Source of the DNA: Candidatus Uhrbacteria bacterium
Lineage (GTDB): Bacteria; Patescibacteriota; Patescibacteriia; UBA9934
Direction: 5' to 3'
DNA: 55,732 nt
NCBI GenBank assembly: GCA_943359325.1
Contig: CALRHD010000005.1
Span: forward strand, 1 to 55,732
Position numbers and translations under genes: made by a program
The notes under the pieces: model-generated
Databases searched by the model: none
What the model saw: the letters and a program-made list of their open reading frames with translations, nothing else
Told to the model about the DNA's origin: nothing
In this document: positions 1 through 55,732 of the stretch, piece by piece
Position numbering within the stretch: the first letter of the stretch is position 1
Layout of the letters: the number at the start of each line of letters is the position of its first letter

Positions 1-875
1 TCTTTTGGTAATGGCGCGGTGAATGTTTTTTCCTCTCCGTTTGTAAGAGTGATGGTGAGTGATCGAGCGTGGAGGAAAAGTCGACCAAGCGAAAACGGTT
101 TGACGCCTTTTTGTGCGTAGAGTGTGTCTCCTGCAACGGCGTGCTGCAGTGCAAAAAAGTGTGCGCGAATTTGGTGCGTGCGGCCAGTTTCGATGCGAAC
201 GTCGAGAAGAGTGCAATGTGGGAACCGCTCGAGAACGTCATAGTGCGTCACTGCCTCGCGGCCTTCTTGCGAAAGCGGACGTGCTGCCATTCTGCCGCCT
301 GTTGTGGCGCGAGCAATCGGAAAAGTAATGGTTCCTTCGTCGTCTTTGACGCTTCCGTGGACGAGGACGGTATAGATTTTTTTGGTGAGGCGTGCGGCGA
401 ATTGTTTTTTACAGTGGAGGAACGCTTCGGGTGTTTTTGCGGCGAGGAGGACGCCTGACGCTTCGCGGTCGAGACGGTGTACAAGCCCTGCGCGGTTTGC
501 GTGGTCCCCGACCAATTTCATGGCGGGGTAGCGGGCGAGAAGGGCGTCGGCAAGAGTGAATTCGTGCGTTTTTGGTGCGGGGTGTGAGAGGAGTCCGGCG
601 GGCTTATTGACGACAATAACGTCGTCATCTTCAAAAAGAATATCAAGTTCTGGCATATCGCCCGTTGGTGTTGTAGCAGGTGAAAGAAGATCATCGTCGT
701 ACGTCACAATGTTCGCTATGCCGACTATGAGATGTGCATTTGCAGGCTTCCCGTCAACAAAAATACGGCCGCCTTTTATTGCCTTCTGCACCTGGCTGCG
801 GCTTATGCCAAGCAGTGGGGTGAGAGCGAGGTCGAGACGTTCGGGAGTTTCGTTTGTGAGACACAGGGTTTTCAT
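1..875 (-). CDS. RluA/RluD-type pseudouridine synthase; the 3' end runs off the window
   Basis: Absent from the ORF track because it has no stop in the window. Manual reverse-complement translation from the ATG (cat at 873-875) gives MKTLCLTNETPERLDLALTPLLGISRSQVQKAIKGGRIFVDGKPA (S4-like N-terminus), VVNKPAGLLSHP, HRLDREASG (catalytic HRLDxxTSG-type motif) and GRTHQIRAH. The frame stays open to position 1. Confidence 0.85.
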   Translation of the reverse strand, partial: MKTLCLTNETPERLDLALTPLLGISRSQVQKAIKGGRIFVDGKPANAHLIVGIANIVTYDDDLLSPATTPTGDMPELDILFEDDDVIVVNKPAGLLSHPAPKTHEFTLADALLARYPAMKLVGDHANRAGLVHRLDREASGVLLAAKTPEAFLHCKKQFAARLTKKIYTVLVHGSVKDDEGTITFPIARATTGGRMAARPLSQEGREAVTHYDVLERFPHCTLLDVRIETGRTHQIRAHFFALQHAVAGDTLYAQKGVKPFSLGRLFLHARSLTITLTNGEEKTFTAPLPK

Positions 876-938
876 TCCGTGAGTATTGCACACGTTGCGA
901 CTTTTCGCCAATGTTGGTACGATATTGACGCACAAAAG

Positions 939-1015
939 GGGTCCGTAGCTCAGTTGGTTAGAGTCCCGAGCTTATACCTCGGTCGTCCTTGGTTCGAGTC
1001 CAAGCGGACCCACCA
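939..1015 (+). tRNA. tRNA-Ile, anticodon UAU, CCA encoded
   Basis: Manual cloverleaf. Acceptor GGGTCCG/CGGACCC, D arm GCTC..GAGT, anticodon stem CCGAG/CTCGG with loop CTTATAC (positions 34-36 = TAT), T arm CTTGG-TTCGAGT-CCAAG, discriminator A, CCA. Confidence 0.85.
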
Positions 1016-1024
1016 TAAAAGTCT

Positions 1025-1183
1025 ATGTTTTTTGTCACGATAATTCTCGTCATTCTCGGCGTCGTGTTTGCGGTGTGGGGCGTTCGCGCCCATTCCAAAG
1101 AAACGATATACCTCGCGCTGTGCTTTTTTGCCGCCGCGCTCGGCACAGGCGTTATTGAATTTTTTGCCCTAACGGCGTTCTAG
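1025..1183 (+). CDS. Possible 52-aa small membrane protein, below the ORF-track cutoff
   Basis: Manual translation gives MFFVTIILVILGVVFAVWGVRAHSKETIYLALCFFAAALGTGVIEFFALTAF, i.e. two hydrophobic helices. No homology evidence. Confidence 0.3.
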   Translation: MFFVTIILVILGVVFAVWGVRAHSKETIYLALCFFAAALGTGVIEFFALTAF

Positions 1184-1196
1184 AGCCTTATCACAT

Positions 1197-1583
1197 ATGC
1201 CAGTGAGTGATGGATTGTTGACGTTTGTTCCTGCGGAGTCGTTTACCATATTGTTGGCAGGTGCGTGGTTTGTGGTGTTTTGGATTTTGGGTGGTGTGCT
1301 TTTTGCCGCGGTATCGACGATACACTTCTTGAAACTGAAAAAGACACGTTTCAGTTGTCTGTTTTCTCTTGCCAGTGCAGCTGCGGCGTACGGAGCGGCA
1401 GCCACAGGTATCGTTGTCGGAAAAGAACATATACAAGACTGCCTTACTGTGCCCGCCTTTCTCGATTGTGGTGCGAAAGAGATCTTTCTTTCCGGTGGCG
1501 CGTGGTTTATTGTCCTCATGCTCCTCAGTCTTTTGCTCATGTTGCTTTCTCGACGCGAATCAAAACCGTTGACACCATCGTGA
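1197..1583 (+). CDS. Hypothetical membrane protein
   Basis: 128-aa ORF with an ATG start and 3-4 hydrophobic segments (LLAGAWFVVFWILGGVLFAAV, AAAAYGAAATGIVVG, GGAWFIVLMLLSLLLMLL). No recognisable family. Confidence 0.45.
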   Translation: MPVSDGLLTFVPAESFTILLAGAWFVVFWILGGVLFAAVSTIHFLKLKKTRFSCLFSLASAAAAYGAAATGIVVGKEHIQDCLTVPAFLDCGAKEIFLSGGAWFIVLMLLSLLLMLLSRRESKPLTPS

Positions 1584-1636
1584 CGACCTCGTATAGTTTT
1601 GCCGCACACATTAAAAACAGGCTCTAAGGAAAAAAT

Positions 1637-1713
1637 GGGCGGTTAGCTCAGTTGGTTAGAGCGTCACATTGACATTGTGAAGGTCGATGGTTCGAACCCA
1701 TTACCGCCCACCA
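1637..1713 (+). tRNA. tRNA-Val, anticodon GAC, CCA encoded
   Basis: Acceptor GGGCGGT/ACCGCCC, anticodon stem TCACA/TGTGA with loop TTGACAT, T arm GATGG-TTCGAAC-CCATT. Confidence 0.9.
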
Positions 1714-1715
1714 AG

Positions 1716-1745
1716 AAATCCCTGCTTCTGCGGGGATTTTTTGTA
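1716..1745 (+). terminator. Intrinsic terminator after tRNA-Val
   Basis: AAATCCC-loop-GGGATTT hairpin followed by a T-run (ggggattttttg). Confidence 0.6.
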
Positions 1746-1756
1746 TTTTTTGATTT

Positions 1757-1791
1757 TTCAACACTAGGCACTGTCAGTGCTTAGTGTTGAA
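1757..1791. repeat. REP-like palindrome, copy 1 (TAGG/CTTA variant)
   Basis: TTCAACACTAGGCACTG-T-CAGTGCTTAGTGTTGAA. The arms are identical to the copy at 44757-44787, and the unit is near-identical to the two copies flanking the Y1 transposase at 43343-43924. Confidence 0.85.
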
Positions 1792-1833
1792 ATATTGTGT
1801 CTGTGATGGTATTTATAATCTGCGAGGTGATTC

Positions 1834-2250
1834 ATGAACAAGTTATGGATTCCTGAAATGGGGAAAGTGCGCACAATTTCGCTTTCACAGCGTATTCGTC
1901 CCGTGGTTTTTTGTCACAGGGGTGGGCAGGCCGGTCACTACTATATCAAACCTGTCGACGTCTTCTATGTGCCGTTTCTGTGGGAGCCGGTTGTCGGCAG
2001 CGAGAAGATGCAGGGAGGCAAGCGATATACCGACATCGTGACGTTTCACACGATTAGAGAGCGCGACAGGCTGACTGCGACAGTCGCCGAGGTGTTAGCG
2101 CAGATTCCCGACCAGCTCCTTACTTCAGCAGTCGCATTTGAAGGGAGGGATGTACCTGTGCTCGCAAGAGTGGATCCCGTCCTTTTGGCGAACGAACATG
2201 CTGCGCTGCGTGACGGCTACCACACCATGATCACGCGAATTTACTTCTAG
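1834..2250 (+). CDS. Hypothetical protein
   Basis: 138-aa ORF with GAGGTG 5 nt upstream of the ATG. No recognisable motif. Confidence 0.5.
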   Translation: MNKLWIPEMGKVRTISLSQRIRPVVFCHRGGQAGHYYIKPVDVFYVPFLWEPVVGSEKMQGGKRYTDIVTFHTIRERDRLTATVAEVLAQIPDQLLTSAVAFEGRDVPVLARVDPVLLANEHAALRDGYHTMITRIYF

Positions 2251-2299
2251 TACGACCCTTTGCAGATGTGTGCTGTGAGGGGCGTTTTGTTTTACGCGC

Positions 2300-3640
2300 T
2301 TATATTTTTCCGATTTCAAGACGCAGCAAATGCATTGCCTCGTCGCGGTTGGTGACGAGGCCACTCAGTTGCGCGTCGCGGATTTTGGAGAGAAGTCGGC
2401 GGTAGAGGGGGCCGGGTGGAATGCCGAGCGTGTCGAGGTCACGGCCGCGGAGCAGTTTTGGTGACGCATCTCTTTGCTCATCGTAACGGTCGAGTAGTCG
2501 GCGTGCAACATGCATACGTTCTCTGCCAACGTGGTGGGTGCCTTCGTCAAGAAAAACGGCGTGCATGAGTGCGAGCAGTTGACGACCACGTTGATTGCCA
2601 AAGATTTTTTCGAATGCTGATGGTTGCAAAGAGGCCGGGTCGATGTCCGTAAACATGCGGAGGTTGTCGAGGAGCCACGTGGTGTCGTCGACATCGCAGT
2701 GCGAGGGGTGAGAGCTGTGAATTTCGTGGAGATGATAATCGCGAGCGAGATTTTTGATGACCGTTGTTGCATTTGGCTCGTTCGCGAGGAGTGCGGCGAG
2801 CGTCGCGGCGTTCGATAGTTTTTCGACACCGTGGCCGCCGAGTGTTTCAGGATGAGCAAAAGTGTGGAGCATGGCGACAGAATGAGCAGAGGTGTCGTCA
2901 TTTACGTTTGGTGCAAGCGTCGACAAAAGGCCGCTTGCGTGGACAAGTGAGGCGCCGTAACGGCTGTTTGCGGCGAGAATGTCGAGAAGCGCATGGCCAA
3001 GCACGCGACGAGGAATTGTAAAACGCGACAGGCCTTCGTCGTCATGTTCCGTGATATGAAGGCGGGGGAGTGATCGCGTCAATGCGTGCCACGTTTCGCC
3101 AGCGAAAGTGAATTCGTGCTGTGCGGCGAGACGAAGTGCGCGGAGTGTCGCGAGCGGTTCGTTGGCAAATGTGCGGAGTGGGTAGTTGGTTGTTCGGAGC
3201 GTGCGAGTTTTTATGTCGTCAAGGCCGTTGCCATTTGCATCGTCGATGGCATGGTCGCGGTAGCGATAAGTGAGGCTGTCGACCGTAAATTCTTTTCGCT
3301 CTTGTGGTGTCGTTGATAAAATAATTGTGTGCGCTGCGTCGTTTGGTGCGAATGTCATGACGTCGCCGTATCCCTCAAGTTGAAAATTGCCGTACGGCGT
3401 GAGTGCGCTACGAATGTCATGTGACGATGTGTGGTGAATAGTGACATGTGGCGTTGCAGGAATATGCCCAAGTAAAATGGTGCGAAGCGTCGCGCCGCCA
3501 AGAGAGAGATCGGCGTTTGGCTGCCGTCGCAAAAATGGATTGACCCACTGTAAGCGCGGATCCCTTGCAATAAAATCACGCACCCGTTCAGCGGGAGGCA
3601 TGGAAAAATTTGCGTAGCGCAAAAGCAAGTCCTCAGACAT
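2300..3640 (-). CDS. tRNA nucleotidyltransferase / poly(A) polymerase family protein (CCA-adding-enzyme-like) with a degenerate active-site motif
   Basis: LSLGGATLRTILLG matches the GGxVRDxLLG head motif, KEFTVDSLTY matches RRDFTINA, and FANEPLATLRALRLAAQ matches F.eDPLRiLRA.RFaa. There is no acidic DxD after LLG (HIPATPHVTIHH). Confidence 0.75.
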   Translation of the reverse strand: MSEDLLLRYANFSMPPAERVRDFIARDPRLQWVNPFLRRQPNADLSLGGATLRTILLGHIPATPHVTIHHTSSHDIRSALTPYGNFQLEGYGDVMTFAPNDAAHTIILSTTPQERKEFTVDSLTYRYRDHAIDDANGNGLDDIKTRTLRTTNYPLRTFANEPLATLRALRLAAQHEFTFAGETWHALTRSLPRLHITEHDDEGLSRFTIPRRVLGHALLDILAANSRYGASLVHASGLLSTLAPNVNDDTSAHSVAMLHTFAHPETLGGHGVEKLSNAATLAALLANEPNATTVIKNLARDYHLHEIHSSHPSHCDVDDTTWLLDNLRMFTDIDPASLQPSAFEKIFGNQRGRQLLALMHAVFLDEGTHHVGRERMHVARRLLDRYDEQRDASPKLLRGRDLDTLGIPPGPLYRRLLSKIRDAQLSGLVTNRDEAMHLLRLEIGKI

Positions 3641-3662
3641 GTGATAATTATATCACATTACA

Positions 3663-3829
3663 CTTCGCCTCTGCTTCTTTCGCCGCTCGGGTACGTTTCC
3701 CCGACATCGCGGAGGAGCAGCTCTTACGATCGTCGAATATATCCTGAATAGGATTCGACGACTGAATCGTGCTATTCCTCCACGAGTCGTGAAAAGTACC
3801 ACTCGCGGCTTGGTCGCCGAGGCGAAAAG
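3663..3829. repeat. Long imperfect palindrome, family A, copy 1 (about 167 nt)
   Basis: The left arm cttcgcctc..gggtacgtttccccgacatcgcggagg..cgatcgtcgaat pairs with the right arm attcgacgactgaatcgtg..cctccacgagtcgtgaaaagtacc..gaggcgaaaag. About 80% identical to the reverse complement of 29745-29897. Confidence 0.8.
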
Positions 3830-3833
3830 CACA

Positions 3834-4988
3834 TCACCGTTTCAGCTCAATCCGCAAATGTGTGATGAGTATCTTCTCTGCCTCCACAATATCCGTTGTG
3901 GAAAGTGACAAGTGAGCAGCTTCGCGGGTGCCGCTGGCTTTGAATGGAGAGCCGAGTTGAAGGGCGTCGTGTGGCCTACTGGTGTGAAGGCGTACGGCGA
4001 TATGGTCGTCGTCATGTTCGTAAAGAATAGCAACGACATCGGCGTCGGGGGATGTGGCGAGCAGTTCTTCCACAATGTCGTCGAGAGCGTGTTCGTTCGT
4101 TCCTGCAGCGATAAAGTCCTGTTTCGTGAGCAGCGTCCACACCAAACGAACGTCGTTGTCGACTTTGAGACGTGCCAATGCTCTGCCCCACAAGCGCAAT
4201 GTTTCGACACTGCGAGTGCGGTAGAGTTTTTCGACGATTTCGTCGCGTCGTCCCCCTTTGTTCATGAGCGCTCCTGCGGTTTTGAGCGTTTTTGGTGTGA
4301 CGTTTGGTGTTTTGAAACTCTTTGTTTTCGCAATCATGCCTGCCAAAAAACATGTTGCAACGTCGGCGTCGATGAGATTTTCGTCGATGCGCGTAAGCAA
4401 ATCGAAACACGCTTCACCGTTTGCAACGGCACTGATGTCGACAAGATTCATGTGACCAAAATGTTCGTTTGCGGCGGTGTGGTCGATGTTGATAATCGGC
4501 GTATTGAAAAAGAAATCTGCGTAGGCCGTTGCAACGTCGCCGAGTGCCGTAATGTCGGAAACACCGATCATGAGAATAACGTCGTAGCGATAACCGGTCG
4601 TTGATACACGCACGTCGTCGCTCCGCCATGCGCCGTGCTTTGGCGTGACGTCGATGCGCAGTATGTCGTTTTCGGTGACGTGTGTAAGTGTGTCGACTTT
4701 TGCATTTGCACAGTCGATGGTGATGGTGACGCTGCGAATATTTGGGAGATCGTGGAGGACGACACGGCCGTTCGCGAGGAATGCGAGATTTTGCGGAACA
4801 GGAGCGCCTGCAGAAAGAATGTCGATTTTTTTGCCAAGCGCCTCAATGATGCGTGCAAGGCCGAACGCAGTTGCGATGTCGTCAATATGTGGCGTTTCAG
4901 AAAGCACGATAACCGGCCGTTCTGCACGTTTGATCTGGCTAAGAAATTGTTCGTGGAGGAGCAGAGACACAGCAGTCGTCAGGAACAT
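3834..4988 (-). CDS. DHH-family phosphoesterase (NrnA-like), motifs partly degenerate
   Basis: Has the N-terminal HIDDIATAFGLA motif, NIDHTAANEHFG (DHH motif reading DHT), and a DHHA1-like C-terminus. 384 aa is typical for the family. Confidence 0.75.
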   Translation of the reverse strand: MFLTTAVSLLLHEQFLSQIKRAERPVIVLSETPHIDDIATAFGLARIIEALGKKIDILSAGAPVPQNLAFLANGRVVLHDLPNIRSVTITIDCANAKVDTLTHVTENDILRIDVTPKHGAWRSDDVRVSTTGYRYDVILMIGVSDITALGDVATAYADFFFNTPIINIDHTAANEHFGHMNLVDISAVANGEACFDLLTRIDENLIDADVATCFLAGMIAKTKSFKTPNVTPKTLKTAGALMNKGGRRDEIVEKLYRTRSVETLRLWGRALARLKVDNDVRLVWTLLTKQDFIAAGTNEHALDDIVEELLATSPDADVVAILYEHDDDHIAVRLHTSRPHDALQLGSPFKASGTREAAHLSLSTTDIVEAEKILITHLRIELKR

Positions 4989-5077
4989 GAATGAGGGGGC
5001 AGTGTAGACACGTAGCCCTCGAGCGTCAAGAAAGGCGATTGCTTTTTTGCTGTCTTTTGATACGATTGGGGGTATCT

Positions 5078-7666
5078 ATGGACGAGTTTGCAAAAGCGTA
5101 CGAGCCAAAGTTGGTGGAAGACGGCATATACGAAAAATGGTTGCAGAGTGGTTTTTTTGCACCCGAGAATTTACCAGGGGAGCGCACAGAGGCGTTTTCT
5201 ATTGTGTTGCCGCCACCGAATGTGACAGGCACGCTGCACATGGGGCACGCCGCGATGTTGGCGATTGAAGACGCGATGATTCGTTTTGCGCGACTGTCGG
5301 GCAAAAAAACGGTGTGGATTCCTGGCACCGACCATGCGGCGATTGCGACACAGAGCAAAGTTGAAGGCATGATTTTTAAAGAGGAGGGCAAAACACGACA
5401 CGATCTTGGCCGAGACGAATTTTTGGCACGCGTGCAAAAATTTGCGGCAGAGAGTCGCAACACGATTGTTGATCAGTGTCAAAAAATGGGTGCGTCGCTT
5501 GACTGGAGTCGCGAGGCGTACACACTCGATGCTGCGCGTAACAACGCCGTGAACGTCGCGTTCAAAAAAATGTATGACGACGGACTTATTTATCGCGGCT
5601 ATCGCGTGGTGAACTGGGATCCCGTAGGGCAGACAACAATTGCTGACGATGAAATTGTGCACAAAGAAGTCGAGTCGACGTTGTACACGTTCCGGTATGC
5701 AAAAGACTTTCCGATTGCGATTTCTACGACGCGCCCCGAAACAAAAGTGGGGGACACGGCGGTGGCGGTGCATCCTACAGACAAACGCTACAAAAAATTT
5801 GTTGGCAAAGTTTTTGACGTTGATTTTTGTGGCGCATCGTTATCGATAACCGTTGTTGCAGATGAGAGTGTCGACCCAATGTTTGGAACAGGTGCGCTGG
5901 GAGTGACTCCTGCGCACAGTACTATTGATGCAGATATCGCGGCACGCCACGATCTTCCCATGACGCAGGTTATTGGTGAGGATGCAAAAATGATGCAATC
6001 TGCAGGAACGATTGTCGCAGGAAAGACAACGAAAGAAGCACGAGTGATCGTTGTAGATTGGTTGCGCGAAAATAATCTCATCGAAAGCGAAGAGAAAACC
6101 GTACAGAATTTGTCGACGGCCGAGCGTTCGGGTGGCGCTATTGAACCATTGCCAAAGATGCAGTGGTTTGTGAGTGTTACCAAGGAGTTCGATCGTCATG
6201 GCAAGAAAGCCACATTGAAATCGCTCATGCAGGACGCAGTACGTTCTAAAACTGTAGAAATTTTGCCGGAACGATTCGAAAAAACATACTTTCACTGGAT
6301 CGACAATTTGCGCGACTGGAACATTTCGCGCCAGATTTGGTTTGGGCATAGAGTTCCCGTGTGGTATCGCGGTGATGAGATTGCTGTGGGTGAAGCGATG
6401 GGTGATGGTTGGGAACAGGATCCCGACACGCTTGATACGTGGTTTAGTAGCGGATTGTGGACGTTCTCTACGCTTGGGTGGCCTGACGAGAAAAAGTTTT
6501 TAGAGAATCGGGAGTTTCATCCAACGACCGTTCTTGAGACAGGTTACGATATTTTGTTTTTCTGGGTTGCACGAATGATCCTCATGTCGACATATCTTCT
6601 TGGCGAGGTGCCGTTCAAAACTGTGTACCTCCATGGTTTAGTACGCGACGAACAAGGGCGCAAGATGAGTAAATCGCTTGGCAACATCATCAATCCGCTC
6701 GACATGATTGCAAAGTACGGTGCCGATGCAACTCGACTGTCACTGGTGATTGGTAGTACACCAGGGAATGACGTCAAATTGTCGGAGGAGAAGATTGCGG
6801 GTTTTCGTAACTTCACAAATAAACTTTGGAACATTTCGCGGTTTGTCGAAATAACCACAAAGGGCTTGCACCACGTGGAAAGCGTTGAGCCGAATACGCT
6901 TGCCGACCGTTGGATTCTCGGTCGACTTTTGGAGGTTGCTGAAAAAGTGACTACGCTGCACGAAACATATCAACTTTCGCTTGCGGGAGAATTATTGCGG
7001 GAGTTTACATGGAGTGACTTTGCCGATTGGTATTTAGAAATCGCTAAAATTGAAAAAGGTAAAGATGACATGCTTTGTTATGTCCTCGAGCGTCTGCTTA
7101 TTTTGTGGCACCCGTTCATGCCGTTTGTGACAGAAGAAATCTACGCGCGATTTGGGAATGGGATGTTAATTGTTGCAGAGTGGCCGAAAAAAGAGTCCGG
7201 TTCCGCCGGAGAAAACGGTGATGCAGCGTATTTTCACACACTGCAAAACATCATCACGGCGATTAGGAATATCCGTGCCGAATATAAGGTTGAGCCAAAG
7301 AAGTTTATCGACGTTATGGTTTCAGATGCGGCCATCGTGGAGCACGCCGACATCATAAAAGCATTGGCACGAGTTGAAAATCTCACCGTTGGCAGCAAGG
7401 CAGAAAATTCCGTTTCTACGATTGTCGACGGTGTCGAGATTCGTGTGTTGCTTAAGGGACCTGTAGACGTCGCAAAAGAACATGCTCGGCTCGAAAAAGA
7501 ATACGAAGATACCACGAACTATATTCGTGTGCAGACGGAAAAGCTTGCGAACACGGATTTTGTGTCACGGGCGCCAGAGAAGGTCATCACCATTGAACGA
7601 ACGAAGTTGGACGAGGCGCAAACAAAGGCAAAAAAGATTGAACAACAATTGGCTTCAATGAAATAA
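5078..7666 (+). CDS. valS: Valine--tRNA ligase
   Basis: PPPNVTGTLHMGH (HIGH), KMSKSLGN, and a C-terminal coiled coil. The start is moved to the ATG at 5078 (MDEFAKAYEPK), preceded by ggggg. The track ORF start at 4991 adds an implausible extension. Confidence 0.97.
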   Translation: MDEFAKAYEPKLVEDGIYEKWLQSGFFAPENLPGERTEAFSIVLPPPNVTGTLHMGHAAMLAIEDAMIRFARLSGKKTVWIPGTDHAAIATQSKVEGMIFKEEGKTRHDLGRDEFLARVQKFAAESRNTIVDQCQKMGASLDWSREAYTLDAARNNAVNVAFKKMYDDGLIYRGYRVVNWDPVGQTTIADDEIVHKEVESTLYTFRYAKDFPIAISTTRPETKVGDTAVAVHPTDKRYKKFVGKVFDVDFCGASLSITVVADESVDPMFGTGALGVTPAHSTIDADIAARHDLPMTQVIGEDAKMMQSAGTIVAGKTTKEARVIVVDWLRENNLIESEEKTVQNLSTAERSGGAIEPLPKMQWFVSVTKEFDRHGKKATLKSLMQDAVRSKTVEILPERFEKTYFHWIDNLRDWNISRQIWFGHRVPVWYRGDEIAVGEAMGDGWEQDPDTLDTWFSSGLWTFSTLGWPDEKKFLENREFHPTTVLETGYDILFFWVARMILMSTYLLGEVPFKTVYLHGLVRDEQGRKMSKSLGNIINPLDMIAKYGADATRLSLVIGSTPGNDVKLSEEKIAGFRNFTNKLWNISRFVEITTKGLHHVESVEPNTLADRWILGRLLEVAEKVTTLHETYQLSLAGELLREFTWSDFADWYLEIAKIEKGKDDMLCYVLERLLILWHPFMPFVTEEIYARFGNGMLIVAEWPKKESGSAGENGDAAYFHTLQNIITAIRNIRAEYKVEPKKFIDVMVSDAAIVEHADIIKALARVENLTVGSKAENSVSTIVDGVEIRVLLKGPVDVAKEHARLEKEYEDTTNYIRVQTEKLANTDFVSRAPEKVITIERTKLDEAQTKAKKIEQQLASMK

Positions 7667-7676
7667 CGGAGGTTTT

Positions 7677-8903
7677 ATGATTACGGATAAACAACACATC
7701 GATCACGTTCTCTCTCGCGGTGTCGAAGCGGTGCTGCCGACACGAGATGCATTGGCAGAAATGCTCGCGAGTGGTAAGCGGATTCGGCTGTACTGCGGGT
7801 TTGACCCGACGGCGCCGTCGCTTCACATTGGGCACGCGCTTCAACTAAGAAAATTGAGAGAATTTCAAGACCTCGGTCACGAGGTTATTATGCTCGTGGG
7901 TTCGTTTACTGCAATGATCGGCGACCCAACCGACAAGGGTGCGGCACGTACACCACTTTCGGCGGAGCAAGTCATGGAAAACGCGAAGACGTGGAAAAAG
8001 ATGGCTTCCAAGTTTTTACGTTTTCATGGCGAGAACAAAGCGGTGGTGATGCACAACCACAGATGGCTCGGTAAACTCAATCTCGGCGATGTCGTCAATC
8101 TTGCGAGCAATTTTACTGTTCAGCAGATGATGGAGCGCGACATGTTTCAAAAACGACAGAAAGAGGGGAAGCCGATTTACCTCCATGAATTCATATATCC
8201 GCTCATGCAGGGCTACGATTCGGTAGTGATGGATGTCGACTTGGAAATTGGTGGAAACGATCAGTTATTTAACATGCTTGCGGGGAGAACGCTCATGAAG
8301 GCAATGAAGCAAAAAGAAAAATTTGTGCTTGCGCTCAAGCTTCTCACGAATGACGAGGGGAAGAAGATGAGCAAGACCGAGGGCGGATTTATCGCGATCG
8401 ATGACGTGCCGGAAGACATGTATGGAAAAATCATGGCTATGAACGACGGAATGATCGTGCCATATTTCGAGATTGTGACCGATGTGCCCGCGGAAGAGAT
8501 AACGAAGATTCGTGAAGAACTTTCAGGAGGAAAAAATCCCCGCGACGTGAAAATGGCGCTTGCAAAAACCGTTGTTGCAATGTTCCACGGCCCGCGTGCG
8601 GCGTCGAAAGCGGAAAAGCATTTTGTGGGTGTGATTCAAAATAAAGAAGCTCCAGATGAAATGCCGATATTCAATACAGCATTGCAGCAAGGAAATGCAT
8701 TGGTTCTTGGCGAAGGAGCCATGACGCTCGTTGATGTACTCGTGAAGGCAAAACTCGCTGTGTCGAACGGCGAAGCGCGACGATTGATAGAGCAGGGAGG
8801 TGTAACGCTCGACGACGTAAAAATCGACGACGCATTTCGTGATATGCGAAACGTGAAGGGTGTTTTACGACGTGGTAAACGACAGTTCGTTCGTCTGGTT
8901 TAG
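7677..8903 (+). CDS. tyrS: Tyrosine--tRNA ligase
   Basis: YCGFDPTAPSLHIGH, KKMSKT, and a C-terminal S4-like domain (SNGEARRLIEQGGV). Confidence 0.97.
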   Translation: MITDKQHIDHVLSRGVEAVLPTRDALAEMLASGKRIRLYCGFDPTAPSLHIGHALQLRKLREFQDLGHEVIMLVGSFTAMIGDPTDKGAARTPLSAEQVMENAKTWKKMASKFLRFHGENKAVVMHNHRWLGKLNLGDVVNLASNFTVQQMMERDMFQKRQKEGKPIYLHEFIYPLMQGYDSVVMDVDLEIGGNDQLFNMLAGRTLMKAMKQKEKFVLALKLLTNDEGKKMSKTEGGFIAIDDVPEDMYGKIMAMNDGMIVPYFEIVTDVPAEEITKIREELSGGKNPRDVKMALAKTVVAMFHGPRAASKAEKHFVGVIQNKEAPDEMPIFNTALQQGNALVLGEGAMTLVDVLVKAKLAVSNGEARRLIEQGGVTLDDVKIDDAFRDMRNVKGVLRRGKRQFVRLV

Positions 8904-8908
8904 GTTTT

Positions 8909-10615
8909 ATGTATACACGTGATCAGGCAAAAAAAGAGGCGCTCACAAGTCTTAAAAAGGCGCTTGGAAAAACGTTTTCGCTTTCGGCGGATATGCTTGT
9001 CGTTCCTCCAAAATCTGACATGGGTGATGTAGCGTTTGCGTGTTTTGCGCTGGCAAAAGGGGCGGGCCGCAACCCTGCCGAGATTGCGACGGAGCTTGCA
9101 GCAAAACTTGCGCCGTCGCCGCTTGTGCGAAAAATTACGTCGCAAGGTCCGTACGTGAATTTTTTGTTCAACGACGTTGCGTTCGGCGCAAGCGTTCTTG
9201 CCGATGTCGCCAAAATGAAAAAGCGCTATGGGAACGGCACGACAGGGAAGGGTAAAAAAGTGCTCGTGGAATACGCTCAGCCGAACACGCATAAGGAATT
9301 TCACGTTGGCCATATTCGTAATGCGGTGTACGGGCAGGCTGTTGTCGACCTTGTTCGTGCGAACGGCTACGAAACAATCGCTGCGGCATATATTGGCGAC
9401 GTGGGGGCGCATGTTGCGAAGGCGGTATGGGGTTTTAAGAAGTTTTTTGGTGACGCGATGATTGCGAAAGAAGACCGTGCGCGTATTCTCGGCGAAGCGT
9501 ACGCGAAGGCAACGGCGTTTGTGGATGAACATGAAGAGGCAAAAGAAGAAATCGCCGATGTTCAGCGAAAGCTCGAAGCAGAAGAGGAGCCGTGGTTGTC
9601 GTTGTGGCGAGAAACGCGCGAATGGAGTTTGGATGCGTTTCGTGAGAATTTTGCGGAGCTCGGCGTTGCACCCGACGCATGGTATTTCGAGAGCGAAGTC
9701 GAAAAGCCTGGCAAAGAGCTGGTGAAAAAAATGCTCATCGACGGGATTGCGCGGAAAAGTGAAGGTGCGACGATTGTGGATTTGGAGAACGAAAATCTTG
9801 GTGTTTTTCTTATCCTCAAAACCGATGGCTCGTCCTTGTATGCAACGAAGGATTTAGCACTCGCGTTTCAAAAAGAGCGCGACTATAGCGCCGACAGGCA
9901 GATTTTCGTGATTGACGTTCGCCAGTCGCTCTACATGAAGCAACTTTTTGCGACGCTGAAGCGCATGCATTTTCACCCGGAGCTTGTGCATCTTGGCTAC
10001 GAAATGGTTACCCTACCCGAAGGTGCGATGTCGTCCCGTAAGGGCAATGTAGTGACGTACGAAGATTTACGCGACGCGATGGTCGAGAAAATCGTTGCAG
10101 AAACGGCAACGCGTCATTCCGACTGGAAGCCGAAGAAAGTGCGTCAAATTGCAGTTGCAGTTGCAATGGCGGGCATGAAATTTATGGTGCTGCGCCAGGA
10201 TCCGGGCAAGCAAATCGTGTTTGACATGGACGAAGCGATGTCGGTCGATGGATTTACGGGGCCGTATATTTTGTACACGATTGCACGCATCAACAGCATT
10301 GAAGCAAAGGCGGACGTGTCTGCATTGCCGCTTGCCGAACACCTCACGCAACCGCTTGAGCAGCGCCTACTTCGCCATGTTGCCGCTTATCCGAGCGTTG
10401 TCGCAAAAGCGGCAGCGACATTTAATGTGTCGCTTATTGCGCACGAGGCGTTTGGACTGGCGAAACTTTTTGCCGAGTACTACCAAGAGGTGAGAATTCT
10501 AGATGACGTAAACCATGAACGTAAAGCGGCCCGACTTGCGCTTCTGTACGCCGTTCGGCAGACGTTGACGAATGCGTGTGGATTGCTCGGGATGGCGGTA
10601 GTAAAAGAGATGTAG
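8909..10615 (+). CDS. argS: Arginine--tRNA ligase
   Basis: EYAQPNTHKEFHVGHIRN (HIGH region) and a C-terminal DALR-type anticodon-binding region ending in M. Confidence 0.96.
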   Translation: MYTRDQAKKEALTSLKKALGKTFSLSADMLVVPPKSDMGDVAFACFALAKGAGRNPAEIATELAAKLAPSPLVRKITSQGPYVNFLFNDVAFGASVLADVAKMKKRYGNGTTGKGKKVLVEYAQPNTHKEFHVGHIRNAVYGQAVVDLVRANGYETIAAAYIGDVGAHVAKAVWGFKKFFGDAMIAKEDRARILGEAYAKATAFVDEHEEAKEEIADVQRKLEAEEEPWLSLWRETREWSLDAFRENFAELGVAPDAWYFESEVEKPGKELVKKMLIDGIARKSEGATIVDLENENLGVFLILKTDGSSLYATKDLALAFQKERDYSADRQIFVIDVRQSLYMKQLFATLKRMHFHPELVHLGYEMVTLPEGAMSSRKGNVVTYEDLRDAMVEKIVAETATRHSDWKPKKVRQIAVAVAMAGMKFMVLRQDPGKQIVFDMDEAMSVDGFTGPYILYTIARINSIEAKADVSALPLAEHLTQPLEQRLLRHVAAYPSVVAKAAATFNVSLIAHEAFGLAKLFAEYYQEVRILDDVNHERKAARLALLYAVRQTLTNACGLLGMAVVKEM

Positions 10616-10619
10616 AGGT

Positions 10620-11039
10620 TTGTACGACGGCTTGCCCATCTACACCACCCGCGGTAACATGCCAATGTTATTGAATTTGTTTATGACGAAACACAGCGGC
10701 GAAGAGACGATTATTGCACATGGCGTTCGCGTGGAGGGTGACTTTGTAAGTCAGGGGAACGTCATTATAGAGGGTGATGTGCAGGGCACGATACAAACGG
10801 CTGGTGACTTGCGCATTGGCGACGAGGCAAAAATCACCGCCGATGTCACTGCAGCAAACGCAACGGTGTCAGGTGAAATTCGTGGGAACATTCAGGTGAG
10901 CGGTAAGTTGGAGCTGTTGCCGTCGTCAAAAATTATTGGCGACATTACGGCTGACGTTCTTTCCATTGGCGCCGGCGCACAGATCAACGGAAAAATCACG
11001 ATGGATGGCAGACCAGTTAAAAAAGAAATAGCGGTGTAA
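10620..11039 (+). CDS. Bactofilin-family polymer-forming protein
   Basis: Beta-helical repeat pattern: GVRVEGDFVSQGNVIIEGDVQGTIQTAGDLRIGDEAKITADVTAANATVSGEIRGNI. The track start is TTG; the ATG at 10659 is an alternative. Confidence 0.85.
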   Translation: MYDGLPIYTTRGNMPMLLNLFMTKHSGEETIIAHGVRVEGDFVSQGNVIIEGDVQGTIQTAGDLRIGDEAKITADVTAANATVSGEIRGNIQVSGKLELLPSSKIIGDITADVLSIGAGAQINGKITMDGRPVKKEIAV

Positions 11040-11041
11040 AT

Positions 11042-11782
11042 GTGTACCTCTACGTCTACGACGAAAGCGTCCAAGACAGAAAAAACGAACGCGAATTGTC
11101 GCTTATTGAAACCCGTTTAACCGACTTGGGGATTGCGGGAAAGATTGCGCGGCTCGCACTTTTTCGCGATGCGACGGAACTTATTCGCGACGAAGTACGC
11201 CGCGGTGTGACGACGGTTGTCGCAGTAGGGAATGATCAAACGTTGCGTAAGGTGCTCGACGCGGTGCAGGACCCGCAGATCGTCGTCGCCATTATTCCGC
11301 TTGGGGGGAATAACGACATTGCGGCAATGCTTGGTGTGCCGCAGGGTGTGGCGGCGTGTGACACGCTTTCGGCACGGCTCGTGGAGGAAATGGACGCAGG
11401 AAGTGTGAATGGCATGCGATTTTTACACATCGCGACAGCAGAAAATGTGCAACCGAGTTGTGTGTGTGAAGGGAAATACGCCGTGCAACCCGTTCGTCCG
11501 AGCACGATTGAAATTCGCAATCTTGCCCAGTCGGCGGAGTTCGGGACTGCCGACCCCACGGACGGTAAGCTCGAATTCGTCATGAAAACGCCTCGTCGAC
11601 GTTGGTTCGTCCGCAAAACCGACGCGGTAACGGTTATCCCGTTTACCCACATTCTCATGAAAAGCCAAAAACCCATGACGATGTTTGTTGATGGTGAAGC
11701 GGTCGAAGGCACCGAATTTGACGTCAAAGTCCTCCCTCGCCAGATGCGGGTGGTAACGGGAAAAGAGAGGAAATACGCCTAG
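11042..11782 (+). CDS. Diacylglycerol/lipid kinase (DAGK_cat/YegS-like) family protein
   Basis: VVAVGNDQTLRKV resembles a degenerate GGDGT motif and IIPLGGNNDIA matches iiPlGTgNDfA. GTG start. The 3' end overlaps the convergent VKOR gene by about 59 nt. Confidence 0.65.
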   Translation: MYLYVYDESVQDRKNERELSLIETRLTDLGIAGKIARLALFRDATELIRDEVRRGVTTVVAVGNDQTLRKVLDAVQDPQIVVAIIPLGGNNDIAAMLGVPQGVAACDTLSARLVEEMDAGSVNGMRFLHIATAENVQPSCVCEGKYAVQPVRPSTIEIRNLAQSAEFGTADPTDGKLEFVMKTPRRRWFVRKTDAVTVIPFTHILMKSQKPMTMFVDGEAVEGTEFDVKVLPRQMRVVTGKERKYA

Positions 11783-12200
11783 GCAACACGAACCATCCTA
11801 ATACAAACAGCACTGTCGACGTGATGGCGGAACCCATGCACCACTGGCAGATGGCGTGGATGAGGAAAATTTGGGCGAAAACGAACCAAAGAGAAAAGAG
11901 AAAACCTGCGAGCGTGAATTTCCCTGCGAGGCGCAAGAGCCTCTCGTTTTTTTTGTCGACGGCAATGAACAGCATGCCGAACATTGTGAGGTAGTAGAGC
12001 GCACCGAGGAGCGCAACAGGAATGCCGAAGATTTCCGAGTAGCTGCTTGTGGTGACGACTTGGCAGCCGTGCGTAATGGTGCAGGGGAGGCGTGCGTCGG
12101 TGTAATGTGCCACGGTCAAATATGTTGCGTCGGCAAATCCGAGTAGCGCAACGCCAAGCATTGTCAGCGGTAACCAACGTGATGTTGCGAATATTGACAT
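11724..12200 (-). CDS. Vitamin K epoxide reductase (VKOR) family protein
   Basis: Multi-TM protein with a loop Cys pair (PCTITHGC) and a membrane CxxC (CQWC). Confidence 0.8.
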   Translation of the reverse strand: MSIFATSRWLPLTMLGVALLGFADATYLTVAHYTDARLPCTITHGCQVVTTSSYSEIFGIPVALLGALYYLTMFGMLFIAVDKKNERLLRLAGKFTLAGFLFSLWFVFAQIFLIHAICQWCMGSAITSTVLFVLGWFVLPRRISSLFPLPPASGEGGL

Positions 12201-12201
12201 A

Positions 12202-12999
12202 TTATTCTGTCGTAGATCCTGAGCTTGTCGAAGGGGTGTCTTCGGAAGCAGGCGACTGGCTTACTTTTGCAAGCGCTGCCTCAATCACTTTTTTCATGCC
12301 GTCGTAGCCGCTCGGAATGGGAATTGCCGTGCCGTTCAAAAAGAATGACGGTGTGCCCGAAAGGTTTGCCGCAATCGCGCTACGATGATCGGCGTTTACG
12401 CGTGCTGCTGTTTCGGGAGACGTGTAGTCGGCGATAAATTGGTCGGTGTTGAGGCCGAGACTTTGTGCGTACGAAGTAAATGCCTCTTTCGGATTCGGCA
12501 ACGTTCCCCATTCTGATTGTTTTGCAAAGAGTACATTCGCCATTTGGAAAAACGCACCCTGCTTGCCCGCAGCTTCTGCTGCATGCGCAGAATCGAAAGC
12601 ATTTTGGTGAATGTTCTGAAGAGGGAAGTAACGATAGACGAACAATACCTGGTCGCCGTACTCTTCCATGATTCTATTTACGACGGGGCCGAAACGTGCG
12701 CAGGTTGGACACTGAAAGTCGCTGTACTCTACGAGCACAACTTTTGCGTCAGGGTTCCCTTCGGTCCAGTCGCTCGCGTTGACAACACTCGGCAATGGCG
12801 TCTCCACTTTGACACTACTGCCTTTCGACGCCCACACAATGCCGCCGATGATTGCGACAATAATGATGAGTACACCGACGTATTTCATGACGCTTTTCAT
12901 GCCTGCGTTTCTTGCCATTGCTCTGTCGTTCGCCGCTTGCTGTGCCTTTTTCTCTTCGCGGCGCTCCTTGTCATTTTGGAGGATATTTTCATCGGTCAT
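12202..12999 (-). CDS. DsbA-family thiol:disulfide oxidoreductase, membrane anchored
   Basis: YSDFQCPTCARF is a CxxC thioredoxin fold, with an N-terminal TM (VGVLIIIVAIIGGIVWA). The start is moved to the ATG at 12999 because the track extension to 13116 runs into tRNA-Leu. Confidence 0.85.
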   Translation of the reverse strand: MTDENILQNDKERREEKKAQQAANDRAMARNAGMKSVMKYVGVLIIIVAIIGGIVWASKGSSVKVETPLPSVVNASDWTEGNPDAKVVLVEYSDFQCPTCARFGPVVNRIMEEYGDQVLFVYRYFPLQNIHQNAFDSAHAAEAAGKQGAFFQMANVLFAKQSEWGTLPNPKEAFTSYAQSLGLNTDQFIADYTSPETAARVNADHRSAIAANLSGTPSFFLNGTAIPIPSGYDGMKKVIEAALAKVSQSPASEDTPSTSSGSTTE

Positions 13000-13034
13000 A
13001 GTAACCCCATGGTATCGGAAACATGAAAATGGAG

Positions 13035-13072
13035 CAAACAAAAATCCGATGGCAAAAACCATCAGATTCTTG
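13035..13072 (-). terminator. Intrinsic terminator after tRNA-Leu; left arm of a 38-nt inverted repeat
   Basis: On the minus strand it reads caagaatctgatggtttttgccatcggatttttgtttg, a hairpin plus T-run. This is essentially identical to 13409-13446 on the plus strand. Confidence 0.6.
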
Positions 13073-13159
13073 TGGTGCGCGAAAGAGGACTCGAACCTCC
13101 AAGCTATTGCTAGCATCAGCCCCTCAAGCTGACGAGTTTACCAATTTCTCCATTCGCGC
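13073..13159 (-). tRNA. tRNA-Leu, anticodon GAG, type II, CCA encoded
   Basis: Reverse complement: GCGCGAA TG GAG..CTC, anticodon stem TCAGC/GCTGA with loop TTGAGGG, 15-nt variable arm, T arm GGAGG-TTCGAGT-CCTCT, TTCGCGC A CCA. Confidence 0.88.
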
Positions 13160-13175
13160 AAATATCAACGGGAAA

Positions 13176-13204
13176 ACTATAATAGATGCAGCGTCACTTG
13201 GCAA
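13176..13204 (-). promoter_or_regulatory. Candidate sigma70-type promoter for tRNA-Leu
   Basis: Minus strand TTGCCA-17 nt-TATAGT, ending about 17 nt upstream of the tRNA 5' end. Confidence 0.3.
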
Positions 13205-13226
13205 GATGAGGAAAATTCGTTAGCAT
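13198..13226 (+). promoter_or_regulatory. Candidate sigma70-type promoter for the tRNA-Val/tRNA-Ala pair
   Basis: TTGGCA-17 nt-TAGCAT, about 20 nt upstream of tRNA-Val. Its -35 overlaps the -35 of the divergent tRNA-Leu promoter (TTGGCAA). Confidence 0.3.
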
Positions 13227-13246
13227 TATGCCGCTGATAGTCACAT

Positions 13247-13323
13247 GGACGCCTAGCTCAGTTGGTTAGAGCATCTCGTTTACACCGAGAGGGTCGAGGG
13301 TTCGAGTCCCCCGGCGTCCACCA
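13247..13323 (+). tRNA. tRNA-Val, anticodon UAC, CCA encoded
   Basis: Acceptor GGACGCC/GGCGTCC, anticodon stem TCTCG/CGAGA with loop TTTACAC, T arm GAGGG-TTCGAGT-CCCCC. Confidence 0.9.
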
Positions 13324-13332
13324 CGAAGACAT

Positions 13333-13408
13333 GGGCTCTTAGCTCAGTTGGTAGAGCGTCTGGCTGGCAGTCAGAAGGTCACCGGTTCGAACCCGGTAGG
13401 GTCCACCA
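13333..13408 (+). tRNA. tRNA-Ala, anticodon GGC, CCA encoded
   Basis: Acceptor GGGCTCT/AGGGTCC carries the G3:U70 alanine identity pair. Anticodon loop CTGGCAG. Confidence 0.9.
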
Positions 13409-13446
13409 CAAGAATCTGATGGTTTTTGCCATCGGATTTTTGTTTT
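13409..13446 (+). terminator. Intrinsic terminator after tRNA-Ala; right arm of the 38-nt inverted repeat
   Basis: caagaatctgatggtttttgccatcggatttttgttttg: a hairpin (aatctgatgg/ccatcggatt) plus T-run. Confidence 0.6.
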
Positions 13447-13477
13447 GTGCTATAATTTTCGGCGTACACATTGTTTT

Positions 13478-13720
13478 ATGCTCGGAAGAATTATTATCGG
13501 CTTTCTTGTTTCGCTCCTTGGACTGGCAATGGTTTGGAAAACGGAGTTTTTTATGAGTGTGCTCGGTGAAGTTGACTGGGCGCTCAAATACTTGGGCGGT
13601 GGTGGTACCCGCTTGTTTTACAAGTTACTTGGCACGGCTGTCATTATGATCGGCTTTCTCATTATCACCAACTTGTGGAGCGACTTCATGGGCGGCCTTA
13701 TTCACCGACTTTTCGGATAG
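13478..13720 (+). CDS. Small membrane protein, hypothetical
   Basis: MLGRIIIGFLVSLLGLAMVW plus a second TM (LLGTAVIMIGFLIITNLW). The ATG at 13478 is preferred over the TTG at 13445. Confidence 0.5.
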   Translation: MLGRIIIGFLVSLLGLAMVWKTEFFMSVLGEVDWALKYLGGGGTRLFYKLLGTAVIMIGFLIITNLWSDFMGGLIHRLFG

Positions 13721-13723
13721 CGT

Positions 13724-14269
13724 ATGGCTTCAGGTAGCGCACTTCTCGACGCTCGCGCCATTCTCGCCGCGCTTGGCGTTGGCCGCGGCCACCATGTTGC
13801 CGATCTTGGTGTTGGTCGCACGGGGCATTTTGTGTTGCGTGCGGGCGAGGCGGTGGGGGAGTCGGGGAAAGTGTATGCAGTCGACATTCTGAAAGAAGCG
13901 CTTGCGATGGTTGATGGCAGTGCGCAGCATCATGGACGTGAAAATGTGCACACGGTTTGGGGTGATGTTGAGCGTGGTGACGGTGTCGCTATTCCTTCGG
14001 CAAGCCTCGATGTTGCACTTTTGGTGCACACGCTCGCGACCCTCACAGAATGGGATGCGACGGCACGTGAAGTACGGCGCATGGTAAAAGCGGGCGGTAA
14101 AATTGCAGTTATCGATTGGCTCCCCGCAGCCATTCATGTCGCGGCGCCGATGGTGGATCGTCGAATGTCCCCACAGGAATCCGACATTCTTTTTGCTCAT
14201 GCCGGCTGCCAAAAATGTGGCGAACTTACACCAAGCCGGTGGCATTGGGGTCGGGTGTATTCCGCATAG
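13724..14269 (+). CDS. Class I SAM-dependent methyltransferase
   Basis: VADLGVGRTG (motif I), KVYAVDI (motif II), GGKIAVIDW (post-motif). Confidence 0.8.
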   Translation: MASGSALLDARAILAALGVGRGHHVADLGVGRTGHFVLRAGEAVGESGKVYAVDILKEALAMVDGSAQHHGRENVHTVWGDVERGDGVAIPSASLDVALLVHTLATLTEWDATAREVRRMVKAGGKIAVIDWLPAAIHVAAPMVDRRMSPQESDILFAHAGCQKCGELTPSRWHWGRVYSA

Positions 14270-14310
14270 CACCTTGACGACCGCCCTGTTTGCCGTCACC
14301 CTATGGCCAT

Positions 14311-14709
14311 ATGATTTTTTCTCCAAGTTTTTGGTTCGACCTCACTCCGAACGCGCTCAGCCCGTTTTTTGAACAATTGTTTTTCGTTGTTTTCGCCGTA
14401 CTGATCATTGGCGGCGCGGTTCTGCGCATCGTCGCAAAGAACAAAATGACTGATAAATACGCACGTATTATTGCAAAACACGGCGCACAGATTGCGTTTG
14501 TTGCGGGTGTCACGGGATTTATTATCTATTTCTTCACATTCGAGGAGATTCAATTCTTCGGTTCGCGATTTTGGTTCCTCGTTTGGGGTATCGGTATTAT
14601 TGTCGCACTTGTCCGACTCTTCCGTTACGCAAAAAAGACTGTTCCGCAGCTTCGCCTTCGTGACCAGTCGCACGCCGACTCGAACAAATATTTGCCACGA
14701 CGTAATTAA
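14311..14709 (+). CDS. Hypothetical membrane protein
   Basis: Three to four TM segments (LFFVVFAVLIIGGAVL, IAFVAGVTGFIIYFF, FWFLVWGIGIIVALV). The ATG at 14311 is in frame with the track ORF. Confidence 0.55.
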   Translation: MIFSPSFWFDLTPNALSPFFEQLFFVVFAVLIIGGAVLRIVAKNKMTDKYARIIAKHGAQIAFVAGVTGFIIYFFTFEEIQFFGSRFWFLVWGIGIIVALVRLFRYAKKTVPQLRLRDQSHADSNKYLPRRN

Positions 14710-14710
14710 C

Positions 14711-15067
14711 ATGAAGGACGTCCGTAAAATTTTTGGTGACGCTGCCGAAAATCTTGCGGCGGAATATCTTGTACGTCACGGCATGCGAATTATTGCGCGC
14801 CAGTTCCGAACCGTGTTTGGAGAAATCGATCTCATTGCCATGGAAGGCGATGAGATCGTTTTTGTAGAAGTTAAGGCGCGACAAACAGATGAATACGGTT
14901 ACCCTGAGGCTGCCGTCACCCCGTCGAAACTCCGAAAAATTGCGAACGCGGGGCTCATGTATTTGCGTGAAGAGCACAAAGAAGACGTGCCGTACCGCAT
15001 TGACGTTGTCGCAATCGAATACTACATCGACCCGCCGCGAGTCACTCATTTACGTGCGGTGTCGTAG
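14711..15067 (+). CDS. YraN-family (UPF0102) endonuclease-like protein
   Basis: GDAAENLAAEYLVRHGMRIIARQFR..GEIDLIAMEGDEIVFVEVKAR is the typical YraN core. The ATG at 14711 follows the previous stop. Confidence 0.85.
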   Translation: MKDVRKIFGDAAENLAAEYLVRHGMRIIARQFRTVFGEIDLIAMEGDEIVFVEVKARQTDEYGYPEAAVTPSKLRKIANAGLMYLREEHKEDVPYRIDVVAIEYYIDPPRVTHLRAVS

Positions 15068-15081
15068 ATGTTAGATTTAGC

Positions 15082-15110
15082 TTGACTTTTGTTGAATCTT
15101 GTGGTAAATT
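15082..15110 (+). promoter_or_regulatory. Candidate promoter with extended -10 for the orphan gene 15199-15723
   Basis: TTGACT-17 nt-(TGG)TAAATT. An 80-nt leader follows, containing the hairpin GTCAGGA-acctc-TCCTGAC plus cattttc. Confidence 0.45.
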
Positions 15111-15198
15111 CCCTTGTCGTCAGGAACCTCTCCTGACGTCATTTTCCCACTGAAAATCACTACCCACCCCGTACAACGGGATTTCACAGGAGTCCACC

Positions 15199-15723
15199 AT
15201 GACCACCATGACCACCGTTACCCTCCTCGCGTCCCTTCCCTCCGAAGCCGAAGTCCTCGCCGCTTACCGTGCCGCAGGTGGCACTATCGAGAACGTGGCC
15301 GCTTCCGCCCTTATGATCGACGGTGATGCTGCCCCGATCGATCCCAACTGGGCACAGCCAGGTAAGACAGTGCATATCCCATGCGGCCAAGTCGACCCGA
15401 GTAGCCTTGTCTTCTTCCAGACAGAAGAGATGAAGAACGGCAGCGGCACGCTGGGTACCAACCTGTCCGACAAGACGCGCCAGGCCAAACTCAAGCCGAC
15501 GAATGCCAACGCCTGCGTCTTCCTCGAGCAAAATCAGGCGTTCCTGGCCAAGGTGCCGCAGAACATCAACTGCCTGATCTTCCCGGAGACGAGGTTCCTC
15601 GGCAGGAGCGGCTACTGGTACTTCCGGTGTTTGTTCCGGCGCGGCGGTCGGTGGGTGTTCTTCGACTACTATGTCGACTCCTGGTATTATGGCCAGTACG
15701 CTGTCGTGGCTTTCGGCGAGTAA
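15199..15723 (+). CDS. Hypothetical protein, orphan, with a strong C-ending codon bias
   Basis: AGGAG lies 8 nt upstream of the ATG. The gene has its own promoter-like and terminator-like signals. The antisense ORF 15184-15735 is judged a high-GC shadow. Confidence 0.6.
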   Translation: MTTMTTVTLLASLPSEAEVLAAYRAAGGTIENVAASALMIDGDAAPIDPNWAQPGKTVHIPCGQVDPSSLVFFQTEEMKNGSGTLGTNLSDKTRQAKLKPTNANACVFLEQNQAFLAKVPQNINCLIFPETRFLGRSGYWYFRCLFRRGGRWVFFDYYVDSWYYGQYAVVAFGE

Positions 15724-15801
15724 ACCCTCGGCCACTTAGCGCTCGAGCCCTGGCCTTGTCCCCTTTGTACTTTGTCACTTGTGACGAGTAACTGGGGTCG
15801 T

Positions 15802-15840
15802 AACCGGAGTTTTGCAGCAATGCGAGACTCCGGTTTTTTG
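15802..15840 (+). terminator. Intrinsic terminator
   Basis: AACCGGAGT..ACTCCGGTT, a 9-bp stem followed by TTTTTG. Confidence 0.65.
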
Positions 15841-15946
15841 TTTGAGATTTTTTTGATAAGTAGTACATTTGCACCTTTTTGTCCTCTCTGCTATCCTTTG
15901 CATATTGGACTCGGCTGTTGGCCGAGTTCACTTTTTAGCCAATGTT

Positions 15947-17149
15947 ATGTCCAGTGTCATTGAACAAGCAATTCGACAGATTTGTGATGAGAAAGGTTTG
16001 GAGTACGACTCTGTGCTTGAAACAATCGAAGCGGCGCTTGCCGCGGCGTATCGCAAAGACTATGGTGATCGTTATCACAATTTAGAGGCAGAGTTTGATC
16101 CCGAAACAGGTGCGGTGAAGGTTTTTGACGTGAAAACGGTTGTCGACGACATTAGCCAAGAAGAAGTGGAGGCAATGGAAAAACGCGAGGCACAGAAAGC
16201 GGCGGCGCGTGAAGCAGCGAAGGCAATCGGTGAACATTTGCCCGAAGAAGAAAGTGATGCAACAAAATTTAATCCGAAGACAGACATCATGCTTTCGCAG
16301 GCGAAAATTTTGAAATCATCGGCGAATGTGGGCGACGTACTCCGTACGGAAATGCCGACCGCAGGAGAATTCGGACGCATGGCAGCGATGACGGCCAAGC
16401 AAGTCATTACGCAAAAGTTGCGAGAAGCGGAACGCGAAATTATTTTTAACGAGTACAAGGGTCACGAAGGCGAAGTGTTAGTGGGAACGGTGCAGCGCCG
16501 CGAAGGGCGCATTGTGCTTGTCGATATTGGCCGTACAGCAGGAATTTTGAAACCTGAAGATCAAATCCAAAGCGAACGCTATGAGTCGGGGAGTCGCATA
16601 AAAGTATATGTGCGTGAAGTGTCGATCGGTCCGCGTGGTCCGCAAATTTTACTTTCGCGCACGCACGAAGGTTTGGTGCGCAGATTATTTGAGCTTGAAA
16701 TTCCTGAAATTGCTGACGGACTTGTGGAAATGAAGGCACTGGCTCGTGAGGCAGGAGCGCGCACAAAAATTTCTGTGTCGTCGAACGACGCAAGCATCGA
16801 CCCCATTGGTGCATGTATTGGTCAACGCGGTTCACGTATTCAAACAATTATTTCCGAACTCGCAGGCGAAAAAATTGACGTTATTGAATGGAGCGAAAAT
16901 CCGAGCGAGTTTATTCGCCACGCTCTTGCACCTGCAAAAATTGCGTCTATCGCCCTGCACGAAGACGAAAGAACGGCAACGGCTATGGTGGCGTCCGATC
17001 AATTGTCGCTTGCAATCGGTCGCGGTGGGCAGAACGTCCGTTTGGCCGCAAAACTTACTGGTTGGAAATTGAACATTCAAGAAGAGGGAAAACCTGAAGT
17101 GCCTGTCGAGGAAACGGTAGAGTCACCATCAGAACCTGCGGCAGAATAA
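15947..17149 (+). CDS. nusA: Transcription termination/antitermination factor NusA
   Basis: Has an N-terminal domain, an S1 domain (GEVLVGTVQRREGRIVLVDIG), and two KH domains (GACIGQRGSRIQ, AIGRGGQNVRLA). The start is placed at the ATG at 15947 (MSSVIEQ). Confidence 0.95.
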   Translation: MSSVIEQAIRQICDEKGLEYDSVLETIEAALAAAYRKDYGDRYHNLEAEFDPETGAVKVFDVKTVVDDISQEEVEAMEKREAQKAAAREAAKAIGEHLPEEESDATKFNPKTDIMLSQAKILKSSANVGDVLRTEMPTAGEFGRMAAMTAKQVITQKLREAEREIIFNEYKGHEGEVLVGTVQRREGRIVLVDIGRTAGILKPEDQIQSERYESGSRIKVYVREVSIGPRGPQILLSRTHEGLVRRLFELEIPEIADGLVEMKALAREAGARTKISVSSNDASIDPIGACIGQRGSRIQTIISELAGEKIDVIEWSENPSEFIRHALAPAKIASIALHEDERTATAMVASDQLSLAIGRGGQNVRLAAKLTGWKLNIQEEGKPEVPVEETVESPSEPAAE

Positions 17150-17150
17150 T

Positions 17151-17876
17151 ATGGGCAATATATTCTTTGTTGCATTGTTCCAGCCGCTCTACAACTTGCT
17201 TGTCTTTTTGTATAACGTCGTACCTGCCGGCGGCGTGGGATTGGCAATTATTTTGATGACGGTGCTCGTGAAGGGCGCACTCTTGCCGCTCATGTACCGT
17301 TCCATGAAGGCGCAAAAAGAGTTACAAGAAATCCAGCCGAAAATTTCTGCGCTCAAGGCGGAATTAAAAGACAACAAAGAAGAGCTGGCGAAGCAGCTCA
17401 TGGGTGTCTACAAAACACATAACGTCAATCCGTTTGCATCGTGTTTGCCGACTATCGTGCAGCTTGTTGTGCTCATTGCGTTGTACCAAGTATTGAGCGC
17501 GGGGATTGCAACAGTCACCGCAACGACGTTGTATAGTTTTGTGCATAATCCCGAAACCATGGCGCACATGTTCTTGGGTATCGACCTTGCACATATCTCT
17601 ATTCCACTCGCGATCATTGCCGCAATTGCGCAATTTTTCCAGGCGCGACAATTGGTTTCACGTCGTCCGCCAAAAGAGGCGCGTGCCGATTCTGGTGCGC
17701 TCGACGAAGACATGGCGGCAACAATGAATAAAGTTACGCTTGTTATGCTCCCGCTTATGACGCTTATTATTGGTGTCACGACGGTGCCGGGCGGGCTTAC
17801 ATTGTACATACTTGTGTCGACGGTGCTTACATATTTGATGTATCATTTTTTCTTCGGGAACAAAAAAGCGGTATAG
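17151..17876 (+). CDS. yidC: Membrane protein insertase YidC (short form)
   Basis: LAIILMTVLVKGALLPLMYRSMKAQKELQEIQPKI..YKTHNVNPFASCLPTIVQL is the typical YidC/Oxa1 core. Confidence 0.9.
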   Translation: MGNIFFVALFQPLYNLLVFLYNVVPAGGVGLAIILMTVLVKGALLPLMYRSMKAQKELQEIQPKISALKAELKDNKEELAKQLMGVYKTHNVNPFASCLPTIVQLVVLIALYQVLSAGIATVTATTLYSFVHNPETMAHMFLGIDLAHISIPLAIIAAIAQFFQARQLVSRRPPKEARADSGALDEDMAATMNKVTLVMLPLMTLIIGVTTVPGGLTLYILVSTVLTYLMYHFFFGNKKAV

Positions 17877-17883
17877 TCTTGTT

Positions 17884-18888
17884 ATGCGTAAGCGAACTCT
17901 CCATACGCTTTTCTTTGCTGCGGCGTTTTTGCTGGGCGGTAGTTTGTTTGCATTTTTGGTTTGGAAGAGCGGCCCCACGGTTATTTGGCAAAGTTTAGTG
18001 ACGTTCGGTGTGGTGCCATTTTTTGGCTTTTTGACGTTATCGCTTATTAACTTTACGCTCTACAGCATTCGGTGGCGCATGATTATTAACGACATTGTGT
18101 TGCCGTCGCAACGATTGCCGTTGCGTCGCGTGTTCTTTCACCGCATGAGTGGGTATGCGGCGGGCTATTTGACGCCCGCGTCGCAAGTTGCAGGCGAACC
18201 GATTCGCGTTGCCATGTTGCGTTCTGAAAATATTCCACTGAAAGAAGCGACGAGCGCTGTTGTGCTCGACCTCGCGTTCGAGATCGCGGCGTTCGTGGTG
18301 TTCGTCGTGTCGGGTGTGGCGCTTGCGGTTGCGTCAGGGATTGAAGGTGGTCGGGCATTACAAGGGGCAGGAATTTTTACGGGAGTGCTGATTATTTTTC
18401 TTGTACTATTTTTTTGGACGACGGCAAACGGCAAAGGATTTTTCTCCGGCGCATTTCGTGCATTGCGACTTGACCGCGTTGTACGTTTGCAGCGGGCATA
18501 TCACTGGCTTGTCGATACAGAAAAAATGATGACGAAGTTTTTTGCGGGCAAGCCGCTTGTGCTCGTTTCTGTAGTGCTCTTGTCTGTCGTTGTTGTGTCA
18601 TTTAAGGCAATCGAAGCGTTATACATCGCACATTTTTTTGGCGCATCGCTGTCTCTTCGTGACGCGTTTCTCCTTTCGACGCTTCCTGGTGTCGTCCTCC
18701 TCCTCCCCATCCCTGCAGGGCTCGGCGTGTACGAGGGAACGAACGCCGCAACGTTTGTGCTTCTCGGCCTTAGTCTCAACGCCGTTGCATACACGATGAT
18801 TATTCGCCTTCGTGATTTCGTGTTTATCGGTATTGGTGTTATTCACGCAGTGCGGCGTGGAGAAAAACTTGTAAATAGATCGGCATGA
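17884..18888 (+). CDS. Flippase-like / LPG-synthase-TM (UPF0104) family membrane protein
   Basis: 334 aa with about 8 TM segments and the N-terminal pattern KRTLHTLFFAAAFLLGGSLFAFLVW..LINFTLYSIRW, typical of this family. Family assignment is by eye only. Confidence 0.6.
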   Translation: MRKRTLHTLFFAAAFLLGGSLFAFLVWKSGPTVIWQSLVTFGVVPFFGFLTLSLINFTLYSIRWRMIINDIVLPSQRLPLRRVFFHRMSGYAAGYLTPASQVAGEPIRVAMLRSENIPLKEATSAVVLDLAFEIAAFVVFVVSGVALAVASGIEGGRALQGAGIFTGVLIIFLVLFFWTTANGKGFFSGAFRALRLDRVVRLQRAYHWLVDTEKMMTKFFAGKPLVLVSVVLLSVVVVSFKAIEALYIAHFFGASLSLRDAFLLSTLPGVVLLLPIPAGLGVYEGTNAATFVLLGLSLNAVAYTMIIRLRDFVFIGIGVIHAVRRGEKLVNRSA

Positions 18889-18902
18889 AATGACAGGCTC
18901 TT

Positions 18903-19823
18903 ATGTCTGACAGAATGCAACGAGCACCCACACCCATCGCCGCTGATTGTTTTTCCGTCATCGCATACTTTTCTTATTTTCAGTATCCGTTGACGGCGTT
19001 TGAAGTGTGGAAGTGGTTGTATATGCCGTCGCAGGCATGGAGTCTTGTGGACGTTATGACAGTGCTCGAAAAGGACGAATGGCTCCGAGAACGCGTGGGG
19101 GAGTGGAACGGATTTTATGGTATGGGCGACGTGGAGTCGGCATGGCGCGACCGTCACTCCCGTTACCTCGATGCAATGCGAAAGTACGCGGCGCTGCGTT
19201 TGGTTGCGGCGCTTATTGGCCGATTGCCGAGTGTGGAGGGTGTGTTCGTGTGTAATTCACTTGCGTACCACCATACGAACGAAGAGAGCGATAGTGACTT
19301 GTGCGTTGTCACGAAATCGGGACGGGTGTGGACGGCGAGACTGTTTGTTGTGCTGATGCTGGCGTTGTTGCGAAAACGACCCGGTGAAGCGAAGCGCGAC
19401 CCCGTGTGTGCGAGTTTTTTTGTCGACGTTACGACGATGGATTTTTCCGTGTACGCTATCGAGCCGCACGACCCGTACCTTGCGTATTGGACGGCGACGC
19501 TTATTCCGCTCGTTGATCGCGAGGGGGTTACACAACACACCGCGCAAACAAATACATGGACAAAGCAGTTTTTGCCAAATGCCCAGTCCGTTCACCGCGC
19601 ATTCGCATTTCGACGTAAAAAGGGGTCAGGTCTTGTTATTACTCATTTTGTCACAGAAAAATTCGCGCGACGATTTCAAGAAAAACGATTTACTCCTGTG
19701 ATTACTGCACTCTTGAACGTCGATTCGCGTGTTGTCGTGAACGACCACGTACTCAAATTTCATACGAATGACCGTCGCGCTGAAATTGCTACGACATATA
19801 AAGAAAAACTTTCTCGTATATGA
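18903..19823 (+). CDS. Hypothetical protein with a possible pol-beta-type nucleotidyltransferase motif; carries an in-frame 33-nt repeat insertion
   Basis: CNSLAYHHTNEESDSDLCVV resembles GS-x(n)-DxD. Residues KGSGLVITHF are encoded by the repeat at 19618-19650. Confidence 0.5.
   Translation: MSDRMQRAPTPIAADCFSVIAYFSYFQYPLTAFEVWKWLYMPSQAWSLVDVMTVLEKDEWLRERVGEWNGFYGMGDVESAWRDRHSRYLDAMRKYAALRLVAALIGRLPSVEGVFVCNSLAYHHTNEESDSDLCVVTKSGRVWTARLFVVLMLALLRKRPGEAKRDPVCASFFVDVTTMDFSVYAIEPHDPYLAYWTATLIPLVDREGVTQHTAQTNTWTKQFLPNAQSVHRAFAFRRKKGSGLVITHFVTEKFARRFQEKRFTPVITALLNVDSRVVVNDHVLKFHTNDRRAEIATTYKEKLSRI
19618..19650 (+). repeat. Solo copy of the 32-33 nt terminal repeat of the 21120-22023 element, lying inside a CDS
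   Basis: aaaaggggtcaggtcttgttattactcattttg is identical to 21120-21152. Confidence 0.9.
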
Positions 19824-21157
19824 CTATTCCGTTGAAGCAAACCCTGCTCTGTGTGTTCGTATTTTTACTCCCGTGGCAAACGCATCTTCTTGTGTCGACG
19901 GGAATGATTGGCGACGTTATTCATCCGTTTGCCGAAGCAAAGATTTTTTTGACGGAAATTTTTGTGCTGCTTGCGGCGCTTGCTGTGCTGTGGGAGCGGC
20001 CGAAGATTGACGCGTCGTCTCGGCGCGTCATTGTACTTGCCGTGCTCGTATTTGTTTCTGCTACGCTATCGCTTATTGCCAACGGAGCAACAGCGCACGG
20101 CTTGTCGATGCTCGACCATTTGTTTGTCGCGATGTTGTTTTTTACGCTTCTGCTCGATCGCGATGTCCACATTCTGCCGCTGTTGATTGCATTTTGCGCA
20201 GGGCTTGTTGTGCCGTCGCTGCTCGGAATATGGCAGGTGCTTTTTGACTCTTCGTTTGCGTCGACACTTCTCGGTCTCGCGCATCGCGATGCGCAGCAAC
20301 TTGGTGACGCTGTGACTATTGCTGCCGACGGAACACGTCAACTTCGTGCGTATGGCAGTTTTTCGCACCCAAACATTTTTGGCGGCTATCTCGCTGTTGC
20401 TGTATTCGCGCTGTGGGGGAGCATGAAAAAAGAAAAAGGGGTCAGGTCTTGGTCCGCCAGCTGGCGAAGGAATTTTGCCTTGTTGTTGCTATTGGTTGTC
20501 GTCCTCTTTTTTACCGCTTCGCGATCCGCAATTCTTGGTCTATTGCTTGGCATTGGTCTCGTGCAGTTCGTTCGGTTCATGTCGGTGAAATGTAGAAATG
20601 GCGTGGTACGAGCGAGATTACTCGTTGTTCCCATCGCAATTGCCGTCATCGGTAGTGCATTGTTTATTTCGTACGCAGAACCAAACGTTGTCGCGAGTAT
20701 TCGCGGCGGCGGCATTACTGAAGATCGTTCGCTCGATGAACGGAAGGAGCAGTTTGCTGATTTCCCCGCAGTGGTCGCCGGCCACATGATGTTCGGTAAC
20801 GGTATGGGAAGTTATGTTTTGGCGGCGTACAGCGCAAAAACGTGTACAGGCTGGGACTGTCAGCCGATGCACAACACGCTCCTCCTTATTCTCGCCGAAC
20901 TTGGTGTCGTCGGCCTCGTCGTTGTTATTGCGTGGTCATCAACAATCGACCGCATAAATTTCGCACGCTTTCCGAACCCCGATGCGCTCGTCGCATTCGC
21001 GATGGGCAACGTTATTCTCATCATTCTCTTTTTTGACCACTATATCTGGTCGACATGGTCTGGTCTCGCACTCATCGCTTTCGTCATGGCACTTACCGTC
21101 CGCATGGGAGAAAAGCAAGAAAAGGGGTCAGGTCTTGTTATTACTCATTTTGAGTAA
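19820..21157 (+). CDS. O-antigen ligase (Wzy_C/WaaL) family membrane protein
   Basis: RAYGSFSHPNIFGGYLAV, FFTASRSAILGLLLG, QPMHNTLLLILAELGVVG. There is an ATGA overlap with the upstream gene. The C-terminal KGSGLVITHFE is encoded by the element repeat. Confidence 0.8.
   Translation: MTIPLKQTLLCVFVFLLPWQTHLLVSTGMIGDVIHPFAEAKIFLTEIFVLLAALAVLWERPKIDASSRRVIVLAVLVFVSATLSLIANGATAHGLSMLDHLFVAMLFFTLLLDRDVHILPLLIAFCAGLVVPSLLGIWQVLFDSSFASTLLGLAHRDAQQLGDAVTIAADGTRQLRAYGSFSHPNIFGGYLAVAVFALWGSMKKEKGVRSWSASWRRNFALLLLLVVVLFFTASRSAILGLLLGIGLVQFVRFMSVKCRNGVVRARLLVVPIAIAVIGSALFISYAEPNVVASIRGGGITEDRSLDERKEQFADFPAVVAGHMMFGNGMGSYVLAAYSAKTCTGWDCQPMHNTLLLILAELGVVGLVVVIAWSSTIDRINFARFPNPDALVAFAMGNVILIILFFDHYIWSTWSGLALIAFVMALTVRMGEKQEKGSGLVITHFE
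20434..20451 (+). repeat. Partial (18-nt) copy of the same repeat inside the O-antigen ligase CDS
   Basis: aaaaggggtcaggtcttg, after which the sequence diverges. Encodes KKEKGVRSW. Confidence 0.6.
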
Positions 21158-22023
21158 AATTTTATGACGCGACCACTTCGTATTACATACTCTGGAGCTC
21201 TCTATCACATCACTGCTCGCGGCAATGAGAAGAAAGATATTTTCTTTTCCGACAGCGATCGCAGTCGTTTTTTGACAACTCTGGGTAATGTCGTAAGGTC
21301 ATATAATTGGATCTGTCACGGTTACTGTTTGATGGATAATCATTATCATCTACTGATTGAAACACCAGAAGGCAATCTATCGGAAGGTATGCGGCAACTG
21401 AACGGCATGTATACGCAGTCGATGAACAAGGTTCGCGGTCGGGTCGGTCACCTTTTTCAAGGAAGATTTAAAGCATTTCTTGTTGAGCAAGAAACATATT
21501 TGCGAGAAGTCGCCCGATATATTGTTTTAAATCCTGTGCGCGCAAAGATTGCCCGTCGACCAGAGGATTGGCGTTGGAGTAGCTATAGGGCCATGGTGGG
21601 TATTCGTGCGGTTCCTGATTTTCTTACTACACAAAATATACTCCGACGCTTTAGCTCGACAAAAAAGATCGCAATACAGAGGTATCGTGATTTTGTCTAC
21701 GAAGGGATTGGTGCGAGAAGTCCATTCCATAATGTACAACATGGTACATTGCTTGGCTCGCAGCAATTTGTTGATGCAATGTGGCAAGCAAATGACACGT
21801 CACACCTCACAGAAGTTTCAAAAGAAAATCGTATTATTGGACGTCCATCACTAAAAGATTTATTTTCAGGGAAACCAAGCAAAAAAGTTCGCAATCATAT
21901 GATTTGTGTCGCAAGAGATCAGTGCGGATATCCTATGATCGAAATTGCAAAAGCATTAAAAATACACTACTCGTCGGTGACGAGAATTTATAAAATGAGT
22001 AATAACAAGACCTGACCCCTTTT
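21120..22023 (+). mobile_element. 904-bp unit: a Y1/HUH transposase gene bounded by perfect 32-bp inverted repeats
   Basis: The left arm aaaaggggtcaggtcttgttattactcatttt (21120-21151) is the exact reverse complement of 21992-22023. Confidence 0.8.
21164..22015 (+). CDS. HUH/Y1 transposase-like protein (IS200-like / REP-associated tyrosine transposase family) with a C-terminal DnaA-C-like HTH
   Basis: PLRITYSGALYHITARGN, CLMDNHYHLLIETP (HUH), GHLFQGRFKA, ARYIVLNPVRA (catalytic Tyr region), WRWSSY. The C-terminal CGYPMIEIAKALKIHYSSVTRI is HTH-like. Confidence 0.85.
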   Translation: MTRPLRITYSGALYHITARGNEKKDIFFSDSDRSRFLTTLGNVVRSYNWICHGYCLMDNHYHLLIETPEGNLSEGMRQLNGMYTQSMNKVRGRVGHLFQGRFKAFLVEQETYLREVARYIVLNPVRAKIARRPEDWRWSSYRAMVGIRAVPDFLTTQNILRRFSSTKKIAIQRYRDFVYEGIGARSPFHNVQHGTLLGSQQFVDAMWQANDTSHLTEVSKENRIIGRPSLKDLFSGKPSKKVRNHMICVARDQCGYPMIEIAKALKIHYSSVTRIYKMSNNKT

Positions 22024-22101
22024 CCTTGACATTCCAGTGTTTACGCGGCAAGATGCGGCGAGAAAAGCTATACTTATAATTATTGTTAACGAGATGTTTC
22101 T

Positions 22102-22389
22102 ATGACATTGCGACCATTGGGCGGCAACATCATCGTCGAGCCGGAGGTGAAAGAAGCAAAGACGGCGTCAGGAATTTATTTGGCAGACGCGGGAGAAAAG
22201 CGTCAAGGGCAAGGCAAGGTGATCGCTGTTGGTCCCGGAAAAACGCTTGAGAACGGCACGCGTCAGAGTGTTGATGTAAAAATTGGTGATACGATCGTAT
22301 TCAAACAATACGCGCCGGACGAAGTGAAAGTAGAAAATAAAACATATCTTGTGCTTTCTGCCGACGACGTGATGGCGATAATTGAGTAA
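22102..22389 (+). CDS. groES: Co-chaperonin GroES
   Basis: LRPLGGNIIVEP..KTASGIYL..GKVIAVGPG is the typical Cpn10 pattern. Confidence 0.96.
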   Translation: MTLRPLGGNIIVEPEVKEAKTASGIYLADAGEKRQGQGKVIAVGPGKTLENGTRQSVDVKIGDTIVFKQYAPDEVKVENKTYLVLSADDVMAIIE

Positions 22390-24093
<1,704 letters not shown>

Positions 24094-24106
24094 AGAACAA
24101 GCAAGA

Positions 24107-24130
24107 AGCGGGGCATGTACCCCGCTTTTG
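24107..24130 (+). terminator. Intrinsic terminator after groEL
   Basis: AGCGGGG-catgta-CCCCGCT followed by TTTG. Confidence 0.65.
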
Positions 24131-24147
24131 CTATGCTGTTGACTATT

Positions 24148-24614
24148 ATGAACGATGAAGAAATACGTCTTGCTGCAAAAGCGGAGATACGTACAAAAAA
24201 GAAAAGATTAATTGAAAAATTTGGGGGAAAACTGAGTTTTCAAAAAATCTTGCTCATGCTTTTGAGCGCGGATCGTTTCGCGACGCGTTTCCAACGAATA
24301 GAGAATTTACGTTCTCGAAGATAGTGCGTATTGATCCCGATGAAATTCGGAGTGAAATTACAGGATATAATGGGAGCAATGCGTACCTTTTCCAAGGAGC
24401 GATTTCAGACGGTGTGAATCGTATTATGGATCACTGCCAGGTTAAGAATAAATCATTTATTCTTGACGGCACATTTTCGAAATATGATACATCGAAAAAG
24501 AACGTTGAACGAGATCTTTCATCGAATAACTATGCGGTAAGTATTAATATTGATAATATTGACGGTAAGGGAAAAATCCCATACGATGAAAATGATCTGT
24601 TACAAAAACTGTAA
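24148..24614 (+). pseudogene. Decayed zeta-toxin/AAA-kinase-like gene: frameshifted, Walker A disrupted, C-terminally truncated
   Basis: The second frame reads ..WGKTEFSKNLAHAFERG..VRIDPDEIRSEITGY..AYLFQGAISDGVNRIMDHCQVKNKSFILDGTF, matching the zeta-toxin pattern (GK[ST] .. vIDaDefR .. q..a .. n.ilEGT). A stop lies immediately before the GKT. The upstream part (MNDEEIRLAAKAEIRTKKKRLIEKFGG) is in another frame. The region is AT-rich. Confidence 0.45.
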
Positions 24615-24843
24615 TTTTATGGGATTTATCAATCAACTTTTTGTTAAATTTACTATGGGCAATCAACCCAAAAAGGTTGACGCGCTGCATTATTTTATTA
24701 CTGAGGTTTCTGCGGGAAAAAAGAAACGGGCATTGGGAATGATTATCAAGCAGGTGAATAAGGATCAGAGAGCTATCGTCGAACAGGGTCGAAAATTGTC
24801 GGTAATAAAAAGTTAGAGATTTAACGATTCGTAATTTTTTGTT

Positions 24844-25227
24844 ATGGAAAACACGCCAGAAACAGTCATTGTTCATGTGCCGCACGGTGGTCCAAGCGAA
24901 AAAGATCGTGCGCTCGGAGCTATTGCGTACATTGGTCCTTTGTTCATTGCCTCGTACATTTTTGGCACAGAGTCGAAATTTATAAAGTTCCATGCTGCGC
25001 AGGGTATGGTGTTTTTTATCGCGGCAATCGTTATCCGGCTCGTGCTGGGCACGTTATTAGTTTCTTCGGGCGGCATGGGCGCCGCGATGTTCGGTGGAAG
25101 TTCTCTTATGATGCTTGTGCATCTCGTGTTGCTCATTATTGCAATCATCGCAGTTATCAAAGCGGCAAAAGGTGAAGAATGGGAAATGCCTGTTGTGGGG
25201 CCGCTTGCAAAAAAGTTAAAAGTGTAA
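24844..25227 (+). CDS. DUF4870-like small membrane protein
   Basis: EKDRALGAIAYIGPLFIASYIFGTESKFIKFHAAQGMVFFI matches the family pattern (..HL..l..PLi.yl..k.s.fv.fHa.Q.l.f). Confidence 0.65.
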   Translation: MENTPETVIVHVPHGGPSEKDRALGAIAYIGPLFIASYIFGTESKFIKFHAAQGMVFFIAAIVIRLVLGTLLVSSGGMGAAMFGGSSLMMLVHLVLLIIAIIAVIKAAKGEEWEMPVVGPLAKKLKV

Positions 25228-25238
25228 ATTCAAGATCC

Positions 25239-26351
25239 ATGTCTCAACTACACAATCGGATTGCTGCACTTGGAAACCGCCTCGCACAAGCGTGGTCGGT
25301 TTTGCGTTTGGAGGAATCGCGAAGTCGCGTTGTAGAATGTGAAGGCGAAATGAATGAACAGGATTTTTGGAACGATCAAGCGCGTGCGCGACGTATTTCA
25401 CAGGAAGCGGCAGAGCTAAAAAAAGAATTAGCGACGTGGGACGGAGTGAAGAAAGAGTTAGATGACATTGCCGCACTCGATGCGCTTGCAGAAAGTGAAG
25501 GCGACGATGCGCTCCGCAAAGACGCCGAAGCCGCGATTGCGAATCTCGAAACGCGTTTTACGTCGATGGAATTTCAAATGTTGCTTTCGGGTGACTATGA
25601 CTCGCGGAGTGCAATTGTCTCCATTCATGCCGGCGCAGGAGGAACCGATGCGCTCGACTGGACAGGAATGCTTTTGCGAATGTTTACCCGATTTGCCGAG
25701 CAGCACAGTTTTATCGTCGACCTTTTGGACGAATCTAAAGGGGAGGAGGCGGGTTTCAAAAGTGTGACGTTCGCCGTTCGTGGGAGATATGCCTACGGGT
25801 GGCTTCGAAGCGAGGCAGGCGTACACCGATTGGTGCGCATTTCGCCGTTTGACGCCGAGCAAATGCGTCATACGACGTTCGCACTTGTTGAGGTGTTGCC
25901 GGAGTTTGATGAAGTGGATGAAAAAGCGATCGACATCGACAGTGACGATTTGCGCATTGACACGTTCCTCGCGTCGGGCAAGGGTGGGCAGTCAGTGAAT
26001 ACAACGTATTCGGCGGTGCGCATTACGCACATTCCGACGAATACGGTGGTGTCGTGTCAAAATGAACGGTCGCAATCGCAAAATAAGGAAACAGCGATGC
26101 GCGTGTTGAAGGCGAAGCTGTACCAGCGTATGGTGAAGGAGCGTGCGACAAAACTTTCCGACATTAAGGGCGAACATAAGAGCGCGGAGTGGGGCAATCA
26201 AATTCGCAGCTACGTTTTGCACCCGTATCGCCTTGTGAAAGATCACCGCACCGACGTTGAAACGCCCGACACTGACGCCGTTCTGAACGGTGAACTCACC
26301 ATGTTCATGGAAGCATTTTTGCGGAAAGATGCAGAGGAGAGAAATGGATAA
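25239..26351 (+). CDS. prfB: Peptide chain release factor 2, contiguous with no +1 frameshift site
   Basis: RISPFD (SPF tripeptide), SGKGGQSVNTT (GGQ). The start is placed at the ATG at 25239 (MSQLHN). Confidence 0.95.
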   Translation: MSQLHNRIAALGNRLAQAWSVLRLEESRSRVVECEGEMNEQDFWNDQARARRISQEAAELKKELATWDGVKKELDDIAALDALAESEGDDALRKDAEAAIANLETRFTSMEFQMLLSGDYDSRSAIVSIHAGAGGTDALDWTGMLLRMFTRFAEQHSFIVDLLDESKGEEAGFKSVTFAVRGRYAYGWLRSEAGVHRLVRISPFDAEQMRHTTFALVEVLPEFDEVDEKAIDIDSDDLRIDTFLASGKGGQSVNTTYSAVRITHIPTNTVVSCQNERSQSQNKETAMRVLKAKLYQRMVKERATKLSDIKGEHKSAEWGNQIRSYVLHPYRLVKDHRTDVETPDTDAVLNGELTMFMEAFLRKDAEERNG

Positions 26352-26366
26352 GAGTGAAAGCTGAAA

Positions 26367-27296
26367 ATGTGTATGACCTATAAAAATGCACTTGTTACGG
26401 GCGGCGCTGGCTTCATCGGCTCGCATGTTGTTGACGCGCTCGTGGCGCAGGGTGTTGTGGTGACGGTGGTTGATAAAGTCGACCCACTTCCTGATCGGAA
26501 AAATATTGGCGCGACGTATGTACGTATCGATATCAACGACGAAAAAATTGGAGAGGTGTTTCATGACGCCGCTCCTGATGTCGTGTTTCATTTGGCGGCG
26601 CATGTCGACGACAGGGCGTCAGTGCTTGACCCTGTTTTTAATGCGCAAGAAAATATTTTGGGGACGCTCAACGTATGCGAAGCGGCGCGAAAGGCAGGAG
26701 TAAAGAAAATCGTTTTTGCGTCGACGGGGGTTGTGTATGGTAAAGAGGAAAGTTTAGAGCCGACGAATGAAAGTGTCGTGCCGCGGCCGCAAACGCCGTA
26801 TGCGGTTTCGAAATTGGCGGGGGAGCGGTACCTTCACTTCTATTCCACAATGTATGGTATTCCGTATGTTGCGTTGCGACTTGCAAATGTTTACGGCCCA
26901 CGTCAAGACGGAAGCAAAGAGTGTGGCGTAATTGCGATTGCAACGTCACGGTTATTCGCAGGCAAGGAAGTATTTTTGCACAACGACGGGCTGACGACAC
27001 GCGACTATGTGTTTGTCGGCGATGTGGTGACCGCGATGCTTGCTGCAGCAGAGAAAGACGTTACGGGTGTAATGAATATTGGAACAGGTGTGGGAACGTC
27101 GACGAAAGACGTGTGCGAAAAAGTTTTTGCGGCGATGCACATGCCACTTCTTCTTACACCAAAGCCTGATGTCGATGACGCAGTCAAGCATGTTGCGCTT
27201 GATAGTACAAAGGCGAAAGCAGGGCTTGATTGGTCGCCAAGAGTACGCGTCGACGACGGTATCGCTGAAACGATTTCGTGGTACGAAAAAGTATGA
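26367..27296 (+). CDS. NAD-dependent epimerase/dehydratase (UDP-glucose 4-epimerase-like SDR)
   Basis: ALVTGGAGFIGSHVVDAL and YAVSKLAGE (YxxxK). Confidence 0.9.
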   Translation: MCMTYKNALVTGGAGFIGSHVVDALVAQGVVVTVVDKVDPLPDRKNIGATYVRIDINDEKIGEVFHDAAPDVVFHLAAHVDDRASVLDPVFNAQENILGTLNVCEAARKAGVKKIVFASTGVVYGKEESLEPTNESVVPRPQTPYAVSKLAGERYLHFYSTMYGIPYVALRLANVYGPRQDGSKECGVIAIATSRLFAGKEVFLHNDGLTTRDYVFVGDVVTAMLAAAEKDVTGVMNIGTGVGTSTKDVCEKVFAAMHMPLLLTPKPDVDDAVKHVALDSTKAKAGLDWSPRVRVDDGIAETISWYEKV

Positions 27297-28276
27297 AAGT
27301 GCTTGTAACCGGCGGAGCAGGATTTATTGGTTCACATCTTGTTGACGCATTGGTGGCGCGTGGCGATGATGTGGTTATCGTCGATCATCATCGGCGTGAG
27401 AAAATGCGTTTCCCGAATAGGAAGGCGACGACGTATGTCATGGGCATCGACGACGTGCGGCTCGAAGAGATTTTTTTTGCAGAGCGACCGGACGCCGTGT
27501 GTCACTTAGCGGCGCAAATTAGCGTCACACATTCTCTTGCACAGCCTATTGACGACGCCGAAAAAAATATTATCGATAGCGTGCGTTTGCTCGACATCGC
27601 GCAGAAGTCCGGAGTCAAAAAGTTTGTTTTTGCGTCGAGTGGTGGCGCGATTTATGGCGACCACGCACTGCGTCCTACGCCGCTCGTTGAGGACGTATGG
27701 CCGAGCACGCCGTATGGCGTGGGCAAGCACATTTTCGAACGCTATCTTCATCAGTATTGGGCGCAATACGGTCTTCGCTACACGTCGCTGCGTTTTGCAA
27801 ATGTGTATGGCCCGCGTCAACAGGCGGGAAAAGGTGGCGAAGATGGCAGCGCGATCGCGATTTTCCTCCACAAGATTTTTTCGGGTGAGCCGATAACGAT
27901 TTTTGGTGACGGCAGTGCAACCCGCGACTATGTGTTTGTGAGCGACGCCGTGGACGCGTTGTGTCGTGCAATTGATTCGGATTTTGTGGGCGTGGTGAAC
28001 GTTGGCACCGCACAGGAAACGTCGGTGAAAAATTTGTATGATCTTCTTGTCAGCATGCACGGCAACGAACATCCGTTGACGTTTGCACCATTTCGGCACG
28101 GAGAAACATTACGGAGTGTATTGTCGTTTGACTCTGCACGTGAACATTTGGACTGGGAACCGATGACCGCAATTGACGATGGTCTACGAAAAACGTATGA
28201 ATGGTATGCGTACGTTCTTCTCGCTCAGAACCTTTCCTCCACTACACCTGCTGCGCTACGCCGTTTAGGCTCGTAA
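27293..28276 (+). CDS. NAD-dependent epimerase/dehydratase, second paralogue
   Basis: MKVLVTGGAGFIGSHLVDAL and YGVGKHIFE (YxxxK). ATGA overlap with the upstream gene. The last ~20 codons lie inside palindrome family B copy 1. Confidence 0.9.
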   Translation: MKVLVTGGAGFIGSHLVDALVARGDDVVIVDHHRREKMRFPNRKATTYVMGIDDVRLEEIFFAERPDAVCHLAAQISVTHSLAQPIDDAEKNIIDSVRLLDIAQKSGVKKFVFASSGGAIYGDHALRPTPLVEDVWPSTPYGVGKHIFERYLHQYWAQYGLRYTSLRFANVYGPRQQAGKGGEDGSAIAIFLHKIFSGEPITIFGDGSATRDYVFVSDAVDALCRAIDSDFVGVVNVGTAQETSVKNLYDLLVSMHGNEHPLTFAPFRHGETLRSVLSFDSAREHLDWEPMTAIDDGLRKTYEWYAYVLLAQNLSSTTPAALRRLGS

Positions 28277-28341
28277 ACTCGCCGACGGCTGGGCGACAGA
28301 CGTTTCGTGGAGAAAAAGTTCCTCGCTGAAGAACGTTCACG
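28210..28341. repeat. Long imperfect palindrome, family B, copy 1 (about 132 nt)
   Basis: gtacgttcttctcgctcagaacctttcctccac ... gtggagaaaaagttcctcgctgaagaacgttcac. The core cctgctgcgctacgccgtt..gtaaactcg.cgacggctg.gcgacagacgtt is shared with 52161-52290. Confidence 0.8.
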
Positions 28342-28356
28342 TGCGCCCAAAAATAT

Positions 28357-28962
28357 ATGCGTGTACTCACCCCCGAACAACTTGACGACGCGGTTGCCAT
28401 TCTGCACGAGGGTGGGGTTGTGGTGTACCCAACGGAAACGTCGTACGGTATGGGATGTGATGCAGAGAATGCCGACGCAGTTGCAAAAGTTTTTGCTATC
28501 AAGGGACGGCCAGTGAATAAAGGCGTGTCGATCATCGTGTCGTCGCTCACAGTAGCGTTGCGCTACATATATCTGCGGCCGTATTCTCGCCGCCTCGCGG
28601 AATATTATTGGCCAGGGCCGCTCACTATTGTTGCCGCGAAAATGCCATCGTCGCTCCTTGCGCCGCTTTGTGAACACGATGGCACGCATGCGGTTCGTGT
28701 GTCGTCGTGCCCTGTTGCCACCGCGCTCGCGGAAAAGTTTGGAAAGGCGATTGTTGCGACAAGTGCAAATATTTCTGGTGGTGGAGATGTGTATGACTCC
28801 TCAGAAGTTATCGCAACGTATGGGGATAGAACGTTACAACCCGACGCGTACATTGAGGCAGGAGTATTGCCGCGTACTCTTCCGTCGACGATCATTGAAG
28901 TGGGCGAGGAAGGAATTCATATTTTACGCCAAGGCGGCATTGTTGTTCGCAAAGTGTGGTAG
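28357..28962 (+). CDS. tsaC: L-threonylcarbamoyladenylate synthase (TsaC/YrdC/Sua5 family)
   Basis: GGVVVYPTETSYGMGCDA, KGRPVNKG, ATSANISG. Confidence 0.9.
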   Translation: MRVLTPEQLDDAVAILHEGGVVVYPTETSYGMGCDAENADAVAKVFAIKGRPVNKGVSIIVSSLTVALRYIYLRPYSRRLAEYYWPGPLTIVAAKMPSSLLAPLCEHDGTHAVRVSSCPVATALAEKFGKAIVATSANISGGGDVYDSSEVIATYGDRTLQPDAYIEAGVLPRTLPSTIIEVGEEGIHILRQGGIVVRKVW

Positions 28963-29795
28963 ATGCAAAAAAATCATTCGGCCAGCACTTTTTACGCGAC
29001 GCAACTGTTGTCGCTGCAATTCTTCGCGCTGCCGAGCCGGAGAAATTTTCGCTTATTGTTGAAGTGGGGCCGGGAAACGGCGTGCTTACAAGGGCGATAG
29101 TAAGGGAAAGTCAGTTTGCCCTTATTGAAGCTGATCGTGATCTCATTCCTGCTCTCGAGCAGGAGTTTCCGTCGGCAAAAGTTATTTTTGCTGATGCCGC
29201 GCGTGTTGACTATGCGGATATCTGTCGGCAACTGAGTCGTGGACAGTTGTCCGCCCCCACGGTTCGATGGCTTTTAGTGGGGAATCTGCCGTACAACGCC
29301 GCAAATGCGATTATCATGAATGCACTTGAGTCGGAGTGTCCGCCTGAACGCATGGTGGTGATGGTGCAAAAAGAAGTGGGGGAGCGCATGCTCGGATTGA
29401 CGCCGCAGTCGCGCGGTGTGTTGACGGTTGCGGTGCAGATGTATGCCGACGTTGAACGGATTTGTACCGTGAAGCCTGGCGCATTCGTTCCACCGCCGAA
29501 AGTCGACTCGATGGTTCTTCGACTGACAAAAGGCCGTCGAACGGCCTTTACCCCAGACCGCGTAATCGCACTGGCGAAAATTGGCTTCGCGAATCGTCGT
29601 AAACAGCTGCACCGTAATCTTGCCGACGCAGGTGTTGCGCCATCTGATGTCGTCAAAAAGCACCTTGTGGATATAGGGCTCACTGCTTCCGCCCGTGCCG
29701 AAGAACTTTCGATGGAGCAATGGGTGCATTTGTGCAGCGTGTTGCCGAAGCCCGAGCCTCGAGTGGTACTTTCCACGACTCGCGAAGGAAAATAG
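28956..29795 (+). CDS. rsmA: 16S rRNA (adenine1518/1519-N6)-dimethyltransferase
   Basis: KKSFGQHFL, VEVGPGNGVLT, VGNLPYN. GTG start overlapping the tsaC stop. The C-terminal ~15 codons lie inside palindrome family A copy 2. Confidence 0.92.
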   Translation: MVDAKKSFGQHFLRDATVVAAILRAAEPEKFSLIVEVGPGNGVLTRAIVRESQFALIEADRDLIPALEQEFPSAKVIFADAARVDYADICRQLSRGQLSAPTVRWLLVGNLPYNAANAIIMNALESECPPERMVVMVQKEVGERMLGLTPQSRGVLTVAVQMYADVERICTVKPGAFVPPPKVDSMVLRLTKGRRTAFTPDRVIALAKIGFANRRKQLHRNLADAGVAPSDVVKKHLVDIGLTASARAEELSMEQWVHLCSVLPKPEPRVVLSTTREGK

Positions 29796-29897
29796 CACGA
29801 TTCAGTCGTCGACTCCATGCAGGAATATATTCGACGATCGTAAGAGTGCTTCCGAGCGATGTCGGGGAAATGTACCCGAGAGGCGAAGGAGCGAGGC
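29745..29897. repeat. Long imperfect palindrome, family A, copy 2
   Basis: gcctcgagtggtactttccacgactcgcgaagg..gcacgattcagtcgtcga / tcgacgatcgtaagagtgc..gatgtcggggaaatgtacccgagaggc. Aligns to the reverse complement of 3663-3829. Confidence 0.8.
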
Positions 29898-29958
29898 TCT
29901 GAATCTATCCCCACACACCAATACACTGCGAGGTGTATTTTTGGTATACTTCTTTTGT

Positions 29959-30127
29959 CTTAGAGCCTGTTTGTAATCTTGCTTCCTGAGACATTTGGAT
30001 GATGTTTTGAGCGAAAAATCTGAAGGTCGACGAAACATAGTTAAAACTACGTTGAGAAGACATAAAGATTTTGCAGCCAAAACAGCGCCAAAGGGAGTCG
30101 GGAGAAAGATTATAAACAGGCTCTAAC
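29959..30127. other. 169-nt long imperfect hairpin closed by 20-nt inverted repeats; candidate structured RNA or MITE
   Basis: cttagagcctgtttgtaatc (29959-29978) matches the reverse complement of gattataaacaggctctaac (30108-30127) at 18 of 20 positions. Inner segments also pair: cttcc..tttgg/ccaaa..gggag, tgttttg/caaaaca, aaaatct/agatttt. Confidence 0.4.
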
Positions 30128-30138
30128 AGTAGGATTGC

Positions 30139-30882
30139 GTGTCTATGGATGAAGAACGCGTTGAGGTGACGTTGCCGGAACGGCCGGTTTTTACACGCGA
30201 ACAAAAAGCAGGGTACGCCGTTGTGATTGCATGCGGCGTTCTTGCGGTTACACTGGGCGTTTTTTACATGGGGAAGCACATCACGAGTCCGTTTGCAATA
30301 AATTACACAGGTGACCGTTTGTTGACGGGTGAAGCGGCGCGCGCCGCCGAAGTTACAGCGCAAAAATCGCTTGACACCGACTTGGACGGCATGAACGACT
30401 ACGACGAAATGAACGTCTACGGGAGCAGCCCGTATTTGAGTGATACCGACGGTGACGGCATGAATGACAACATGGAAATTACGTCGGGTGGTGATCCAAC
30501 GTGTGCAATCGGTGCCGCATGCAGCAACACAAACGATGCACTTATTGGCAACACCGTTTCTGCAGGCGATCTTTTGGAGGGGACAGGCGTGAGTGCCGCA
30601 GCCGCGACAACATCGATCGATCAAATCAAGCAGATGCTTACGAATATGTCGCCTGCAGATATTCGTACAATGCTTATCGACGCAGGCGGCGATGCAGCAC
30701 AAATTACCGCCATGAGCGATACCGAAGTGACTGCCATGTATGCAGAAACTGTTGCGCAGCTCGAATCTTCAGGCCAGCTCGACGCGATTATTGCGCAGAT
30801 TCAGCAAGCGCAAGCAACACCACCAGTGGTGGAAGAGACTCCTGACTCCAGCAGCCAGTCATTAGAGGCTGGTAGTCAGTGA
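30139..30882 (+). CDS. Membrane-anchored protein with thrombospondin-type-3-like Ca-binding repeats
   Basis: TM segment AGYAVVIACGVLAVTLGVFYM, then DTDLDGMNDYDE and DTDGDGMNDNME. GTG at 30139, or ATG at 30145. Confidence 0.7.
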   Translation: MSMDEERVEVTLPERPVFTREQKAGYAVVIACGVLAVTLGVFYMGKHITSPFAINYTGDRLLTGEAARAAEVTAQKSLDTDLDGMNDYDEMNVYGSSPYLSDTDGDGMNDNMEITSGGDPTCAIGAACSNTNDALIGNTVSAGDLLEGTGVSAAAATTSIDQIKQMLTNMSPADIRTMLIDAGGDAAQITAMSDTEVTAMYAETVAQLESSGQLDAIIAQIQQAQATPPVVEETPDSSSQSLEAGSQ

Positions 30883-30919
30883 TCCTGCTCCCTACAATCC
30901 TACCCTCCTACGAATACAT

Positions 30920-33900
30920 ATGCCCATCCGCTCTCACAAAAAATTCCTTCTCGGCTTCATGCTCGGAGTGTTGTTGTTGGTGCAAGGATTGGCGTTTATG
31001 CCAGAGCGGGTATTTGCACAAAACCAATCAAACACCGTGACAGACGCGCCGCGCCTTGCAGAATATGGCATTACTCATGGCGTTACGGAGCCTACAAAAA
31101 TGTCGCTTGTTGGTGCGATCTTCACCGCAATTGTCAACCTCCTCACTTTTGCGGCGAATCGTTTAGCATACGATGCCGCGGTCATGTTGGCTTCTGGTGG
31201 CGCTGACGAACAGCCGCTTATTGAGTTCCGCAGCCCTGAAGCATTTTTTGCCGACTACACTTCTGCAGTCGCCGGTGAAGCGATCGGTCAGTTGAACGCC
31301 ATCAACGCAAGCAACGGTGTGCTCACGAATTTCAATCTTTGTGCGCCAGACGCACAGATAATTCTTGCACTCAAACTCGGCATTAAGTCGTCGTTTCGTC
31401 GTCCGGAGCCGCGTTGTGACTTTAACGAAGTCAAAACAAACTGGAAGGGTTTTCTTGCGCAGGTCGCAGTTGATAATCCATCTGACCTCATAAAAAATGA
31501 AGTCATTCTTTTGCAGCTCAAAGACGCATTTGATCCGCAGGTAAATCAATTTTCTGTCGGCTTGCAGCTGTACAGCGACATTCTCGGACAGTCGAAATTG
31601 AATGCAGATATTTTCACGAGCAAGCTCCTCATGAACGGTCCAACGAAGGACGTTGTCGACGTCATAACGGGCAATGTCAAAACGCCCGCGTCGATGATTG
31701 ATTACGCATATAACGATAGCGCAGCAAAGGCAAAAGATGTCGATTTCGAGATCGCAAAGACGGTGCTCCAGAACACGGACACTCTTCTGCAGGTTGGTGT
31801 TTCGATGCTTTCTGTTTTTGCGAATACACTGCTTTCGTCGCTGACCGACAGATTATATACAGGACTTTTTGACTTTAATACGCCGACTGCCGATCCGTTT
31901 GACGCAGGCATGTTTACGTCTTCGAATCGCGCACAGGCACAACAACGTTTTCAATCCATTCTTTCTGTCGCGCCACTCGAGGTGACGAACTATAACGTAC
32001 TCGCTGACTTTTCAAGCTGCCCTTCGAATGCGCGTGGCCTTTACAACTGTGTTGTTGATACGTCGTTCGTGACTGCGGTTGCAAGAGCAAGTGCGGGTGT
32101 GCCGATGACACTTTCCGAGGCGGTTGATGATGGACTTATCGACAGCAGCTGGCCGCTCATTTCTTCGACCGACTCGGCACGCGACCAAGATCCGTATTGC
32201 TATACATACGGTTTTTGTCACAGCAATCTCGTAAAACTTCGCAAGGCACGCATTATCAGTATTGGGTGGGAACTTGCGGCAGAGTCGGGTGGAACGTCGA
32301 CGAACGACCCCGTGACACTCCAAGAAGTGATGGACGGTTTTTATGACTGCAACACGGTAGGTGAACTTGATGCGAACCATCCGTGGTGCAAATTGATCGA
32401 CCCTGACTGGGTGCTGAAGTACCCCGACACGCAGTGTAGGCAGTTGGTGTACGGGCAGCTCACAGAGTCGGCGGCAGCAGCAACGCGCAAACAAGAGTGT
32501 GTCGACTCACCAAGTTGCATTGATGAAGATTCCGACGGGAACTGCACGGGTGGTTACGGCTACTGCGTTCGCGAGGCAAATGTGTGGAACTTCCGCGGCG
32601 ACGCGTGCCCTGAATATGCTGCGTCGTGTTTGACGTTTACTGATCCACAGCGTGATGACGCAAGCTATTTGCTTAACACTGTTGACTACGGAACGTGCGA
32701 CGAAGGAAATGCAGGGTGCTTGTGGTACGCGACGCAAAAAGAAGAACAGACGGATGGGACATTCGCATGGCCAACTGTCGACAGCATCGAAACTGCGGAC
32801 GCCGAGAGCGACGCGTACAAAAATCGTTTGTATCTCACGGCGCAAGTTTCTGATTGTGACGAAGAAAACGGCAGGTGCAGCGAACTTGTGGAGCGCGATA
32901 ATGATTTGCGCTTGAATGCAATAGTGAACCCGAGTTTTGAAGACGACGCCGAAACAGATGGTGTTGCCGATGCGTGGACGTATTCCGGCACCGATGTTGC
33001 GTACGATACGTCGGGTACATATTCGTTGCACGGCGACGATGCGGTGAATCCGGGAGCGTCGGCGTTGTACGAAACGGGCATCACGATGGAGCAAGGTCGA
33101 ACGTACACACTTTCGTATTACGCTCGCCAAGAAGATGGCGGCACAGGCGAAGAAAGTAGTATTCTCATTGCATTCGATAATGACGACACAACTGAAGCTA
33201 TTGATGTGCGCGGCACGGCATATTCTGGTGACTGTGCATTATATGGCAGCGCGCGAAATATTTTGGAAGTCACAGGAACGCCGAGTAGCACAACCTACGA
33301 ACGCTACACCTGCACGTTGACGTCGCCGATTTTGGCCAATCGTGGCGACCAGCTTTTTGCCTACGTTCGTGTGAATCCTGCGAACGTGTGGGTTGACGAT
33401 CTCCAATTGGAACAAGGTGAGGACGCAAGCGCATACCACGAAGGGTACAGTACGTCGGATTTGTCGACGACGGTTGTGAAGGTGCCGCCTGCATATTTGG
33501 GCTGCACAGGGAACGCCGATACCGACTCTGCCGGCTGCGCGAATTACGCAGCAGTGTGTTTGGAAACCGAAGTGGGTTGCACGCAATATTCTCCTTCGAA
33601 TGGCGACCCCGACGTGTTCGGCATTACCGACGACAACGACGTGTGCCCATCGGCATGTGTGGGGTACGACACATTTAAACAAGAAGCAACGCTGTACGAA
33701 CCAAACGGTGATTTTCCTGTATACTTTATCCCGAGTACGGCCGAGGAATGCAGCGCAGAAGAGGTCGGTTGCGATGAATTCACAAAGCTCGACGATGAAA
33801 GTTTGGCGTATTTTACCTATGTTCGTGCATGTTTGACGACGTCGCAGGCCGATGCAAACACCGGCGGCGATCAATCGGCAACGTTTTATACATGGGAGGG

Positions 33901-36900
33901 TTCGGACTTGGATGGGTACCAGTTGAAAACGTGGAACCTGATGGAGTCGAACATGGATGGCTACACAACTGCGACGTACACGACGTCGGGACTTGCCGAA
34001 ACAAATCCCGGCCATGCGCCGTGTACGAGCTGGACGACAAACGGTAGCGGTGTGACGTGTGACGACGACGTGCTTTCTGCCATTGGCGATTTTGACACCG
34101 ACAGCAGCGACTGCGACGAACACGATGATATTTTCAGCAACCCAAGCTGTCGCGAATTTTACGATACGGATGGCAACATTCACTATCGCGATTGGTCGTT
34201 GACGGTGACGGTGAACAACGCGTGTACGAGTTATCGTAAAACCGATTTGGTCGGTCTCGGCGACGATGCCGACAGTGATGGAACAGATGATGGCAATGAA
34301 AACTGCACGCAATCAGGCGGCTACTTTGATGCAGTCACGAACGAGTGTCGCTATTACGGTTTCGCCGACGAAAGCGTGACGTGCGATGAAAGTGCGCATG
34401 GTTGCCGCAACTACACGGGTGGTCGCAGTCGCAATAGCAGCATCGTGCTCGAGGAATTATTCGAGGACGGAGATTTGACGAATTGGGACGCGCCATCAGC
34501 TATCGACGTGACGTATAGCAACGAGTCGATCGCGACAGACGGCCATTCGTTGGCGTCGACCGGTAAGGCGGTGTGGACGTATCTGTATGACAAAGGCACG
34601 GCATGCGCCGAAGAAGACGGCTGTGCTGCGGCAACGACCGGCACGCTCGGCGGCAACTGCACGGTTGAAAACGGCGCGCAGTATTGCGGTACGATCATTG
34701 ATACGTTGGTACAGGACAAAACCTATACGCTGACATTCTGGGCGAAGGGTACGGGCGACATCACGGCAGGTTTTGCGCTCGATGCCGTGCCTGACGTCAC
34801 AACATTTGCCCGCACCGACGCCGTGTTCGACACGGTTACACTTTCGACATCGTCGTGGCAGAAATACACGCTTGGTCCTTTGAATATCAGCAGTGATCGT
34901 TACGAAACATTTGGTGACAACACCGTGCTCGCGTTTATTCCGGAAAGTGGTGTGACGTTTTACGTTGACAACATCACACTCCGCCAAGGCGAAGATAATA
35001 TTACGCTCATTAAAGACTCGTGGGTTACGCCGGCATCGTGCGACGAAGCGGCCGACGGCACTGCGTCACCACAATATTATTTAGGCTGCCAAGAATATGT
35101 GACGCAAGACGGTGACATTGCAAATGTCAGTTCGTTCTCGGCGTTGTGTCGTGAGGAAGTTGTTGGCTGTGATGACTTCTTCGCGACGCACGAGTCCGAG
35201 TCGCCGTATGCACAAGTGTATGGTGCGACGTGTGCAACGCCAGATGGATTGCCCGTTGCAACCGCGACGGATTGCTACCGTGATGCAGGGGAAAGTTCGG
35301 ACGTCGTGACGGCAGAGGTTGAAGCGGCTGCGGCAGCGTCAACGTCGACGATGAGTGTAGACGATGCTGCGGCGCTCGTGTCGTCCACGTATTCCACGTT
35401 GCAATTCAGTGCGGTGCAGACTGCAGTGGGAGACGCATTGAGTGCGATTGATGGTAGTGCCGCAGCGCAGGCGGCCTACGATGCTGCATATGCGGCGTAT
35501 ATTGCAAGCGATGAATATGCGGCGTATCAGGATGCGCTCGATGCCTACGACGCCGCCGTTGCACTTGCCGCATTTACACCTGCACAGGAAGCATATGACG
35601 CCGCGCAAACAACATACGACGCTGCATTGGCGGTGTATACGGCGGCGCAAAGTGTGTACGACGCCGCGGTTGCTGCAGCAGGAACCGCGACAACGTCGAC
35701 CGACGCCGCGACTGCACTTGCGAACGCACAAGCCGCTGAGGCAACTGCACACGCAACACTTATTGCTGCTGCCGATGCAAATGACGCCGCACTTGTTATT
35801 TTAAATGTCGCCCGAGTTGCGTGGAGTAACGATGTACTCCTTACGCCGTTTGACCACTCCGACGAAGACCACGCGCTCGCCGCGGCTTATTATGCTGCGG
35901 TTGCTACGTACAACGCAGGTGGCACAGCTGATGCATACAATACGGCAAATGCGGCATATACCGCCGCACAAGAATTAACGGTTGCTGCGCAAGCGTTTTA
36001 TGACGCCAGTGCTACGCTCGATGCTGCCGATGCCGCGCAAACTTCCGCGTACGATGCCGCACATGCTCTTGACCTCGCCATGCAGGAAGCGAAGCGTAGG
36101 TTCGACGCTGCTCCGACTGATGCGGGCTTAGAAAGCGCATACGAATTTGCGTACGACGCGTATTGGTATGGCCCCGAGCTTGCTGCGTATCTCGCGTCTC
36201 AAACTGCGTACAACACGGCCGCCGATGATTACGAAATTGCCTACACCGCGTATCAGGATGCAGCCGACGCAGTAGTTTCGTCTGGCTATTCCGACGCAAC
36301 AGATACGTTCGACGCCGCGCAAGCAATTTACGACGATGCACTGGCGGCATACAACGATGCGCAAGCAACATACGACATTGCTGTTGCCGCATACGCCGCA
36401 TTTTTGGCGGATGTCGAAGCAGACGATGCCGCTGAAGCCGCGGCCGCTGCGGAAGCCGCAAGTGAAGAGAGCGGCGTCGACTATTCGACCGCGAGCTACG
36501 ACACGACGTCGCCGTACCTTTGCACGATTGGCGTTGGTGAAGCGTCGTGCAGTTTTGACGTCGACTACTACATTCCACGTTCTACATTCATCGATGCACA
36601 GGCGCATTTGAGTTACGGGCCGTCAACGCACATTGTGTCGGCCGACACGTCGCAATTCTTGGTTGTGAACGACGACGTCACCTGCAGCACCGCGGAGGCA
36701 GGGTGCACAGAGCTTGGATTGCCGACGTTTAGCGCCGACCGCCAAAATATTTCCGCAAGTACGTCCGTTTACCTCATAAACGACCCCGCGAGCTATGCCG
36801 ACATTCTGTGTAACCACGAAGATCTGTTCTGCCAAGCGTACGATACGGAAAATAAAGGCACGTTCTATTTTAAGGATCCTGTTGACCAAACATGCGAATA

Positions 36901-39900
36901 TCGCACCGACGTCACGATAAGCGGCAGTAACTATGATGGGTGGTTTAGAAATGGCGGCGATGATTTCTGCTACGGCACATGTACTGAGGGCGGCAACGCG
37001 TGTTCGAGCGACGCCGATTGTGGCAGCGGCGATTCGTGCAATACGGAGCAGGGCTCGTATGTGATTGGCGGCGACCAGTCCGGCATTTGGAATAACGGCG
37101 ATGCGGCGTATGGCGGGTGGGTCGGGAGTTGTGACGAGCAGTATAGCGGCTGCACAGAGTTCCAGGATTTGCTCGATATCGCCGAGGGTGATGTGTACGG
37201 AGCGGTCGACGGTGAGTCGTATTTCTACCTTGATAATTCGTCGCTCGAAGAAAGCACGCTTGCCGATGCACAGCGTTGCAATGGGCAGGCAAGTCAAAAA
37301 GCAGGCTGTGCGCTGTTCCACGACACAACCGACAGCAGCACCACGTCGAACATGAGTGCGACGTACGTTGCGAGTCAGCATGCCGACGCGCTGTTTGGTG
37401 ACGATCCATTCTCGCTTGTCGATCCTGTTGACTGCAGCAGCACGAGCGCGTCGACGATTACTGCCACGAACGGCACAAGTATTGACTTGTGTGCACAGCG
37501 TTGTGCATATCCGACCGCCGACGTGAACGACCTTACCGATCCGTCAGGAACAGGCAGTGTGTACGGCGCATCGTGTTACGAGGGCAATGACTGTGCGCCA
37601 ATTTTGAGCGAGGCAGGTGAGTATGTCGACGCAACCTGCGATACGAGTGACGACGTGACGCGTCTCGAAAACGACGCAAACCGCGTGGTGAAAGTGAACC
37701 GCGACCGCCAGTGCAGCGAATGGTTGACGTGTTCAGATACGCAAACGGTGTGGGACGAAGCAAGCAACAAATTCAAAACTGTGTGTGGCGACGTGTCGCT
37801 TTGCAACGAATATTCCGCGAGCGGCAATGCGTCGTTCTGCTCGTCGCCCGTTGCCGACAGTGTTGCAACAATCATCGACAGTGATCGCTACAGCGGTCGT
37901 GATGTGTCGTGGTATGGCGACGATTATTCTGGCTACGCCATTCCCGATAGTTTCCCGGTTGAACTTTTGACGCAAGTGTTGACGTCGCCACCCGCGGGGT
38001 TGTGCGACAACTCAGGTGCGATCAATTACGACGGTACGCCATTCGACTTCACCACGAGCACGGTGCATGGCACGGAGTGTGATATTGATACCGACTGCGA
38101 CGATGGCGCGAACCCTGATGCAGTCACCGGAGAAACATGCACGTTGAGTACCGAAACAGAAACATATGCGCTTACATTTAATGCGGGAAGCTGTACGGAA
38201 AGTTATGGTGTGAGTTGCACTATCGGCTACTGCGAAAACACGGGTGAGGCATGTGCAGCACAGGCAGAATGCGGCACTGACGCAGGCGACTGTGTGACGG
38301 GCATTTGCTATGACGTCGATACGGCGTCAACATGTACCGTCGACAGTCAGTGCAACAGCGGCTTCTCGTGCTTGAGCGGGACGTGTGTTGACGAAAAAGG
38401 ATCGCTTCCCGTTGAAGATGCAACATGTGCCGATGCAGGCTATACCGCACGTGTGGGAACATTGACGCTGTACCAAAGTGTGCTCGCAAAACTCGGCACC
38501 TGTGTGCGAGAGAGTTGTTTGTTGACGCAAGATGGCCAGCCGTTCGACGTGACGAATGAAGAAACGAAACTTTGTCGTGCGCATCCCGAAGCGAATAGTC
38601 CATTCCCGAACGAAGTGGTCGAAGAATGGAAGTACATTAAAAATTCTGATGCGCCAGCAGGTGTATGGAACGGTACGTCGTCAACAACGAGTGACGTGGC
38701 CGAGATTGACTCCGATACGATAGGCGGTTCGGCTTCGGCAGCGTTCAGTACATTGTCGGGCTTTGGGAATGTCCAATTGTGTAGCCCGAACGAAGATTGT
38801 TCGTGCTCATATAAAAAAATCACATACGGAGACAGCGGCGATACGAAGTTTTTGGCGCTCGACTCGTCGCTCGACGAAAACCTGATAGGCGTGTGCAATG
38901 GTGGCGATTTCAATGGTGCATTTTGCAGTTCTTCGGCGACGTATTATGGGGCGTCGGAGAACCATATCGGCAATGAGGTGGTCAACGAAACAACGTGCAC
39001 AGGCGGTGAAGGGGTTTGCAACTACCCCACACGTTCCGACGCGTTGCTTGGTATGGACGGCTATTGTTTGGAGCACGATACTGCAACAAATATTCACGGA
39101 AATCGCGACGCCGACCACCGTGCGTGTCTCACATGGTTGCCCGTCGACCAGCTTGTGGGTTCCACGGATTTGCATGCGAAGTATAAGAGTGCAGGCTTCT
39201 TTGGTGATACCTACGCTTGCGTCGAAACACGGCCGTATGTGGACCTACCAATTAGCAATTATGGGTCAAATCCTGGAGATACCGCATGTGCAGAATTGAA
39301 CGATAGTGCGGCTGGTTGTGATGCGGGGGAAGATTGGACGAGTCACCTGACAAGTTGCGCAGAAAATGTGGTTTGTCCTGAAAACTATTTCGCCATTTTG
39401 GGCGCGTGTTCATGGGATGACGCTACGTCAGATAACACCCTTGCAGATTCGTGTGTTGATGCGGGATACAACGACTGCCCTTACGTTTGCGTTCCAGAAG
39501 ATGCGCATACGCCAGAGGGCGGAGATTGTAATCCTGCAGACGCGGATAATGATGGAATTGCCGATAACTATGATCTGCAAACGAGAAGTGGGAGTGGTAC
39601 GCTCGTATATGGATGGGTAAACGGCGCGTTAAGCGACGTTGAGCCTTCAAATACAGATTATCAGGCATTCGACGATGTCATCACAGGGGTTTACAAAGAG
39701 TGTGTTGCAAAAGGCGTGCAAATAGATGCGAATAATGTTGATAGTGATATCCTGGATTTTCCAGGAACGAATGAAACTACCGCAGGCCCCGATGAGGCGT
39801 ATAGATATTTGAGCATGACGCAAAAATATAGCGTTGATATATATCCTGCGTGCAAAATATTGTTACGCGTTACCGATGACGATCAAGGGTTTGCGTGGAC

Positions 39901-41158
39901 TGATAAGATTTATAATGCGGCGCGTGCAGTGGAAAATGCGATTTCGACTACAGTCACTGGTTTGGCATACCGAAACCTAACCCTTCCTACGCCGTTCGGT
40001 GTGAGCGGTCTTGATCCGAATAATCTTTCGGAATCGAGTGCAGAACCCGCACCGCCCGCAAAAGTGGCGACATGTCACAATCAGAGTCGTGATTCCTTCG
40101 AACTTCCAACCGACGATGATGGTGACGGTGTATTCGACGATTGCGATGACTCAAGCACCACAAACTTTTCTGGTACGGGGAATGACCCCGCTGCTCCAGA
40201 TGCACGTTCTTTCGTCGACTATATTCTTGATTATTATGCAAGAACTACTTCGTATCAAGGAATTTGGAGTACGGATCCGACGACAACACTTTTTGCAAAT
40301 TTGCAACAAGTATTTGCGCGTCCGGCCTTAGATGACGATTATGCGTATTCATGGACAGGAAATTTGGATACATCAAGTAATCGTCGATACGTTGCGGGTA
40401 GCACGTCGACATACTCAACATACGACTCCCGCGCGGAGAGTGGCGAACCGCCAAAGGTGTGGTCGCTCGATTTAGCGAACTGCGAGGGGGATACGTGTGA
40501 AGAGGGCAACGAGGGGAGTTTGACGCTCAACTCGACGGATAATGGCGAGCAAACGGGGAGTGCGTTTTTCCGCGCGTACCTCAAGTTTTATGCTGCGGCG
40601 AACGAGAATCAATTGCCACTTCGCCGCGTCATCGTTGACTGGCAGGACGGTGGGCAGATGACAGGCTCGACCGCGTCAACAAACTACTACAAAAATCATC
40701 GTGGGTTGCAAACAGGCAGCACGTCGTCGATTTGTAATACCGCTTCGACGAGTCCGTTGTATCGTTGGGGCATGAATAGTGAAAGCTGCGACAGCGACTA
40801 CTTCAGTTACAGTAATATCTACACGTGCACAGAAGGCAACATTGCGACGTACGACAGCTGTACGTACGACACGAACGGCAACGTGACGAACAGCCCATGT
40901 ACAGACGGCACATCGTGTGTGTACCGACCACGCGTCCACTTAGAGGACAACTGGGGCTGGTGCTCGGGGGTGTGTGAGGAAGGCACTTCCCGCGACGATG
41001 ACGACTCGACGGGGTGTTTTGTGGGGGCGACGCGACCGGTGCTGGATTCTGGAAATGATATAGATAGTGAGTGTGGTTATCTTAGACATCCATTAGAGTC
41101 ACTTGGTGAAGTAGACCCATGGGTGTACTACGACGGCGCAATTGTGGTGACGCCATAA
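30920..41158 (+). CDS. Giant (3,412 aa) secreted Cys-rich surface protein with two CBM/galactose-binding-like jelly-roll modules and an Ala/Tyr/Asp-rich central segment
   Basis: A single uninterrupted ORF. N-terminal signal: KKFLLGFMLGVLLLVQGLAFMPERVFA-Q. NPSFEDD..W..VWVDDLQLEQGE and LFEDGDLTNW..FYVDNITLRQGE are CBM4/9-like. Has TSP3-like DxDxDG motifs. Every other-frame ORF across this span is short. Confidence 0.92.
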   Translation: MPIRSHKKFLLGFMLGVLLLVQGLAFMPERVFAQNQSNTVTDAPRLAEYGITHGVTEPTKMSLVGAIFTAIVNLLTFAANRLAYDAAVMLASGGADEQPLIEFRSPEAFFADYTSAVAGEAIGQLNAINASNGVLTNFNLCAPDAQIILALKLGIKSSFRRPEPRCDFNEVKTNWKGFLAQVAVDNPSDLIKNEVILLQLKDAFDPQVNQFSVGLQLYSDILGQSKLNADIFTSKLLMNGPTKDVVDVITGNVKTPASMIDYAYNDSAAKAKDVDFEIAKTVLQNTDTLLQVGVSMLSVFANTLLSSLTDRLYTGLFDFNTPTADPFDAGMFTSSNRAQAQQRFQSILSVAPLEVTNYNVLADFSSCPSNARGLYNCVVDTSFVTAVARASAGVPMTLSEAVDDGLIDSSWPLISSTDSARDQDPYCYTYGFCHSNLVKLRKARIISIGWELAAESGGTSTNDPVTLQEVMDGFYDCNTVGELDANHPWCKLIDPDWVLKYPDTQCRQLVYGQLTESAAAATRKQECVDSPSCIDEDSDGNCTGGYGYCVREANVWNFRGDACPEYAASCLTFTDPQRDDASYLLNTVDYGTCDEGNAGCLWYATQKEEQTDGTFAWPTVDSIETADAESDAYKNRLYLTAQVSDCDEENGRCSELVERDNDLRLNAIVNPSFEDDAETDGVADAWTYSGTDVAYDTSGTYSLHGDDAVNPGASALYETGITMEQGRTYTLSYYARQEDGGTGEESSILIAFDNDDTTEAIDVRGTAYSGDCALYGSARNILEVTGTPSSTTYERYTCTLTSPILANRGDQLFAYVRVNPANVWVDDLQLEQGEDASAYHEGYSTSDLSTTVVKVPPAYLGCTGNADTDSAGCANYAAVCLETEVGCTQYSPSNGDPDVFGITDDNDVCPSACVGYDTFKQEATLYEPNGDFPVYFIPSTAEECSAEEVGCDEFTKLDDESLAYFTYVRACLTTSQADANTGGDQSATFYTWEGSDLDGYQLKTWNLMESNMDGYTTATYTTSGLAETNPGHAPCTSWTTNGSGVTCDDDVLSAIGDFDTDSSDCDEHDDIFSNPSCREFYDTDGNIHYRDWSLTVTVNNACTSYRKTDLVGLGDDADSDGTDDGNENCTQSGGYFDAVTNECRYYGFADESVTCDESAHGCRNYTGGRSRNSSIVLEELFEDGDLTNWDAPSAIDVTYSNESIATDGHSLASTGKAVWTYLYDKGTACAEEDGCAAATTGTLGGNCTVENGAQYCGTIIDTLVQDKTYTLTFWAKGTGDITAGFALDAVPDVTTFARTDAVFDTVTLSTSSWQKYTLGPLNISSDRYETFGDNTVLAFIPESGVTFYVDNITLRQGEDNITLIKDSWVTPASCDEAADGTASPQYYLGCQEYVTQDGDIANVSSFSALCREEVVGCDDFFATHESESPYAQVYGATCATPDGLPVATATDCYRDAGESSDVVTAEVEAAAAASTSTMSVDDAAALVSSTYSTLQFSAVQTAVGDALSAIDGSAAAQAAYDAAYAAYIASDEYAAYQDALDAYDAAVALAAFTPAQEAYDAAQTTYDAALAVYTAAQSVYDAAVAAAGTATTSTDAATALANAQAAEATAHATLIAAADANDAALVILNVARVAWSNDVLLTPFDHSDEDHALAAAYYAAVATYNAGGTADAYNTANAAYTAAQELTVAAQAFYDASATLDAADAAQTSAYDAAHALDLAMQEAKRRFDAAPTDAGLESAYEFAYDAYWYGPELAAYLASQTAYNTAADDYEIAYTAYQDAADAVVSSGYSDATDTFDAAQAIYDDALAAYNDAQATYDIAVAAYAAFLADVEADDAAEAAAAAEAASEESGVDYSTASYDTTSPYLCTIGVGEASCSFDVDYYIPRSTFIDAQAHLSYGPSTHIVSADTSQFLVVNDDVTCSTAEAGCTELGLPTFSADRQNISASTSVYLINDPASYADILCNHEDLFCQAYDTENKGTFYFKDPVDQTCEYRTDVTISGSNYDGWFRNGGDDFCYGTCTEGGNACSSDADCGSGDSCNTEQGSYVIGGDQSGIWNNGDAAYGGWVGSCDEQYSGCTEFQDLLDIAEGDVYGAVDGESYFYLDNSSLEESTLADAQRCNGQASQKAGCALFHDTTDSSTTSNMSATYVASQHADALFGDDPFSLVDPVDCSSTSASTITATNGTSIDLCAQRCAYPTADVNDLTDPSGTGSVYGASCYEGNDCAPILSEAGEYVDATCDTSDDVTRLENDANRVVKVNRDRQCSEWLTCSDTQTVWDEASNKFKTVCGDVSLCNEYSASGNASFCSSPVADSVATIIDSDRYSGRDVSWYGDDYSGYAIPDSFPVELLTQVLTSPPAGLCDNSGAINYDGTPFDFTTSTVHGTECDIDTDCDDGANPDAVTGETCTLSTETETYALTFNAGSCTESYGVSCTIGYCENTGEACAAQAECGTDAGDCVTGICYDVDTASTCTVDSQCNSGFSCLSGTCVDEKGSLPVEDATCADAGYTARVGTLTLYQSVLAKLGTCVRESCLLTQDGQPFDVTNEETKLCRAHPEANSPFPNEVVEEWKYIKNSDAPAGVWNGTSSTTSDVAEIDSDTIGGSASAAFSTLSGFGNVQLCSPNEDCSCSYKKITYGDSGDTKFLALDSSLDENLIGVCNGGDFNGAFCSSSATYYGASENHIGNEVVNETTCTGGEGVCNYPTRSDALLGMDGYCLEHDTATNIHGNRDADHRACLTWLPVDQLVGSTDLHAKYKSAGFFGDTYACVETRPYVDLPISNYGSNPGDTACAELNDSAAGCDAGEDWTSHLTSCAENVVCPENYFAILGACSWDDATSDNTLADSCVDAGYNDCPYVCVPEDAHTPEGGDCNPADADNDGIADNYDLQTRSGSGTLVYGWVNGALSDVEPSNTDYQAFDDVITGVYKECVAKGVQIDANNVDSDILDFPGTNETTAGPDEAYRYLSMTQKYSVDIYPACKILLRVTDDDQGFAWTDKIYNAARAVENAISTTVTGLAYRNLTLPTPFGVSGLDPNNLSESSAEPAPPAKVATCHNQSRDSFELPTDDDGDGVFDDCDDSSTTNFSGTGNDPAAPDARSFVDYILDYYARTTSYQGIWSTDPTTTLFANLQQVFARPALDDDYAYSWTGNLDTSSNRRYVAGSTSTYSTYDSRAESGEPPKVWSLDLANCEGDTCEEGNEGSLTLNSTDNGEQTGSAFFRAYLKFYAAANENQLPLRRVIVDWQDGGQMTGSTASTNYYKNHRGLQTGSTSSICNTASTSPLYRWGMNSESCDSDYFSYSNIYTCTEGNIATYDSCTYDTNGNVTNSPCTDGTSCVYRPRVHLEDNWGWCSGVCEEGTSRDDDDSTGCFVGATRPVLDSGNDIDSECGYLRHPLESLGEVDPWVYYDGAIVVTP

Positions 41159-41224
41159 GAGGAAAAAGGCGGAATCACCACATAACTCATGTTTGTCATT
41201 CCCGCGAATGCGGGGATCCATGGA

Positions 41225-42250
41225 ATGGTCACAAACATTTCACACCTCAACAAAACAGGTCTCCTTATTTCTATAAAAAATGGGGCATGGTTTGAGTCGC
41301 CGAGCGAACGGGGCTTCACTCACCTCGCGGAATATTGCATGCAGCGAATGATTATTGATCAGTGCGAAGCAGCAGGTGTGAACATGCAGTCTTTTTGTGT
41401 ACAGGGAGAAACAACTCTCGATCGTGTTCGGTTTGCAATATTTTTTGCGCCAAACGATGCCGAACGCGTTGTATCGATTGTTTTGGAGTGCTGCAAAAAT
41501 CCTCCATTTACCACGCACAGTATTCGTCAAGAAATGCGCGAATTGCGTGGCGACTTTATTGATTCATATAAAAATCCTTATTTTCGAGCGGGGCTCGCTC
41601 TTATTCCTCGGTTCATAAAACGCAACTCTTCAGTTTTCGGATCAGTGTGGTTTCACCTTTTTGCACGAGGGCCGAAGCGAGAATACTTGCTTCAATATTG
41701 GCACAAGCTATGGTCGGCGTCTTCGTGCGATGTTCTCCTGTTTGGCACATGAAACGATAAGCAAAAAAATATCGTTGGTGCACTCTCTACCGATGCACAT
41801 ACTTCCACTCCATCTACACACCGTATTTTCGAACATCACACAATATGTGAGAAAAAATATGTGGGTGTGCTTTGGCAGGAGTCATGTTTTTCTCCTTTTT
41901 ATGCCTTGGTTGATACGGTAATGGATCGGCGTGCCGAAACTGTAAACGAAAATACGCAGCTGTTGTCGATCAATCGTGGGTCGTGGTGCGGGTATGTGTT
42001 GTTAAGCAGTAATAACAAGGAGTGGCAGGAGGCTTTTGCAAAAGATGTTTCGGTCGAAGAGTGGCAGGATGCAAAAATTGCGTATAAGTTTTTTGTAAGT
42101 AAAATATTATCGGGGATAAATATTTATGAGGATGTTTTCTATTGGGACGATTGCACGTCGTTGTCCGACTTCGCAAATCTTGTCGCAGAAAGCACATATG
42201 AAGAGTTCCAAGCATATTGGGTACAAACGATCGCCACCAATAAACAATGA
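41225..42250 (+). pseudogene. M16 (pitrilysin)-like peptidase homologue, apparently inactive and broken by two frameshifts
   Basis: LNKTGLLISIKNGAWFESPSERGFTHLAEYCM has the zinc motif HxxEH reading HLAEY. The reading frame switches 41189-41752, then 41661-41921, then 41861-42250. Joined in that order, the pieces give the usual M16 layout. An A-run (gagaaaaaat) sits near the second switch. Confidence 0.4.
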
Positions 42251-42291
42251 ACCCCATTCGCTTTCACGAATGGGGTTCTCGATTTTTACGC

Positions 42292-43128
42292 CTACTCGTC
42301 GCAAGTCGCTGCTTTCGTCATGGTGCAGACGATGTTTTGACGATTTTCTTCGAAGACGAGGAGCGTGAAGCTCATGTCAGTTGGCGTCAACCAACTTGTG
42401 CCAGGAACAAGACTCTCGATCGCACCATTTTCAGTGGTGAGGACGAGCGTTGATCCTTTCACGCTCCATACGCCTTGAGCGCTGCCCAAATTGCTCATAC
42501 ATGAGCCACTGCATTCTGGGAGGATCCTCTCTCCGTCCATTCGGACAATGATCGGATCAAACGACGTCACGCCAGTGTAGAAGTCGTATGCCTTGGTCTC
42601 GTCGTTGTACACCCACGTCTCCTCGGTGCACTCATACCACCCGAGCAAGTACAGCGCCAGCGGCACGTCGACGGTGGGGTTTTCACCCTCCGTCATCTTG
42701 TACTGCATCGCCTCGTAGGTGTACGTGTTGCCGTTCACCTGTTGCAGGGGCGTGCCGTCGAACACTTCCTCCACGTTGCCGCGAAGGTTGCATGCACGTT
42801 CGGCGTTCACGTCGCCTGCCGCGACGTAGAGCGGCGTGTTCGCCGGTACTTCGAGGGAGGAGTCGGAGGGTCCGGTCGCGACCAGCGTATCGAGGTCGAT
42901 CGCGAAACATTCATTGCGTTCAACCCCGTCATCACAGATGCCAGGGCCGAGGCGCTTCTGTGCGTAGACATCGACCGTACCATCGACGGGTTCGCCGTCG
43001 AGACTCGTCGTGCCAACGAACGTGGTCATGGTGACGTCGACACCGGTGTCGGTGTTGATGCCATCCGAATTGGCGTCGCCAGTGCAGCCCACAATGGCCG
43101 CAAAAGCGAGGAAAAATGCGCGTTGCAT
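42292..43128 (-). CDS. Lipoprotein, hypothetical, with C/G-ending codon bias
   Basis: MQRAFFLAFAAIVGC has a lipobox-like IVG-C. AGAGG lies upstream of the ATG at 43128. The track ORF start at 43188 is an extension. Confidence 0.7.
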   Translation of the reverse strand: MQRAFFLAFAAIVGCTGDANSDGINTDTGVDVTMTTFVGTTSLDGEPVDGTVDVYAQKRLGPGICDDGVERNECFAIDLDTLVATGPSDSSLEVPANTPLYVAAGDVNAERACNLRGNVEEVFDGTPLQQVNGNTYTYEAMQYKMTEGENPTVDVPLALYLLGWYECTEETWVYNDETKAYDFYTGVTSFDPIIVRMDGERILPECSGSCMSNLGSAQGVWSVKGSTLVLTTENGAIESLVPGTSWLTPTDMSFTLLVFEENRQNIVCTMTKAATCDE

Positions 43129-43245
43129 GGAAACCTCTATTTTGGGAAAAAGTGGGGTGCACGGAGAAAAGAAAGAACAAGTGTGCACTCAAAACATAGT
43201 CCAAAAATCCCATTTTGTCAACTTCTCGGAGTTATCTGGAGTTAT

Positions 43246-43276
43246 CAACACTCGGCACTGGCAGTGCCGAGTGTTG
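43246..43276. repeat. REP-like palindrome, copy 2 (TCGG/CCGA variant), 5' flank of the Y1 transposase
   Basis: CAACACTCGGCACTG-G-CAGTGCCGAGTGTTG, with perfect 15-nt arms. Confidence 0.9.
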
Positions 43277-43342
43277 TGGTAAAATTATATTGACTCCCTG
43301 GTCTAAGCTGGGGATCTTTTTATTCCAGCGCATTGTTTCTTT

Positions 43343-43924
43343 ATGCGCGACATTACTTTTGGGACAGGAGAGTACTATCATGTTTACGTGCGGGGTGTTG
43401 ATAAGAGGAATATGTTTATGGATGACGTCGACCGACGGCGTTTTCTGGCAACGATGCAGAAGGCGAATATCATCGACGATCAATGCCGAGTGGCTATTAT
43501 AAGCTTCGTACTCATGTCGAATCACATACATTTGCTCTTGCGGCACGAGAGGAGCGATGGAGTACCCGCATTCATGCAACGTTTACATAATTCGTACGCA
43601 AAGTATTTTAACAAGCGTCATGATCGCGAGGGGCATCTTTGTTCGTCGAAGTATAAAGCAAAGCACATTGACTCTGACGCTTATTTTCTTCACCTCACAC
43701 GGTATATCCACAAAAATCCTTTATCTTTGCGCGGAGTGACGTCACGAACATTGGAGGAATATCGATGGTCGAGCTATCGACATTACCTGGGTTTTGAGCG
43801 TCAACCATTTGTTGACGCGGAGGCAGTGCTGGGGGACTTCAAAGAGCAGGGGTCATACCGTGCGTTCATGAACATCAGATTGCATAATGATGTTATTGAA
43901 CCTTATCTTTTCAATGAGGAGTAG
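43343..43924 (+). CDS. HUH/Y1 transposase-like protein (REP-associated tyrosine transposase-like)
   Basis: YYHVYVRG, FVLMSNHIHLLLRH (HUH), GHLCSSKYKAK, LTRYIHKNPL (Tyr motif), YRWSSYRHYLG. Confidence 0.82.
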   Translation: MRDITFGTGEYYHVYVRGVDKRNMFMDDVDRRRFLATMQKANIIDDQCRVAIISFVLMSNHIHLLLRHERSDGVPAFMQRLHNSYAKYFNKRHDREGHLCSSKYKAKHIDSDAYFLHLTRYIHKNPLSLRGVTSRTLEEYRWSSYRHYLGFERQPFVDAEAVLGDFKEQGSYRAFMNIRLHNDVIEPYLFNEE

Positions 43925-43940
43925 TGACGGAGAGCGGGTT

Positions 43941-43970
43941 CAACACTCGGCACTGTCAGTGCCGAGTGTT
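43941..43970. repeat. REP-like palindrome, copy 3, 3' flank of the Y1 transposase
   Basis: CAACACTCGGCACTG-T-CAGTGCCGAGTGTT. Confidence 0.9.
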
Positions 43971-43991
43971 ATTGTGAGTTATAAAACAATA

Positions 43992-44019
43992 CCCACGTAG
44001 CTCTGGCGAGCTACGTGGG
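43992..44019 (-). terminator. Hairpin terminator for the minus-strand small gene
   Basis: CCCACGTAGCTC-tggc-GAGCTACGTGGG, a perfect 12-bp stem. On the minus strand it is followed by tattgtttta. Confidence 0.55.
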
Positions 44020-44034
44020 GAGGAGAGCGGAGTG

Positions 44035-44241
44035 CTAATCAGGTGGAGGGGATTGTGATTTCCTGTTTGGTAGGAAAAGGAGTATGTTCATTGCGAAGAC
44101 TACGGCTACTAAAAGGTAGTTGAAGGCTTGTTCGGGATTTGATGGATTTTCTATGATCGATTTGAAGAATCTGATCACGAGAATGACGACACTTGCCCAT
44201 CCACAAAATTCAGGACGAGGTAAGATTTTTTTCCAATTCAC
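44035..44241 (-). CDS. Small membrane protein, hypothetical
   Basis: GGAGG lies 5 nt upstream of a GTG start. Two hydrophobic segments (GWASVVILVIRFF, LLVAVVFAMNILLFL). Confidence 0.45.
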   Translation of the reverse strand: MNWKKILPRPEFCGWASVVILVIRFFKSIIENPSNPEQAFNYLLVAVVFAMNILLFLPNRKSQSPPPD

Positions 44242-44357
44242 GATGACCTCCAGTGAAGTGAGGAAAGTCTATCACGCTTATTTTTTTGTGTAAAACAGCT
44301 CTAAAACAAATTGCCGTCATGGAAAACCACGACGGCAACGAGCGGTTGAACCTTCCA

Positions 44358-44656
44358 CTAGGCGACCATTGTTTGCGGGCAGGGATGGCGGCGGTAGTAG
44401 AGGATGGTCATGACAAGCACGCTGTACCCAACGGCTCCAATAGCAACCGGAATGAGCATAGAATAGTCGAGCGTGCCATGTGTGGTGAATCGAGCCATTA
44501 CGAGACAGCATTGATGATGGAAAAGGCGTGGCTCTGCAAACTGACTTGATCCGTACGTTTCGCGCGATGGATCTTTTTGACTTGATCCCAGATGCAAAAC
44601 GTATTGGAGTAACCCTGACTCGCGAGAACAGTTAGGCCGAGAATGACGTTGAACAT
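44358..44656 (-). pseudogene. Possible frameshifted SemiSWEET/PQ-loop-like small transporter
   Basis: AGGAGG lies 5 nt upstream of the ATG at 44656. MFNVILGLTVLASQGYSNTFCIWDQVKKIHRAKRTDQVSL resembles the PQ-loop pattern (..PQ..K....K...g.S). That frame ends at a TAA, and the next frame continues THGTLDYSMLIPVAIGAVGYSVLVMTILYYRR. Similarity is judged by eye only. Confidence 0.3.
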
Positions 44657-44756
44657 TTGTTCCTCCTGAAAGAACAACGAATAATAGCAGAAAAAGGCAC
44701 TTTCGTCAAGTCGAAAATGCAATAAAATAGCTGATACTAAACAAATTATTTCCTTT

Positions 44757-44787
44757 CAACACTAGGCACTGACAGTGCTTAGTGTTG
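44757..44787. repeat. REP-like palindrome, copy 4 (TAGG/CTTA variant)
   Basis: CAACACTAGGCACTG-A-CAGTGCTTAGTGTTG. Confidence 0.85.
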
Positions 44788-45288
44788 TTTCTTGGTCACT
44801 ATGCGATTGCCGTGAAATTTCAAATTTTCAAAACGTAAAAAACCGATATCCACAGCATCTGCCGAAACCCACCGACAGGATTTGGTGCAGGGGTTAGCGG
44901 TGAAATGAAAAGTGTGTCGGAGCTCACCGACAAAAACTCCCCACTTTTCTCTTTTGACTTTCCGCTTTCTGATCGAAAATGGATATAGGACGTTCAACAA
45001 CGTTCAACGGAGAAACAAAAACGCCGACGGGCAACGAAAGGCGGACGACGTACCCTGTGCATTCGCGAGATGGCGATACGAATTGCGTGGCAGCTTCACG
45101 GCGCGCCACGACGTTCAACACGCTGCTACCGCATTGCACGGCGCGCGTCGTCCAGGGTCTGGTGCTGACTGTTGGGGAGTCGTCACACTAGACCCGCGCC
45201 CCTTTCGTCTCGCTCCTCATGTTCGCGCCGCCCTCATGCTGTTTCCTCACGATGGGGAAACTCCCAAAGCAGGAGGGATGCGTCAACC

Positions 45289-47076
45289 ATGTCGGTTGCA
45301 CTCCCGCGGAGTCACATGTCACGTTCACTCTACATCTACATCACGTTCGGCTTCATGGCTGTGGTGATGCTCTCAATCCAATCTTGTTGCGGCGACATTT
45401 GCCAGTTGGAGCGCGAGGCAGCGGCCAACAGGTACGGCGGCGGGCAGGACGCGATTACGATCGACTTGCCGTTCGACGTCGGTTACACGGCGCAGTGTGT
45501 GCAGGGTGCGAACGGGAGTTATTCTCACCGTTACACTTCGACCCGCTACGACGCCGACTTCGACACGCCGAACAATGTGCGTGACCCAGTCTACGCGCCG
45601 GTCGACGGTGTTGCATACGTTCATGACACCGACCGCACGACCAATTTCGGCGTGCACATCAACGTCGACATGGGCGACGGTACGTACGTCATTCTCGGCC
45701 ACCTCGACCAAGTGTTTGTTGACGACGGTAGTGACGTCGCAGCAGGGCAATTGCTCGGGTTCGAGGGCACGACGGGTGCGTCGACGGGCGATCATGTGCA
45801 TATGGGGCGACACGATGGCGATGCGTCGAAAGACGGCCGGTATGGCACGTCGATCGCTGGCCTCATGCTCAACGTCGACGACGTGACGGGGTCGCGGCAG
45901 GCGGCTGTGTCGACCTCCGACCTCGTGTGTAGTTTGACAAGCGGGCATCAGTACGCCTCGCTCCTGACGACACCGCGATGGCACCCCGACGGCAGTCTTG
46001 TGAAGACGCCCGAAGAAAGTACGGTGTACGTCATCGAAAGCGGCAATGCGCGACCATTCGTGGACGAAGCATCGTTCTGGAGTCGTGGCTACGACTTCGG
46101 CGACGTTGCACTTGTGAGCGACAATGAGCTCGGGTGCTTCGGTGCGGGCAGTACGGTGAGTGGCAACGCGGACGTTGGTGCGGTGTATGACCGCGGCGTC
46201 GTGTGGCTCGTCGTCGACAATGGCGGCGGCACTGCGCTGCGGCATCGCGTGGCATCAACAGGTTGGCAGGGCGTTTTGAAGTCGTGGGGCATTGTTGCCG
46301 CGACGTACGACGATCTTCCCACTGCGTCGACGAACGCAGCGTTCACTGCTTCGGGCGAAGCGACAGGTGCGGATTTCCGCGATGGCAGCCTCGTTTCCGA
46401 AGTGTCGTCGAGCACGGTGTACGTCATGAGTGGCGGCATCGCCATGCCCATCGAAACGTGGGACGACTACCTGCTGCTCGGATTCGAAAACCGTACGGTG
46501 ATCGAAGTCGACGACGGCGTGGTTGGTGCAATCATGGGTGCAGTCGGCGATTGTGGCATGAATGCGTATTGCGTGACGCGCAGTGACATCGTGATGTGCG
46601 GCGGGCCTTCGGGCGACGACGAAGGAACGTACCCCGACGGTGACGTGGGTGGTGTCGACACAGGTGCGGCAACACGCACAGAGGATTCGGGTGCCACTGA
46701 AGACTCTGCACCTGTCGGAGAAGGCGGACTCGTCGTGACGTGGTCGACATCGTCGGGCGCTGCAGCCGACCGTATCACACTCTCGGGGGAATATTCCCAC
46801 GAAAGCGGCTGGAGCGAAGGCTGGCAAACGCTTGGCGAAAGTCGAGGGTTACCATACTTCTCCTACGAAGTCATCGATGCCGAAGCGGGCGACGCACTTC
46901 GCTTTTCGGTGGAGTTCGTCGAAGGGTCAAACACGTCGTGGTCGTGCCTCGCGCCATTCCCTCCCGGAACGGTGCAGGGAAACGTCACCGCAACGTATCG
47001 CGGCAGCGCAGTCAGCGTCGCGGCCGTCGACGACCCGTCGAGCAACGGGTGCGGACTTTCGATCATCGTGCCATAG
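45289..47076 (+). CDS. M23-family metallopeptidase (LytM-like peptidoglycan hydrolase) with a long C-terminal extension
   Basis: SHRYTSTRYDADFDTP..VYAPVDGV matches the H..D motif region, and GTTGASTGDHVHMG is the HxH motif. Has an N-terminal TM (LYIYITFGFMAVVMLSI). The start is uncertain: ATG at 45289 or 45316. High GC3. Confidence 0.85.
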   Translation: MSVALPRSHMSRSLYIYITFGFMAVVMLSIQSCCGDICQLEREAAANRYGGGQDAITIDLPFDVGYTAQCVQGANGSYSHRYTSTRYDADFDTPNNVRDPVYAPVDGVAYVHDTDRTTNFGVHINVDMGDGTYVILGHLDQVFVDDGSDVAAGQLLGFEGTTGASTGDHVHMGRHDGDASKDGRYGTSIAGLMLNVDDVTGSRQAAVSTSDLVCSLTSGHQYASLLTTPRWHPDGSLVKTPEESTVYVIESGNARPFVDEASFWSRGYDFGDVALVSDNELGCFGAGSTVSGNADVGAVYDRGVVWLVVDNGGGTALRHRVASTGWQGVLKSWGIVAATYDDLPTASTNAAFTASGEATGADFRDGSLVSEVSSSTVYVMSGGIAMPIETWDDYLLLGFENRTVIEVDDGVVGAIMGAVGDCGMNAYCVTRSDIVMCGGPSGDDEGTYPDGDVGGVDTGAATRTEDSGATEDSAPVGEGGLVVTWSTSSGAAADRITLSGEYSHESGWSEGWQTLGESRGLPYFSYEVIDAEAGDALRFSVEFVEGSNTSWSCLAPFPPGTVQGNVTATYRGSAVSVAAVDDPSSNGCGLSIIVP

Positions 47077-47088
47077 GCAAACAATCTC

Positions 47089-47141
47089 ACGGCGTCTCTC
47101 CCTCGTTATCTCCCGAGGTTCTGAGGGGCGCCGTTTGTTTT
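47089..47141 (+). terminator. Possible compound hairpin terminator after the M23 gene
   Basis: acggcg..cgccgt closes an inner cctcg/cgagg hairpin and is followed by ttgtttt. Confidence 0.3.
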
Positions 47142-47189
47142 CGCGAATGACGTAACGGGGGACAACTCCACCGTACGACGTGCAGCATG

Positions 47190-47198
47190 TGTTATAAT
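47190..47198 (+). promoter_or_regulatory. Extended -10 element (TGTTATAAT), 10 nt upstream of the ATG at 47209; would give a near-leaderless mRNA
   Basis: tgttataat at 47190-47198. No good -35 and no SD before 47209. Confidence 0.3.
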
Positions 47199-47208
47199 TC
47201 CACAAACT

Positions 47209-49422
47209 ATGGACGTCGCGTCTATCTTTGCGTTTTTTTTGCGCGTGATCCGTCGGCACAAAGCTGTGCTCGTGGAAGGTTTTTGTGTTTTGACGGTGTG
47301 TGTTGGGGTGCTTGGCGTGTCGCACGGCGTGTTTGCTGCCCCTGAGGAAATAGTTGACTCCGCAGCACTTGGTCAAGGCGCCATAGACCAGCTCGTCAAT
47401 CTTGTTGCGCAATTCTTCAACTGGATCGCGACAGCCATTGGCCAGTTGATTCTCGTGCTCATTGGGATGATCCTTATTCCTATTCTGCATTACGACGGGT
47501 TTTCCTCAAGTTACATTGTCGGTCTTGGTTGGGCATTGACGCGTGACATTGTAAACATGTTCGTCGTCATCGTGCTCCTCGTTATTTCTGTTCTCACCAT
47601 TGTCGGCAGCCCAAAAGCAAACTGGCAGCAGCAAATTCCGCGGCTGTTCATTTACGTCATTGCCGTCAACTTCAGTCGTACTATTTGTGGATTTCTTATC
47701 GACATCGGGAACATTATCATGTTCCAATTTGTCAACGCACTTGTAGAAATCGGTGCTGGCAATTTTGCACAATTGTTAAAATTGAATGCAGTGGGCGACT
47801 ATACATCAGACCTCACGAAAGGCGTTCATGCATGGCAAAACCTTGGCGCCTCGTGGTTGCAGGTCGCACTCATGACCATGGTCCTTGCCGTTATCGGCAT
47901 CCTCGTTATCGTCATGCTCTACCGCATCGTCTTTTTGTGGGTGCTTATTATTCTTTCGCCTGCCGCATTCTTTTTGGGCGGCATCAAAGACGTTTTTTCG
48001 CAGGCCGGCAGTGCATACGGTGAATGGTGGAAGAAATTTACGTCCGCGATTATCTTGGGTCCGATTCTTACATTTTTCCTGTGGCTTGCGCTTGCAGTTT
48101 CGGCAAGCGGCGACATTGTCACAAAAGAAAACTTCCCCGTTGGCACTACGGAAAACGTCAGCGGACTTGTGCTCAAGGCATTCGACATTTCACAGATGAC
48201 GGGGCTTTTGCTCGGTCTTGTGCTTCTTGTCGTTGGCATGCAGCAAGCGTCTTCTGCCGCAGGTGCCATGGGCGGGCTTGCCGCAAAATTCGTGAACGAA
48301 GGCACGGGTGCATCCCTTGCAAAAGCCAGTCTCAAATGGCCATCGACATTTGGGCGTGGAGCATCTGCAGTAGGTAGCGGGGCGTATAAAACTGCAAATT
48401 ACATCGCGCCCGAAACAACCGCAGCACTCACCGCGTCAACATTACAGGGTGTTGGCAAACTTCAGTCAAAGGCGGGAACGGCATTGAGCAGCTCCCCATT
48501 GGCAGCGATTCCCGGAGTGGGTTACGTCGGCAGAAAAGTTTCCGAACGTGGAAACAAAACATATGCTGCGGGCGAACATATGAGCGAAGAAGAAACAAAA
48601 AAGGCGCAGGAAGGGTTCAAAAATGCGCCGGAAGAATACAAGCAAAAAATGTATCACTCTATGGCAACTGGCGGCAGGGCGCACGAGTCGCTTACTGCAA
48701 CGCAGCAGCAGGTGTTACGTCTGGGTTTGGCAACAAGTTTGAGGGATCAAAAGAATGTAGAAGAGAAGTTGAAGCCGGAGGAATACGAAAAACTCATGGC
48801 AAAGGTCATGAAAGAGACGCAACACGATGCAGACAATGGCCATTTGGACGATGCACAGAAAAAAGCATTCGAAGGCACAAAAACAAAACACATCGATATT
48901 CTTTTGGAGACGGACACTGCTGCAGCACAAAAGCATATTGACTCTGAAGACTTTAATCCTGCGCTTATTCGTAAGCGTGCTCTTGAAGGAAAGCCTGACG
49001 CTGCAGGGAACATGAGTGATGCAGCGATGGCGAGTCTTAATACGGTACGCAAGAGTCTCGATGGTCGCGTTATGCGTGTGACTGATGACGGCAAAGAAAT
49101 TACGGCACTTCATGAAGCGGCTAGTCATAGCGCCACAAGGCAATCAACAGGTCGCGGTGCTGCACGGGCTCCGAGTACGCCAAGTGGCATCCCTGTATAT
49201 GCAGGGAGCGAGGATCCTCGTGTGAAAGAAGCAAAAGCAAAGGCAAGAGCGGCAGCTGCTGCAGCGGGGACACCTCCAGCGCCGAGTGTGCCACCACCTC
49301 CTCTACCACCGGCTCGGCCTGCACCGCCACCTTCACCAACACTTCCTACTCCTCCATCCGCGCCACCTCCACTTCCACGTCCACGGCCGGGGACTATCCC
49401 GCCGTCAGGAGGAACACCATAG
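47209..49422 (+). CDS. VirB6/TrbL-like polytopic membrane protein with a long hydrophilic C-terminal half and a poly-Pro tail
   Basis: Signal-like N-terminus, then 6 or more TM segments (LILVLIGMILIPIL, MFVVIVLLVISVLTIV, LFIYVIAVNF, VALMTMVLAVIGILVIVML, WVLIILSPAAFF, AIILGPILTFFLWLALAV, LLLGLVLLVVG). C-terminal tail: PPAPSVPPPPLPPARPAPPPSPTLPTPPSAPPPLPRPRP. The assignment rests on topology and on its position upstream of PrgI/VirB4. Confidence 0.55.
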   Translation: MDVASIFAFFLRVIRRHKAVLVEGFCVLTVCVGVLGVSHGVFAAPEEIVDSAALGQGAIDQLVNLVAQFFNWIATAIGQLILVLIGMILIPILHYDGFSSSYIVGLGWALTRDIVNMFVVIVLLVISVLTIVGSPKANWQQQIPRLFIYVIAVNFSRTICGFLIDIGNIIMFQFVNALVEIGAGNFAQLLKLNAVGDYTSDLTKGVHAWQNLGASWLQVALMTMVLAVIGILVIVMLYRIVFLWVLIILSPAAFFLGGIKDVFSQAGSAYGEWWKKFTSAIILGPILTFFLWLALAVSASGDIVTKENFPVGTTENVSGLVLKAFDISQMTGLLLGLVLLVVGMQQASSAAGAMGGLAAKFVNEGTGASLAKASLKWPSTFGRGASAVGSGAYKTANYIAPETTAALTASTLQGVGKLQSKAGTALSSSPLAAIPGVGYVGRKVSERGNKTYAAGEHMSEEETKKAQEGFKNAPEEYKQKMYHSMATGGRAHESLTATQQQVLRLGLATSLRDQKNVEEKLKPEEYEKLMAKVMKETQHDADNGHLDDAQKKAFEGTKTKHIDILLETDTAAAQKHIDSEDFNPALIRKRALEGKPDAAGNMSDAAMASLNTVRKSLDGRVMRVTDDGKEITALHEAASHSATRQSTGRGAARAPSTPSGIPVYAGSEDPRVKEAKAKARAAAAAAGTPPAPSVPPPPLPPARPAPPPSPTLPTPPSAPPPLPRPRPGTIPPSGGTP

Positions 49423-49449
49423 CCCTCATTTGGGAGGAACGTTTGCGTT

Positions 49450-50982
49450 ATGGCACTTGTCGATTTAATGAAATATGAGATGTTCGCGAAGTTCCGCGGA
49501 AGGGAGGAGACGTTTGACTTCATGGATGGGCTGACGAGTCGTCATGACATTCCTTCAGAGCGCTGGAAAGAACTTCTCGACCTTACCGACGCCGTGTATG
49601 ATGGCGTCATTGAGGTTAAAGAGATTCCGGAGCTTTTGGCTCAGGCATTTGGTTTGGATGAAGCGAAGGCAGCGAAGTTGGCGCGCGACCTCGTGGCAGT
49701 GCAGTTGCTGCCCATGAAAGACGTTATGCCAGGGCTTGCGGAACAGATAGCAACATGGGGTGGTATGACTCCGCCGGCAAACGACGCGCCGCAAACATTC
49801 GATGAGTACGCTGATTCGTTGGCGCAGCGTACAAATGTCACGCTGACGTTTCAACATGCAAAGCGTTTGGCGACGCTCGTGAAAAGTTATCTTGACGGCA
49901 AAAAAACGCGCGACGATGTGATGCTGCTCTTGCAGCGACCGATTGTTGTCGGCGGGTTGGGGTTGACGCAAGAACAAGCGGCGGCGATGTTGCAGACTGT
50001 GGATGAGGAAAAAACAAAAATAAAAGTGGATAACTATGTGGGCGGCTCAGGTGCCCACATCAGTGGCGGTGACGTGGTAGCGAGTGCGATTGAGATTGTG
50101 CCATCGCACGAAGTTGCAAAGGAGACGCCCGTGGCGGCAGGAAAGAAACTGAAGGTGGAGAGTCCTGATGCAACGTCGAACGATCCCGTGCTTGAAGTAG
50201 CCGTAGCAGTCGCAGTGAATGCTGCGGCAGCGACGCTTGCAGAAAAACGCATTGCGAAAAAGGCGTTTGGTGATCTAGCGCGCATGGCAATTCGCGGCGT
50301 TCGCGATCCGTACCAAACGCGGAGTATTATTGAACGTGATTATAAAGTCGACGGCGAACCGCTCTTGTTGTTGATTGAGGCGATTATGGCGGGGATGGAA
50401 ACGTATCATGGAAAGGAAAGAGGTTCGGCGAATCCCCCTCCTTTGGAAGCGGGGGCAGGCGAACCGCGGGTGAGTGCGGCGAGGACGCTCGAAGAAGAGC
50501 GTGCGGAACAAGCAGCGAAGGTGACGCCCGAGCAATTGGCGGCAGTAGCGGAGGCGTCGAAGCCGGAAAAAGCGCACGCAATGTTGACCGTGGGGAGCGT
50601 TGTGCCACAAGCGGCAGGAGAAGTGCCGATTGTCACGGACATTCAGGCAACGCGGAGGCTTGTAGGGCCAGTAGAAGAGTTGGGCACGATGACGCCTGTC
50701 GAATTCCGTCGACTTTCTTCGAGTGCCGACGAGGCTGCACGCAAAATTGAGGACTTACTTCACGCACTTGAGGCAACGTCGTACGACGACCGCATTCGTG
50801 GCATTCAGGCGTGGCGGAAAAGTCCGATGTGTGTGCTGTATGCGCAAATGGCAAACGAAGCGTTGAACAACGGCATTGCGATGAGCGAAGTTGCAGCCCG
50901 ACGTCGTAACAAGGGCGACGAAAGTTTGAGTCCCGCAGAACTCGTGGCGGTTGCGACGTTGAATGCAAAAATTCGTTTTTGA
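49450..50982 (+). CDS. Hypothetical protein within the T4SS-like operon
   Basis: 510-aa ORF with GGGAGGA upstream. No recognisable motif. Co-directional and tightly spaced with its neighbours. Confidence 0.6.
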   Translation: MALVDLMKYEMFAKFRGREETFDFMDGLTSRHDIPSERWKELLDLTDAVYDGVIEVKEIPELLAQAFGLDEAKAAKLARDLVAVQLLPMKDVMPGLAEQIATWGGMTPPANDAPQTFDEYADSLAQRTNVTLTFQHAKRLATLVKSYLDGKKTRDDVMLLLQRPIVVGGLGLTQEQAAAMLQTVDEEKTKIKVDNYVGGSGAHISGGDVVASAIEIVPSHEVAKETPVAAGKKLKVESPDATSNDPVLEVAVAVAVNAAAATLAEKRIAKKAFGDLARMAIRGVRDPYQTRSIIERDYKVDGEPLLLLIEAIMAGMETYHGKERGSANPPPLEAGAGEPRVSAARTLEEERAEQAAKVTPEQLAAVAEASKPEKAHAMLTVGSVVPQAAGEVPIVTDIQATRRLVGPVEELGTMTPVEFRRLSSSADEAARKIEDLLHALEATSYDDRIRGIQAWRKSPMCVLYAQMANEALNNGIAMSEVAARRRNKGDESLSPAELVAVATLNAKIRF

Positions 50983-51020
50983 TAAAACGTGCAAAGAGAA
51001 AAGCATGATACAATGTATGT

Positions 51021-51461
51021 ATGGCAGGGCGTAATCAATACGTTGTTCCGCAATTCCTCGATGTCGAGGCGAAAATTATCGGGCCGGTGACGGCGCGACA
51101 GTTTTTGATTCTTCTTGCGGTGTTGCTTATCGAGTTTATTATCTACCGTGTATTTTTGAGTCTTTTCGCCATTCTCGGTCTGGGGATTCCTGTGCTCGCC
51201 CTTGGACTCATCTTTGCGTTTTTTCGCGTCAACGGGCAGCCGTTTCATTTTATTGCGCTCAATGTTGTGCAGACACTTCGCCGCCCTGCGCTTCGTGTGT
51301 GGGACAAAACACTTTCCGACGCTGATCTTCGTGTGTTTCTTAAAAAAGACGACAAACCGTTGCCGCCACCGCCGACACGCAAAGCGCCATTGTCGAGCTC
51401 GCGACTTTCTGAATTGACGCTCGTTGTGAACACGGGTGGCGTCTACGATCCAGAAGAATAA
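51021..51461 (+). CDS. PrgI-family (VirB3-like) small membrane protein
   Basis: YVVPQFLDVEAKIIGPVTARQFLILLAVLLIEFIIY matches the PrgI N-terminal signature (vP..id.e.ki.gplT.rQ), followed by two TM segments. Confidence 0.72.
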   Translation: MAGRNQYVVPQFLDVEAKIIGPVTARQFLILLAVLLIEFIIYRVFLSLFAILGLGIPVLALGLIFAFFRVNGQPFHFIALNVVQTLRRPALRVWDKTLSDADLRVFLKKDDKPLPPPPTRKAPLSSSRLSELTLVVNTGGVYDPEE

Positions 51462-51464
51462 TCT

Positions 51465-52154
51465 ATGCAATCCAAAAAACTTGCTAAGGCAAAAGCGGGG
51501 CCGTCGACGCAACGGTTCCTCGACATCGCGGAGATTCGCGAAAATGTTGTTGTCCTCAAAGACGGCACCATGCGCGCCGTTATGATGTCGTCGAGTATTA
51601 ACTTTGCGTTGAAGTCGGAAGATGAGCAGCAGGCGATTGTGCAAGGGTACATGCAATTTTTGAATGGCCTCGAGTATCCTATAGAGATTGTTATCCAGTC
51701 GCGAAAAATGAACATCGACGGCTATCTCGACCGCCTCAAAAAACAAGAAGATACGATTGCCAACGAACTCTTGAAGTCGCAAATTCGTGACTACACGTCG
51801 TTCATCACAGAGCTCGTAGAGTTGGGCGAAATCATGCAAAAGCGATTTTTTGTCGTCGTGCCGTTCGACCCCGTCACGGACAAATCGCAAAAGAACTTCA
51901 TGGCGAAAGTTTCTGCTGCAATTGCACCTGCGTCACTCATCCGGCTAAACGATAAAGTATTTAATACTCGCCGAGAATCGTTGCAGCATCGTGTCGACAC
52001 GGTTGCAGGGGGGTTGTCGAGCATGGGGTTGCAAGTCGTGCAACTTGATACGCAGGGACTTATTGAACTTTACTACACCGTGTACAACCCCGACCTATTC
52101 GATAACGAAAAAATGGCGGACGTGAATGCGTTGCGAGTGGAAACTAAGTTTTAG
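51465..52154 (+). CDS. VirB4/PrgJ-like N-terminal domain protein, a separate ORF
   Basis: TQRFLDIAEIRENVVVLKDGTMRAVMMSSSINFALKSEDEQQAIVQGYMQFLNGLEYPIEIVIQSRKMNID. This pattern forms the N-terminus of single-chain Gram-positive VirB4 homologues (Tn916 Orf16 / PrgJ type). Confidence 0.65.
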   Translation: MQSKKLAKAKAGPSTQRFLDIAEIRENVVVLKDGTMRAVMMSSSINFALKSEDEQQAIVQGYMQFLNGLEYPIEIVIQSRKMNIDGYLDRLKKQEDTIANELLKSQIRDYTSFITELVELGEIMQKRFFVVVPFDPVTDKSQKNFMAKVSAAIAPASLIRLNDKVFNTRRESLQHRVDTVAGGLSSMGLQVVQLDTQGLIELYYTVYNPDLFDNEKMADVNALRVETKF

Positions 52155-52160
52155 TTCGAT

Positions 52161-52290
52161 GGCGTTCGTTTGACTCAGAACATTCCTTGCACTCCACCTG
52201 CTGCGCTACGCCGTTCACGACTTGTAAACTCGTCGACGGCTGTGCGACAGACGTTACGTGCAAAGAATGTTCCGAGTCTGACGAACGCAC
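52161..52290. repeat. Long imperfect palindrome, family B, copy 2 (130 nt), filling the gap between the two VirB4 ORFs
   Basis: ggcgttcgtttgactcagaacattccttgcac ... gtgcaaagaatgttccgagtctgacgaacgcac. Confidence 0.8.
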
Positions 52291-52299
52291 AACCCACTT

Positions 52300-54222
52300 A
52301 TGGCATTTGACGTAAAAAATCTCGCGGCACAGGAACGGATTCCGCAGTCGGAAAAACCGAAACGCCCGCCGAGCGAAAAAGAACTGAAGGCTGCGGAAGA
52401 ACGCACGACGCTCGAAGAAGAGCGTGTGTATCGTCGCGGCATTGTTTCGGTGCGCGACCTCATTGCTCCTGCAGCGTTCCAGATTTTTCCGAATTATTTG
52501 TTGCTTGGTGAAACGTATGTCCGTACCATGTTTGTGACGACGTATCCGCGCTACCTCGGACTTGGGTGGGGTTCGCCGATTATTAACTACAACGGCACAC
52601 TCGACATTGCGATGTTTTTTTACCCTGTAAAGCCGGAAGTTATTTTGAAGCAGCTGAAAAATAAAGTTGGCGTGCTTGAGGCGCAATTGACCAGTGACAA
52701 CGAAAAAGGTGCCCCGCGCGACCCGATTCGCGAAACTGCGCTTCGCGACATTGAGCAGCTGCGCGACGACTTGACGCAAGGCATTGAACACTTTTTTCAG
52801 TTTGCATTTTACGTCAGTATTTACGCGAAGAGCAAAGAGGAGCTCGACAAACGTTCGGAACAAATCGAGTCAATTTTTGGCGCAAAACTTATTTATAGCA
52901 AGCGCGGGTTTTACCAAGCCGAGCAAGGGTTCAATTCTACGATGCCGCTCGGCAACGATGAACTCATGATTACGTTCAACATGAATACGTCGCCGATTGC
53001 GTCGTCGTTTCCGTTTACGTCGAGCGACTTGACCAGCGACAACGGTATTCTGTATGGGATTAATCGTCACAACAATTCTCTCATTCTTTTTGATCGCTTC
53101 AGTTTGCAAAATGCGAATGCGGTGGTGTTTGCAACGTCGGGTGCAGGAAAGTCGTATACGGTGAAGCTTGAAATTCTCCGTTCGCTCATGATGGGCATCG
53201 ATGTTATTGTTATTGACCCGGAAATGGAATACCGCCATTTGTCGGATGCGGTCGGTGGAACATACGTCAACGTATCGCTTGCGTCGGAGGCAAAAGTCAA
53301 TCCGTTTGACTTGCCGCGGGCGAAGGGCGAAGAAACGTCGACCGAAGACATTTTGCGGTCGGCAGTCATAACGGTGAAGGGACTGATGCGGATCATGATC
53401 GGCATGCCGCAGGGCGAAAAAGGTCATCTTGGTTTTACGCCCGAAGAAGATTCGCTGCTCGACCGTGCGCTGCTCGAAGCGTACGCAAAAAAAGACATCA
53501 CGCCTGACTTGCCGTCACTCGAAGGTGTGACATATCCCGTGCTGCAGGATTTGCAGGATGTGCTCGAAGGTATGGAAGGTGGTGCGTCGCTTGTTGCACG
53601 GCTACTCAAATTTACCGAGGGCACGTTTGCGGGACTACTCAATTCTCCGACAACGGTGGAAATGCGCAATCAACTTGTTGTTTTTTCTGTTCGGGACTTG
53701 GAGGACGAGCTGCGGCCAATGGGGATTTATAGCATCATCAACTACATTTGGAATGTGGTGCGGAGTGAACGAAAAAAGCGCATTCTCGTTATTGATGAAG
53801 CATGGTGGTTAATGCAAAATGAAGACTCGGCGAAATTTATTTTTGCACTCGTGAAACGGGCACGAAAATATTATTTGGGTGTTACAACCATCACGCAGGA
53901 CGTCAACGACTTTTTAACGTCGTCGTATGGGCAAGCTATTGTGACGAACTCGTCGCTTCAACTGCTGCTCAAGCAATCGCCCGCCGCGGTCGATTTGATT
54001 GCTACCACGTTCAACCTCACACAGAGCGAAAAGTATTTGTTGCTCGAATCTGCAGTCGGCGAAGGTATTTTCTTTGCAGGGCAAAAACATGCAGCAATCA
54101 AAGTTGTCGCGTCGTACACCGAAGATCAGATTGTCACCACGAATCCGCAGCAACTTCTCGAAATTGAACAGGCAAAACGTAACTTCGACCGTTCGCTCAC
54201 CGACGCAACGAAAAAAACTTAG
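52300..54222 (+). CDS. VirB4/TraE/PrgJ-type T4SS ATPase (C-terminal ATPase portion)
   Basis: IAPAAFQIFPNYLLLGETYVRTMFVTTYPRYL, Walker A FATSGAGKSYT, Walker B RILVIDEAWWLM, and TTITQDV. Confidence 0.9.
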   Translation: MAFDVKNLAAQERIPQSEKPKRPPSEKELKAAEERTTLEEERVYRRGIVSVRDLIAPAAFQIFPNYLLLGETYVRTMFVTTYPRYLGLGWGSPIINYNGTLDIAMFFYPVKPEVILKQLKNKVGVLEAQLTSDNEKGAPRDPIRETALRDIEQLRDDLTQGIEHFFQFAFYVSIYAKSKEELDKRSEQIESIFGAKLIYSKRGFYQAEQGFNSTMPLGNDELMITFNMNTSPIASSFPFTSSDLTSDNGILYGINRHNNSLILFDRFSLQNANAVVFATSGAGKSYTVKLEILRSLMMGIDVIVIDPEMEYRHLSDAVGGTYVNVSLASEAKVNPFDLPRAKGEETSTEDILRSAVITVKGLMRIMIGMPQGEKGHLGFTPEEDSLLDRALLEAYAKKDITPDLPSLEGVTYPVLQDLQDVLEGMEGGASLVARLLKFTEGTFAGLLNSPTTVEMRNQLVVFSVRDLEDELRPMGIYSIINYIWNVVRSERKKRILVIDEAWWLMQNEDSAKFIFALVKRARKYYLGVTTITQDVNDFLTSSYGQAIVTNSSLQLLLKQSPAAVDLIATTFNLTQSEKYLLLESAVGEGIFFAGQKHAAIKVVASYTEDQIVTTNPQQLLEIEQAKRNFDRSLTDATKKT

Positions 54223-54225
54223 TGT

Positions 54226-54768
54226 ATGTCTCGAAAAACCGAAGTCATTATCGCGATACTTGTCCTCGTGTTGCTCGCCATCCTTTTATTCTTTTTGTGG
54301 CCGAGGGGAAGGGAAGCGCCAGATGCCAACACCAAGAATCAAGGTGGAGGTGCAGAGAATACCGACGACGCAGTAGCAATCGAGGAACCCGCGTTGCCAC
54401 AGCACGCAACGCCGAATACGGTCGCACGTATTTTTGTGGAACGGTTTGGGAGTTATTCCACAGAAACCGACTACGCAAATGTGGATGATGTGATGCCGAT
54501 TGCGACGTCGTCGCTACAAAAGCGACTACAGACACTTGCCGAAGAAGCACGGCGTGCGGTTGCGGGGAGCTATTATGGCGTGTCGACGAACGTCATCAAG
54601 GTCACTGTGGAGTCGCAAACGGATGCGGCGGCAACACTGCTTGTAAAAACGCAGCGCGAGGAAGCGTTCGACAGCCCAGGGAATACGTCGGTGCGATATA
54701 CCGATATTCGTGTGGAGTTTGTGAAGGTGGGTGAGGATTGGTTTGTGAACGATTTTTCGTGGCTATGA
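54226..54768 (+). CDS. N-terminally anchored small protein, possibly VirB8/PrgL-like (NTF2-like)
   Basis: One TM (VIIAILVLVLLAILLFFLW), then a ~120-aa domain with the pattern FVERFGSYS..VIKVTVESQ..TLLVKTQRE..VEFVKVGEDWFVNDFSW. The assignment is by size, position and pattern only. Confidence 0.45.
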   Translation: MSRKTEVIIAILVLVLLAILLFFLWPRGREAPDANTKNQGGGAENTDDAVAIEEPALPQHATPNTVARIFVERFGSYSTETDYANVDDVMPIATSSLQKRLQTLAEEARRAVAGSYYGVSTNVIKVTVESQTDAAATLLVKTQREEAFDSPGNTSVRYTDIRVEFVKVGEDWFVNDFSWL

Positions 54769-55436
54769 CGACAGGCACGGCATTAACGCGGGGGATGGCG
54801 TTGCTTGGCGACGCACTCTTTCCGCGTTTTTGCGTTGGCTGCACACGTGAGGGGAAGATTTTGTGCGACGTGTGTAACGAGGTGTGGATAAGTATGTCCA
54901 CGACTCAGTTGCGGACATCAGAAGTTTGGACGTTTGGCGTGTACGCAGACCCTGTTTTGCGGGGTTTGTTGACGACATGGAAGTATCACTTCGACGACAC
55001 GGCGTGGGCGGTGTTACGTCGTCGATTGCAGCCGCAAATGTCGTTGTTGCACCTTCGCGCCGCAATGGCGGGCGTTGAGGCGGTCGTGCCTGTCCCACTT
55101 TCTCGGCGACGCCGCGCCGAACGAGGGTTTGATCAAGCGGTGGAGATTGCAGAGTGGATTGCTGCGGGCATCCATCGCCCCGTTCTTCACCTCCTCGAAC
55201 GAAAGCACGTCGACGGCCACCAAGCGGAACGCACCATCGACGAACGTATCACTGCCATGCACGACAATCCTTTTTCCATAAAAGCTTCAAAAATGGCCGA
55301 TCGGCAAAAAATGAAGCCGACCCATGTTCTCCTCGTCGATGACGTCTGGACAACGGGCGCAACTATGCACGCCGCCGCTGAAGTCCTTGTCACACAGGGA
55401 ATTGGGTCGCATTTTGTAACGGTGGCAAAGGGATAA
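54765..55436 (+). CDS. comFC: ComF-family phosphoribosyltransferase-like protein
   Basis: N-terminal Cys cluster FCVGCTREGKILCDVC, then RRRRAERGFDQA and the PRTase motif VLLVDDVWTTGATM. ATGA overlap with the upstream gene. Confidence 0.85.
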   Translation: MTTGTALTRGMALLGDALFPRFCVGCTREGKILCDVCNEVWISMSTTQLRTSEVWTFGVYADPVLRGLLTTWKYHFDDTAWAVLRRRLQPQMSLLHLRAAMAGVEAVVPVPLSRRRRAERGFDQAVEIAEWIAAGIHRPVLHLLERKHVDGHQAERTIDERITAMHDNPFSIKASKMADRQKMKPTHVLLVDDVWTTGATMHAAAEVLVTQGIGSHFVTVAKG

Positions 55437-55504
55437 TCACGTTTCATATCGCTTGCTTTCACGCTATGTTTCGGCTACCATGGCGACGCCAATGTAATGA
55501 TTAC

Positions 55505-55594
55505 GGAGAGGTGGCCGAGTGGCTTAAGGCACAGGTTTGCTAAACCTGCGTATTCGCAAGAGTACCGGAGGTTCGAATCCTCTCCTCTCCGCCA
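55505..55594 (+). tRNA. tRNA-Ser, anticodon GCU, type II, CCA encoded
   Basis: Acceptor GGAGAGG/CCTCTCC, anticodon stem CAGGT/ACCTG with loop TTGCTAA, a long variable arm, T arm GGAGG-TTCGAAT-CCTCT, G, CCA. Confidence 0.9.
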
Positions 55595-55732
55595 AAATTC
55601 GGAATTCAAATTTCCGCAAAAAATATGGTCGGCGCGAAGCGCCGTCTGTTCTGCATTCCCCCCAAAAAACTCTGATTCAGAAAGGATTTTCCACGCTCCG
55701 CGTGGCTCAAAAAGTACGGTTCGTTCTTTCAT

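Follow-up and report, generated by a model that had tools for sequence, protein, structure and literature searches.

The locus and its repeats

The window, a 55.7-kb stretch of DNA from a Patescibacteria MAG, contains a gene for a 283-aa tyrosine nuclease-transposase (TIRYT) enclosed by inverted repeat arms (TIRs), downstream of an O-antigen-ligase-like gene and upstream of groES (Table 1). A repeat search of the window gave a perfect inverted repeat of 33 bp with arms that are 100% complementary; a preliminary sequence-only reading of this DNA had put the perfect repeat at 32 bp, and this 32-mer, AAAAGGGGTCAGGTCTTGTTATTACTCATTTT, is exact on both sides (21120-21151 on the forward strand; 21992-22023 on the reverse strand), for a chance expectation of 0 matches. 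That reading had recognized the two arms and overlooked two further copies in the 55.7-kb window, both within 2.4 kb, at 0.7 and 1.5 kb upstream: a third exact 32-mer (19618-19649), and a core-only copy of which 18 nt (AAAAGGGGTCAGGTCTTG; 20434-20451, forward strand) are identical to the 32-mer and 22 nt match the right end at 95%. No further copies of the 32-mer or of its core were found elsewhere in the window, the lineage-specific TIR 21-mer gave 0 matches in JGI metagenomes, and Rfam detected no known structured RNA in 19000-22500.

Table 1. Coordinates of genes and repeat features in the window.
Feature	Position	Strand	Description
Third exact 32-mer	19618..19649	+	In frame within 306-aa ORF 18903-19823; codes KKGSGLVITHF
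Wzy_C (O-antigen-ligase-like) gene	19820..21157	+	Pfam; alignment of 13 orthologues
Core-only copy	20430..20451	+	8-nt A-rich flank plus 14-nt core; inside ligase ORF
Left TIR	21119..21151	+	33 bp, including the universal 14-bp core (GGGGTCAGGTCTTG; 21124-21137); also codes last 10 ligase codons
Local hairpin TTACTCA-ttt-TGAGTAA	21141..21157	+	7 bp; inner end of left TIR plus flank
TIRYT gene	21164..22015	+	283-aa Y1/HUH tyrosine nuclease-transposase with C-terminal HTH
Right TIR	21992..22024	-	Core at 22006-22019; codes last 7 codons of TIRYT gene (KMSNNKT) and stop
TTGACA hexamer	22027..22032	+	Directly outside right TIR, upstream of groES (22102-22389)
Other Y1 gene	43343-43924		Class-2 Y---NP enzyme; palindromic flanks

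Copies of the repeat in the window lie inside coding regions. Among 13 orthologues, conservation of the ligase family stops at ...TVRMGE (residue 431), after which the TIR, together with its flank, supplies both the tail KQEKGSGLVITHFE and the stop: the left arm codes K-G-S-G-L-V-I-T-H-F and the flank adds E and TAA (21155-21157), just as the sequence-only reading had it. That reading had also placed the transposase stop inside the right arm, where the TGA indeed lies (22013-22015); homologues in other phyla end in ...KT* or ...RPDPV, which is the same DNA core read in different frames. The core-only copy sits in a variable ligase loop (columns 218-247 of the ortholog alignment) in another reading frame (KKEKGVRSW). 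In the 306-aa ORF, 10 residues stand in place of the homologues' 9, and the orthologues in three related loci (L085, L086, and L087) lack the TIR copy; a clean 11-codon insertion was considered and rejected, as simple insertion does not explain this near length-neutral replacement. The related contig L087 ends within a TIR.

The surrounding gene order (NusA-YidC-LPG synthase-295/306 aa-Wzy-GroES-GroEL) is conserved, and comparison of loci with and without the unit found the wzy-groES site empty in the syntenic relative L085. The TTGACA hexamer precedes groES in relatives without the TIRYT unit too, so that the insertion probably ends on its right side at this hexamer. The GC content is 0.43-0.44 in the unit, compared with 0.49-0.53 in the flanks. 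Relative to the conserved synteny, the unit of about 0.9 kb has been inserted downstream of the wzy-like gene and ahead of the promoter of groES. A second candidate occupied site, in L086, was discarded: the 282-aa gene there is unrelated to TIRYT.

The enclosed enzyme

The Y1 assignment of the enclosed protein is borne out by profile searches, with matches to Pfam Y1_Tnp (E 1.3e-12) and to NCBIfam NF047646, “REP-associated tyrosine transposase” (86.7 bits; cut-off 80). The HUH motif is found at N-H60-Y-H62-LL and the catalytic tyrosine in R-Y119-IVL-N123-P124, followed by WSS138-140; H60, H62, Y119, N123, P124, W138, and S139 are invariant among 15 and among 56 homologues. In the AlphaFold model (pLDDT 86), the best fold match in the PDB is 4er8, the E. 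coli TnpA_REP (E 3.6e-8, TM 0.77), followed by the TnpA proteins of IS608 and ISDra2, and three helices at about residues 240-280 form a predicted C-terminal helix-turn-helix (HTH). By sequence and predicted structure, TIRYT has a RAYT-like fold in which the HUH/Tyr active site is intact, together with a C-terminal HTH.

The proposal that this tail is DnaA-C-like holds for the HTH only. HTH_23 matches residues 251-279 (E 0.0038, below Pfam's cut-off), and among the 56 homologues HTH_23 is found in 48 and HTH_28 in 22, along with HTH_38, pointing to a generic HTH_23 type; Bac_DnaA_C gave no Pfam match in the window protein and is outside the top 25 families among the 56 homologues, and a PDB sequence search with TIRYT returned no DnaA. 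The window holds one other Y1 gene, and the two Y1/repeat pairs had been described as unrelated. This is so for the repeats; the proteins are distant relatives, since both are class-2 Y---NP enzymes.

Repeat structure across homologous loci

The 32-mer does not fold on itself (-0.2 kcal/mol, z = 0.4) and is therefore not palindromic, in agreement with the sequence-only reading; this rules out a palindromic, REP-like repeat. REPs are short imperfect palindromes with GTAG at the foot, and the TIR has neither self-complementarity nor GTAG. The hairpin that the same reading noticed does exist where the left arm meets its flank (-4.4 kcal/mol as DNA, z = -2.5) but is particular to this one copy: folding and locus comparison found none at the right arm, the upstream copy or other loci, and a terminator scan did not return it, so we reject it as a family feature or a terminator.

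A survey of homologous loci, 84 in all and drawn from more than 10 phyla, placed these arms in a wider context. Cultured carriers are Marinobacterium aestuariivivens NBRC 111756, Marinobacter halodurans YJ-S3-2, Psychromonas sp. MB-3u-54 and Thiorhodococcus mannitoliphagus DSM 18266 (L068, L070, L035 and L077, respectively). L002 and L003 each have the identical 14-mer GGGGTCAGGTCTTG in inverted orientation on the two sides of the gene, and across loci the 14-mer core is present at the left end in 68/82, at the right end in 51/82 and at both ends in 46/82. In the 59 loci with both ends, TIR positions 1-14 are near-invariant; outward, conservation stops at position 1, and inward at about position 24. 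At positions 15-23, the arms of one locus are 63-92% identical, as against 28-66% between loci. These alignments show that the 14-bp core is far better conserved across phyla than the protein, and that the adjoining lineage-specific part of about 10 bp co-varies between the arms. Lengths of target-site duplications (TSDs) in the 59 loci were not above those of shuffled controls.

Additional copies of the core were found near the homologous genes, with 41 in 1.17 Mb where about 0.4 are expected. They thin out with distance, with 0.14/kb at 130-500 bp but 0.005/kb at 7.5-10 kb. Of the upstream copies, 22/31 are on the plus strand, and of the downstream copies, 6/8 are on the minus strand; the extra TIR and core copies lie near the gene and are oriented as the adjacent arm. 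The locus-specific inner part is matched at 10/10 in 22 of 54 extras. They are short TIR modules rather than gene remnants, and include 15 tandem neighbours and three inward-facing doublets; the tandem arrays duplicate the outside flank along with the core. Short TIR doublets are seen in L072. In a scan of viral contigs with the 14-mer core, the matches listed were single-match contigs only, with no inverted pairs.

The majority spacing class of homologues has TTGNNN at TIR positions 12-17, TANNNT at about 35-40, and ATG at 47-49, a spacing that suggests, for this class of loci, a promoter embedded in the TIR. In most family members a leaderless mRNA would thus be made from a promoter whose -35 box lies in the left TIR, so that binding of the TIR by TIRYT may result in autoregulation in these members. 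A promoter scan detected no sigma-70-like promoter in the window's own left TIR; the Patescibacteria gene is probably transcribed by read-through from the ligase gene.

Relationship to known elements

The arrangement has been named and published: TIRYT genes and TIRtrons were defined by Di Nocera, De Gregorio and Rocco (2013, BMC Genomics 14:522; PMC3733652), and Quentin et al. (2018, BMC Genomics 19:475; PMC6006769) recognized TnpA-Y1 class 2, subclass 2.1. We judge it likely that the unit in the window is a TIRtron, a single-copy TIRYT gene (TnpA-Y1 class 2, subclass 2.1-like) between cognate TIRs. In the 2013 paper, TIRtrons are described by the TIR motif GGGGWSAS (also given in PMC6006769), by TIR families that occur as singles, dimers or groups, and by TIR overlap with gene ends (“5'ov/3'ov”); the unit shares with them the RAYT-like Y1 gene, long TIRs that are not REP hairpins, overlap with gene ends, and the motif itself, which here reads GGGGTCAG (21124-21131, and 22012-22019 on the minus strand). 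The differences are that our host is a Patescibacteria MAG, unsampled in 2013, that the conserved core is 14 bp and identical across more than 10 phyla, and that extra copies lie inside coding sequences, one supplying the C-terminus and stop of a neighbour. The local clustering, orientation bias, and left/right covariation found here do not appear to be reported in PMC3733652.

Enzymes of subclass 2.1 carry an HTH, lack REP hairpins and are low in copy number, with subclass 2.1.2 patchy and HGT-like in distribution (PMC6006769). TIRYT resembles it (2.1.2 in particular) in the Y---NP and HuH motifs, the serine motif after the catalytic region, the long protein with a C-terminal HTH, the lack of REP hairpins nearby, the low copy number, and the patchy taxonomic distribution; of the HTH types given for subclass 2.1 (HTH_23, HTH_28 or Bac_DnaA_C; PMC6006769), the window protein has a short tail of the HTH_23 type and not the Bac_DnaA_C type.

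The sequence-only reading had likened the unit to a RAYT between inverted, non-palindromic cognate repeats, set apart from IS200/IS605, and the NF047646 and 4er8 matches, the Y---NP motif, the absent self-fold, and a TIR core flanking homologues in many phyla all agree with this. The unit resembles a REPtron in having RAYT/TnpA_REP as its closest solved fold and a single-copy gene between inverted cognate repeats, and the TIRs, like REPs, BIMEs and REPINs, also occur as solos and inverted doublets. Unlike REPs, however, the TIRs are non-palindromic and have no GTAG/CGTC tag, TIRYT has an extra HTH domain, and the TIRtron core stays the same from phylum to phylum, where REPs are specific to a lineage. 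IS200/IS605 elements lack TIRs, carry subterminal hairpins in the same orientation at LE and RE, are multi-copy and near-identical, and often include tnpB. The HUH/Y1 catalytic fold and the lack of TSDs are shared with IS608 and ISDra2; the window unit differs from them in its TIRs, in arms that do not self-fold, in its single recorded place, and in tyrosine motif and protein length. A mis-assigned DDE element with TSDs, which the sequence-only reading had itself raised as the case against it, can be rejected: the TIR-gene-TIR layout, and short TIR doublets such as those of L072, resemble DDE insertion sequences and MITEs superficially, but fold and HMMs identify an HUH/Y1 enzyme with no DDE transposase, and the 59 loci show no TSDs beyond chance. 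A literature search with the motif string returned unrelated eukaryotic and viral matches only; in the literature searched, only two papers mention TIRYTs and neither describes an experiment on them.

Alternative explanations

The TIRtron might instead be an autonomous, currently mobile insertion sequence, an unclassified type of Y1 element with TIRs whose 0.9-kb unit transposes whole and for which the extra TIRs are footprints or ends of decayed copies. The compact TIR-gene-TIR layout (886-1183 bp, median 923), the presence or absence of the unit at a conserved syntenic site together with its GC dip, the patchy spread of homologues, which cover more than 10 phyla with identity flat at 45-57%, the HGT-like patchiness of subclass 2.1.2 (PMC6006769), and one full-length copy on a Legionella plasmid would all fit. 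Yet the TIRYT protein occupies one genomic place in all contigs that carry it, and for the homologue P0040 the context is the same in 17/18 contigs from different samples; L090, at first taken for another context of P0029, turned out to be the L088 locus. Among 72,556 plasmids and 50,697 phages the family is also nearly absent, class 2 genes are low in copy number, with low identity among the copies of one genome (PMC6006769), and the extras are TIR modules without gene remnants. The lack of TSDs also stands against this explanation, though Y1 elements would be expected to leave none. On balance we consider present-day mobility of the whole unit unlikely.

Considerably less probable is a fully domesticated HTH regulator, in which the repeats serve as double-stranded operator sites (iterons) with no cleavage or mobilization and the extra copies regulate neighbouring genes. 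It accords with the conserved C-terminal HTH, with the core, which has two adjacent GGTC(A/T) half-sites and overlaps the -35 box in most loci, and with further GGTCA half-sites that several loci have some 10 nt beyond the TIR. However, no aligned homologue departs from the HUH histidines or the catalytic tyrosine, which would be unexpected were catalysis dispensable; moreover, the copies in the window lie inside coding regions, and arrays duplicating outside flank and core look like DNA rearrangement, not operator evolution. Chance similarity or an assembler-made repeat can be dismissed almost entirely: 32-33 nt is near common assembler k-mer sizes and the L087 contig ends inside a TIR, but 0 chance matches are expected, the same core flanks homologues in more than 80 unrelated assemblies, and the whole layout recurs in the independent NCBI assembly GCA_943350455.1, which excludes an assembly artefact in the window.

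A possible mechanism and its implications

For the TIRtron, we infer the following scheme of binding, cleavage, and strand transfer. The HTH would tether TIRYT to the TIR core; when the region becomes single-stranded in replication, the Y1 domain would nick at the TIR's sharp outside boundary (T|GGGG) and rejoin strands. The products would mostly be short modules, made up of a TIR or of flank plus core, that end up no more than a few kb away as solo copies, tandem arrays, and inward-facing doublets, analogous to RAYT-driven spread of REPs and REPINs, with the TIRYT gene itself moving rarely. In the compact Patescibacteria copy, selection may have kept only those TIR copies that preserve host reading frames. 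The extra copies and arrays could also stem from slippage or gene conversion, for which the enzyme is not needed. To our knowledge, every characterised Y1 enzyme recognizes a DNA hairpin, and a TIR with no hairpin therefore counts against the mechanism.

A bolder and rather doubtful extension is that TIRYTs are the first Y1/HUH enzymes to find their substrate by a sequence-specific HTH on a non-hairpin 14-bp core, invariant from Patescibacteria to Proteobacteria, and that they are possibly still active, writing short TIR cassettes into the DNA around them and homogenizing these cassettes. Some would be in-frame coding “patches”, such as those in the 306-aa ORF and at the ligase tail. If true, this would be DNA editing unlike the peel-and-paste transposition of IS200/IS605 and unlike REP/REPIN spread.

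Since the arrangement was already published as TIRYT/TIRtron with the GGGGWSAS motif, the unit is a new example rather than a new oddity, and one that could be expected in this genome, its family having been described before. The TIRYT class is very large, with at least 8000 protein clusters in our similarity search and subclass 2.1 present in 14.9% of strains (PMC6006769). The window adds a clean Patescibacteria case with defined boundaries, given the empty syntenic site in a relative and the TIR fused to a neighbour's coding end, and it shows clearly how the repeat was written into neighbouring genes. The survey yields testable specifics: a 14-bp universal core, the sharp outer boundary, covariation of the inner TIR between arms, a putative promoter embedded in the left TIR, and an apparently local, orientation-biased spread of TIR modules. 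Should the HTH-guided mechanism be real, it would widen the view of how HUH enzymes locate DNA.

The unit and its repeat copies

The sequence-only reading saw a Y1 transposase gene bracketed by exact inverted copies of a 32-mer, and this is borne out: AAAAGGGGTCAGGTCTTGTTATTACTCATTTT matches exactly at 21120-21151 (+) and 21992-22023 (-), with a chance expectation of 0, and the repeat finder extended the pair to a perfect inverted repeat of 33 bp. The stop codon of the gene (TGA, 22013-22015) does fall within the right arm, and the left arm does encode the C-terminal residues KGSGLVITHF of the O-antigen-ligase-like gene upstream, with the flank adding a final E and TAA. The inventory of two arms was incomplete, as it overlooked a third exact copy and an 18-nt partial one; all four copies lie inside 2.4 kb, none was found in the remainder of the 55.7-kb window, and an independent assembly matching the window (MAG GCA_943350455.1) has the same four. 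The reported hairpin TTACTCA-ttt-TGAGTAA exists at 21141-21157, but it is weak (-4.4 kcal/mol, z = -2.5) and among the repeat copies is confined to the left arm; the 32-mer by itself does not fold. Di Nocera et al. (2013; PMC3733652) introduced the name “TIRtrons” for RAYT-like genes with long terminal inverted repeats (TIRs) and “TIRYTs” for the encoded proteins.

Genes and repeats of the two Y1 systems in the window
Feature	Position	Strand	Description
Left arm (TIR)	21119-21151	+	perfect inverted repeat with right arm
Right arm (TIR)	21992-22024	-	perfect inverted repeat with left arm
TIRYT gene	21164-22015		single ORF between the arms, 283 aa
Third exact 32-mer copy	19618-19649	+	in frame within the upstream 306-aa ORF
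18-nt partial copy, AAAAGGGGTCAGGTCTTG	20434-20451	+	within the ligase ORF, different frame
Wzy_C (ligase) gene	19820-21157		reads through left arm; Pfam E 1.1e-11
Other Y1 gene	43343-43924		193 aa; motifs NHIHLL / YIHKNP
Palindromic repeats CAACACTCGGCACTG-N-CAGTGCCGAGTGTTG, 30-34 nt	43243-43276, 43938-43971		flank the other Y1 gene
Further copies of the palindromic repeat	1756-1789, 44754-44787

The enzyme

The affinity of this Y1 transposase to RAYTs is confirmed by matches to Pfam Y1_Tnp and to the NCBIfam RAYT model NF047646 (86.7 bits, cut-off 80), and by the fold: the best structural match of its AlphaFold model (pLDDT 86.4) is E. coli TnpA_REP with bound REP hairpin (4er8; E 3.6e-8, TM 0.77 on the target), followed by IS608 and ISDra2 TnpA. 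Alignments with 15 and 56 homologues show the HUH residues H60 and H62, the catalytic Y119 (class-2 motif Y-x3-NP) and W138/S139 to be invariant. The protein is thus a RAYT-fold enzyme whose HUH/Tyr site is intact and which also has a helix-turn-helix (HTH). Of the “DnaA-C-like HTH tail” first proposed, the HTH part stands, with three helices at residues 240-280 and a weak match to HTH_23. Among 56 homologues, HTH_23 (48/56), HTH_38 (35/56) and HTH_28 (22/56) were matched; the 25 families matched by the largest numbers of homologues do not include Bac_DnaA_C, and a profile search of PDB sequences found DeoR-type HTH and no DnaA. A specifically DnaA-like character of the tail is therefore not supported.

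The repeat as a family trait

The family is very large: at least 8000 proteins were scored in the homologue search, of which the closest is 64% identical and most are 50-57% identical with lengths of 280-290 aa. Many of these proteins end in ...FKT* or ...RRPDPV, endings encoded by one and the same DNA, AAGACCTGACCCC, read in different frames, and the exact 14-mer GGGGTCAGGTCTTG is found inverted at both gene ends in two distant loci. We fetched 80 further loci from named genomes of Patescibacteria, Nitrospirota, Atribacteria, Acidobacteriota, Bipolaricaulota, Thermotogae, Bacteroidota, and beta-, gamma- and delta-proteobacterial groups. With up to two mismatches, the core (TIR positions 1-14, counted from the outer edge) is present at the left end in 68 of 82 loci, at the right end in 51 and at both in 46. 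In 59 loci with both ends, the core is near-invariant, conservation drops sharply outside position 1 (T at -1 in about half of the loci), similarity fades near position 24-25, and the median unit is 923 bp long. At positions 15-23, identity is 63-92% between the two arms of a locus and 28-66% between loci; in sequence, then, left and right inner parts covary within a locus. The alignments thus describe cognate TIRs whose core is universal and whose inner part co-varies, and the proposed arrangement of a RAYT-like enzyme between inverted, non-palindromic cognate repeats holds, the 32-mer being non-folding and the same core flanking homologues. Target-site duplications were not above shuffled controls, which upholds the non-DDE assignment.

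Homologous TIRtrons also occur on contigs binned as Promethearchaeota and Streptomycetaceae MAGs (L042, L017), through either horizontal transfer or binning contamination. An extra GGTCA half-site, often ~5-10 nt beyond the TIR, was seen in nine loci (L013, L016, L033, L036, L052, L066, L068, L075, L083), and the GGTCA repeats in these outer flanks have roughly helical spacing.

Extra copies near the gene

In 1.17 Mb of loci we counted 41 extra core copies (up to one mismatch) against ~0.4 expected. By sequence these are local and orientation-biased: they thin out with distance from the gene, from 0.14/kb at 130-500 bp to 0.005/kb at 7.5-10 kb, and left-arm orientation prevails upstream (22/31), right-arm orientation downstream (6/8). 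The locus-specific inner part is retained at 10/10 in 22 of 54 extras, the remainder being core-only or diverged. Fifteen are tandem neighbours that recur every 20-45 nt, with a unit of ~10 nt of outside flank plus core, and three are inward-facing doublets of 72-159 bp.

Arrays of 2-4 units were observed at L039 113-226, L078 10008-10080, L030 9885-9965, L011 5983-6020 and L070 9883-9920; in these five the unit is ~10 nt from outside the TIR plus a 14-17-nt core, with a period of 20-45 nt, as if flank and core duplicated as one module. In L072 (2959-9555) a 28-nt TIR, CTGGGGTCAGGTCTTGTATTTGATCATT, occurs six times, identical, across 6.6 kb, including an inward-facing doublet (4013/4158, 159 bp) that is MITE- or REPIN-like.

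The window's two extras, one full and one flank-plus-core, lie upstream on the + strand, which fits the family-wide pattern of nearby, left-arm-oriented upstream copies; the partial copy, taken as 20430-20451, has the make-up of the tandem-array units. Unlike those of other loci, the window's extras sit inside genes, which is plausible because the genome has little intergenic DNA.

The insertion site

Relatives keep the gene order NusA-YidC-LPG synthase-295/306 aa-Wzy-GroES-GroEL. In one, L085, only 44 nt separate Wzy from GroES, which therefore represents an empty site, and comparison of occupied and unoccupied loci indicates that the unit was inserted relative to conserved synteny. In another, L086, an unrelated 282-aa gene occupies this position, and this seems to be a hot spot for insertions; that gene (7386-8380) has no Pfam match on record and lies between GGTCACTTAGTGA / GGTCACTTAAGTGACC motifs. 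Conservation of the ligase family stops at ...TVRMGE, followed by 1-15 variable residues, so the tail KQEKGSGLVITHFE of the window's ligase is TIR-derived. The TTGACA hexamer 5' of groES adjoins the right TIR and is also kept in relatives without the unit, and GC over the unit is 0.43-0.44 versus 0.49-0.53 in the surroundings. The copy within the 306-aa ORF is missing in three orthologues; in the window it takes the place of 9 residues with 10, an invariant His being retained.

In another relative, L087 (ligase 56% identical), the ligase likewise ends in a TIR (...RMGEEKGSGLEM*), and there the contig ends. The inner sequence of this TIR, AAATGTGAATTT, equals that of the TIRs of P0002, the closest TIRYT homologue, which comes from the same sample series in a different genomic context. 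This would fit an old junction whose TIR changes together with those of the gene itself; the insertion may instead have been independent.

Elsewhere in the window, the other Y1 gene with its palindromic repeats (43243-43971) looks like a classical REPtron. Between groEL and a MamF/MmsF-like gene (24115-25000) are a 96-aa ORF with a Zeta_toxin domain and a 76-aa ORF, with a GC dip to 0.38; since GroEL directly adjoins the MamF-like gene in the syntenic L085, this seems to be another small insertion. Two pairs of diverged repeats (3676-3813 with 29752-29890; 28213-28322 with 52163-52273; 100-140 nt, 83-87% identical), 24-26 kb apart, one inverted and one direct, suggest paralogous genes or segmental duplication. 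A tRNA cluster has its two outer genes, tRNA-Leu (-) and tRNA-Ala (+), overlapped by a 62-nt inverted repeat (13036-13097 with 13384-13445, 85% complementary), whose arms enclose tRNA-Val.

Expression and proposed mechanism

In the majority spacing class of left arms, TTGNNN lies at TIR positions 12-17, TANNNT at ~35-40 and ATG at 47-49, and in a second class all three are displaced by 7 nt; judged by this geometry, both classes would have a promoter lying within the TIR and would give a leaderless mRNA. The more compact Patescibacteria copies have their ATG at position 34-43. The window's left TIR region has no sigma-70-like site, and the TIRYT ATG is 6 nt past the ligase stop, so that read-through from the ligase gene would be the likeliest source of expression.

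The mechanism that we infer for TIRYTs as a whole is as follows. The HTH would bind the core with its two adjacent GGTC half-sites, and the Y1 domain would nick transiently single-stranded DNA at the outer edge of the TIR and then rejoin strands, the outcome being mostly nearby spread of short TIR modules, in line with proposals for RAYTs and REP/REPINs. Binding to the left arm may lead to autoregulation in most members. When single-stranded, the arms could pair into a 24-33-bp stem, which would account for the covariation and put the two cleavage sites on the same strand. The main rival, an actively mobile IS, is disfavoured by the single, stable genomic context and by the near absence of the family from plasmids (one full-length match, 44% identity, in Legionella adelaidensis) and its absence from phages.

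Relation to known systems

TIRtron TIRs share the motif GGGGWSAS, and their families are moderately abundant, as singles, dimers and clusters (PMC3733652). Of 26 TIRYTs, 20 were assigned to TnpA-Y1 subclass 2.1, which has a C-terminal HTH (Bac_DnaA_C, HTH_23 or HTH_28), no REP hairpins and low copy number and is found in 14.9% of strains, with a patchy distribution for subclass 2.1.2 (Quentin et al., 2018; PMC6006769). In the literature searched, TIRYTs are mentioned only in these two papers, and the 14-mer core string is in no relevant paper. Tested for membership, the unit belongs neither to REPtrons nor to IS200/IS605 nor to DDE insertion sequences; it has the RAYT-like Y1 enzyme, the flanking TIRs and the GGGGWSAS motif that define TIRtrons, as well as the class-2 tyrosine motif and C-terminal HTH of subclass 2.1. 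As TIRtrons are already published, the unit is a further member of a described kind, here in Patescibacteria, and adds incremental family-level details for TIRtrons.

Follow-up and report, generated by a model that had tools for sequence, protein, structure and literature searches.

A 3,412-residue protein encoded next to a small membrane protein in Candidatus Uhrbacteria raises two questions: whether so long a reading frame is genuine, and what the two proteins might do together at the cell surface. The window analyzed here, the whole 55,732-nucleotide stretch of DNA, contains one open frame of 10,239 nt with an ATG start, or 18.4% of the window (Table 1), as expected from the first-pass annotation, which had reported an uninterrupted frame of about 10.2 kb covering about 18%. 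The same DNA, in pieces of 13-14 kb carrying the whole frame, was found in an ENA assembly and in a Logan assembly of run ERR3719144, and five contigs encode a protein identical to the giant protein.

Table 1. Features of the giant gene, its upstream partner, and two disulfide-related genes in the window
Feature	Position (nt)	Residues (aa)	Strand	Basis or remark
DsbA-like thioredoxin gene	12202..13116		-	Thioredoxin_4 E = 7e-27, DSBA E = 1e-15
VKOR gene	11724..12200		-	Pfam VKOR E = 1e-26
Partner gene	30139..30882		+	247-aa single-pass membrane protein
Partner transmembrane segment	30202-30282	22-48		Hydropathy
Partner loops, D-x-D-x-D-G-x2-D-x2-E	30373..30477	79-90; 102-113	+	DTDLDGMNDYDE; DTDGDGMNDNME
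Partner C-x5-C (CAIGAAC), ectodomain	30502..30522		+	Conserved in orthologs
Giant gene	30920..41158	1-3412	+	Colinear with 48 complete orthologs
Sec-type signal peptide	30920..31018	1-33	+	Sequence, hydropathy 2.33, orthologs; predicted cleavage between VFA and Q
N-terminal region	31019..31999	34-360	+	Predicted mostly alpha-helical (AlphaFold2 DSSP), low confidence (pLDDT about 40-44)
Most conserved block of the family	32000..32899	361-660	+	Identity to 48 orthologs
CBM_4_9 module 1	32915..33409	666-830	+	Pfam PF02018, 39.6 bits
Inter-CBM Cys-rich region	33467..34429	850-1170	+	Highly conserved; C-x6-C at aa 880, 944, 1155
CBM_4_9 module 2	34442..34999	1175-1360	+	Pfam PF02018, 27.1 bits
Ala/Tyr heptad insertion, window-specific	35276..36517	~1453-1866	+	Ortholog alignment
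Central and distal Cys-rich region	36518..40426	1867-3169	+	No known domain
Conserved C-terminal domain	40427..41155	3170-3412	+	Ortholog conservation

The giant protein is a member of a large conserved family and not an oddity of one genome, a point that the first-pass annotation had missed. A genome scan with patterns from the aa 361-660 block identified relatives in 365 species genomes, the majority of them from Candidatus Uhrbacteria (Patescibacteria), including 48 complete single-frame orthologs of 2,936-3,408 aa. Family members share full-length colinearity, a conserved cysteine pattern and a partner gene directly upstream; they are non-repetitive and 30-57% identical across a phylum-level lineage. 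The locus is syntenic with the housekeeping genes prf, tsaC/sua5 and rsmA. No conserved gene was found downstream in the orthologous loci, so the unit is a gene pair.

The family alignment also revealed that the alanine-rich middle of the protein is a unique insertion, likewise overlooked earlier. It comprises about 400 aa, with 34% Ala, Tyr at a period of 7 and degenerate in-phase repeats in the DNA, between the invariant Cys1452 and Cys1868; the corresponding loop in the orthologs has 7-24 aa. Its occupancy among the 48 orthologs is 0.00 across aa 1501-1750 and does not exceed 0.12 in the bins at its edges; no other unique insertion in the alignment reaches 60 aa. The restriction of this segment to one genome might suggest that it is a mis-join and the long frame an artefact, either a chimeric assembly or a pseudogene taken for one ORF, and the gene is indeed split by frame changes in related loci L001, L002, L003, L062 and L076. 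We consider an artefact highly improbable, given that two different assembly pipelines recovered the identical sequence, that the same protein lies on five contigs, and that 48 orthologs are intact. The insertion is also in frame, has native codon usage, shows heptad periodicity, and starts and stops within the conserved loop residues Y...YDTTSPYL. The artefact reading is largely refuted.

The N-terminus of the giant protein runs from MPIRSHKK through a hydrophobic core to the predicted cleavage site, and its orthologs share this n-h-c organization, including an AxA-type site, in agreement with the cleavable signal peptide proposed earlier. The public gene call begins at Met27, with which the signal peptide would be lost. 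The mature form has a mass of about 360 kDa and a pI of about 4.05 (529 Asp+Glu vs 149 Lys+Arg). It has 130 cysteines, or 3.8% of its residues, compared with 0.7% in 19 neighboring proteins, and 124 of the 130 are conserved in the 48-ortholog alignment; its description as secreted and Cys-rich is therefore supported.

These cysteines recur in a motif of about 12 residues, C-x6-C-x2-[FYW], of which the giant protein contains eight strict copies (mean 0.49 and maximum 4 in 5,000 shuffles) and each of the 48 orthologs contains 6-10. Neighboring cysteines are spaced seven apart 16 times, against 3.8 expected. The first-pass annotation had defined a module GC[TD]x[FY], which is the second half of this longer motif. 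All eight strings quoted for it were found, one of them slightly misquoted (the true reading is REEVVGCDDF), and it was correctly called unnamed: C-x6-C-x2-[FYW] had no curated match in Pfam (giant protein, sub-segments and 15 orthologs), in NCBIfam, or in PDB sequence and profile searches. We rejected a tandemly repeated domain in favor of a disulfide-loop motif at fixed, conserved positions. Elsewhere in the window, a VKOR and a DsbA-like gene form an extracytoplasmic disulfide-forming pair that is not linked to the giant locus and could oxidize these cysteines. From the number and conservation of the cysteines and from this gene pair, we infer that up to 65 disulfides may lock the protein, many of them probably as short C-x6-C loops stapling beta-hairpin-like turns.

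Both jelly-roll modules of CBM4/9 type that had been proposed are real. Scanned separately, each exceeds the Pfam gathering threshold for CBM_4_9 (25.9 bits); the whole protein scores 48.3 bits, and 13 of the 15 orthologs scanned have a match. The modules and their flanking Cys motifs constitute an internal duplication (aa 677-890 vs 1230-1420, E = 3e-7). In PDB searches, module 1 was weakly matched by profile to the CBM chains of an endoglucanase associated with an S-layer, and the family profile over the module 2 region matched the laminarinase 16A CBM4 chain 1gui_A (E = 4e-4). Unlike characterized CBM4 and CBM9 modules such as laminarinase 16A CBM4-2 (PDB 1gui), those of the giant protein have no glycoside hydrolase domain attached, and they account for just about 10% of its length.

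More than 85% of the giant protein has no match to any known domain. The N-terminal region had no match in Pfam, NCBIfam or PDB, and its model no significant match in Foldseek. In the conserved block that follows, mean identity to the 48 orthologs is about 0.4-0.66 per 50-aa bin, with a peak at aa 401-450; the first C-x6-C motifs of the protein lie in this block, together with the stretch NLVKLRKARI(I/S)IGWELAAE. The central and distal region has further C-x6-C motifs at aa 1964 and 2071; C-x5-7-C spacings cluster densely over aa 2421-2490, and the sequence is more variable over aa 2850-3170. The C-terminal domain, without a Pfam match, contains a ...RRVIVDW-DG... stretch, 12 conserved cysteines and the conserved tail DPWVYYDG-I-V-P; its W-x-DG motif may be read as PKD-like in appearance.

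Given that so much of the protein lacks a known domain, the aa 361-660 block could have a catalytic or other role, and the giant protein could be a secreted enzyme or toxin. Its catalytic or membrane-active function would then reside in a new type of domain, either this block or another region, while the CBMs would guide it to host polysaccharide and the partner would serve as a chaperone or export helper. CBM_4_9 modules are classically attached to glycoside hydrolases, as the Pfam description and the laminarinase and endoglucanase matches illustrate, conservation along the protein is highest over aa 361-560, and the N-terminal 330 aa are predicted to be helical. We regard an enzyme or toxin as improbable, since no catalytic family was found in 15 orthologs or in the PDB profile search, and 3,000 aa with 65 possible disulfides would be unusual for a diffusible enzyme. 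Foldseek matches of the N-terminal region to alpha-pore-forming toxins were non-significant (E > 0.4, TM below 0.2) and came from a low-confidence model.

The gene 37 nt upstream had been described as a membrane-anchored partner with two TSP3 repeats. Its product has a short cytoplasmic N-terminus followed by a single transmembrane segment; the ectodomain carries two TSP3-type calcium loops and a C-x5-C, and its C-terminal part is helical. In 78 orthologs, the Asp and Gly positions of the loops are conserved at 70-90% or more. The partner's match to Pfam TSP3_bac (PF18884) falls just under the cut-off (23.0 vs 25 bits); of five partner orthologs scanned, only that from L075 passes, at 45.4 bits. 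Bacterial TSP3 proteins (TSP3_bac and the NCBIfam MtsD-like cohesion proteins) share such motifs but typically have long arrays. TSP3-like motifs had also been proposed in the giant protein, where four DxDxDG strings do exist (aa 535, 1116, 2874 and 3065); they have no Pfam TSP3 match at E <= 0.1 and are sporadic, being positionally conserved in just 0-6 of the 48 orthologs.

In 81 of 83 orthologous loci the partner gene is the immediate upstream neighbor of the giant gene; the remaining two loci are cut at the giant gene. This conserved adjacency, which is far stronger evidence for partnership than the 37-nt gap, supports a functional pair. The giant protein has no LPXTG at its C-terminus (...DPWVYYDGAIVVTP), no recognized wall-binding domain and, by hydropathy, no conserved transmembrane segment beyond the signal peptide; past the N-terminal 310 aa, the only hydrophobic segments are two weak ones inside the alanine-rich insertion. 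The partner is thus the most likely means of keeping it at the surface, an interaction that we infer from gene adjacency.

We think it fairly probable that the products of this gene pair form a conserved assembly of two proteins on the cell surface of Candidatus Uhrbacteria, and sequence features suggest that this is most likely a disulfide-stabilized, glycan-binding complex. Its own sequence and that of its orthologs show that the giant protein exits through the Sec system with cleavage of its signal peptide; it would then fold oxidatively and be retained by the partner, while its two jelly-rolls would bind glycan. Uhrbacteria are ultrasmall bacteria thought to live on a host or partner cell, and the ligand would most plausibly be an envelope polysaccharide of that cell, or else the wall of the cell itself.

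The adhesin or host-contact fiber suggested in the first-pass annotation is plausible. Like the giant repeat adhesins (RTX/Bap-type, LPXTG-anchored MSCRAMMs, Ebh-like FIVAR), the giant protein combines very large size and acidity with an extracellular location and a probable association with calcium, and its predicted function in surface contact would be similar. In those adhesins cysteine is rare and repeat number varies, whereas the giant protein is rich in cysteine, has no tandem domain repeats or RTX nonapeptides, and keeps a fixed, colinear architecture across species. We rejected a sortase-anchored adhesin because there is neither LPXTG nor a C-terminal hydrophobic segment. A tandem-repeat adhesin of RTX/Bap/Ebh type was likewise rejected: TRF gave only trivial repeats and self-BLAST only two duplications, that of the CBMs and one within the insertion, with no domain arrays. 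Being colinear, non-repetitive and 30-57% identical, the family resembles a conserved apparatus of the envelope more than a rapidly evolving repeat adhesin.

Its high sequence conservation, fixed architecture and housekeeping neighbors suit a structural component of the envelope no less well than they suit a host-specific adhesin. One such component would be a self-assembling scaffold, an S-layer-like or sheath protein that tiles the surface in a calcium-dependent manner, tethered by the partner and with its CBMs bound to the cell's own wall polymer. Near-universal colinear conservation in single-frame orthologs, the housekeeping synteny, the extreme acidity (pI about 4), the calcium-type loops of the partner and the lack of tandem repeats would all be in keeping with a scaffold. 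Characterized S-layer proteins, however, are usually Cys-poor and of 40-200 kDa, and Pfam and NCBIfam searches of the giant protein and 15 orthologs gave neither SLH nor any other recognized domain for S-layer anchoring or lattice formation; we consider a scaffold in place of an adhesin unlikely.

A glycan-binding surface complex would have counterparts elsewhere in the Patescibacteria. Epibiotic growth in Saccharibacteria requires secreted proteins that carry glycan-binding domains, and Southlakia epibionticum SEML1_0315, _0890 and _0891, with VCBS, dockerin and FN3 modules, are essential by Tn-seq (PMC10633639). Those proteins come from organisms thought to be epibionts, and their proposed targets are host-cell glycans, either for adhesion or for degradation. 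The likeness lies in polysaccharide-binding modules on a surface protein; the giant protein instead has CBM_4_9, and its family, known from sequence where the SEML1 proteins were tested genetically, combines a high Cys content with a TSP3-type membrane protein as partner.

In this genome only, the complex may carry an extra arm, the surface loop between the two invariant cysteines having grown by about 400 residues, perhaps through in-frame amplification of a 21-nt (heptad) unit resembling the loop's own AYDT motif. No homolog of the insertion was found among 1.84 billion proteins, and an apparent match to the 20-repeat helical protein P0022 was not significant per unit (E = 0.39). In a single-sequence AlphaFold2 model (pTM 0.35) the helices are 45-60 residues long and two blocks reach pLDDT 70-94; the model predicts long antiparallel alpha-helical hairpins that would project from the body of the protein. 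With Foldseek E-values above 1 and no sequence similarity, this predicted structure locally resembles (rmsd of about 2 Å over 75-104 residues) the receptor-binding domain of colicin E3/E9 and the AcrA hairpin, in which two long helices likewise depart from and return to one point.

The giant gene is a single open frame of 3,412 codons with an ATG start, so the uninterrupted ORF described in the first-pass annotation was borne out by translation of the window. Its N-terminus has the typical layout of a Sec signal peptide (MPIRSHKK, a hydrophobic core, then VFA/Q). The strongest hydrophobic segment, aa 6-29, falls there, and the orthologs keep both the signal peptide and its AxA-type site, as expected of the cleavable signal that had been proposed. 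The public gene call begins at Met27 (3,386 aa), 26 codons too late, and database entries consequently do not have the signal peptide, which is a practical point for annotation. The protein contains 130 cysteines (3.8%; the figure for 19 other proteins encoded in the window is 0.7%) and is strongly acidic, with a pI of about 4.05 and 529 Asp+Glu versus 149 Lys+Arg. Neither an LPXTG motif in the sequence nor a conserved transmembrane segment by hydropathy was found. The giant has a second hydrophobic segment at aa 59-82, which was rejected as a transmembrane anchor on the limited basis of three orthologs (L004, L010 and L039), where nothing but the signal peptide reaches the hydropathy threshold.

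Features of the window, with coordinates and strand
Feature	Coordinates	Strand	Remarks
tRNA-Ile	939-1015	+	anticodon TAT (UAU)
VKOR and DsbA-like thioredoxin genes	11724-13116	-	adjacent; 158 and 304 aa
IS200-like Y1 (tyrosine) transposase ORF	21164-22015	+	
Partner ORF	30139-30882	+	247 codons; ends 37 nt before the giant ORF
Giant ORF	30920-41158	+	
Part of giant ORF missed by public call	30920-30997	+	
Insertion in giant	35276-36517	+	aa ~1453-1866
Terminator-like hairpin	42249-42278		strong, bidirectional; 12-13 bp stem
Convergent ORF	42292-43188	-	
IS200-like Y1 (tyrosine) transposase ORF	43343-43924	+	
Patch of envelope, secretion and competence genes	45172-55436	+	
M23 peptidase	within 45172-55436	+	634 aa, 12 Cys
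Two ORFs without known identity	within 45172-55436	+	737 and 510 aa
ComF-like protein	within 45172-55436	+	
VirB4/TraG-like ATPase	52300-54222	+	

A search of the protein database with the N-terminal 660 aa returned 12 fragmentary relatives, all from Patescibacteria and all unnamed or called "hypothetical protein". When one GTDB genome per species was scanned with two conserved peptides, 365 genomes were found to encode a relative, and the best 80 of these were mostly labelled Candidatus Uhrbacteria or Patescibacteria; the lineage is Candidatus Uhriibacteriota of the Parcubacteria group. By tblastn the giant is colinear with the related loci along its entire length at 30-57% identity, and 48 loci have complete single-frame ORFs of 2,936-3,408 aa. 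Of the 130 cysteines, 124 are each retained by 80% or more of the orthologs when these are aligned over their full length, most of them invariantly. Colinear orthologs, conserved cysteines and a conserved signal peptide together indicate that the ORF is real and under selection. Judged by sequence comparison, the giant is a member of a large, widespread and undescribed family, kept in hundreds of species under no annotation other than "hypothetical protein"; we found no published description of it in the literature.

In five loci (L001, L002, L003, L062 and L076) the giant gene is broken into 2-5 ORFs by frame changes. Indels from sequencing or assembly are the probable cause, although the breaks may instead reflect pseudogenisation. 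The distant ortholog locus L003 also has a bAvd and reverse-transcriptase pair (963-2285 of that locus), resembling a diversity-generating retroelement, about 8 kb upstream of the partner and giant genes; the window showed no cassette of this kind.

CBM_4_9 was the sole Pfam match over the whole giant. The two CBM4/9-like modules claimed previously both exceed the Pfam cut-off of 25.9 bits when scanned separately, module 1 (aa 666-830) with 39.6 bits and module 2 (aa 1175-1360) with 27.1 bits, and are ordinary members of PF02018. Neither NCBIfam nor the PDB sequence library yielded a further domain, and a profile of the family matched only CBM4-type chains in the PDB. The recognisable part of the protein, the two CBMs, is about 10% of its length; for some 2,600 conserved residues Pfam has no model, which is an annotation gap. 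The highly conserved block at aa 361-660 may hide a catalytic domain. An AlphaFold2 model of the N-terminal 660 aa, built on an alignment of 12 sequences, was too poor to be informative (pLDDT 44), and its likeness to pore-formers (ClyA/AhlB-type and others) was rejected as long-helix noise (Foldseek E > 0.4, TM below 0.2). The alignments available for structure prediction were shallow because segment searches gave only 5-12 fragmentary "hypothetical protein" matches.

All eight cysteine-module strings quoted in the first-pass annotation occur in the giant. Each "GC..[FY]" is the second cysteine of a C-x6-C pair, and the true motif is therefore C-x6-C-x2-[FYW], with the rough consensus C-[SPD]-[EA]-x-x-[VA]-G-C-x-[EA]-[YF]-T. 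Eight strict copies are present, versus a mean of 0.49 and a maximum of 4 in 5,000 shuffles, and each of the 48 complete orthologs has 6-10; adjacent cysteines at a spacing of 7 number 16, versus 3.8 expected from shuffles. The module thus recurs as had been noticed, and no curated model covers it in the giant, its sub-segments or the 15 orthologs scanned. It is not a domain in tandem array. The motif spans only about 12 residues and little beyond them is conserved, its positions are fixed (for example, directly before and after each CBM), and the CBM with its flanking motifs was duplicated just once (aa 677-890 versus 1230-1420, E = 3e-7), all of which argues for a recurrent disulfide-loop staple.

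In 81 of 83 loci the gene immediately before the giant gene encodes a homolog of the partner, and the remaining two are contigs that start within the giant gene; this supports the upstream gene as a partner. The genes usually found ahead of the pair are rsmA, sua5/tsaC, an epimerase and a release-factor gene. With no conserved gene downstream across the orthologous loci, the conserved unit is exactly partner plus giant. The partner spans the membrane once (aa 22-48) and carries two D-x-D-x-D-G-x2-D-x2-E loops that are strongly conserved, a C-x5-C that is likewise conserved, and a helical C-terminal part. The TSP3 repeats proposed for it stand at the level of the motif and are borderline by the Pfam TSP3_bac threshold (23.0 bits, cut-off 25; one ortholog scored 45.4 bits); the partner would work like TSP3-type calcium-binding proteins, with that reservation on its class. 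The TSP3-like calcium motifs proposed within the giant itself did not survive: the four DxDxDG strings are kept in 0-6 of the 48 orthologs and have no Pfam match.

One region of the giant sets the window copy apart. The insertion, the only unique one of at least 60 aa in the family alignment, has an occupancy of 0.00 at aa 1501-1750, rising to no more than 0.12 in the edge bins, among the 48 complete orthologs, and is absent from three context loci. It is flanked by the invariant Cys1452 and Cys1868, which are 7-24 residues apart in orthologs, and parts of the ancestral loop (its first residue and the end ...YDTTSPYL) are retained around it. Mis-assembly was rejected, and with it the suspicion of a chimeric ORF: an ENA assembly and a Logan assembly of run ERR3719144 have 100% identical DNA over 13-14 kb, and five contigs carry the same giant protein. 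The insertion is 34% Ala with no cysteine, has Tyr at every 7th residue (autocorrelation 0.37) and contains an internal duplication (aa 1515-1581 versus 1759-1819). Its DNA has degenerate direct repeats with spacings that are mostly multiples of 3 (including 21, 42, 63 and 714 nt), its codon usage is that of the remaining gene, and the AYDAA that it repeats is similar to the ancestral loop's A(F/Y)DT. From these sequence features we infer that a unit coding for a heptad was amplified in place, and that no foreign domain was captured.

No homologs of the insertion turned up in two scans of JGI metagenome contigs, and Pfam gave no match at E <= 10. When 1.84 billion representative proteins were searched exhaustively with HMMER, the only matches were the giant itself and, spuriously, the multi-repeat protein P0022, through an Ala-rich helical repeat. 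Homology to P0022 and a FIVAR-like origin were rejected, as the E of 1e-16 sums 20 weak matches and a single unit has E = 0.39. The insertion is unique to the window copy and probably de novo, and would be a clean case of domain birth by repeat expansion within a disulfide-closed loop. Single-sequence AlphaFold2 predicted helices of 45-60 residues with short turns between them, two blocks being at pLDDT 70-94 and the pTM only 0.35. Foldseek found no significant global match for this model, which locally superposes, over 75-104 residues and at about 2 Å rmsd, on long antiparallel hairpins, among them those of the colicin E3 receptor-binding domain and of AcrA. The natural reading of the model, in which we have moderate confidence, is an arm of antiparallel helices that exits and re-enters the loop.

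Uhrbacteria are uncultivated, ultrasmall bacteria, and the giant would be a large secreted surface protein of one of them. It does not have the defining features of LPXTG adhesins, tandem-repeat adhesins or S-layer proteins. The evidence shows an export signal, conserved cysteines, two CBM modules, an obligate membrane partner with calcium-type loops, and a VKOR/DsbA-like pair. On the most likely reading, the giant would be oxidatively folded outside the cell and, having no anchor of its own, would be retained there by the partner, and its CBMs would bind polysaccharide. Those Patescibacteria that have been cultivated live as epibionts. Saccharibacteria cannot grow epibiotically without certain secreted proteins that carry glycan-binding domains (PMC10633639). 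Together these make a host-contact role for the giant reasonable by analogy. A conserved envelope scaffold would fit nearly as well, given the fixed, non-repetitive architecture and the synteny of the pair with housekeeping genes. The fullest reading is that partner and giant form an organelle, so far undescribed and defining for the Uhrbacteria lineage, that serves host docking or the envelope and is built of new disulfide-stapled folds, to which the window strain added a coiled-coil arm of about 400 residues de novo by in-frame heptad amplification of its own loop; taken whole, we think this rather unlikely. The existence of such a giant surface protein is in itself unsurprising. With its predicted glycan binding and its obligate membrane partner, the giant is among the most obvious candidates for an Uhrbacteria surface or host-interface apparatus, and it gives structural work, metaproteomics and localisation by antibody or FISH a concrete target.

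Elsewhere in the window, the adjacent VKOR and DsbA-like genes constitute an extracytoplasmic disulfide-forming system, which may be relevant to a protein with 130 cysteines. The envelope, secretion and competence patch is probably unrelated to the pair, since its 737-aa and 510-aa ORFs and VirB4-like ATPase were not found within about 3 kb downstream of orthologous giant genes; the M23 peptidase query matched 8 loci in that range. The downstream T4SS-like genes and a 187-aa ORF were rejected as parts of the system, as they are not next to orthologs. This 187-aa ORF, downstream of the giant and without a homolog in orthologous loci, is separated from the convergent ORF by the terminator-like hairpin. 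Promoter and terminator scans gave counts equal to or under shuffle expectation and so carried no information. In 7 orthologous loci (e.g. L004) a homolog of the Y1 transposase ORFs follows closely after the giant gene. The tRNA-Ile with a UAU anticodon represents an uncommon AUA-reading route in bacteria.

Follow-up and report, generated by a model that had tools for sequence, protein, structure and literature searches.

Organization of the locus

The window, i.e., the whole stretch of DNA analysed here, is a 55.7-kb contig of a Candidatus Uhrbacteria bacterium. It contains an intact ORF for a predicted HUH/Y1 single-stranded DNA nuclease, which lies between two copies of a palindrome, B and C, while two variant copies, A and D, are found elsewhere (Table 1). 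This arrangement had been recognized in the original prediction and it stands: the 193-aa HUH/Tyr protein with the motifs NHIHLL and RYIHKNP is present, the left palindrome is perfect over 31 nt and the right one over 29 nt, with identical arms, and the two further copies are intergenic and share a compensated variant. No tnpB-like ORF adjoins the Y1 gene, a point that the prediction had proposed to check.

Table 1. Position of the Y1 gene, of the palindrome copies and of accessory elements in the window.
Feature	Position	Strand	Description
Solo palindrome copy A	1759..1789		CAACACTAGGCACTG / CAGTGCTTAGTGTTG, centre T
Half-site CAACACTCGGCAATG	12783..12797	+	14/15 bases; inside DsbA-like gene
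Second Y1 module	21119..22024		textbook TIRYT; repeat motif GGGGTCAG
Tandem GAGTTATC-TG-GAGTTATC	43229..43246	+	abuts left palindrome; weak significance
TTATCAACA	43243..43251	+	one mismatch from TTATCCACA (DnaA-box consensus); overlaps left arm of B
Left flanking palindrome B	43246..43276		perfect 15-bp arms, centre G, 66 nt 5′ of ATG
Promoter-like match	43258..43285	+	CTGGCA, 16-nt spacer, TG-n-TAAAAT; consensus match only
Leader hairpin, then T-run	43295..43324	+	TCCCTGGTCTAAGCTGGGGA TCTTTTTATT; just 5′ of start codon
Predicted HUH/Y1 ssDNA nuclease gene	43343..43924	+	193 aa, intact ORF; motif, profile and fold matches
Right flanking palindrome C	43941..43971		arms as B, centre T, last base A
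GAGTTATA	43976..43983	+	right-hand partner of GAGTTAT repeat; weak
Solo palindrome copy D	44757..44787		variant arms as A, centre A

The G+C content is 46% in the Y1 unit, 51% in the whole window and 58-61% in the adjoining genes. The −35 half of the promoter-like match, which is the only decent one on the + strand 5′ of the gene, falls inside palindrome B. In the closest homologs the DnaA-box consensus TTATCCACA is kept at 77-126 nt 5′ of the start codon, and the leader hairpin with its T-run is also found at five homolog loci (L083, L085, L086, L087 and L089). An Rfam scan of the window identified tRNAs and nothing else.

The GAGTTAT repeat, which had been proposed to abut the unit on both sides, is indeed present at 43229, 43239 and 43976, but it is not statistically convincing: the + strand of the window contains 6 occurrences, with 3.4 expected, and words of at least 7 nt are common to the outer flanks at 9% of 22 homolog loci, versus about 5% of mismatched control flank pairs. 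With the outer flanks of the homologs so close to the controls, GAGTTAT was dismissed as a general target-site duplication or cleavage site of the family.

Motifs, fold and classification of the Y1 protein

The key residues of the protein are H61 and H63, contained in NHIHLL (N60-H61-I62-H63), Y121 in RYIHKNP, N125-P126 and S143-S144, and the sequence RWSSY is also found. The class-2 signature Y-x3-NP is present as Y121-IHK-N125-P126; in an alignment of 36 homologs H61, H63, Y121 and N125 do not vary, and at least 90% of the sequences keep P126. The position of the W/F-Q pair is occupied by C-S. The sole Pfam domain is Y1_Tnp (residues 11-125, 45 bits); no C-terminal HTH domain was found by Pfam in the protein, which ends at residue 193.

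The AF2 model (pLDDT 91) has as its top PDB fold match the E. coli TnpAREP in complex with a REP hairpin (4ER8; E 7e-8, TM 0.62/0.71), followed by the IS608 and ISDra2 TnpA at about 1e-5; profile searches agree, 4ER8 being the best sequence match in the PDB. On the NCBIfam model REP_Tyr_transpos (NF047646), which corresponds as an equivalog to the canonical RAYTs, i.e., subclasses 2.2 and 2.5, the protein scores 52.2 bits, below the curated cutoff of 80, while on the IS200 model NF033573 it reaches 21.1 bits, below a cutoff of 55. The RAYT identity that had been claimed holds in part: the bit scores, Y-x3-NP and the match to 4ER8 favour a RAYT-like over an IS200 protein, but the score remains under the RAYT cutoff. 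Judging from sequence and modelled fold, the protein is a predicted class-2 ("TnpAREP-like") Y1 nuclease, RAYT-like and not IS200-like; given the cutoff and repeats without a GTAG tag, it is not a canonical RAYT.

The motifs appear to fit subclass 2.1 (Group 1 of Bertels et al., the "TIRYT"), in a short form devoid of the HTH tail, a placement judged by motifs. Indeed, the family consensus (NHxH, FQ, YIHxNP, RWSSY) matches the subclass 2.1 motifs, and the window protein has NHIH, C-S, YIHKNP and RWSSY at these positions. Membership in subclass 2.6 was ruled out by the HUH-to-Y spacing, which is 60 residues in the window protein versus about 82.

The palindrome family

The palindrome pattern, with up to 3 mismatches allowed, has exactly four sites in the window, A to D, and it is absent from 100 of 100 dinucleotide-preserving shuffles, which rules out a chance origin. 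Copies B and C have the arms CAACACTCGGCACTG / CAGTGCCGAGTGTT in common and differ in the central base (G versus T) and in the last one (G versus A); as a 31-mer C has one mismatch, and it is a perfect 29-nt palindrome at 43942-43970. The arms of A and D are also identical to each other, the central base (T versus A) being the sole difference, and A widens to a 37-nt palindrome (1756-1792). With respect to B and C, these two copies carry a left-arm C>A change with a compensatory right-arm G>T, and a further right-arm change, C>T, which is uncompensated: the pair becomes a G:T wobble when the + strand folds and an A.C mismatch when the − strand does. The identity of A and D, including the compensated pair, points to copying rather than to an independent origin.

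All four copies are predicted to fold as single-stranded DNA into hairpins of 13-17 bp (−12 to −17 kcal/mol, z-scores from −5.7 to −7.3), and all are intergenic, in a region where gene calls span about 91% of the 20.6 kb surrounding the Y1 gene. Copy A is located between tRNA-Val (1637-1713) and a 138-aa ORF (1834-2250), directly 3′ of the tRNA's own terminator; C begins 17 nt past the Y1 stop codon, and D separates small − strand ORFs from a divergently oriented M23 peptidase gene. Three of the four fall within 1.6 kb. D is terminator-like on the + strand and has a T-rich tail, which is missing in A, B and C; plain terminators were ruled out, as D alone passes the terminator scan.

Each copy has a 5′ TTC on the + strand, a direct orientation as in IS200, as opposed to the inverted REPs of E. 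coli. A GT[AG]G tag was found at neither hairpin foot in any of the four copies, the 5′ flanks being TTTC, TATC, GTTC and TTTC. The paired (REPIN) distribution that the prediction had suggested looking for was not seen in the window, where the solo copies are singletons. The half-site inside the DsbA-like gene is of uncertain membership in the family: it could be a remnant, or have arisen by chance.

These counts rest on one 55.7-kb contig; AACACTNNGCACTGNCAGTGCNNAGTGTT gave 0 matches in the genome-contig and metagenome-contig collections, the source organism being in neither of them. Logan contigs break 29-30 nt into the palindromes, in two sequencing runs at A, and in C at 43969, as expected from identical copies elsewhere in the sample; the breaks are a hint of such copies. 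In practical terms, palindromes of this kind break short-read assemblies of such genomes.

Homologous loci and co-evolution of gene and repeats

Flanking repeats are a property of the Y1 family. When two 300-nt flanks were compared for each locus, 47% of 74 homolog loci had an identical stretch of 14 nt or more in both, versus 1.8% of controls (730 positions). At Patescibacteria-type loci these words are lineage-specific hairpins, and additional dispersed copies occur, for example 10 in 10.7 kb at locus L007 and 8 in 20 kb at locus L025. One of these hairpins was found in 105 copies in 80 metagenome stretches, and 26 of the 105 are adjoining or inside a Y1 gene; in some Patescibacteria-type relatives a hairpin copy is inserted in frame within the Y1 gene itself.

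A palindrome with a 22-bp stem flanks the gene of the closest relative (L097, 53% identity) on both sides; its arm and the window arm have in common a 13-nt core, CAGTGCC[RR]GTGT, which the remainder of the 1.43 Mb of fetched DNA lacks. The comparison with relatives thus shows a joint inheritance and evolution of gene and palindrome.

Patescibacteria MAGs are the source of many named relatives and of many named genome loci encoding one, so at the annotation level a Y1 gene in such a genome is common; the expectation that its presence in a compact genome would be notable is not supported, and the view that these enzymes are known mainly from Proteobacteria is outdated, class-2 Y1 genes being known from many phyla.

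Genomic context and residence

The window contains no second copy or fragment of the Y1 gene. Among the matches listed, the exact protein is found in the same context in both places, and contigs from several samples that cover the Y1 locus and the left end of the window differ from it at 0-1 positions. Contigs carrying the leftmost genes all end at position 1 of the window, and a look-up of the rightmost ORF gave no record. Homolog clusters map mostly to 1-2 contigs. In six related genomes no more than 8 kb separates the closest relatives from a cluster comprising M23 peptidase, PrgI, TraC-like and VirB4 genes, with varying position and orientation relative to this T4SS-like cluster. The proximity of the Y1 clade to one cluster points to a long residence rather than to free hopping, and the gene is probably a resident, single-copy one.

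The gene lies in a variable region, which contains different cargo in relatives. In the genome nearest by M23 identity (L088) the cluster is present and the Y1 gene absent; a YcaO gene and a C39-like peptidase are found in its place, next to lipoprotein genes that are unalignable, and a clean empty site is not definable from this comparison. A relative with 46% identity has an unrelated context, between rpoD and bipA, and no T4SS genes are found nearby at 85 of the 91 loci of the wider family.

The second Y1 gene of the window scores 86.7 bits on REP_Tyr_transpos, above the cutoff of 80; a relative with an 82%-identical GroEL has an unrelated 282-aa gene in its slot. Two different class-2 Y1 modules fit into 25 kb of the window, and each has a distinct repeat family that includes solo copies.

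Proposed function and alternative explanations

The explanation that we prefer, with a probability of about 0.6, is a REPtron/TIRtron-type module, composed of a resident class-2 HUH/Y1 nuclease gene and of the 31-nt palindrome as its cognate substrate. Transcription would start from the promoter overlapping the left palindrome, as its match to the consensus suggests. When single-stranded, as they may be on the lagging-strand template, the palindromes are predicted to extrude hairpins of 13-15 bp, which the enzyme, like other members of its family, would bind; the metal held by H61 and H63 and the nucleophile Y121 would then allow the strand to be cut and rejoined beside the hairpin foot, as expected for the family. 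Such a reaction could copy or move hairpins, or segments bounded by them, to new intergenic sites, and A and D may have originated in this way. Against this stand a count of just four copies, three of them close together, the missed RAYT cutoff, the lack of a GTAG tag, the C-S residues and the absence of REPs in the account of subclass 2.1 by Quentin et al., together with the direct 5′ TTC, the occurrence of the 46%-identity relative elsewhere and the absence of the gene from L088.

An autonomous, minimal IS200-like insertion sequence is possible, though unlikely. Here the 726-755-bp unit (hairpin, tnpA, hairpin) would move via single-stranded circles, and the solo palindromes would be scars, left where recombination between the identical terminal palindromes deleted the gene. 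IS200 has about the size of this unit and carries a terminator-like hairpin ahead of its gene, and a conserved hairpin of this type precedes the Y1 gene; moreover, both end hairpins have the 5′ TTC on the + strand, direct like LE and RE, GAGTTAT occurs outside both ends, and the low G+C of the unit with respect to the window and its neighbours, the different cargo of the variable region and the non-syntenic places of the relatives would also suit an insertion sequence. However, Y-x3-NP and NHIH are found in the protein, the class-1 Y-x3-Q and DH[VI]H are absent, and the IS200 model gives 21 bits for a cutoff of 55. The residence data speak against mobility as well: the 55.7 kb contain neither a second copy nor a fragment, the matches listed for the exact protein all show one context, contigs from several samples equal the window but for 0-1 positions, homolog clusters are mostly on 1-2 contigs and the clade stays near one gene cluster in six genomes, while direct repeats of the outer flanks are not a family feature.

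That the palindromes are chiefly regulatory or structural signals of DNA or RNA, such as the operator of a dimeric DNA-binding protein, an insulator, a terminator or a stabiliser of mRNA 3′-ends, and that they adjoin the Y1 gene for autoregulation only instead of being moved substrates, seems improbable to us. The overlap of B with the −35 half of the promoter-like match would agree with it, as would the position of C, at which a stable hairpin would shield the mRNA, the terminator-like D, and the G:T wobble that keeps the stem of A and D on the + strand only, even if the difference in energy is just about 1 kcal/mol; on the other hand, the T-rich tail is confined to D, A directly follows the tRNA's own terminator, dispersed solo copies lie far from any Y1 gene, and lineage-specific hairpins occur on both sides of homologs in dozens of genomes, co-varying with the protein. 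A regulatory role is compatible with the REPtron/TIRtron-type module, as binding of the Y1 protein could also autoregulate its gene. A service of nuclease and hairpins to the T4SS-like apparatus, as a relaxase-like nickase with its oriT-like site for the export or import of single-stranded DNA, is very improbable. Relaxases are likewise HUH enzymes that nick beside an inverted repeat, and in six genomes the closest relatives have the cluster at a distance of at most 8 kb; this proximity, though, can be explained by vertical descent in one lineage, the contexts of the family are diverse and mostly free of T4SS genes (85/91 loci), the 46%-identity relative sits between rpoD and bipA, L088 has the cluster and no Y1 gene, and the fold matches Y1 enzymes of the transposase type, not relaxases. 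If true, it would mean a relaxase-equivalent of transposase descent in Uhrbacteria-like Patescibacteria; in a milder variant, the conserved TTATCCACA box may couple the Y1 module to DnaA and replication.

Comparison with known systems

The E. coli TnpAREP, or RayT (YafM), belongs to subclass 2.2 (Quentin et al. 2018) and to Group 2 (Bertels et al. 2017). The window module resembles the E. coli REPtron in its HUH/Y1 enzyme with Y-x3-NP and a W/F-x-S-S tail, in a gene located between palindromic repeats that are also found alone, and in the absence of tnpB. Canonical REPs are defined by the GT[AG]G tag at the 5′ foot of the hairpin; unlike those of E. coli, the repeats of the window are devoid of the tag, of the bulge and of REPIN pairs, and have perfect 15-bp stems with the 5′ TTC on the same strand in 4/4 copies. 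The core property of REPs is a high copy number throughout the genome, mostly outside genes; the 55.7-kb contig has four copies, all of them intergenic. In the E. coli enzyme W94 and Q95 are contained in the region implicated in recognition of the GTAG guide, and this W-Q is replaced in the window protein. The classic REP arrangement that had been proposed is not supported: the GT[AG]G tag is absent and the motifs appear to fit subclass 2.1, a group reported with terminal inverted repeats.

The IS200/IS605 TnpA form class 1 and are characterized by Y-x3-Q and DH[VI]H. The window module is similar to them in the HUH/Y1 fold and, for IS200, in the size of the unit, about 0.7 kb, and in the two like-oriented hairpins close to its ends; it differs in having Y-x3-NP and NHIH, in the lack of multiple identical copies in the window and in the presence of solo hairpins. 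Subclass 2.6 (Group 5) of Bacteroidetes, for which "atypical secondary structures" have been described, has comparable motifs (NH[LIV]H, a YIH[QN]NP-like sequence, the SS tail) and size (about 180 aa), and non-GTAG hairpins flank its genes and have copies elsewhere in the genome; however, its 21-aa insertion between alphaC and beta4 is absent from the window protein, whose family has F, not W, at the W position.

The descriptions of REP/RAYT and TIR/TIRYT systems are based on cultivated bacteria with complete genomes, and the largest survey linked these systems to large genomes; searches of the literature on Patescibacteria or CPR gave only incidental, annotation-level mentions of REP/RAYT. 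The REPtron/TIRtron kind is already known, and the window module is a further example of it, the mechanism not being new; two class-2 Y1 modules are carried here by a Patescibacteria bacterium with a reduced genome, and the comparison of relatives indicates that hairpin-flanked Y1 genes are widespread in Patescibacteria.

The TIRYT genes, or TIRtrons (Di Nocera et al. 2013), correspond to subclass 2.1 (Quentin et al. 2018) and to the Group 1 RAYTs (Bertels et al. 2017). They have terminal inverted repeats, many with GGGGWSAS, instead of REPs, and those of the S. maltophilia ORF 1152 family are self-complementary; their proteins contain NHVH or NH[YF]H, W[EQ] or FQ, YIELNP or Y[IV]HLNP, a proximal SS tail and a C-terminal HTH (Bac_DnaA_C, HTH_23 or HTH_28). 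The window module appears to be like them in the consensus motifs of its family (NHxH, FQ, YIHxNP and the SS tail), in flanking repeats that are non-GTAG and self-complementary, and in repeat families that are moderate or small and include solo copies. It differs from them in a 193-aa protein with no DnaA_C/HTH tail; GGGGWSAS is absent from the palindromes flanking its Y1 gene. Quentin et al. reported no REPs or hairpin repeats for subclass 2.1, whereas Patescibacteria-type relatives commonly have hairpins. In a subclass 2.1-like branch with no hairpin repeats reported before, the relatives have lineage-specific ones, in some cases in frame within the gene, which makes the group useful for studying the co-evolution of a Y1 nuclease with the DNA it acts on in very small genomes.

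Palindromes Bracketing the Y1 Gene

The Y1 gene and the palindromes around it are best understood as a module of the REPtron or TIRtron type, i.e., a RAYT with its REPs, as in Escherichia coli, or a Y1 gene with terminal inverted repeats. A degenerate search found exactly four palindromes in the window (A to D), grouped by the repeat finder in a single family (D4), while 100 dinucleotide-preserving shuffles gave no match; a palindrome flanking the Y1 gene, with two further intergenic copies, was indeed what had been noticed originally. All four copies are intergenic, with about 91% of the surrounding DNA being coding, and, folded as single-stranded DNA, they form stable hairpins of 13–17 bp (−12 to −17 kcal/mol, z-scores −5.7 to −7.3). 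B and C have in common the arms CAACACTCGGCACTG / CAGTGCCGAGTGTT, the differences between them falling on the central base and on C's final base; A and D share CAACACTAGGCACTG / CAGTGCTTAGTGTTG, with the central base as their sole difference, and must be copies of one another. The compensated change proposed for A and D is confirmed: relative to B/C, one stem pair is altered on both sides (C:G to A:T). A second is altered on one side only, which leaves a G:T pair when the + strand folds and A.C when the − strand does. The GAGTTAT words said to abut the unit are present, but their significance is weak, as about 5% of mismatched control pairs have a word of 7 nt or more in common in their outer flanks and the homolog loci do not have such a repeat (words of at least 7 nt) as a feature. 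A half-site matching 14 of 15 bases was also detected; about 0.01–0.02 such matches would be expected by chance (our own estimate, counting 15-mers with up to one mismatch on either strand of a window of this length, for the arm variants searched).

Main features of the window and contig ends
Feature	Position	Context	Source
Palindrome A	1759-1789	solo, intergenic	degenerate pattern search
Palindrome B	43246-43276	left of Y1 gene, intergenic	degenerate pattern search
Palindrome C	43941-43971	right of Y1 gene, intergenic	degenerate pattern search
Palindrome D	44757-44787	solo, intergenic	degenerate pattern search
Palindrome half-site	12783-12797	inside DsbA-like thioredoxin gene, without right arm	
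Y1 gene	43343-43924 (+)	between B and C, 193 aa	
GAGTTAT words	43229, 43239, 43976		
DnaA-box counterpart, TTATCAACA	43243-43251	overlaps left arm of B	
Leader hairpin	43295-43324	directly before Y1 start codon	
C-D segment	43972-44756	785 nt	
Contig end, L002	43969		Logan contigs
Contig ends, L092 and L093	1761		Logan contigs
Contig end, L097			short-read contigs
Second Y1 module	21119-22024	gene 21164-22015	
Its solo repeat copies	19618-19650; 20430-20451	within upstream ORFs	
~140-nt repeat	3676-3813; 29752-29890	intergenic, inverted, 26 kb apart	
~110-nt repeat (D14, D15)	28213-28322; 52163-52273	direct, 24 kb apart	
Conserved block	30920-55436		
tRNA-Ile (UAU)	939-1015		

Scans of genome and metagenome collections, neither of which contains the host organism, yielded no hit for the palindrome pattern, and the exact Y1 protein had a single context among the matches listed, the same in both of them. 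Contigs from several samples differ from the window at 0–1 positions at the Y1 locus and at the left end, where those bearing the leftmost genes all stop at window position 1. Unitig-like Logan contigs end 29–30 nt into palindromes C (one run) and A (two runs), as a 31-mer graph breaks where an identical 30-mer recurs in the sample; these ends, which give no count, hint at further palindrome copies elsewhere in the sample. Since independent short-read contigs stop inside them, the palindromes act as assembly breakers, and short-read contigs of such genomes are fragmented.

The Y1 Protein

The product of the ORF between B and C carries NHIHLL and RYIHKNP and matches Pfam Y1_Tnp with 45 bits, in agreement with the HUH/Tyr protein originally proposed. 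Its catalytic motifs are intact: across 36 aligned homologs (consensus CLMPNHxHLLL ... LFQGRFKAK ... YIHxNP ... YRWSSY), H61, H63, Y121, N125 and S143-S144 do not vary, and P126 hardly does; the protein has C-S where the family has F-Q, and is a short form devoid of the C-terminal HTH. Class 2 (TnpAREP-like) enzymes display Y-x3-NP and class 1 (IS200) enzymes Y-x3-Q, while subclass 2.1 (Bertels Group 1) has NH[YF]H, FQ, Y[IV]HLNP and, in the tail, SS (Quentin et al., PMC6006769); thus, as judged from its sequence, the protein belongs to class 2 and is nearest to subclass 2.1. The top PDB profile match is E. coli TnpAREP (4ER8), in an alignment spanning the HUH and Tyr motifs and the W-x-S-S tail, and the AlphaFold model (pLDDT 91) has a TnpAREP-like fold, with 4ER8 as best match (E 7e-8, TM 0.62/0.71), followed by IS608 and ISDra2 TnpA at about 1e-5. 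NCBIfam gave 52 bits for REP_Tyr_transpos (cutoff 80) and 21 bits for IS200 (cutoff 55). The RAYT-like character put forward originally is retained as regards motifs and fold, but the protein is not a canonical RAYT, its score being below the cutoff and the GT[AG]G tag being absent from the repeats. The family comprises 24,350 clusters (50% identity) at E <= 1e-3 and only 41 at 1e-30.

Association of Hairpins with Y1 Genes across the Family

Eighty genome loci encoding relatives were fetched, and 300 nt on each side of the gene were compared. In 47% of 74 homolog loci, the two flanks had an identical stretch of 14 nt or more in common, compared with 1.8% of 730 control positions from the same loci, so that the link between gene and hairpin is family-wide. 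Two types of flanks were observed: longer proteins, from many phyla, have inverted repeats with GGGGWSAS, described by Di Nocera et al. (PMC3733652) as TIRYT/TIRtron elements, while short proteins of about 190–230 aa have lineage-specific hairpins, such as TCCAAGGTTCGACCTTGGA, and most of those informatively named come from Patescibacteria MAGs. In some loci, the hairpins are also dispersed: ten copies lie in 10.7 kb of locus L007, paired 71 nt apart, and eight in 20 kb of L025. One such hairpin has 105 copies (up to two mismatches) across 80 metagenome stretches, only 26 of them adjoining or inside a Y1 gene; 73% of the centres fall in open frames, compared with 89% of random positions, indicating a mild intergenic bias. 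Eight loci of the short type (L008, L009, L021, L024, L025, L026, L034, L043), many such relatives being from Patescibacteria MAGs, contain an in-frame hairpin copy inside the Y1 gene, usually some 150 nt after the start, in the variable insertion that separates the first helix from the HUH strand; in-gene insertions were earlier described for subclass 2.4 only (Quentin et al., PMC6006769).

The upstream layout is common to the Y1 clade. A perfect TTATCCACA, the DnaA-box consensus, is found 77–126 nt upstream of the start in L005, L083, L086 and L087, and downstream of the Y1 gene in L089 (1666–1674, − strand), with 0.8 matches expected by chance on both strands of all loci; a DnaA_C-like HTH is frequent in paralogous Y1 proteins of the same family. 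The window leader contains a hairpin (CCCC..GGGG) followed by TTTTTATTT, conserved at the same position in L083, L085, L086, L087 and L089, which looks like a putative terminator or attenuator. A promoter-like match (CTGGCA, 16-nt spacer, TAAAAT) overlaps palindrome B.

Host and Genomic Neighbourhood

The host has a compact genome, as had been supposed: the window GroEL is 82% identical to proteins of 'Patescibacteria group bacterium' MAGs and 75–77% to those of Candidatus Uhrbacteria, and this group also supplies the top matches of the M23 peptidase and downstream T4SS-like genes, among them an Uhrbacteria genome of 839 kb. The window also encodes a tRNA-Ile with anticodon UAU; in most bacteria, AUA is read by a lysidine-modified CAU tRNA.

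The gene of the nearest relative (L097, 53% identity) is bracketed by a palindrome with a 22-bp stem (arm CAGTGCCAGGTGTGTG), whose core, CAGTGCC[RR]GTGT, is shared with the window arm CAGTGCCGAGTGTTG and absent from the rest of the 1.43 Mb of DNA fetched; thus, gene and palindrome descended together. In the Uhrbacteria genome L089, a 42%-identity relative is flanked by palindromes with 11- and 13-bp stems.

A block is kept in the Uhrbacteria-like genomes L003, L005, L011, L088, L089 and L097, in the order 3412-aa giant surface protein (CBM_4_9), variable region, M23 peptidase, two large proteins without assignment, PrgI, TraC-like protein and VirB4. The cargo of the variable region differs: the window has the Y1 module there, L088 a YcaO-nitroreductase fusion and L089 an RHS/SpvB toxin.

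The window contains a second Y1 module, with 41.5% G+C, whose 283-aa product is 35% identical to the first and passes the NCBIfam RAYT cutoff (86.7 vs 80). Its perfect 33-nt terminal inverted repeats, GAAAAGGGGTCAGGTCTTGTTATTACTCATTTT, contain GGGGTCAG, the TIRYT consensus being GGGGWSAS, and it is a textbook TIRYT. The left-hand repeat doubles as the 3′ terminus of an O-antigen ligase-like (Wzy_C) ORF; the solo copies are 100% identical and a 22-nt partial, respectively. In the relative with 82% GroEL identity, an unrelated 282-aa gene occupies this slot. Copies of the two longer repeats are 84–87% (~140 nt) and 83–85% (~110 nt) identical, and Logan contigs also break within the 3676–3813 copy.

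Origin and Function of the Module

The main alternative is an autonomous IS200-like element, the solo palindromes being deletion scars. The 5′ TTC tag in direct orientation, the unit's size and low G+C (46% vs 51%) and the variable neighbourhood speak for such an element, and the leader hairpin with its T-run is reminiscent of the IS200 left end; however, the class-2 motifs, the lack of any further copy or fragment of the gene within the window and a neighbourhood stable across genomes argue against it. The Y1 genes of the window, L097, L089, L003, L005 and L011 are each found no more than 8 kb from the M23/PrgI/TraC-like/VirB4 cluster, in varying positions and orientations; L088, the nearest genome by M23 identity, has other genes there, and a 46%-identity relative sits between rpoD and bipA. 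This distribution agrees better with a gene long resident in a variable region than with one transposing freely, but is no proof of orthology. A link of the module with the T4SS, to which the same proximity could point, is less likely, as is a purely regulatory role of the palindromes.

In the favoured REPtron/TIRtron-type module, the resident class-2 Y1 nuclease would bind its cognate hairpin in single-stranded DNA, cut next to it and occasionally mobilise it to new sites. The C-D segment (45% G+C) has three − strand ORFs (68, 46 and 52 aa), membrane-peptide-like and without family match, giving the layout palindrome, Y1, palindrome, small genes, palindrome; it could be a second hairpin-bounded cassette.

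The module may work like the E. coli REPtron; the closest class is the TIRYT/TIRtron, for which self-complementary repeats flanking the gene, with solo families of moderate size, are already on record (PMC3733652). The subclass 2.1 branch has been reported without hairpin repeats (Quentin et al., PMC6006769), and literature searches found no published description of such modules in Patescibacteria. New are the host group and the short Y1 protein without HTH, together with the hairpin repeats, which are common in the Patescibacteria-type relatives of that branch.

Follow-up and report, generated by a model that had tools for sequence, protein, structure and literature searches.

The window, that is, the whole 55.7-kb stretch of DNA analyzed, carries between positions 45289 and 55436 eight genes running in one direction on the + strand, in the order M23 peptidase, VirB6-like protein, 510-aa protein, PrgI, TrsD-like protein, VirB4, VirB8-like protein, and ComFC, with successive gaps of 132, 27, 38, 3, 145, 3, and -4 nt. 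A preliminary description of this DNA had proposed a co-directional, tightly packed T4SS-like cluster ending in comFC. All of its ORFs were found in place, and its count of seven holds for the genes that it listed, becoming eight once the M23 gene is included. We confirmed 579 relatives of the VirB4 in GTDB species genomes and kept 80 for locus comparison; by title, most of these are Uhrbacteria, Magasanikbacteria, Falkowbacteria, or Patescibacteria, and their VirB4 proteins share 70-90% identity. Synteny in related genomes, which the preliminary description had named as a check, is conserved: the order recurs in nearly all of the 80 species-level loci fetched (an M23 homologue precedes the VirB6-like gene in 26), and the spacers are short, with medians of 3-25 nt. 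Given this shared order and the level of VirB4 identity, the cluster is a vertically inherited core locus.

Components of the cluster

The first gene (45289-47076, +) encodes an M23 peptidoglycan metallopeptidase, as had been proposed for the ORF just upstream of the VirB6-like gene, with matches to Pfam Peptidase_M23 (1.1e-13) and to NCBIfam peptidoglycan hydrolase models. The longest form of the ORF begins at a TTG (45172), and gene callers use the ATG at 45289 (595 aa); the protein has an N-terminal TM anchor (aa 16-34) and a long non-catalytic C-terminal region. It is likely a cell-wall-opening partner analogous to VirB1. Located 1.4 kb 5' of this gene is an IS200-like Y1 transposase.

The next product (47209-49422, +; 737 aa) has the hydropathy, composition, and conserved position of an extended, polytopic VirB6-like membrane protein. 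About eight hydrophobic segments predicted from hydropathy within aa 19-342 are followed by a hydrophilic half of ∼400 aa, and proline makes up 43% of the final 60 residues. The position of the gene is conserved in 62 loci, with invariant residues confined to aa 1-343 and a poorly conserved hydrophilic half. The topology and Pro-rich tail originally described for a VirB6/TrbL-like protein thus hold, whereas the matches to the Pfam TrbL/VirB6 profile are sub-threshold and come from orthologues, in the TM region (L049, 4.6e-5; L062, 5.8e-4; P0122, 7.7e-4); an hhalign comparison with PrgH of pCF10 gave E=0.11. On topology, position, and these orthologue matches, the protein is probably VirB6.

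Between the VirB6-like and PrgI genes, in this window (49450-50982, +) and in 68 of the 80 loci, lies the gene for an uncharacterized 510-aa protein, predicted to be all-helical, multidomain, and probably cytoplasmic. It had been described as lacking a recognizable family, and searches of Pfam, NCBIfam, and PDB sequences indeed gave no match, nor did a Foldseek search of its model against the PDB return anything below E=1. The AF2 model (mean pLDDT 81.6) has four helical domains joined by disordered linkers, comprising modules at approximately aa 1-105, 115-190, and 245-323 and a C-terminal domain (approximately aa 405-510) that is the best conserved; weak internal repeats are also present. 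The family comprises 2,572 clusters at 50% identity, and we therefore describe the protein, newly here, as a member of a large uncharacterized family predicted to be all-helical.

The small membrane protein that follows (51021-51461, +) is PrgI/VirB3-like, as clear a case as initially thought, matching Pfam PrgI PF12666 at 1.7e-7 and 32.1 bits, above the cutoff of 27 bits. Its gene lies directly 5' of the TrsD-like gene, an arrangement conserved in 77 loci. The 229-aa TrsD-like protein (51465-52154, +) matches both TrsD and VirB4 N-terminal profiles: NCBIfam VirB4_plasma over positions 92-233 (1.7e-10), TrsD/TraD NF041427 (1.4e-5), and CD1110 over positions 12-87; a precomputed annotation gives PF26593 TraC-like. 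By these profiles it is the separately encoded equivalent of the VirB4 N-terminal domain. The adjoining 640-aa VirB4-family ATPase (52300-54222, +) is of the monoderm CD1110/PrgJ type, matching NCBIfam conju_CD1110 (2.3e-102; 343.6 bits, cutoff 325) and Pfam P-loop_TraG, AAA_10, and DUF87, and aligning by BLASTP with aa 222-772 of pCF10 PrgJ (2e-36). It has no N-domain of its own, with the TrsD-like gene standing in for it; separate TrsD and VirB4 genes have been described for pGO1/pIP501-type systems and for Patescibacteria (PMC12102498).

The 180-aa bitopic product of 54226-54768 (+) has one N-terminal TM helix, a disordered linker, and an NTF2-like domain. It had been noted as an anchored protein of VirB8 size, and its AF2 model (pLDDT 87.8) confirms, newly here, a predicted VirB8 fold: the top Foldseek matches are CagV, TrwG/VirB8 of R388, PrgL, TraH, and TcpC (E from 6e-6 to 1e-3), two homologues carry PF04335 VirB8, and hhalign against PrgL gave E=0.0014. 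The last gene (54765-55436, +) encodes ComFC, a phosphoribosyltransferase-like member of the ComF family whose N terminus bears a Cys4 zinc finger. Its matches to TIGR00201 comF (3.3e-21) and GntX (2.3e-13) are both below the curated cutoffs, and those to Pfam Pribosyltran and DZR_2 are both weak. The reported ATGA junction is as described, the ATG at 54765 overlapping the stop codon of the VirB8-like gene (TGA, 54766-54768), and gene calls made independently for the source contig place the start at the same ATG. In 62 loci comFC adjoins the VirB8-like gene, with an overlap in 39 of the 62, and as the last gene of the operon in ABY1 it appears from this arrangement to be translationally coupled to virB8.

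Relation to known secretion systems

We consider the region, with high confidence, to be the core-genome T4SS of the Patescibacteria clade in its ABY1/Uhrbacteria form. This system, which descends from monoderm MPF_FATA conjugation machinery, and its link to comF are already known, having been described in 2025 by Quinonero-Coronel et al. (PMC12102498). Nearly all of the ultrasmall CPR/Patescibacteria carry the gene cluster. According to that survey, it is chromosomal, usually lacks a relaxase, and has TrsD, PrgI, VirB6, and VirB8 components, with comF, recG, and radA commonly part of ABY1 loci. The locus studied here shares with the published examples (PMC12102498; S. epibionticum SEML1_0006-0019, PMC10633639) a chromosomal, vertically inherited setting, a monoderm-type VirB4 with an adjacent TrsD homologue, PrgI/VirB3, VirB6, VirB8 (whose homologues can be detected chiefly in class ABY1), M23-type hydrolases in the place of VirB1, and no relaxase or T4CP nearby; it further shares comF with ABY1 loci, which have recG and radA close by. 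Unlike Saccharimonadia and Microgenomatia, which have prominent pilin arrays, it has no VirB2-like pilin gene that we could recognize in or next to the operon. Neither the 510-aa family nor the recurrent giant-protein neighbor (see below) is discussed in the portions of text available to us from PMC12102498 and PMC10633639.

Among MPF_FATA systems, prgH-prgL of pCF10 is collinear, with VirB6 (PrgH), VirB3 (PrgI), VirB4 (PrgJ, to which the VirB4 here aligns), and hydrolase/VirB8 (PrgK/PrgL); the predicted VirB8 fold resembles PrgL, TraH, and TcpC, and the arrangement of TrsD followed by VirB4 is that of pGO1/pIP501 trsC-trsD-trsE. In contrast to these systems, the locus lacks a relaxase, a T4CP (PcfC), an adhesin (PrgB), and a plasmid or ICE backbone, it has an M23 peptidase as its hydrolase in place of an SLT/CHAP PrgK, its VirB6 is approximately three times longer, and it has the additional 510-aa protein and comFC as the last gene. 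The ComB system of Helicobacter pylori is likewise a T4SS without relaxase or T4CP; it imports DNA, and ComFC acts downstream on ssDNA. However, ComB belongs to a diderm cell, includes VirB7, VirB9, and VirB10, and is not genetically fused to comFC, whereas the cell here is monoderm, so that there is no periplasmic intermediate step. The archaeal Ced system (CedA/CedB), a precedent invoked for T4SS-like importers that have been repurposed (PMC12102498), also has a VirB4/HerA-like ATPase and no relaxase, and imports DNA between cells; the match of the CedB model here is weak, at 50 bits where the cutoff is 700, no CedA-like protein was found, and the other components are homologues of bacterial VirB3, VirB6, and VirB8.

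Possible substrate and function

Pfam scans restricted to the larger ORFs of the window found no VirD4/T4CP, relaxase, or integrase, in line with the preliminary description. Because these genes are absent, the machine would not serve self-transfer, and a monoderm-type T4SS that ends in comFC is, as had been argued, no conventional conjugative element. Outside these 55.7 kb the genome could still encode a T4CP or relaxase; Patescibacteria genomes commonly contain VirD4 homologues, but far from virB4 (PMC12102498). By comparison with homologous systems, the M23 hydrolase would make a local opening in the peptidoglycan, the membrane translocon would consist of the extended VirB6, PrgI/VirB3, and bitopic VirB8, and the TrsD-like protein together with the N-domain-less VirB4 ATPase would act at the cytoplasmic face to power both assembly and transport, with the 510-aa helical protein perhaps acting as a lineage-specific cytoplasmic accessory factor. 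Most likely, the T4SS works at host-cell contact and supports an episymbiotic lifestyle.

Since in ABY1 comFC is the last gene, seemingly coupled to virB8, and recG and radA are close, our preferred specific reading is that the translocon of this lineage deals with DNA or nucleoprotein entering the cell, and that ComFC would hand this material on to recombination or salvage. We put this forward tentatively, by analogy, with substrate and direction both speculative. In the saccharibacterium S. epibionticum the T4SS, which lacks a coupling protein and relaxase, is essential for epibiotic growth, and ComEC, ComF, and DprA do not count among the fitness genes and are dispensable for growth (PMC10633639); these genetics speak against a role in competence or DNA import. 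Further, the comF linkage has been reported for ABY1 only (PMC12102498), so that comF could be hitch-hiking in the operon.

A doubtful alternative is that the T4SS targets the host as an effector or contact apparatus, delivering proteins or a VirB2-less surface structure into or onto the host bacterium, with comFC as a passenger and the Cys-rich giant surface protein encoded upstream as its adhesin. That protein (30920-41158, +; 3,412 aa) has a signal/TM N-terminus and a match to Pfam CBM_4_9 (1.7e-12), and in at least 12 of 62 loci the gene immediately preceding either the VirB6-like gene or M23 encodes a homologue of the protein's C-terminal 900-1,500 aa, an association from which it is possibly an adhesin of the system. 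The M23 wall hydrolase within the cluster and the long, variable, Pro-rich hydrophilic half of the extended VirB6, which could reach through the wall, are consistent with such an apparatus, as is the suggestion of Wang 2023 that the essential Saccharibacteria T4SS "may instead export proteins" (PMC10633639). However, we identified neither an effector nor a secretion signal nor a T4CP-like substrate receptor; the giant gene does not neighbor the cluster in every locus and in the window is separated from M23 by ∼4 kb of unrelated, partly degenerate sequence; and the conserved comFC overlap and the proximity of recG and radA would be left unexplained. The comFC overlap and the giant-protein adjacency are compatible with either ComB-like uptake or a cell-cell apparatus.

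Chromosomal setting and integrity of the genes

It is very improbable that the cluster is an integrated conjugative element, or a decaying remnant of one, beside a tRNA-Ser gene and with mobility genes lost or beyond the window. Homology of its T4SS parts to pCF10, CD1110, and pGO1 conjugation genes would fit such an origin, as would the tRNA-Ser(gct) gene that follows comFC (55505-55594, +; ARAGORN and Rfam), the end of the source contig ∼300 bp past comFC, and the transposase upstream of M23. Against this stand the unchanged gene order and VirB4 identity across the relatives and a downstream block, conserved too, seen in many of them and known for this locus from them, of tRNA-Ser(gct), tRNA-Ser(tga), tRNA-Arg(gcg), then RecG and RadA. 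GC content, 0.45-0.61 over the window and ∼0.49-0.56 at 47-55 kb, shows no clean island over the cluster and peaks (0.61) over M23 at 45-47 kb, and of the 3,035 Patescibacteria genomes in a published survey, just 103 had relaxases (PMC12102498). The upstream flank is housekeeping (aminoacyl-tRNA synthetases, NusA, YidC, GroEL, RF, KsgA, Sua5). This reading is thus largely refuted: the window is Patescibacteria (Uhrbacteria-like) chromosome, not a mobile element, and the tRNA-Ser(gct) gene is a marker of conserved chromosomal context rather than an attachment site.

Least probable of all is that the two ORFs recorded for VirB4, which lie in different frames and 145 nt apart where relatives have a median spacer of 3 nt, are a pseudogenized, non-functional ATPase in a decaying cluster, because both retain their full length and share 83-90% identity with their counterparts in the closest relative, pGO1-type and Patescibacteria systems are known to encode TrsD separately, and the Walker motifs (Walker A ATSGAGKS; Walker B ILVIDE at aa 495) are intact. 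The preliminary description was correct as to two ORFs and intact motifs, but the gene is not split: the boundary between the TrsD-like and VirB4 genes is conserved, with a stop codon at the junction in 76 of 76 relatives checked, spanning all three relative frames, which refutes a disrupted VirB4. The spacer itself holds a discrete insertion between intact genes, a 127-nt imperfect palindrome (52162-52288; arms 52162-52223 and 52227-52288) with a hairpin RNA MFE of -66.3 kcal/mol (z=-7.0). It occurs once in the window and distinguishes this copy from the published Patescibacteria-clade system; the closest relative (L001) has a spacer of 3 nt at this point.

Conservation of the cluster and its place among known systems

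Whether a secretion gene cluster is a resident part of a chromosome or a passing mobile element can be judged from the company it keeps in related genomes. Using the 640-aa VirB4 as query against one genome per GTDB species, we confirmed 579 relatives, and in the best 80 of these, which were kept for further comparison, VirB4 protein identity is 70%–90%. By tblastn, nearly all 80 loci preserve the order (M23), VirB6-like, 510-aa protein, PrgI, TrsD-like, VirB4, VirB8-like, ComFC, with median spacers of 3–25 nt between adjoining genes. Many of the kept records are named Candidatus Uhrbacteria, Magasanikbacteria, Falkowbacteria, or “Patescibacteria group.” Dozens of other records (TPA assemblies, binchicken/SRP co-assemblies) bear the title “uncultured Gammaproteobacteria bacterium”; since their T4SS loci have the synteny typical of CPR, those titles are almost certainly placeholders or wrong labels.

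The surroundings are conserved as well. The rest of the window is housekeeping in character (ValRS, TyrRS, ArgRS, NusA, YidC, GroEL, a release factor, KsgA, Sua5, and six tRNAs), and on the 3′ side relatives keep a block made up of tRNA-Ser(gct), tRNA-Ser(tga), a small membrane protein, tRNA-Arg(gcg), and RecG-like and RadA-like genes on the opposite strand, the last two named by N-terminal sequence motifs only. An identical VirB4-bearing entry is on record in GCA_943350455.1, on a contig that stops ∼300 bp past comFC, and the window too ends short of the RecG/RadA position. Considered as an att site, the tRNA-Ser at 55505 was rejected: it belongs to this block and so is part of the conserved surroundings. 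In many relatives, the stretch from the tRNA-Ser genes to tRNA-Arg/RecG also encodes a conserved 165–175-aa membrane protein with the motif W(E/Q)(T/V)WEYP…RS..WY (downstream from comFC in loci L002, L011, L019, L021, L033, and L048).

Conserved synteny and 70%–90% VirB4 identity across candidate phyla mark the cluster as a vertically inherited core locus, and they rule out an ordinary integrative conjugative element (ICE). The preliminary description had already noted that this does not look like a conventional conjugative element and had reported no VirD4, relaxase, or integrase; both statements hold, given the conserved order and flanks and given Pfam scans, confined to the larger ORFs of the 55.7-kb window, that found no relaxase, coupling protein (T4CP), or integrase. 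Searches of the cluster proteins against Pfam and NCBIfam found no homologs of VirB7, VirB9, or VirB10, and scans for promoters and terminators inside the operon gave none above shuffled expectation.

A survey of 3035 Patescibacteria genomes provides the natural frame for these observations (Quinonero-Coronel et al. 2025, PMC12102498). It places Patescibacteria VirB4 in a monophyletic clade nested in MPF_FATA and describes chromosomal loci with TrsD, PrgI/VirB3, and VirB6, VirB8 homologs detectable mainly in the class ABY1, M23 domains in some VirB1-like proteins, relaxases in 103 of the 3035 genomes, T4CPs seldom near virB4, and, in ABY1, linkage to comF with recG and radA nearby (PMC12102498). 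With the 80 loci at 70%–90% identity and of shared CPR-type synteny as a proxy, the window VirB4 would fall in this clade. The window shares with the clade a monoderm VirB4 with adjoining TrsD and PrgI/VirB3, a VirB8-like protein with a predicted NTF2 fold, comF in the locus, no relaxase or T4CP among the larger ORFs scanned, and a chromosomal core setting; the RecG- and RadA-like ORFs of the ABY1 context are seen downstream in its relatives. A VirB2-like pilin near virB4 is frequent in the clade, though not universal; inspection by eye, a weak test, recognized none among the ORFs of 41.1–45.3 kb, and the operon spacing leaves no space for a small gene inside. Conjugative MPF_FATA systems and ICEs, in contrast, carry a relaxase, a T4CP, and an integrase with att sites and are patchily distributed, whereas the scans of the window's larger ORFs found none of these genes and the cluster is present, with conserved flanks, in nearly all relatives. 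ComB, for which DNA import has been demonstrated, is built on a diderm VirB7/VirB9/VirB10 core for which the searches found no counterpart, and the likeness to it is one of analogy, not membership. The cluster is thus a typical ABY1 example of the published Patescibacteria T4SS, comF linkage included, and no new kind of system.

Components of the predicted apparatus

Every ORF of the preliminary description was recovered on the + strand with the same coordinates. The M23 peptidase (45172/45289–47076; 595 aa counted from 45289) matches Pfam Peptidase_M23 at 1.1e-13. The 737-aa polytopic protein that follows (47209–49422, +) has about eight hydrophobic segments in residues 19–342, then a hydrophilic half, and proline makes up 43% of its C-terminal 60 residues. 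Neither Pfam nor NCBIfam matches the window copy, and its alignment profile found nothing significant in the PDB. A word-indexed homolog search with the transmembrane half returned only four matches, probably swamped by hydrophobic words, and orthologs were instead taken from the related loci; in their transmembrane region three of these match Pfam TrbL/VirB6 with E-values of 4.6e-5, 5.8e-4, and 7.7e-4 (19.7–23.7 bits, under the cutoff of 25.9). Alignment to the single sequence of PrgH, the VirB6 counterpart of pCF10, was uninformative (hhalign, E = 0.11); the gene nonetheless precedes PrgI, the same placement as PrgH in pCF10. Topology and position fit, and the protein is probably one of the “extended VirB6” proteins that a 2025 FEMS review describes.

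The 510-aa protein (49450–50982, +) is unassigned to any family: it has no Pfam, NCBIfam, or PDB sequence match, a PDB profile search gave nothing significant, and the homologs found are hypothetical Patescibacteria proteins only. In its AF2 model (pLDDT 81.6), disordered linkers connect four helical domains, and Foldseek found no match to the model below E = 1, a search whose sensitivity is limited by the floppy multidomain model. Internal repeats are weak, and the C-terminal 110 aa are the best-conserved part. Searching 1.84 billion representatives with a profile gathered 2572 clusters, which makes this a large unannotated helical family; at the ABY1 locus the protein is a constant component. 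In more distant relatives, the VirB6-like gene is separated from a shorter homolog of the 510-aa protein by an extra gene for a 310–440-aa soluble protein (loci L037, L039, L043, L045, L048, L049, L059, L061, L064, L070, and L071), so this module consists of a single gene in Uhrbacteria-like genomes but of two elsewhere.

PrgI/VirB3 (51021–51461, +; 146 aa) passes the PF12666 cutoff (32.1 bits vs. 27). The preliminary description had then read VirB4 as split over two ORFs. Two ORFs there are, and the Walker A (ATSGAGKS) and Walker B (ILVIDE) motifs are both intact; the pair is, however, a TrsD-like gene followed by virB4. The 229-aa TrsD-like protein (51465–52154, +) aligns with the N-terminal region of VirB4 profiles (VirB4_plasma positions 92–233, 1.7e-10) and the TrsD model NF041427 (1.4e-5); with no significant BLASTP match to PrgJ, its link to the VirB4 N-domain comes from profile models only. 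The 640-aa VirB4 (52300–54222, +) matches conju_CD1110 at 2.3e-102 (343.6 bits vs. a cutoff of 325), and because its BLASTP alignment to PrgJ (2e-36) covers only PrgJ residues 222–772, it is a VirB4 without the N-domain. A stop codon terminates the 229-aa gene in all 76 relatives that have both parts, with the 640-aa gene beginning a few bases farther on in any of three relative frames; the junction is therefore a true gene boundary, which refutes the reading of a pseudogenized VirB4. TrsD plus VirB4 is also the commonest T4SS feature of Patescibacteria (PMC12102498).

The sole unusual feature of this arrangement in the window is its 145-nt spacer, filled by a 127-nt imperfect palindrome (52162–52288; RNA MFE −66 kcal/mol, z = −7) that is present in single copy in the window and missing from the closest relative, L001. 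Unrelated long palindromes occur at the TrsD/virB4 and other operon junctions in the ABY1 genomes L019, L033, L042, L054, L065, and L074, and L049 carries a 484-nt insert whose ends are inverted repeats. Palindromes in the operon spacers look like generic intergenic palindromic insertions. That the 127-nt hairpin regulates the T4SS specifically is unlikely, given that relatives with long spacers have unrelated palindromes at several junctions.

The 180-aa anchored protein (54226–54768, +), previously called VirB8-sized, has no significant sequence-family match. PF04335 (Pfam VirB8) was detected on two of 61 homologs, and the protein's own alignment profile found nothing significant in the PDB. 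In its AF2 model (pLDDT 87.8), a linker joins a transmembrane helix to an alpha+beta NTF2-like domain, for which the best Foldseek PDB matches are CagV, TrwG of R388, PrgL, TraH, and TcpC (E-values 6e-6 to 1e-3). As judged from the predicted structure, the protein has a VirB8 fold, structurally confirmed here. Its TGA (54766–54768) overlaps the start ATG (54765) of comFC (54765–55436, +), exactly the ATGA overlap first described; independent gene prediction on the source contig places the comFC start at the same ATG, and the two genes overlap in 39 of 62 loci. The 223-aa ComFC matches TIGR00201 at 3.3e-21, its 76 bits falling short of the curated cutoff of 233, and has the features of the ComF family: an N-terminal Cys4 zinc finger (CVGC...CDVC) and a PRTase-like domain with the PRPP-loop motif VLLVDDVWTTGAT.

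Possible functions and the giant-protein neighbor

By homology with related systems, the M23 peptidase would open the cell wall, VirB6, VirB3, and VirB8 would form a membrane channel, and TrsD and VirB4 would energize it. We tentatively favor a link between the ABY1 T4SS and DNA handling, because translational coupling to comFC is conserved and recG/radA lie in the neighborhood; substrate and direction are speculative. The survey authors propose that the T4SS imports DNA or other host macromolecules (PMC12102498).

A rival rated only slightly less likely is that the apparatus serves host-directed export or contact. It draws on the 3412-aa Cys-rich giant protein encoded at 30920–41158 (+), which has a signal/TM N terminus, a CBM_4_9 domain at residues 666–753, and an Ala/Tyr/Asp-rich repeat region. 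At least 12 of 62 loci have homologs of its C-terminal 900–1500 aa directly before the VirB6-like gene (L017, L039, L043, L044, L045, L059, L061, L062, L064, L067, L070, and L071), and it may be a conserved T4SS partner. A text search of the survey turned up no reference to such a protein (PMC12102498), and a literature search for a link between it and the CPR T4SS found nothing specific. The same rival draws on Saccharibacteria genetics: the S. epibionticum T4SS, which has no recognizable coupling protein or relaxase, is essential in co-culture, whereas ComEC, ComF, and DprA make no fitness contribution, ComEC being required for transformation (Wang et al. 2023, PMC10633639).

A more elaborate form of the DNA-handling reading, which we regard as improbable, is that the ABY1 T4SS is dedicated to importing host DNA or nucleoprotein, with ComFC as obligate cytoplasmic hand-off partner, the 510-aa family as a substrate adaptor that replaces the coupling protein at the VirB4/TrsD base, and the giant protein as a host-contact adhesin. 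If true, T4SSs would gain a new functional class, a DNA-feeding machine that works in a monoderm and depends on contact. The matter is of some consequence: nearly every member of a phylum that may account for a quarter of bacterial diversity carries the T4SS, and in the sole member open to genetic manipulation it is essential. The additions made here are modest: the predicted VirB8 fold of the 180-aa protein, and a TrsD/VirB4 boundary and virB8–comFC overlap kept across dozens of species. The unannotated helical family of more than 2500 clusters and the recurrent giant-protein neighbor are further additions and candidates for transport studies.

Sequence upstream of the M23 gene

In the interval from the giant gene to the nearer transposase gene (41189–43188), a 187-aa ORF that may be a gene fragment gave only a weak Peptidase_M16 N-terminal match. 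On the minus strand there, a 298-aa ORF carries a lipoprotein-like signal (…AAIVGC) and matched no family. A Y1 (IS200-like) transposase gene (43343–43924, 193 aa) is bracketed by the same 25-nt palindrome, CACTCGGCACTG(T/G)CAGTGCCGAGTG, at 43249–43273 and 43944–43968. Further copies lie at 44760–44784 and 1762–1786 (six matches in the window vs. zero expected), and the arrangement resembles a REP/RAYT pair (“REPtron”), not a plain IS. A second Y1_Tnp ORF of 283 aa is at 21164–22015, and Y1_Tnp homologs adjoin the M23 gene in the related loci L003, L014, and L016.
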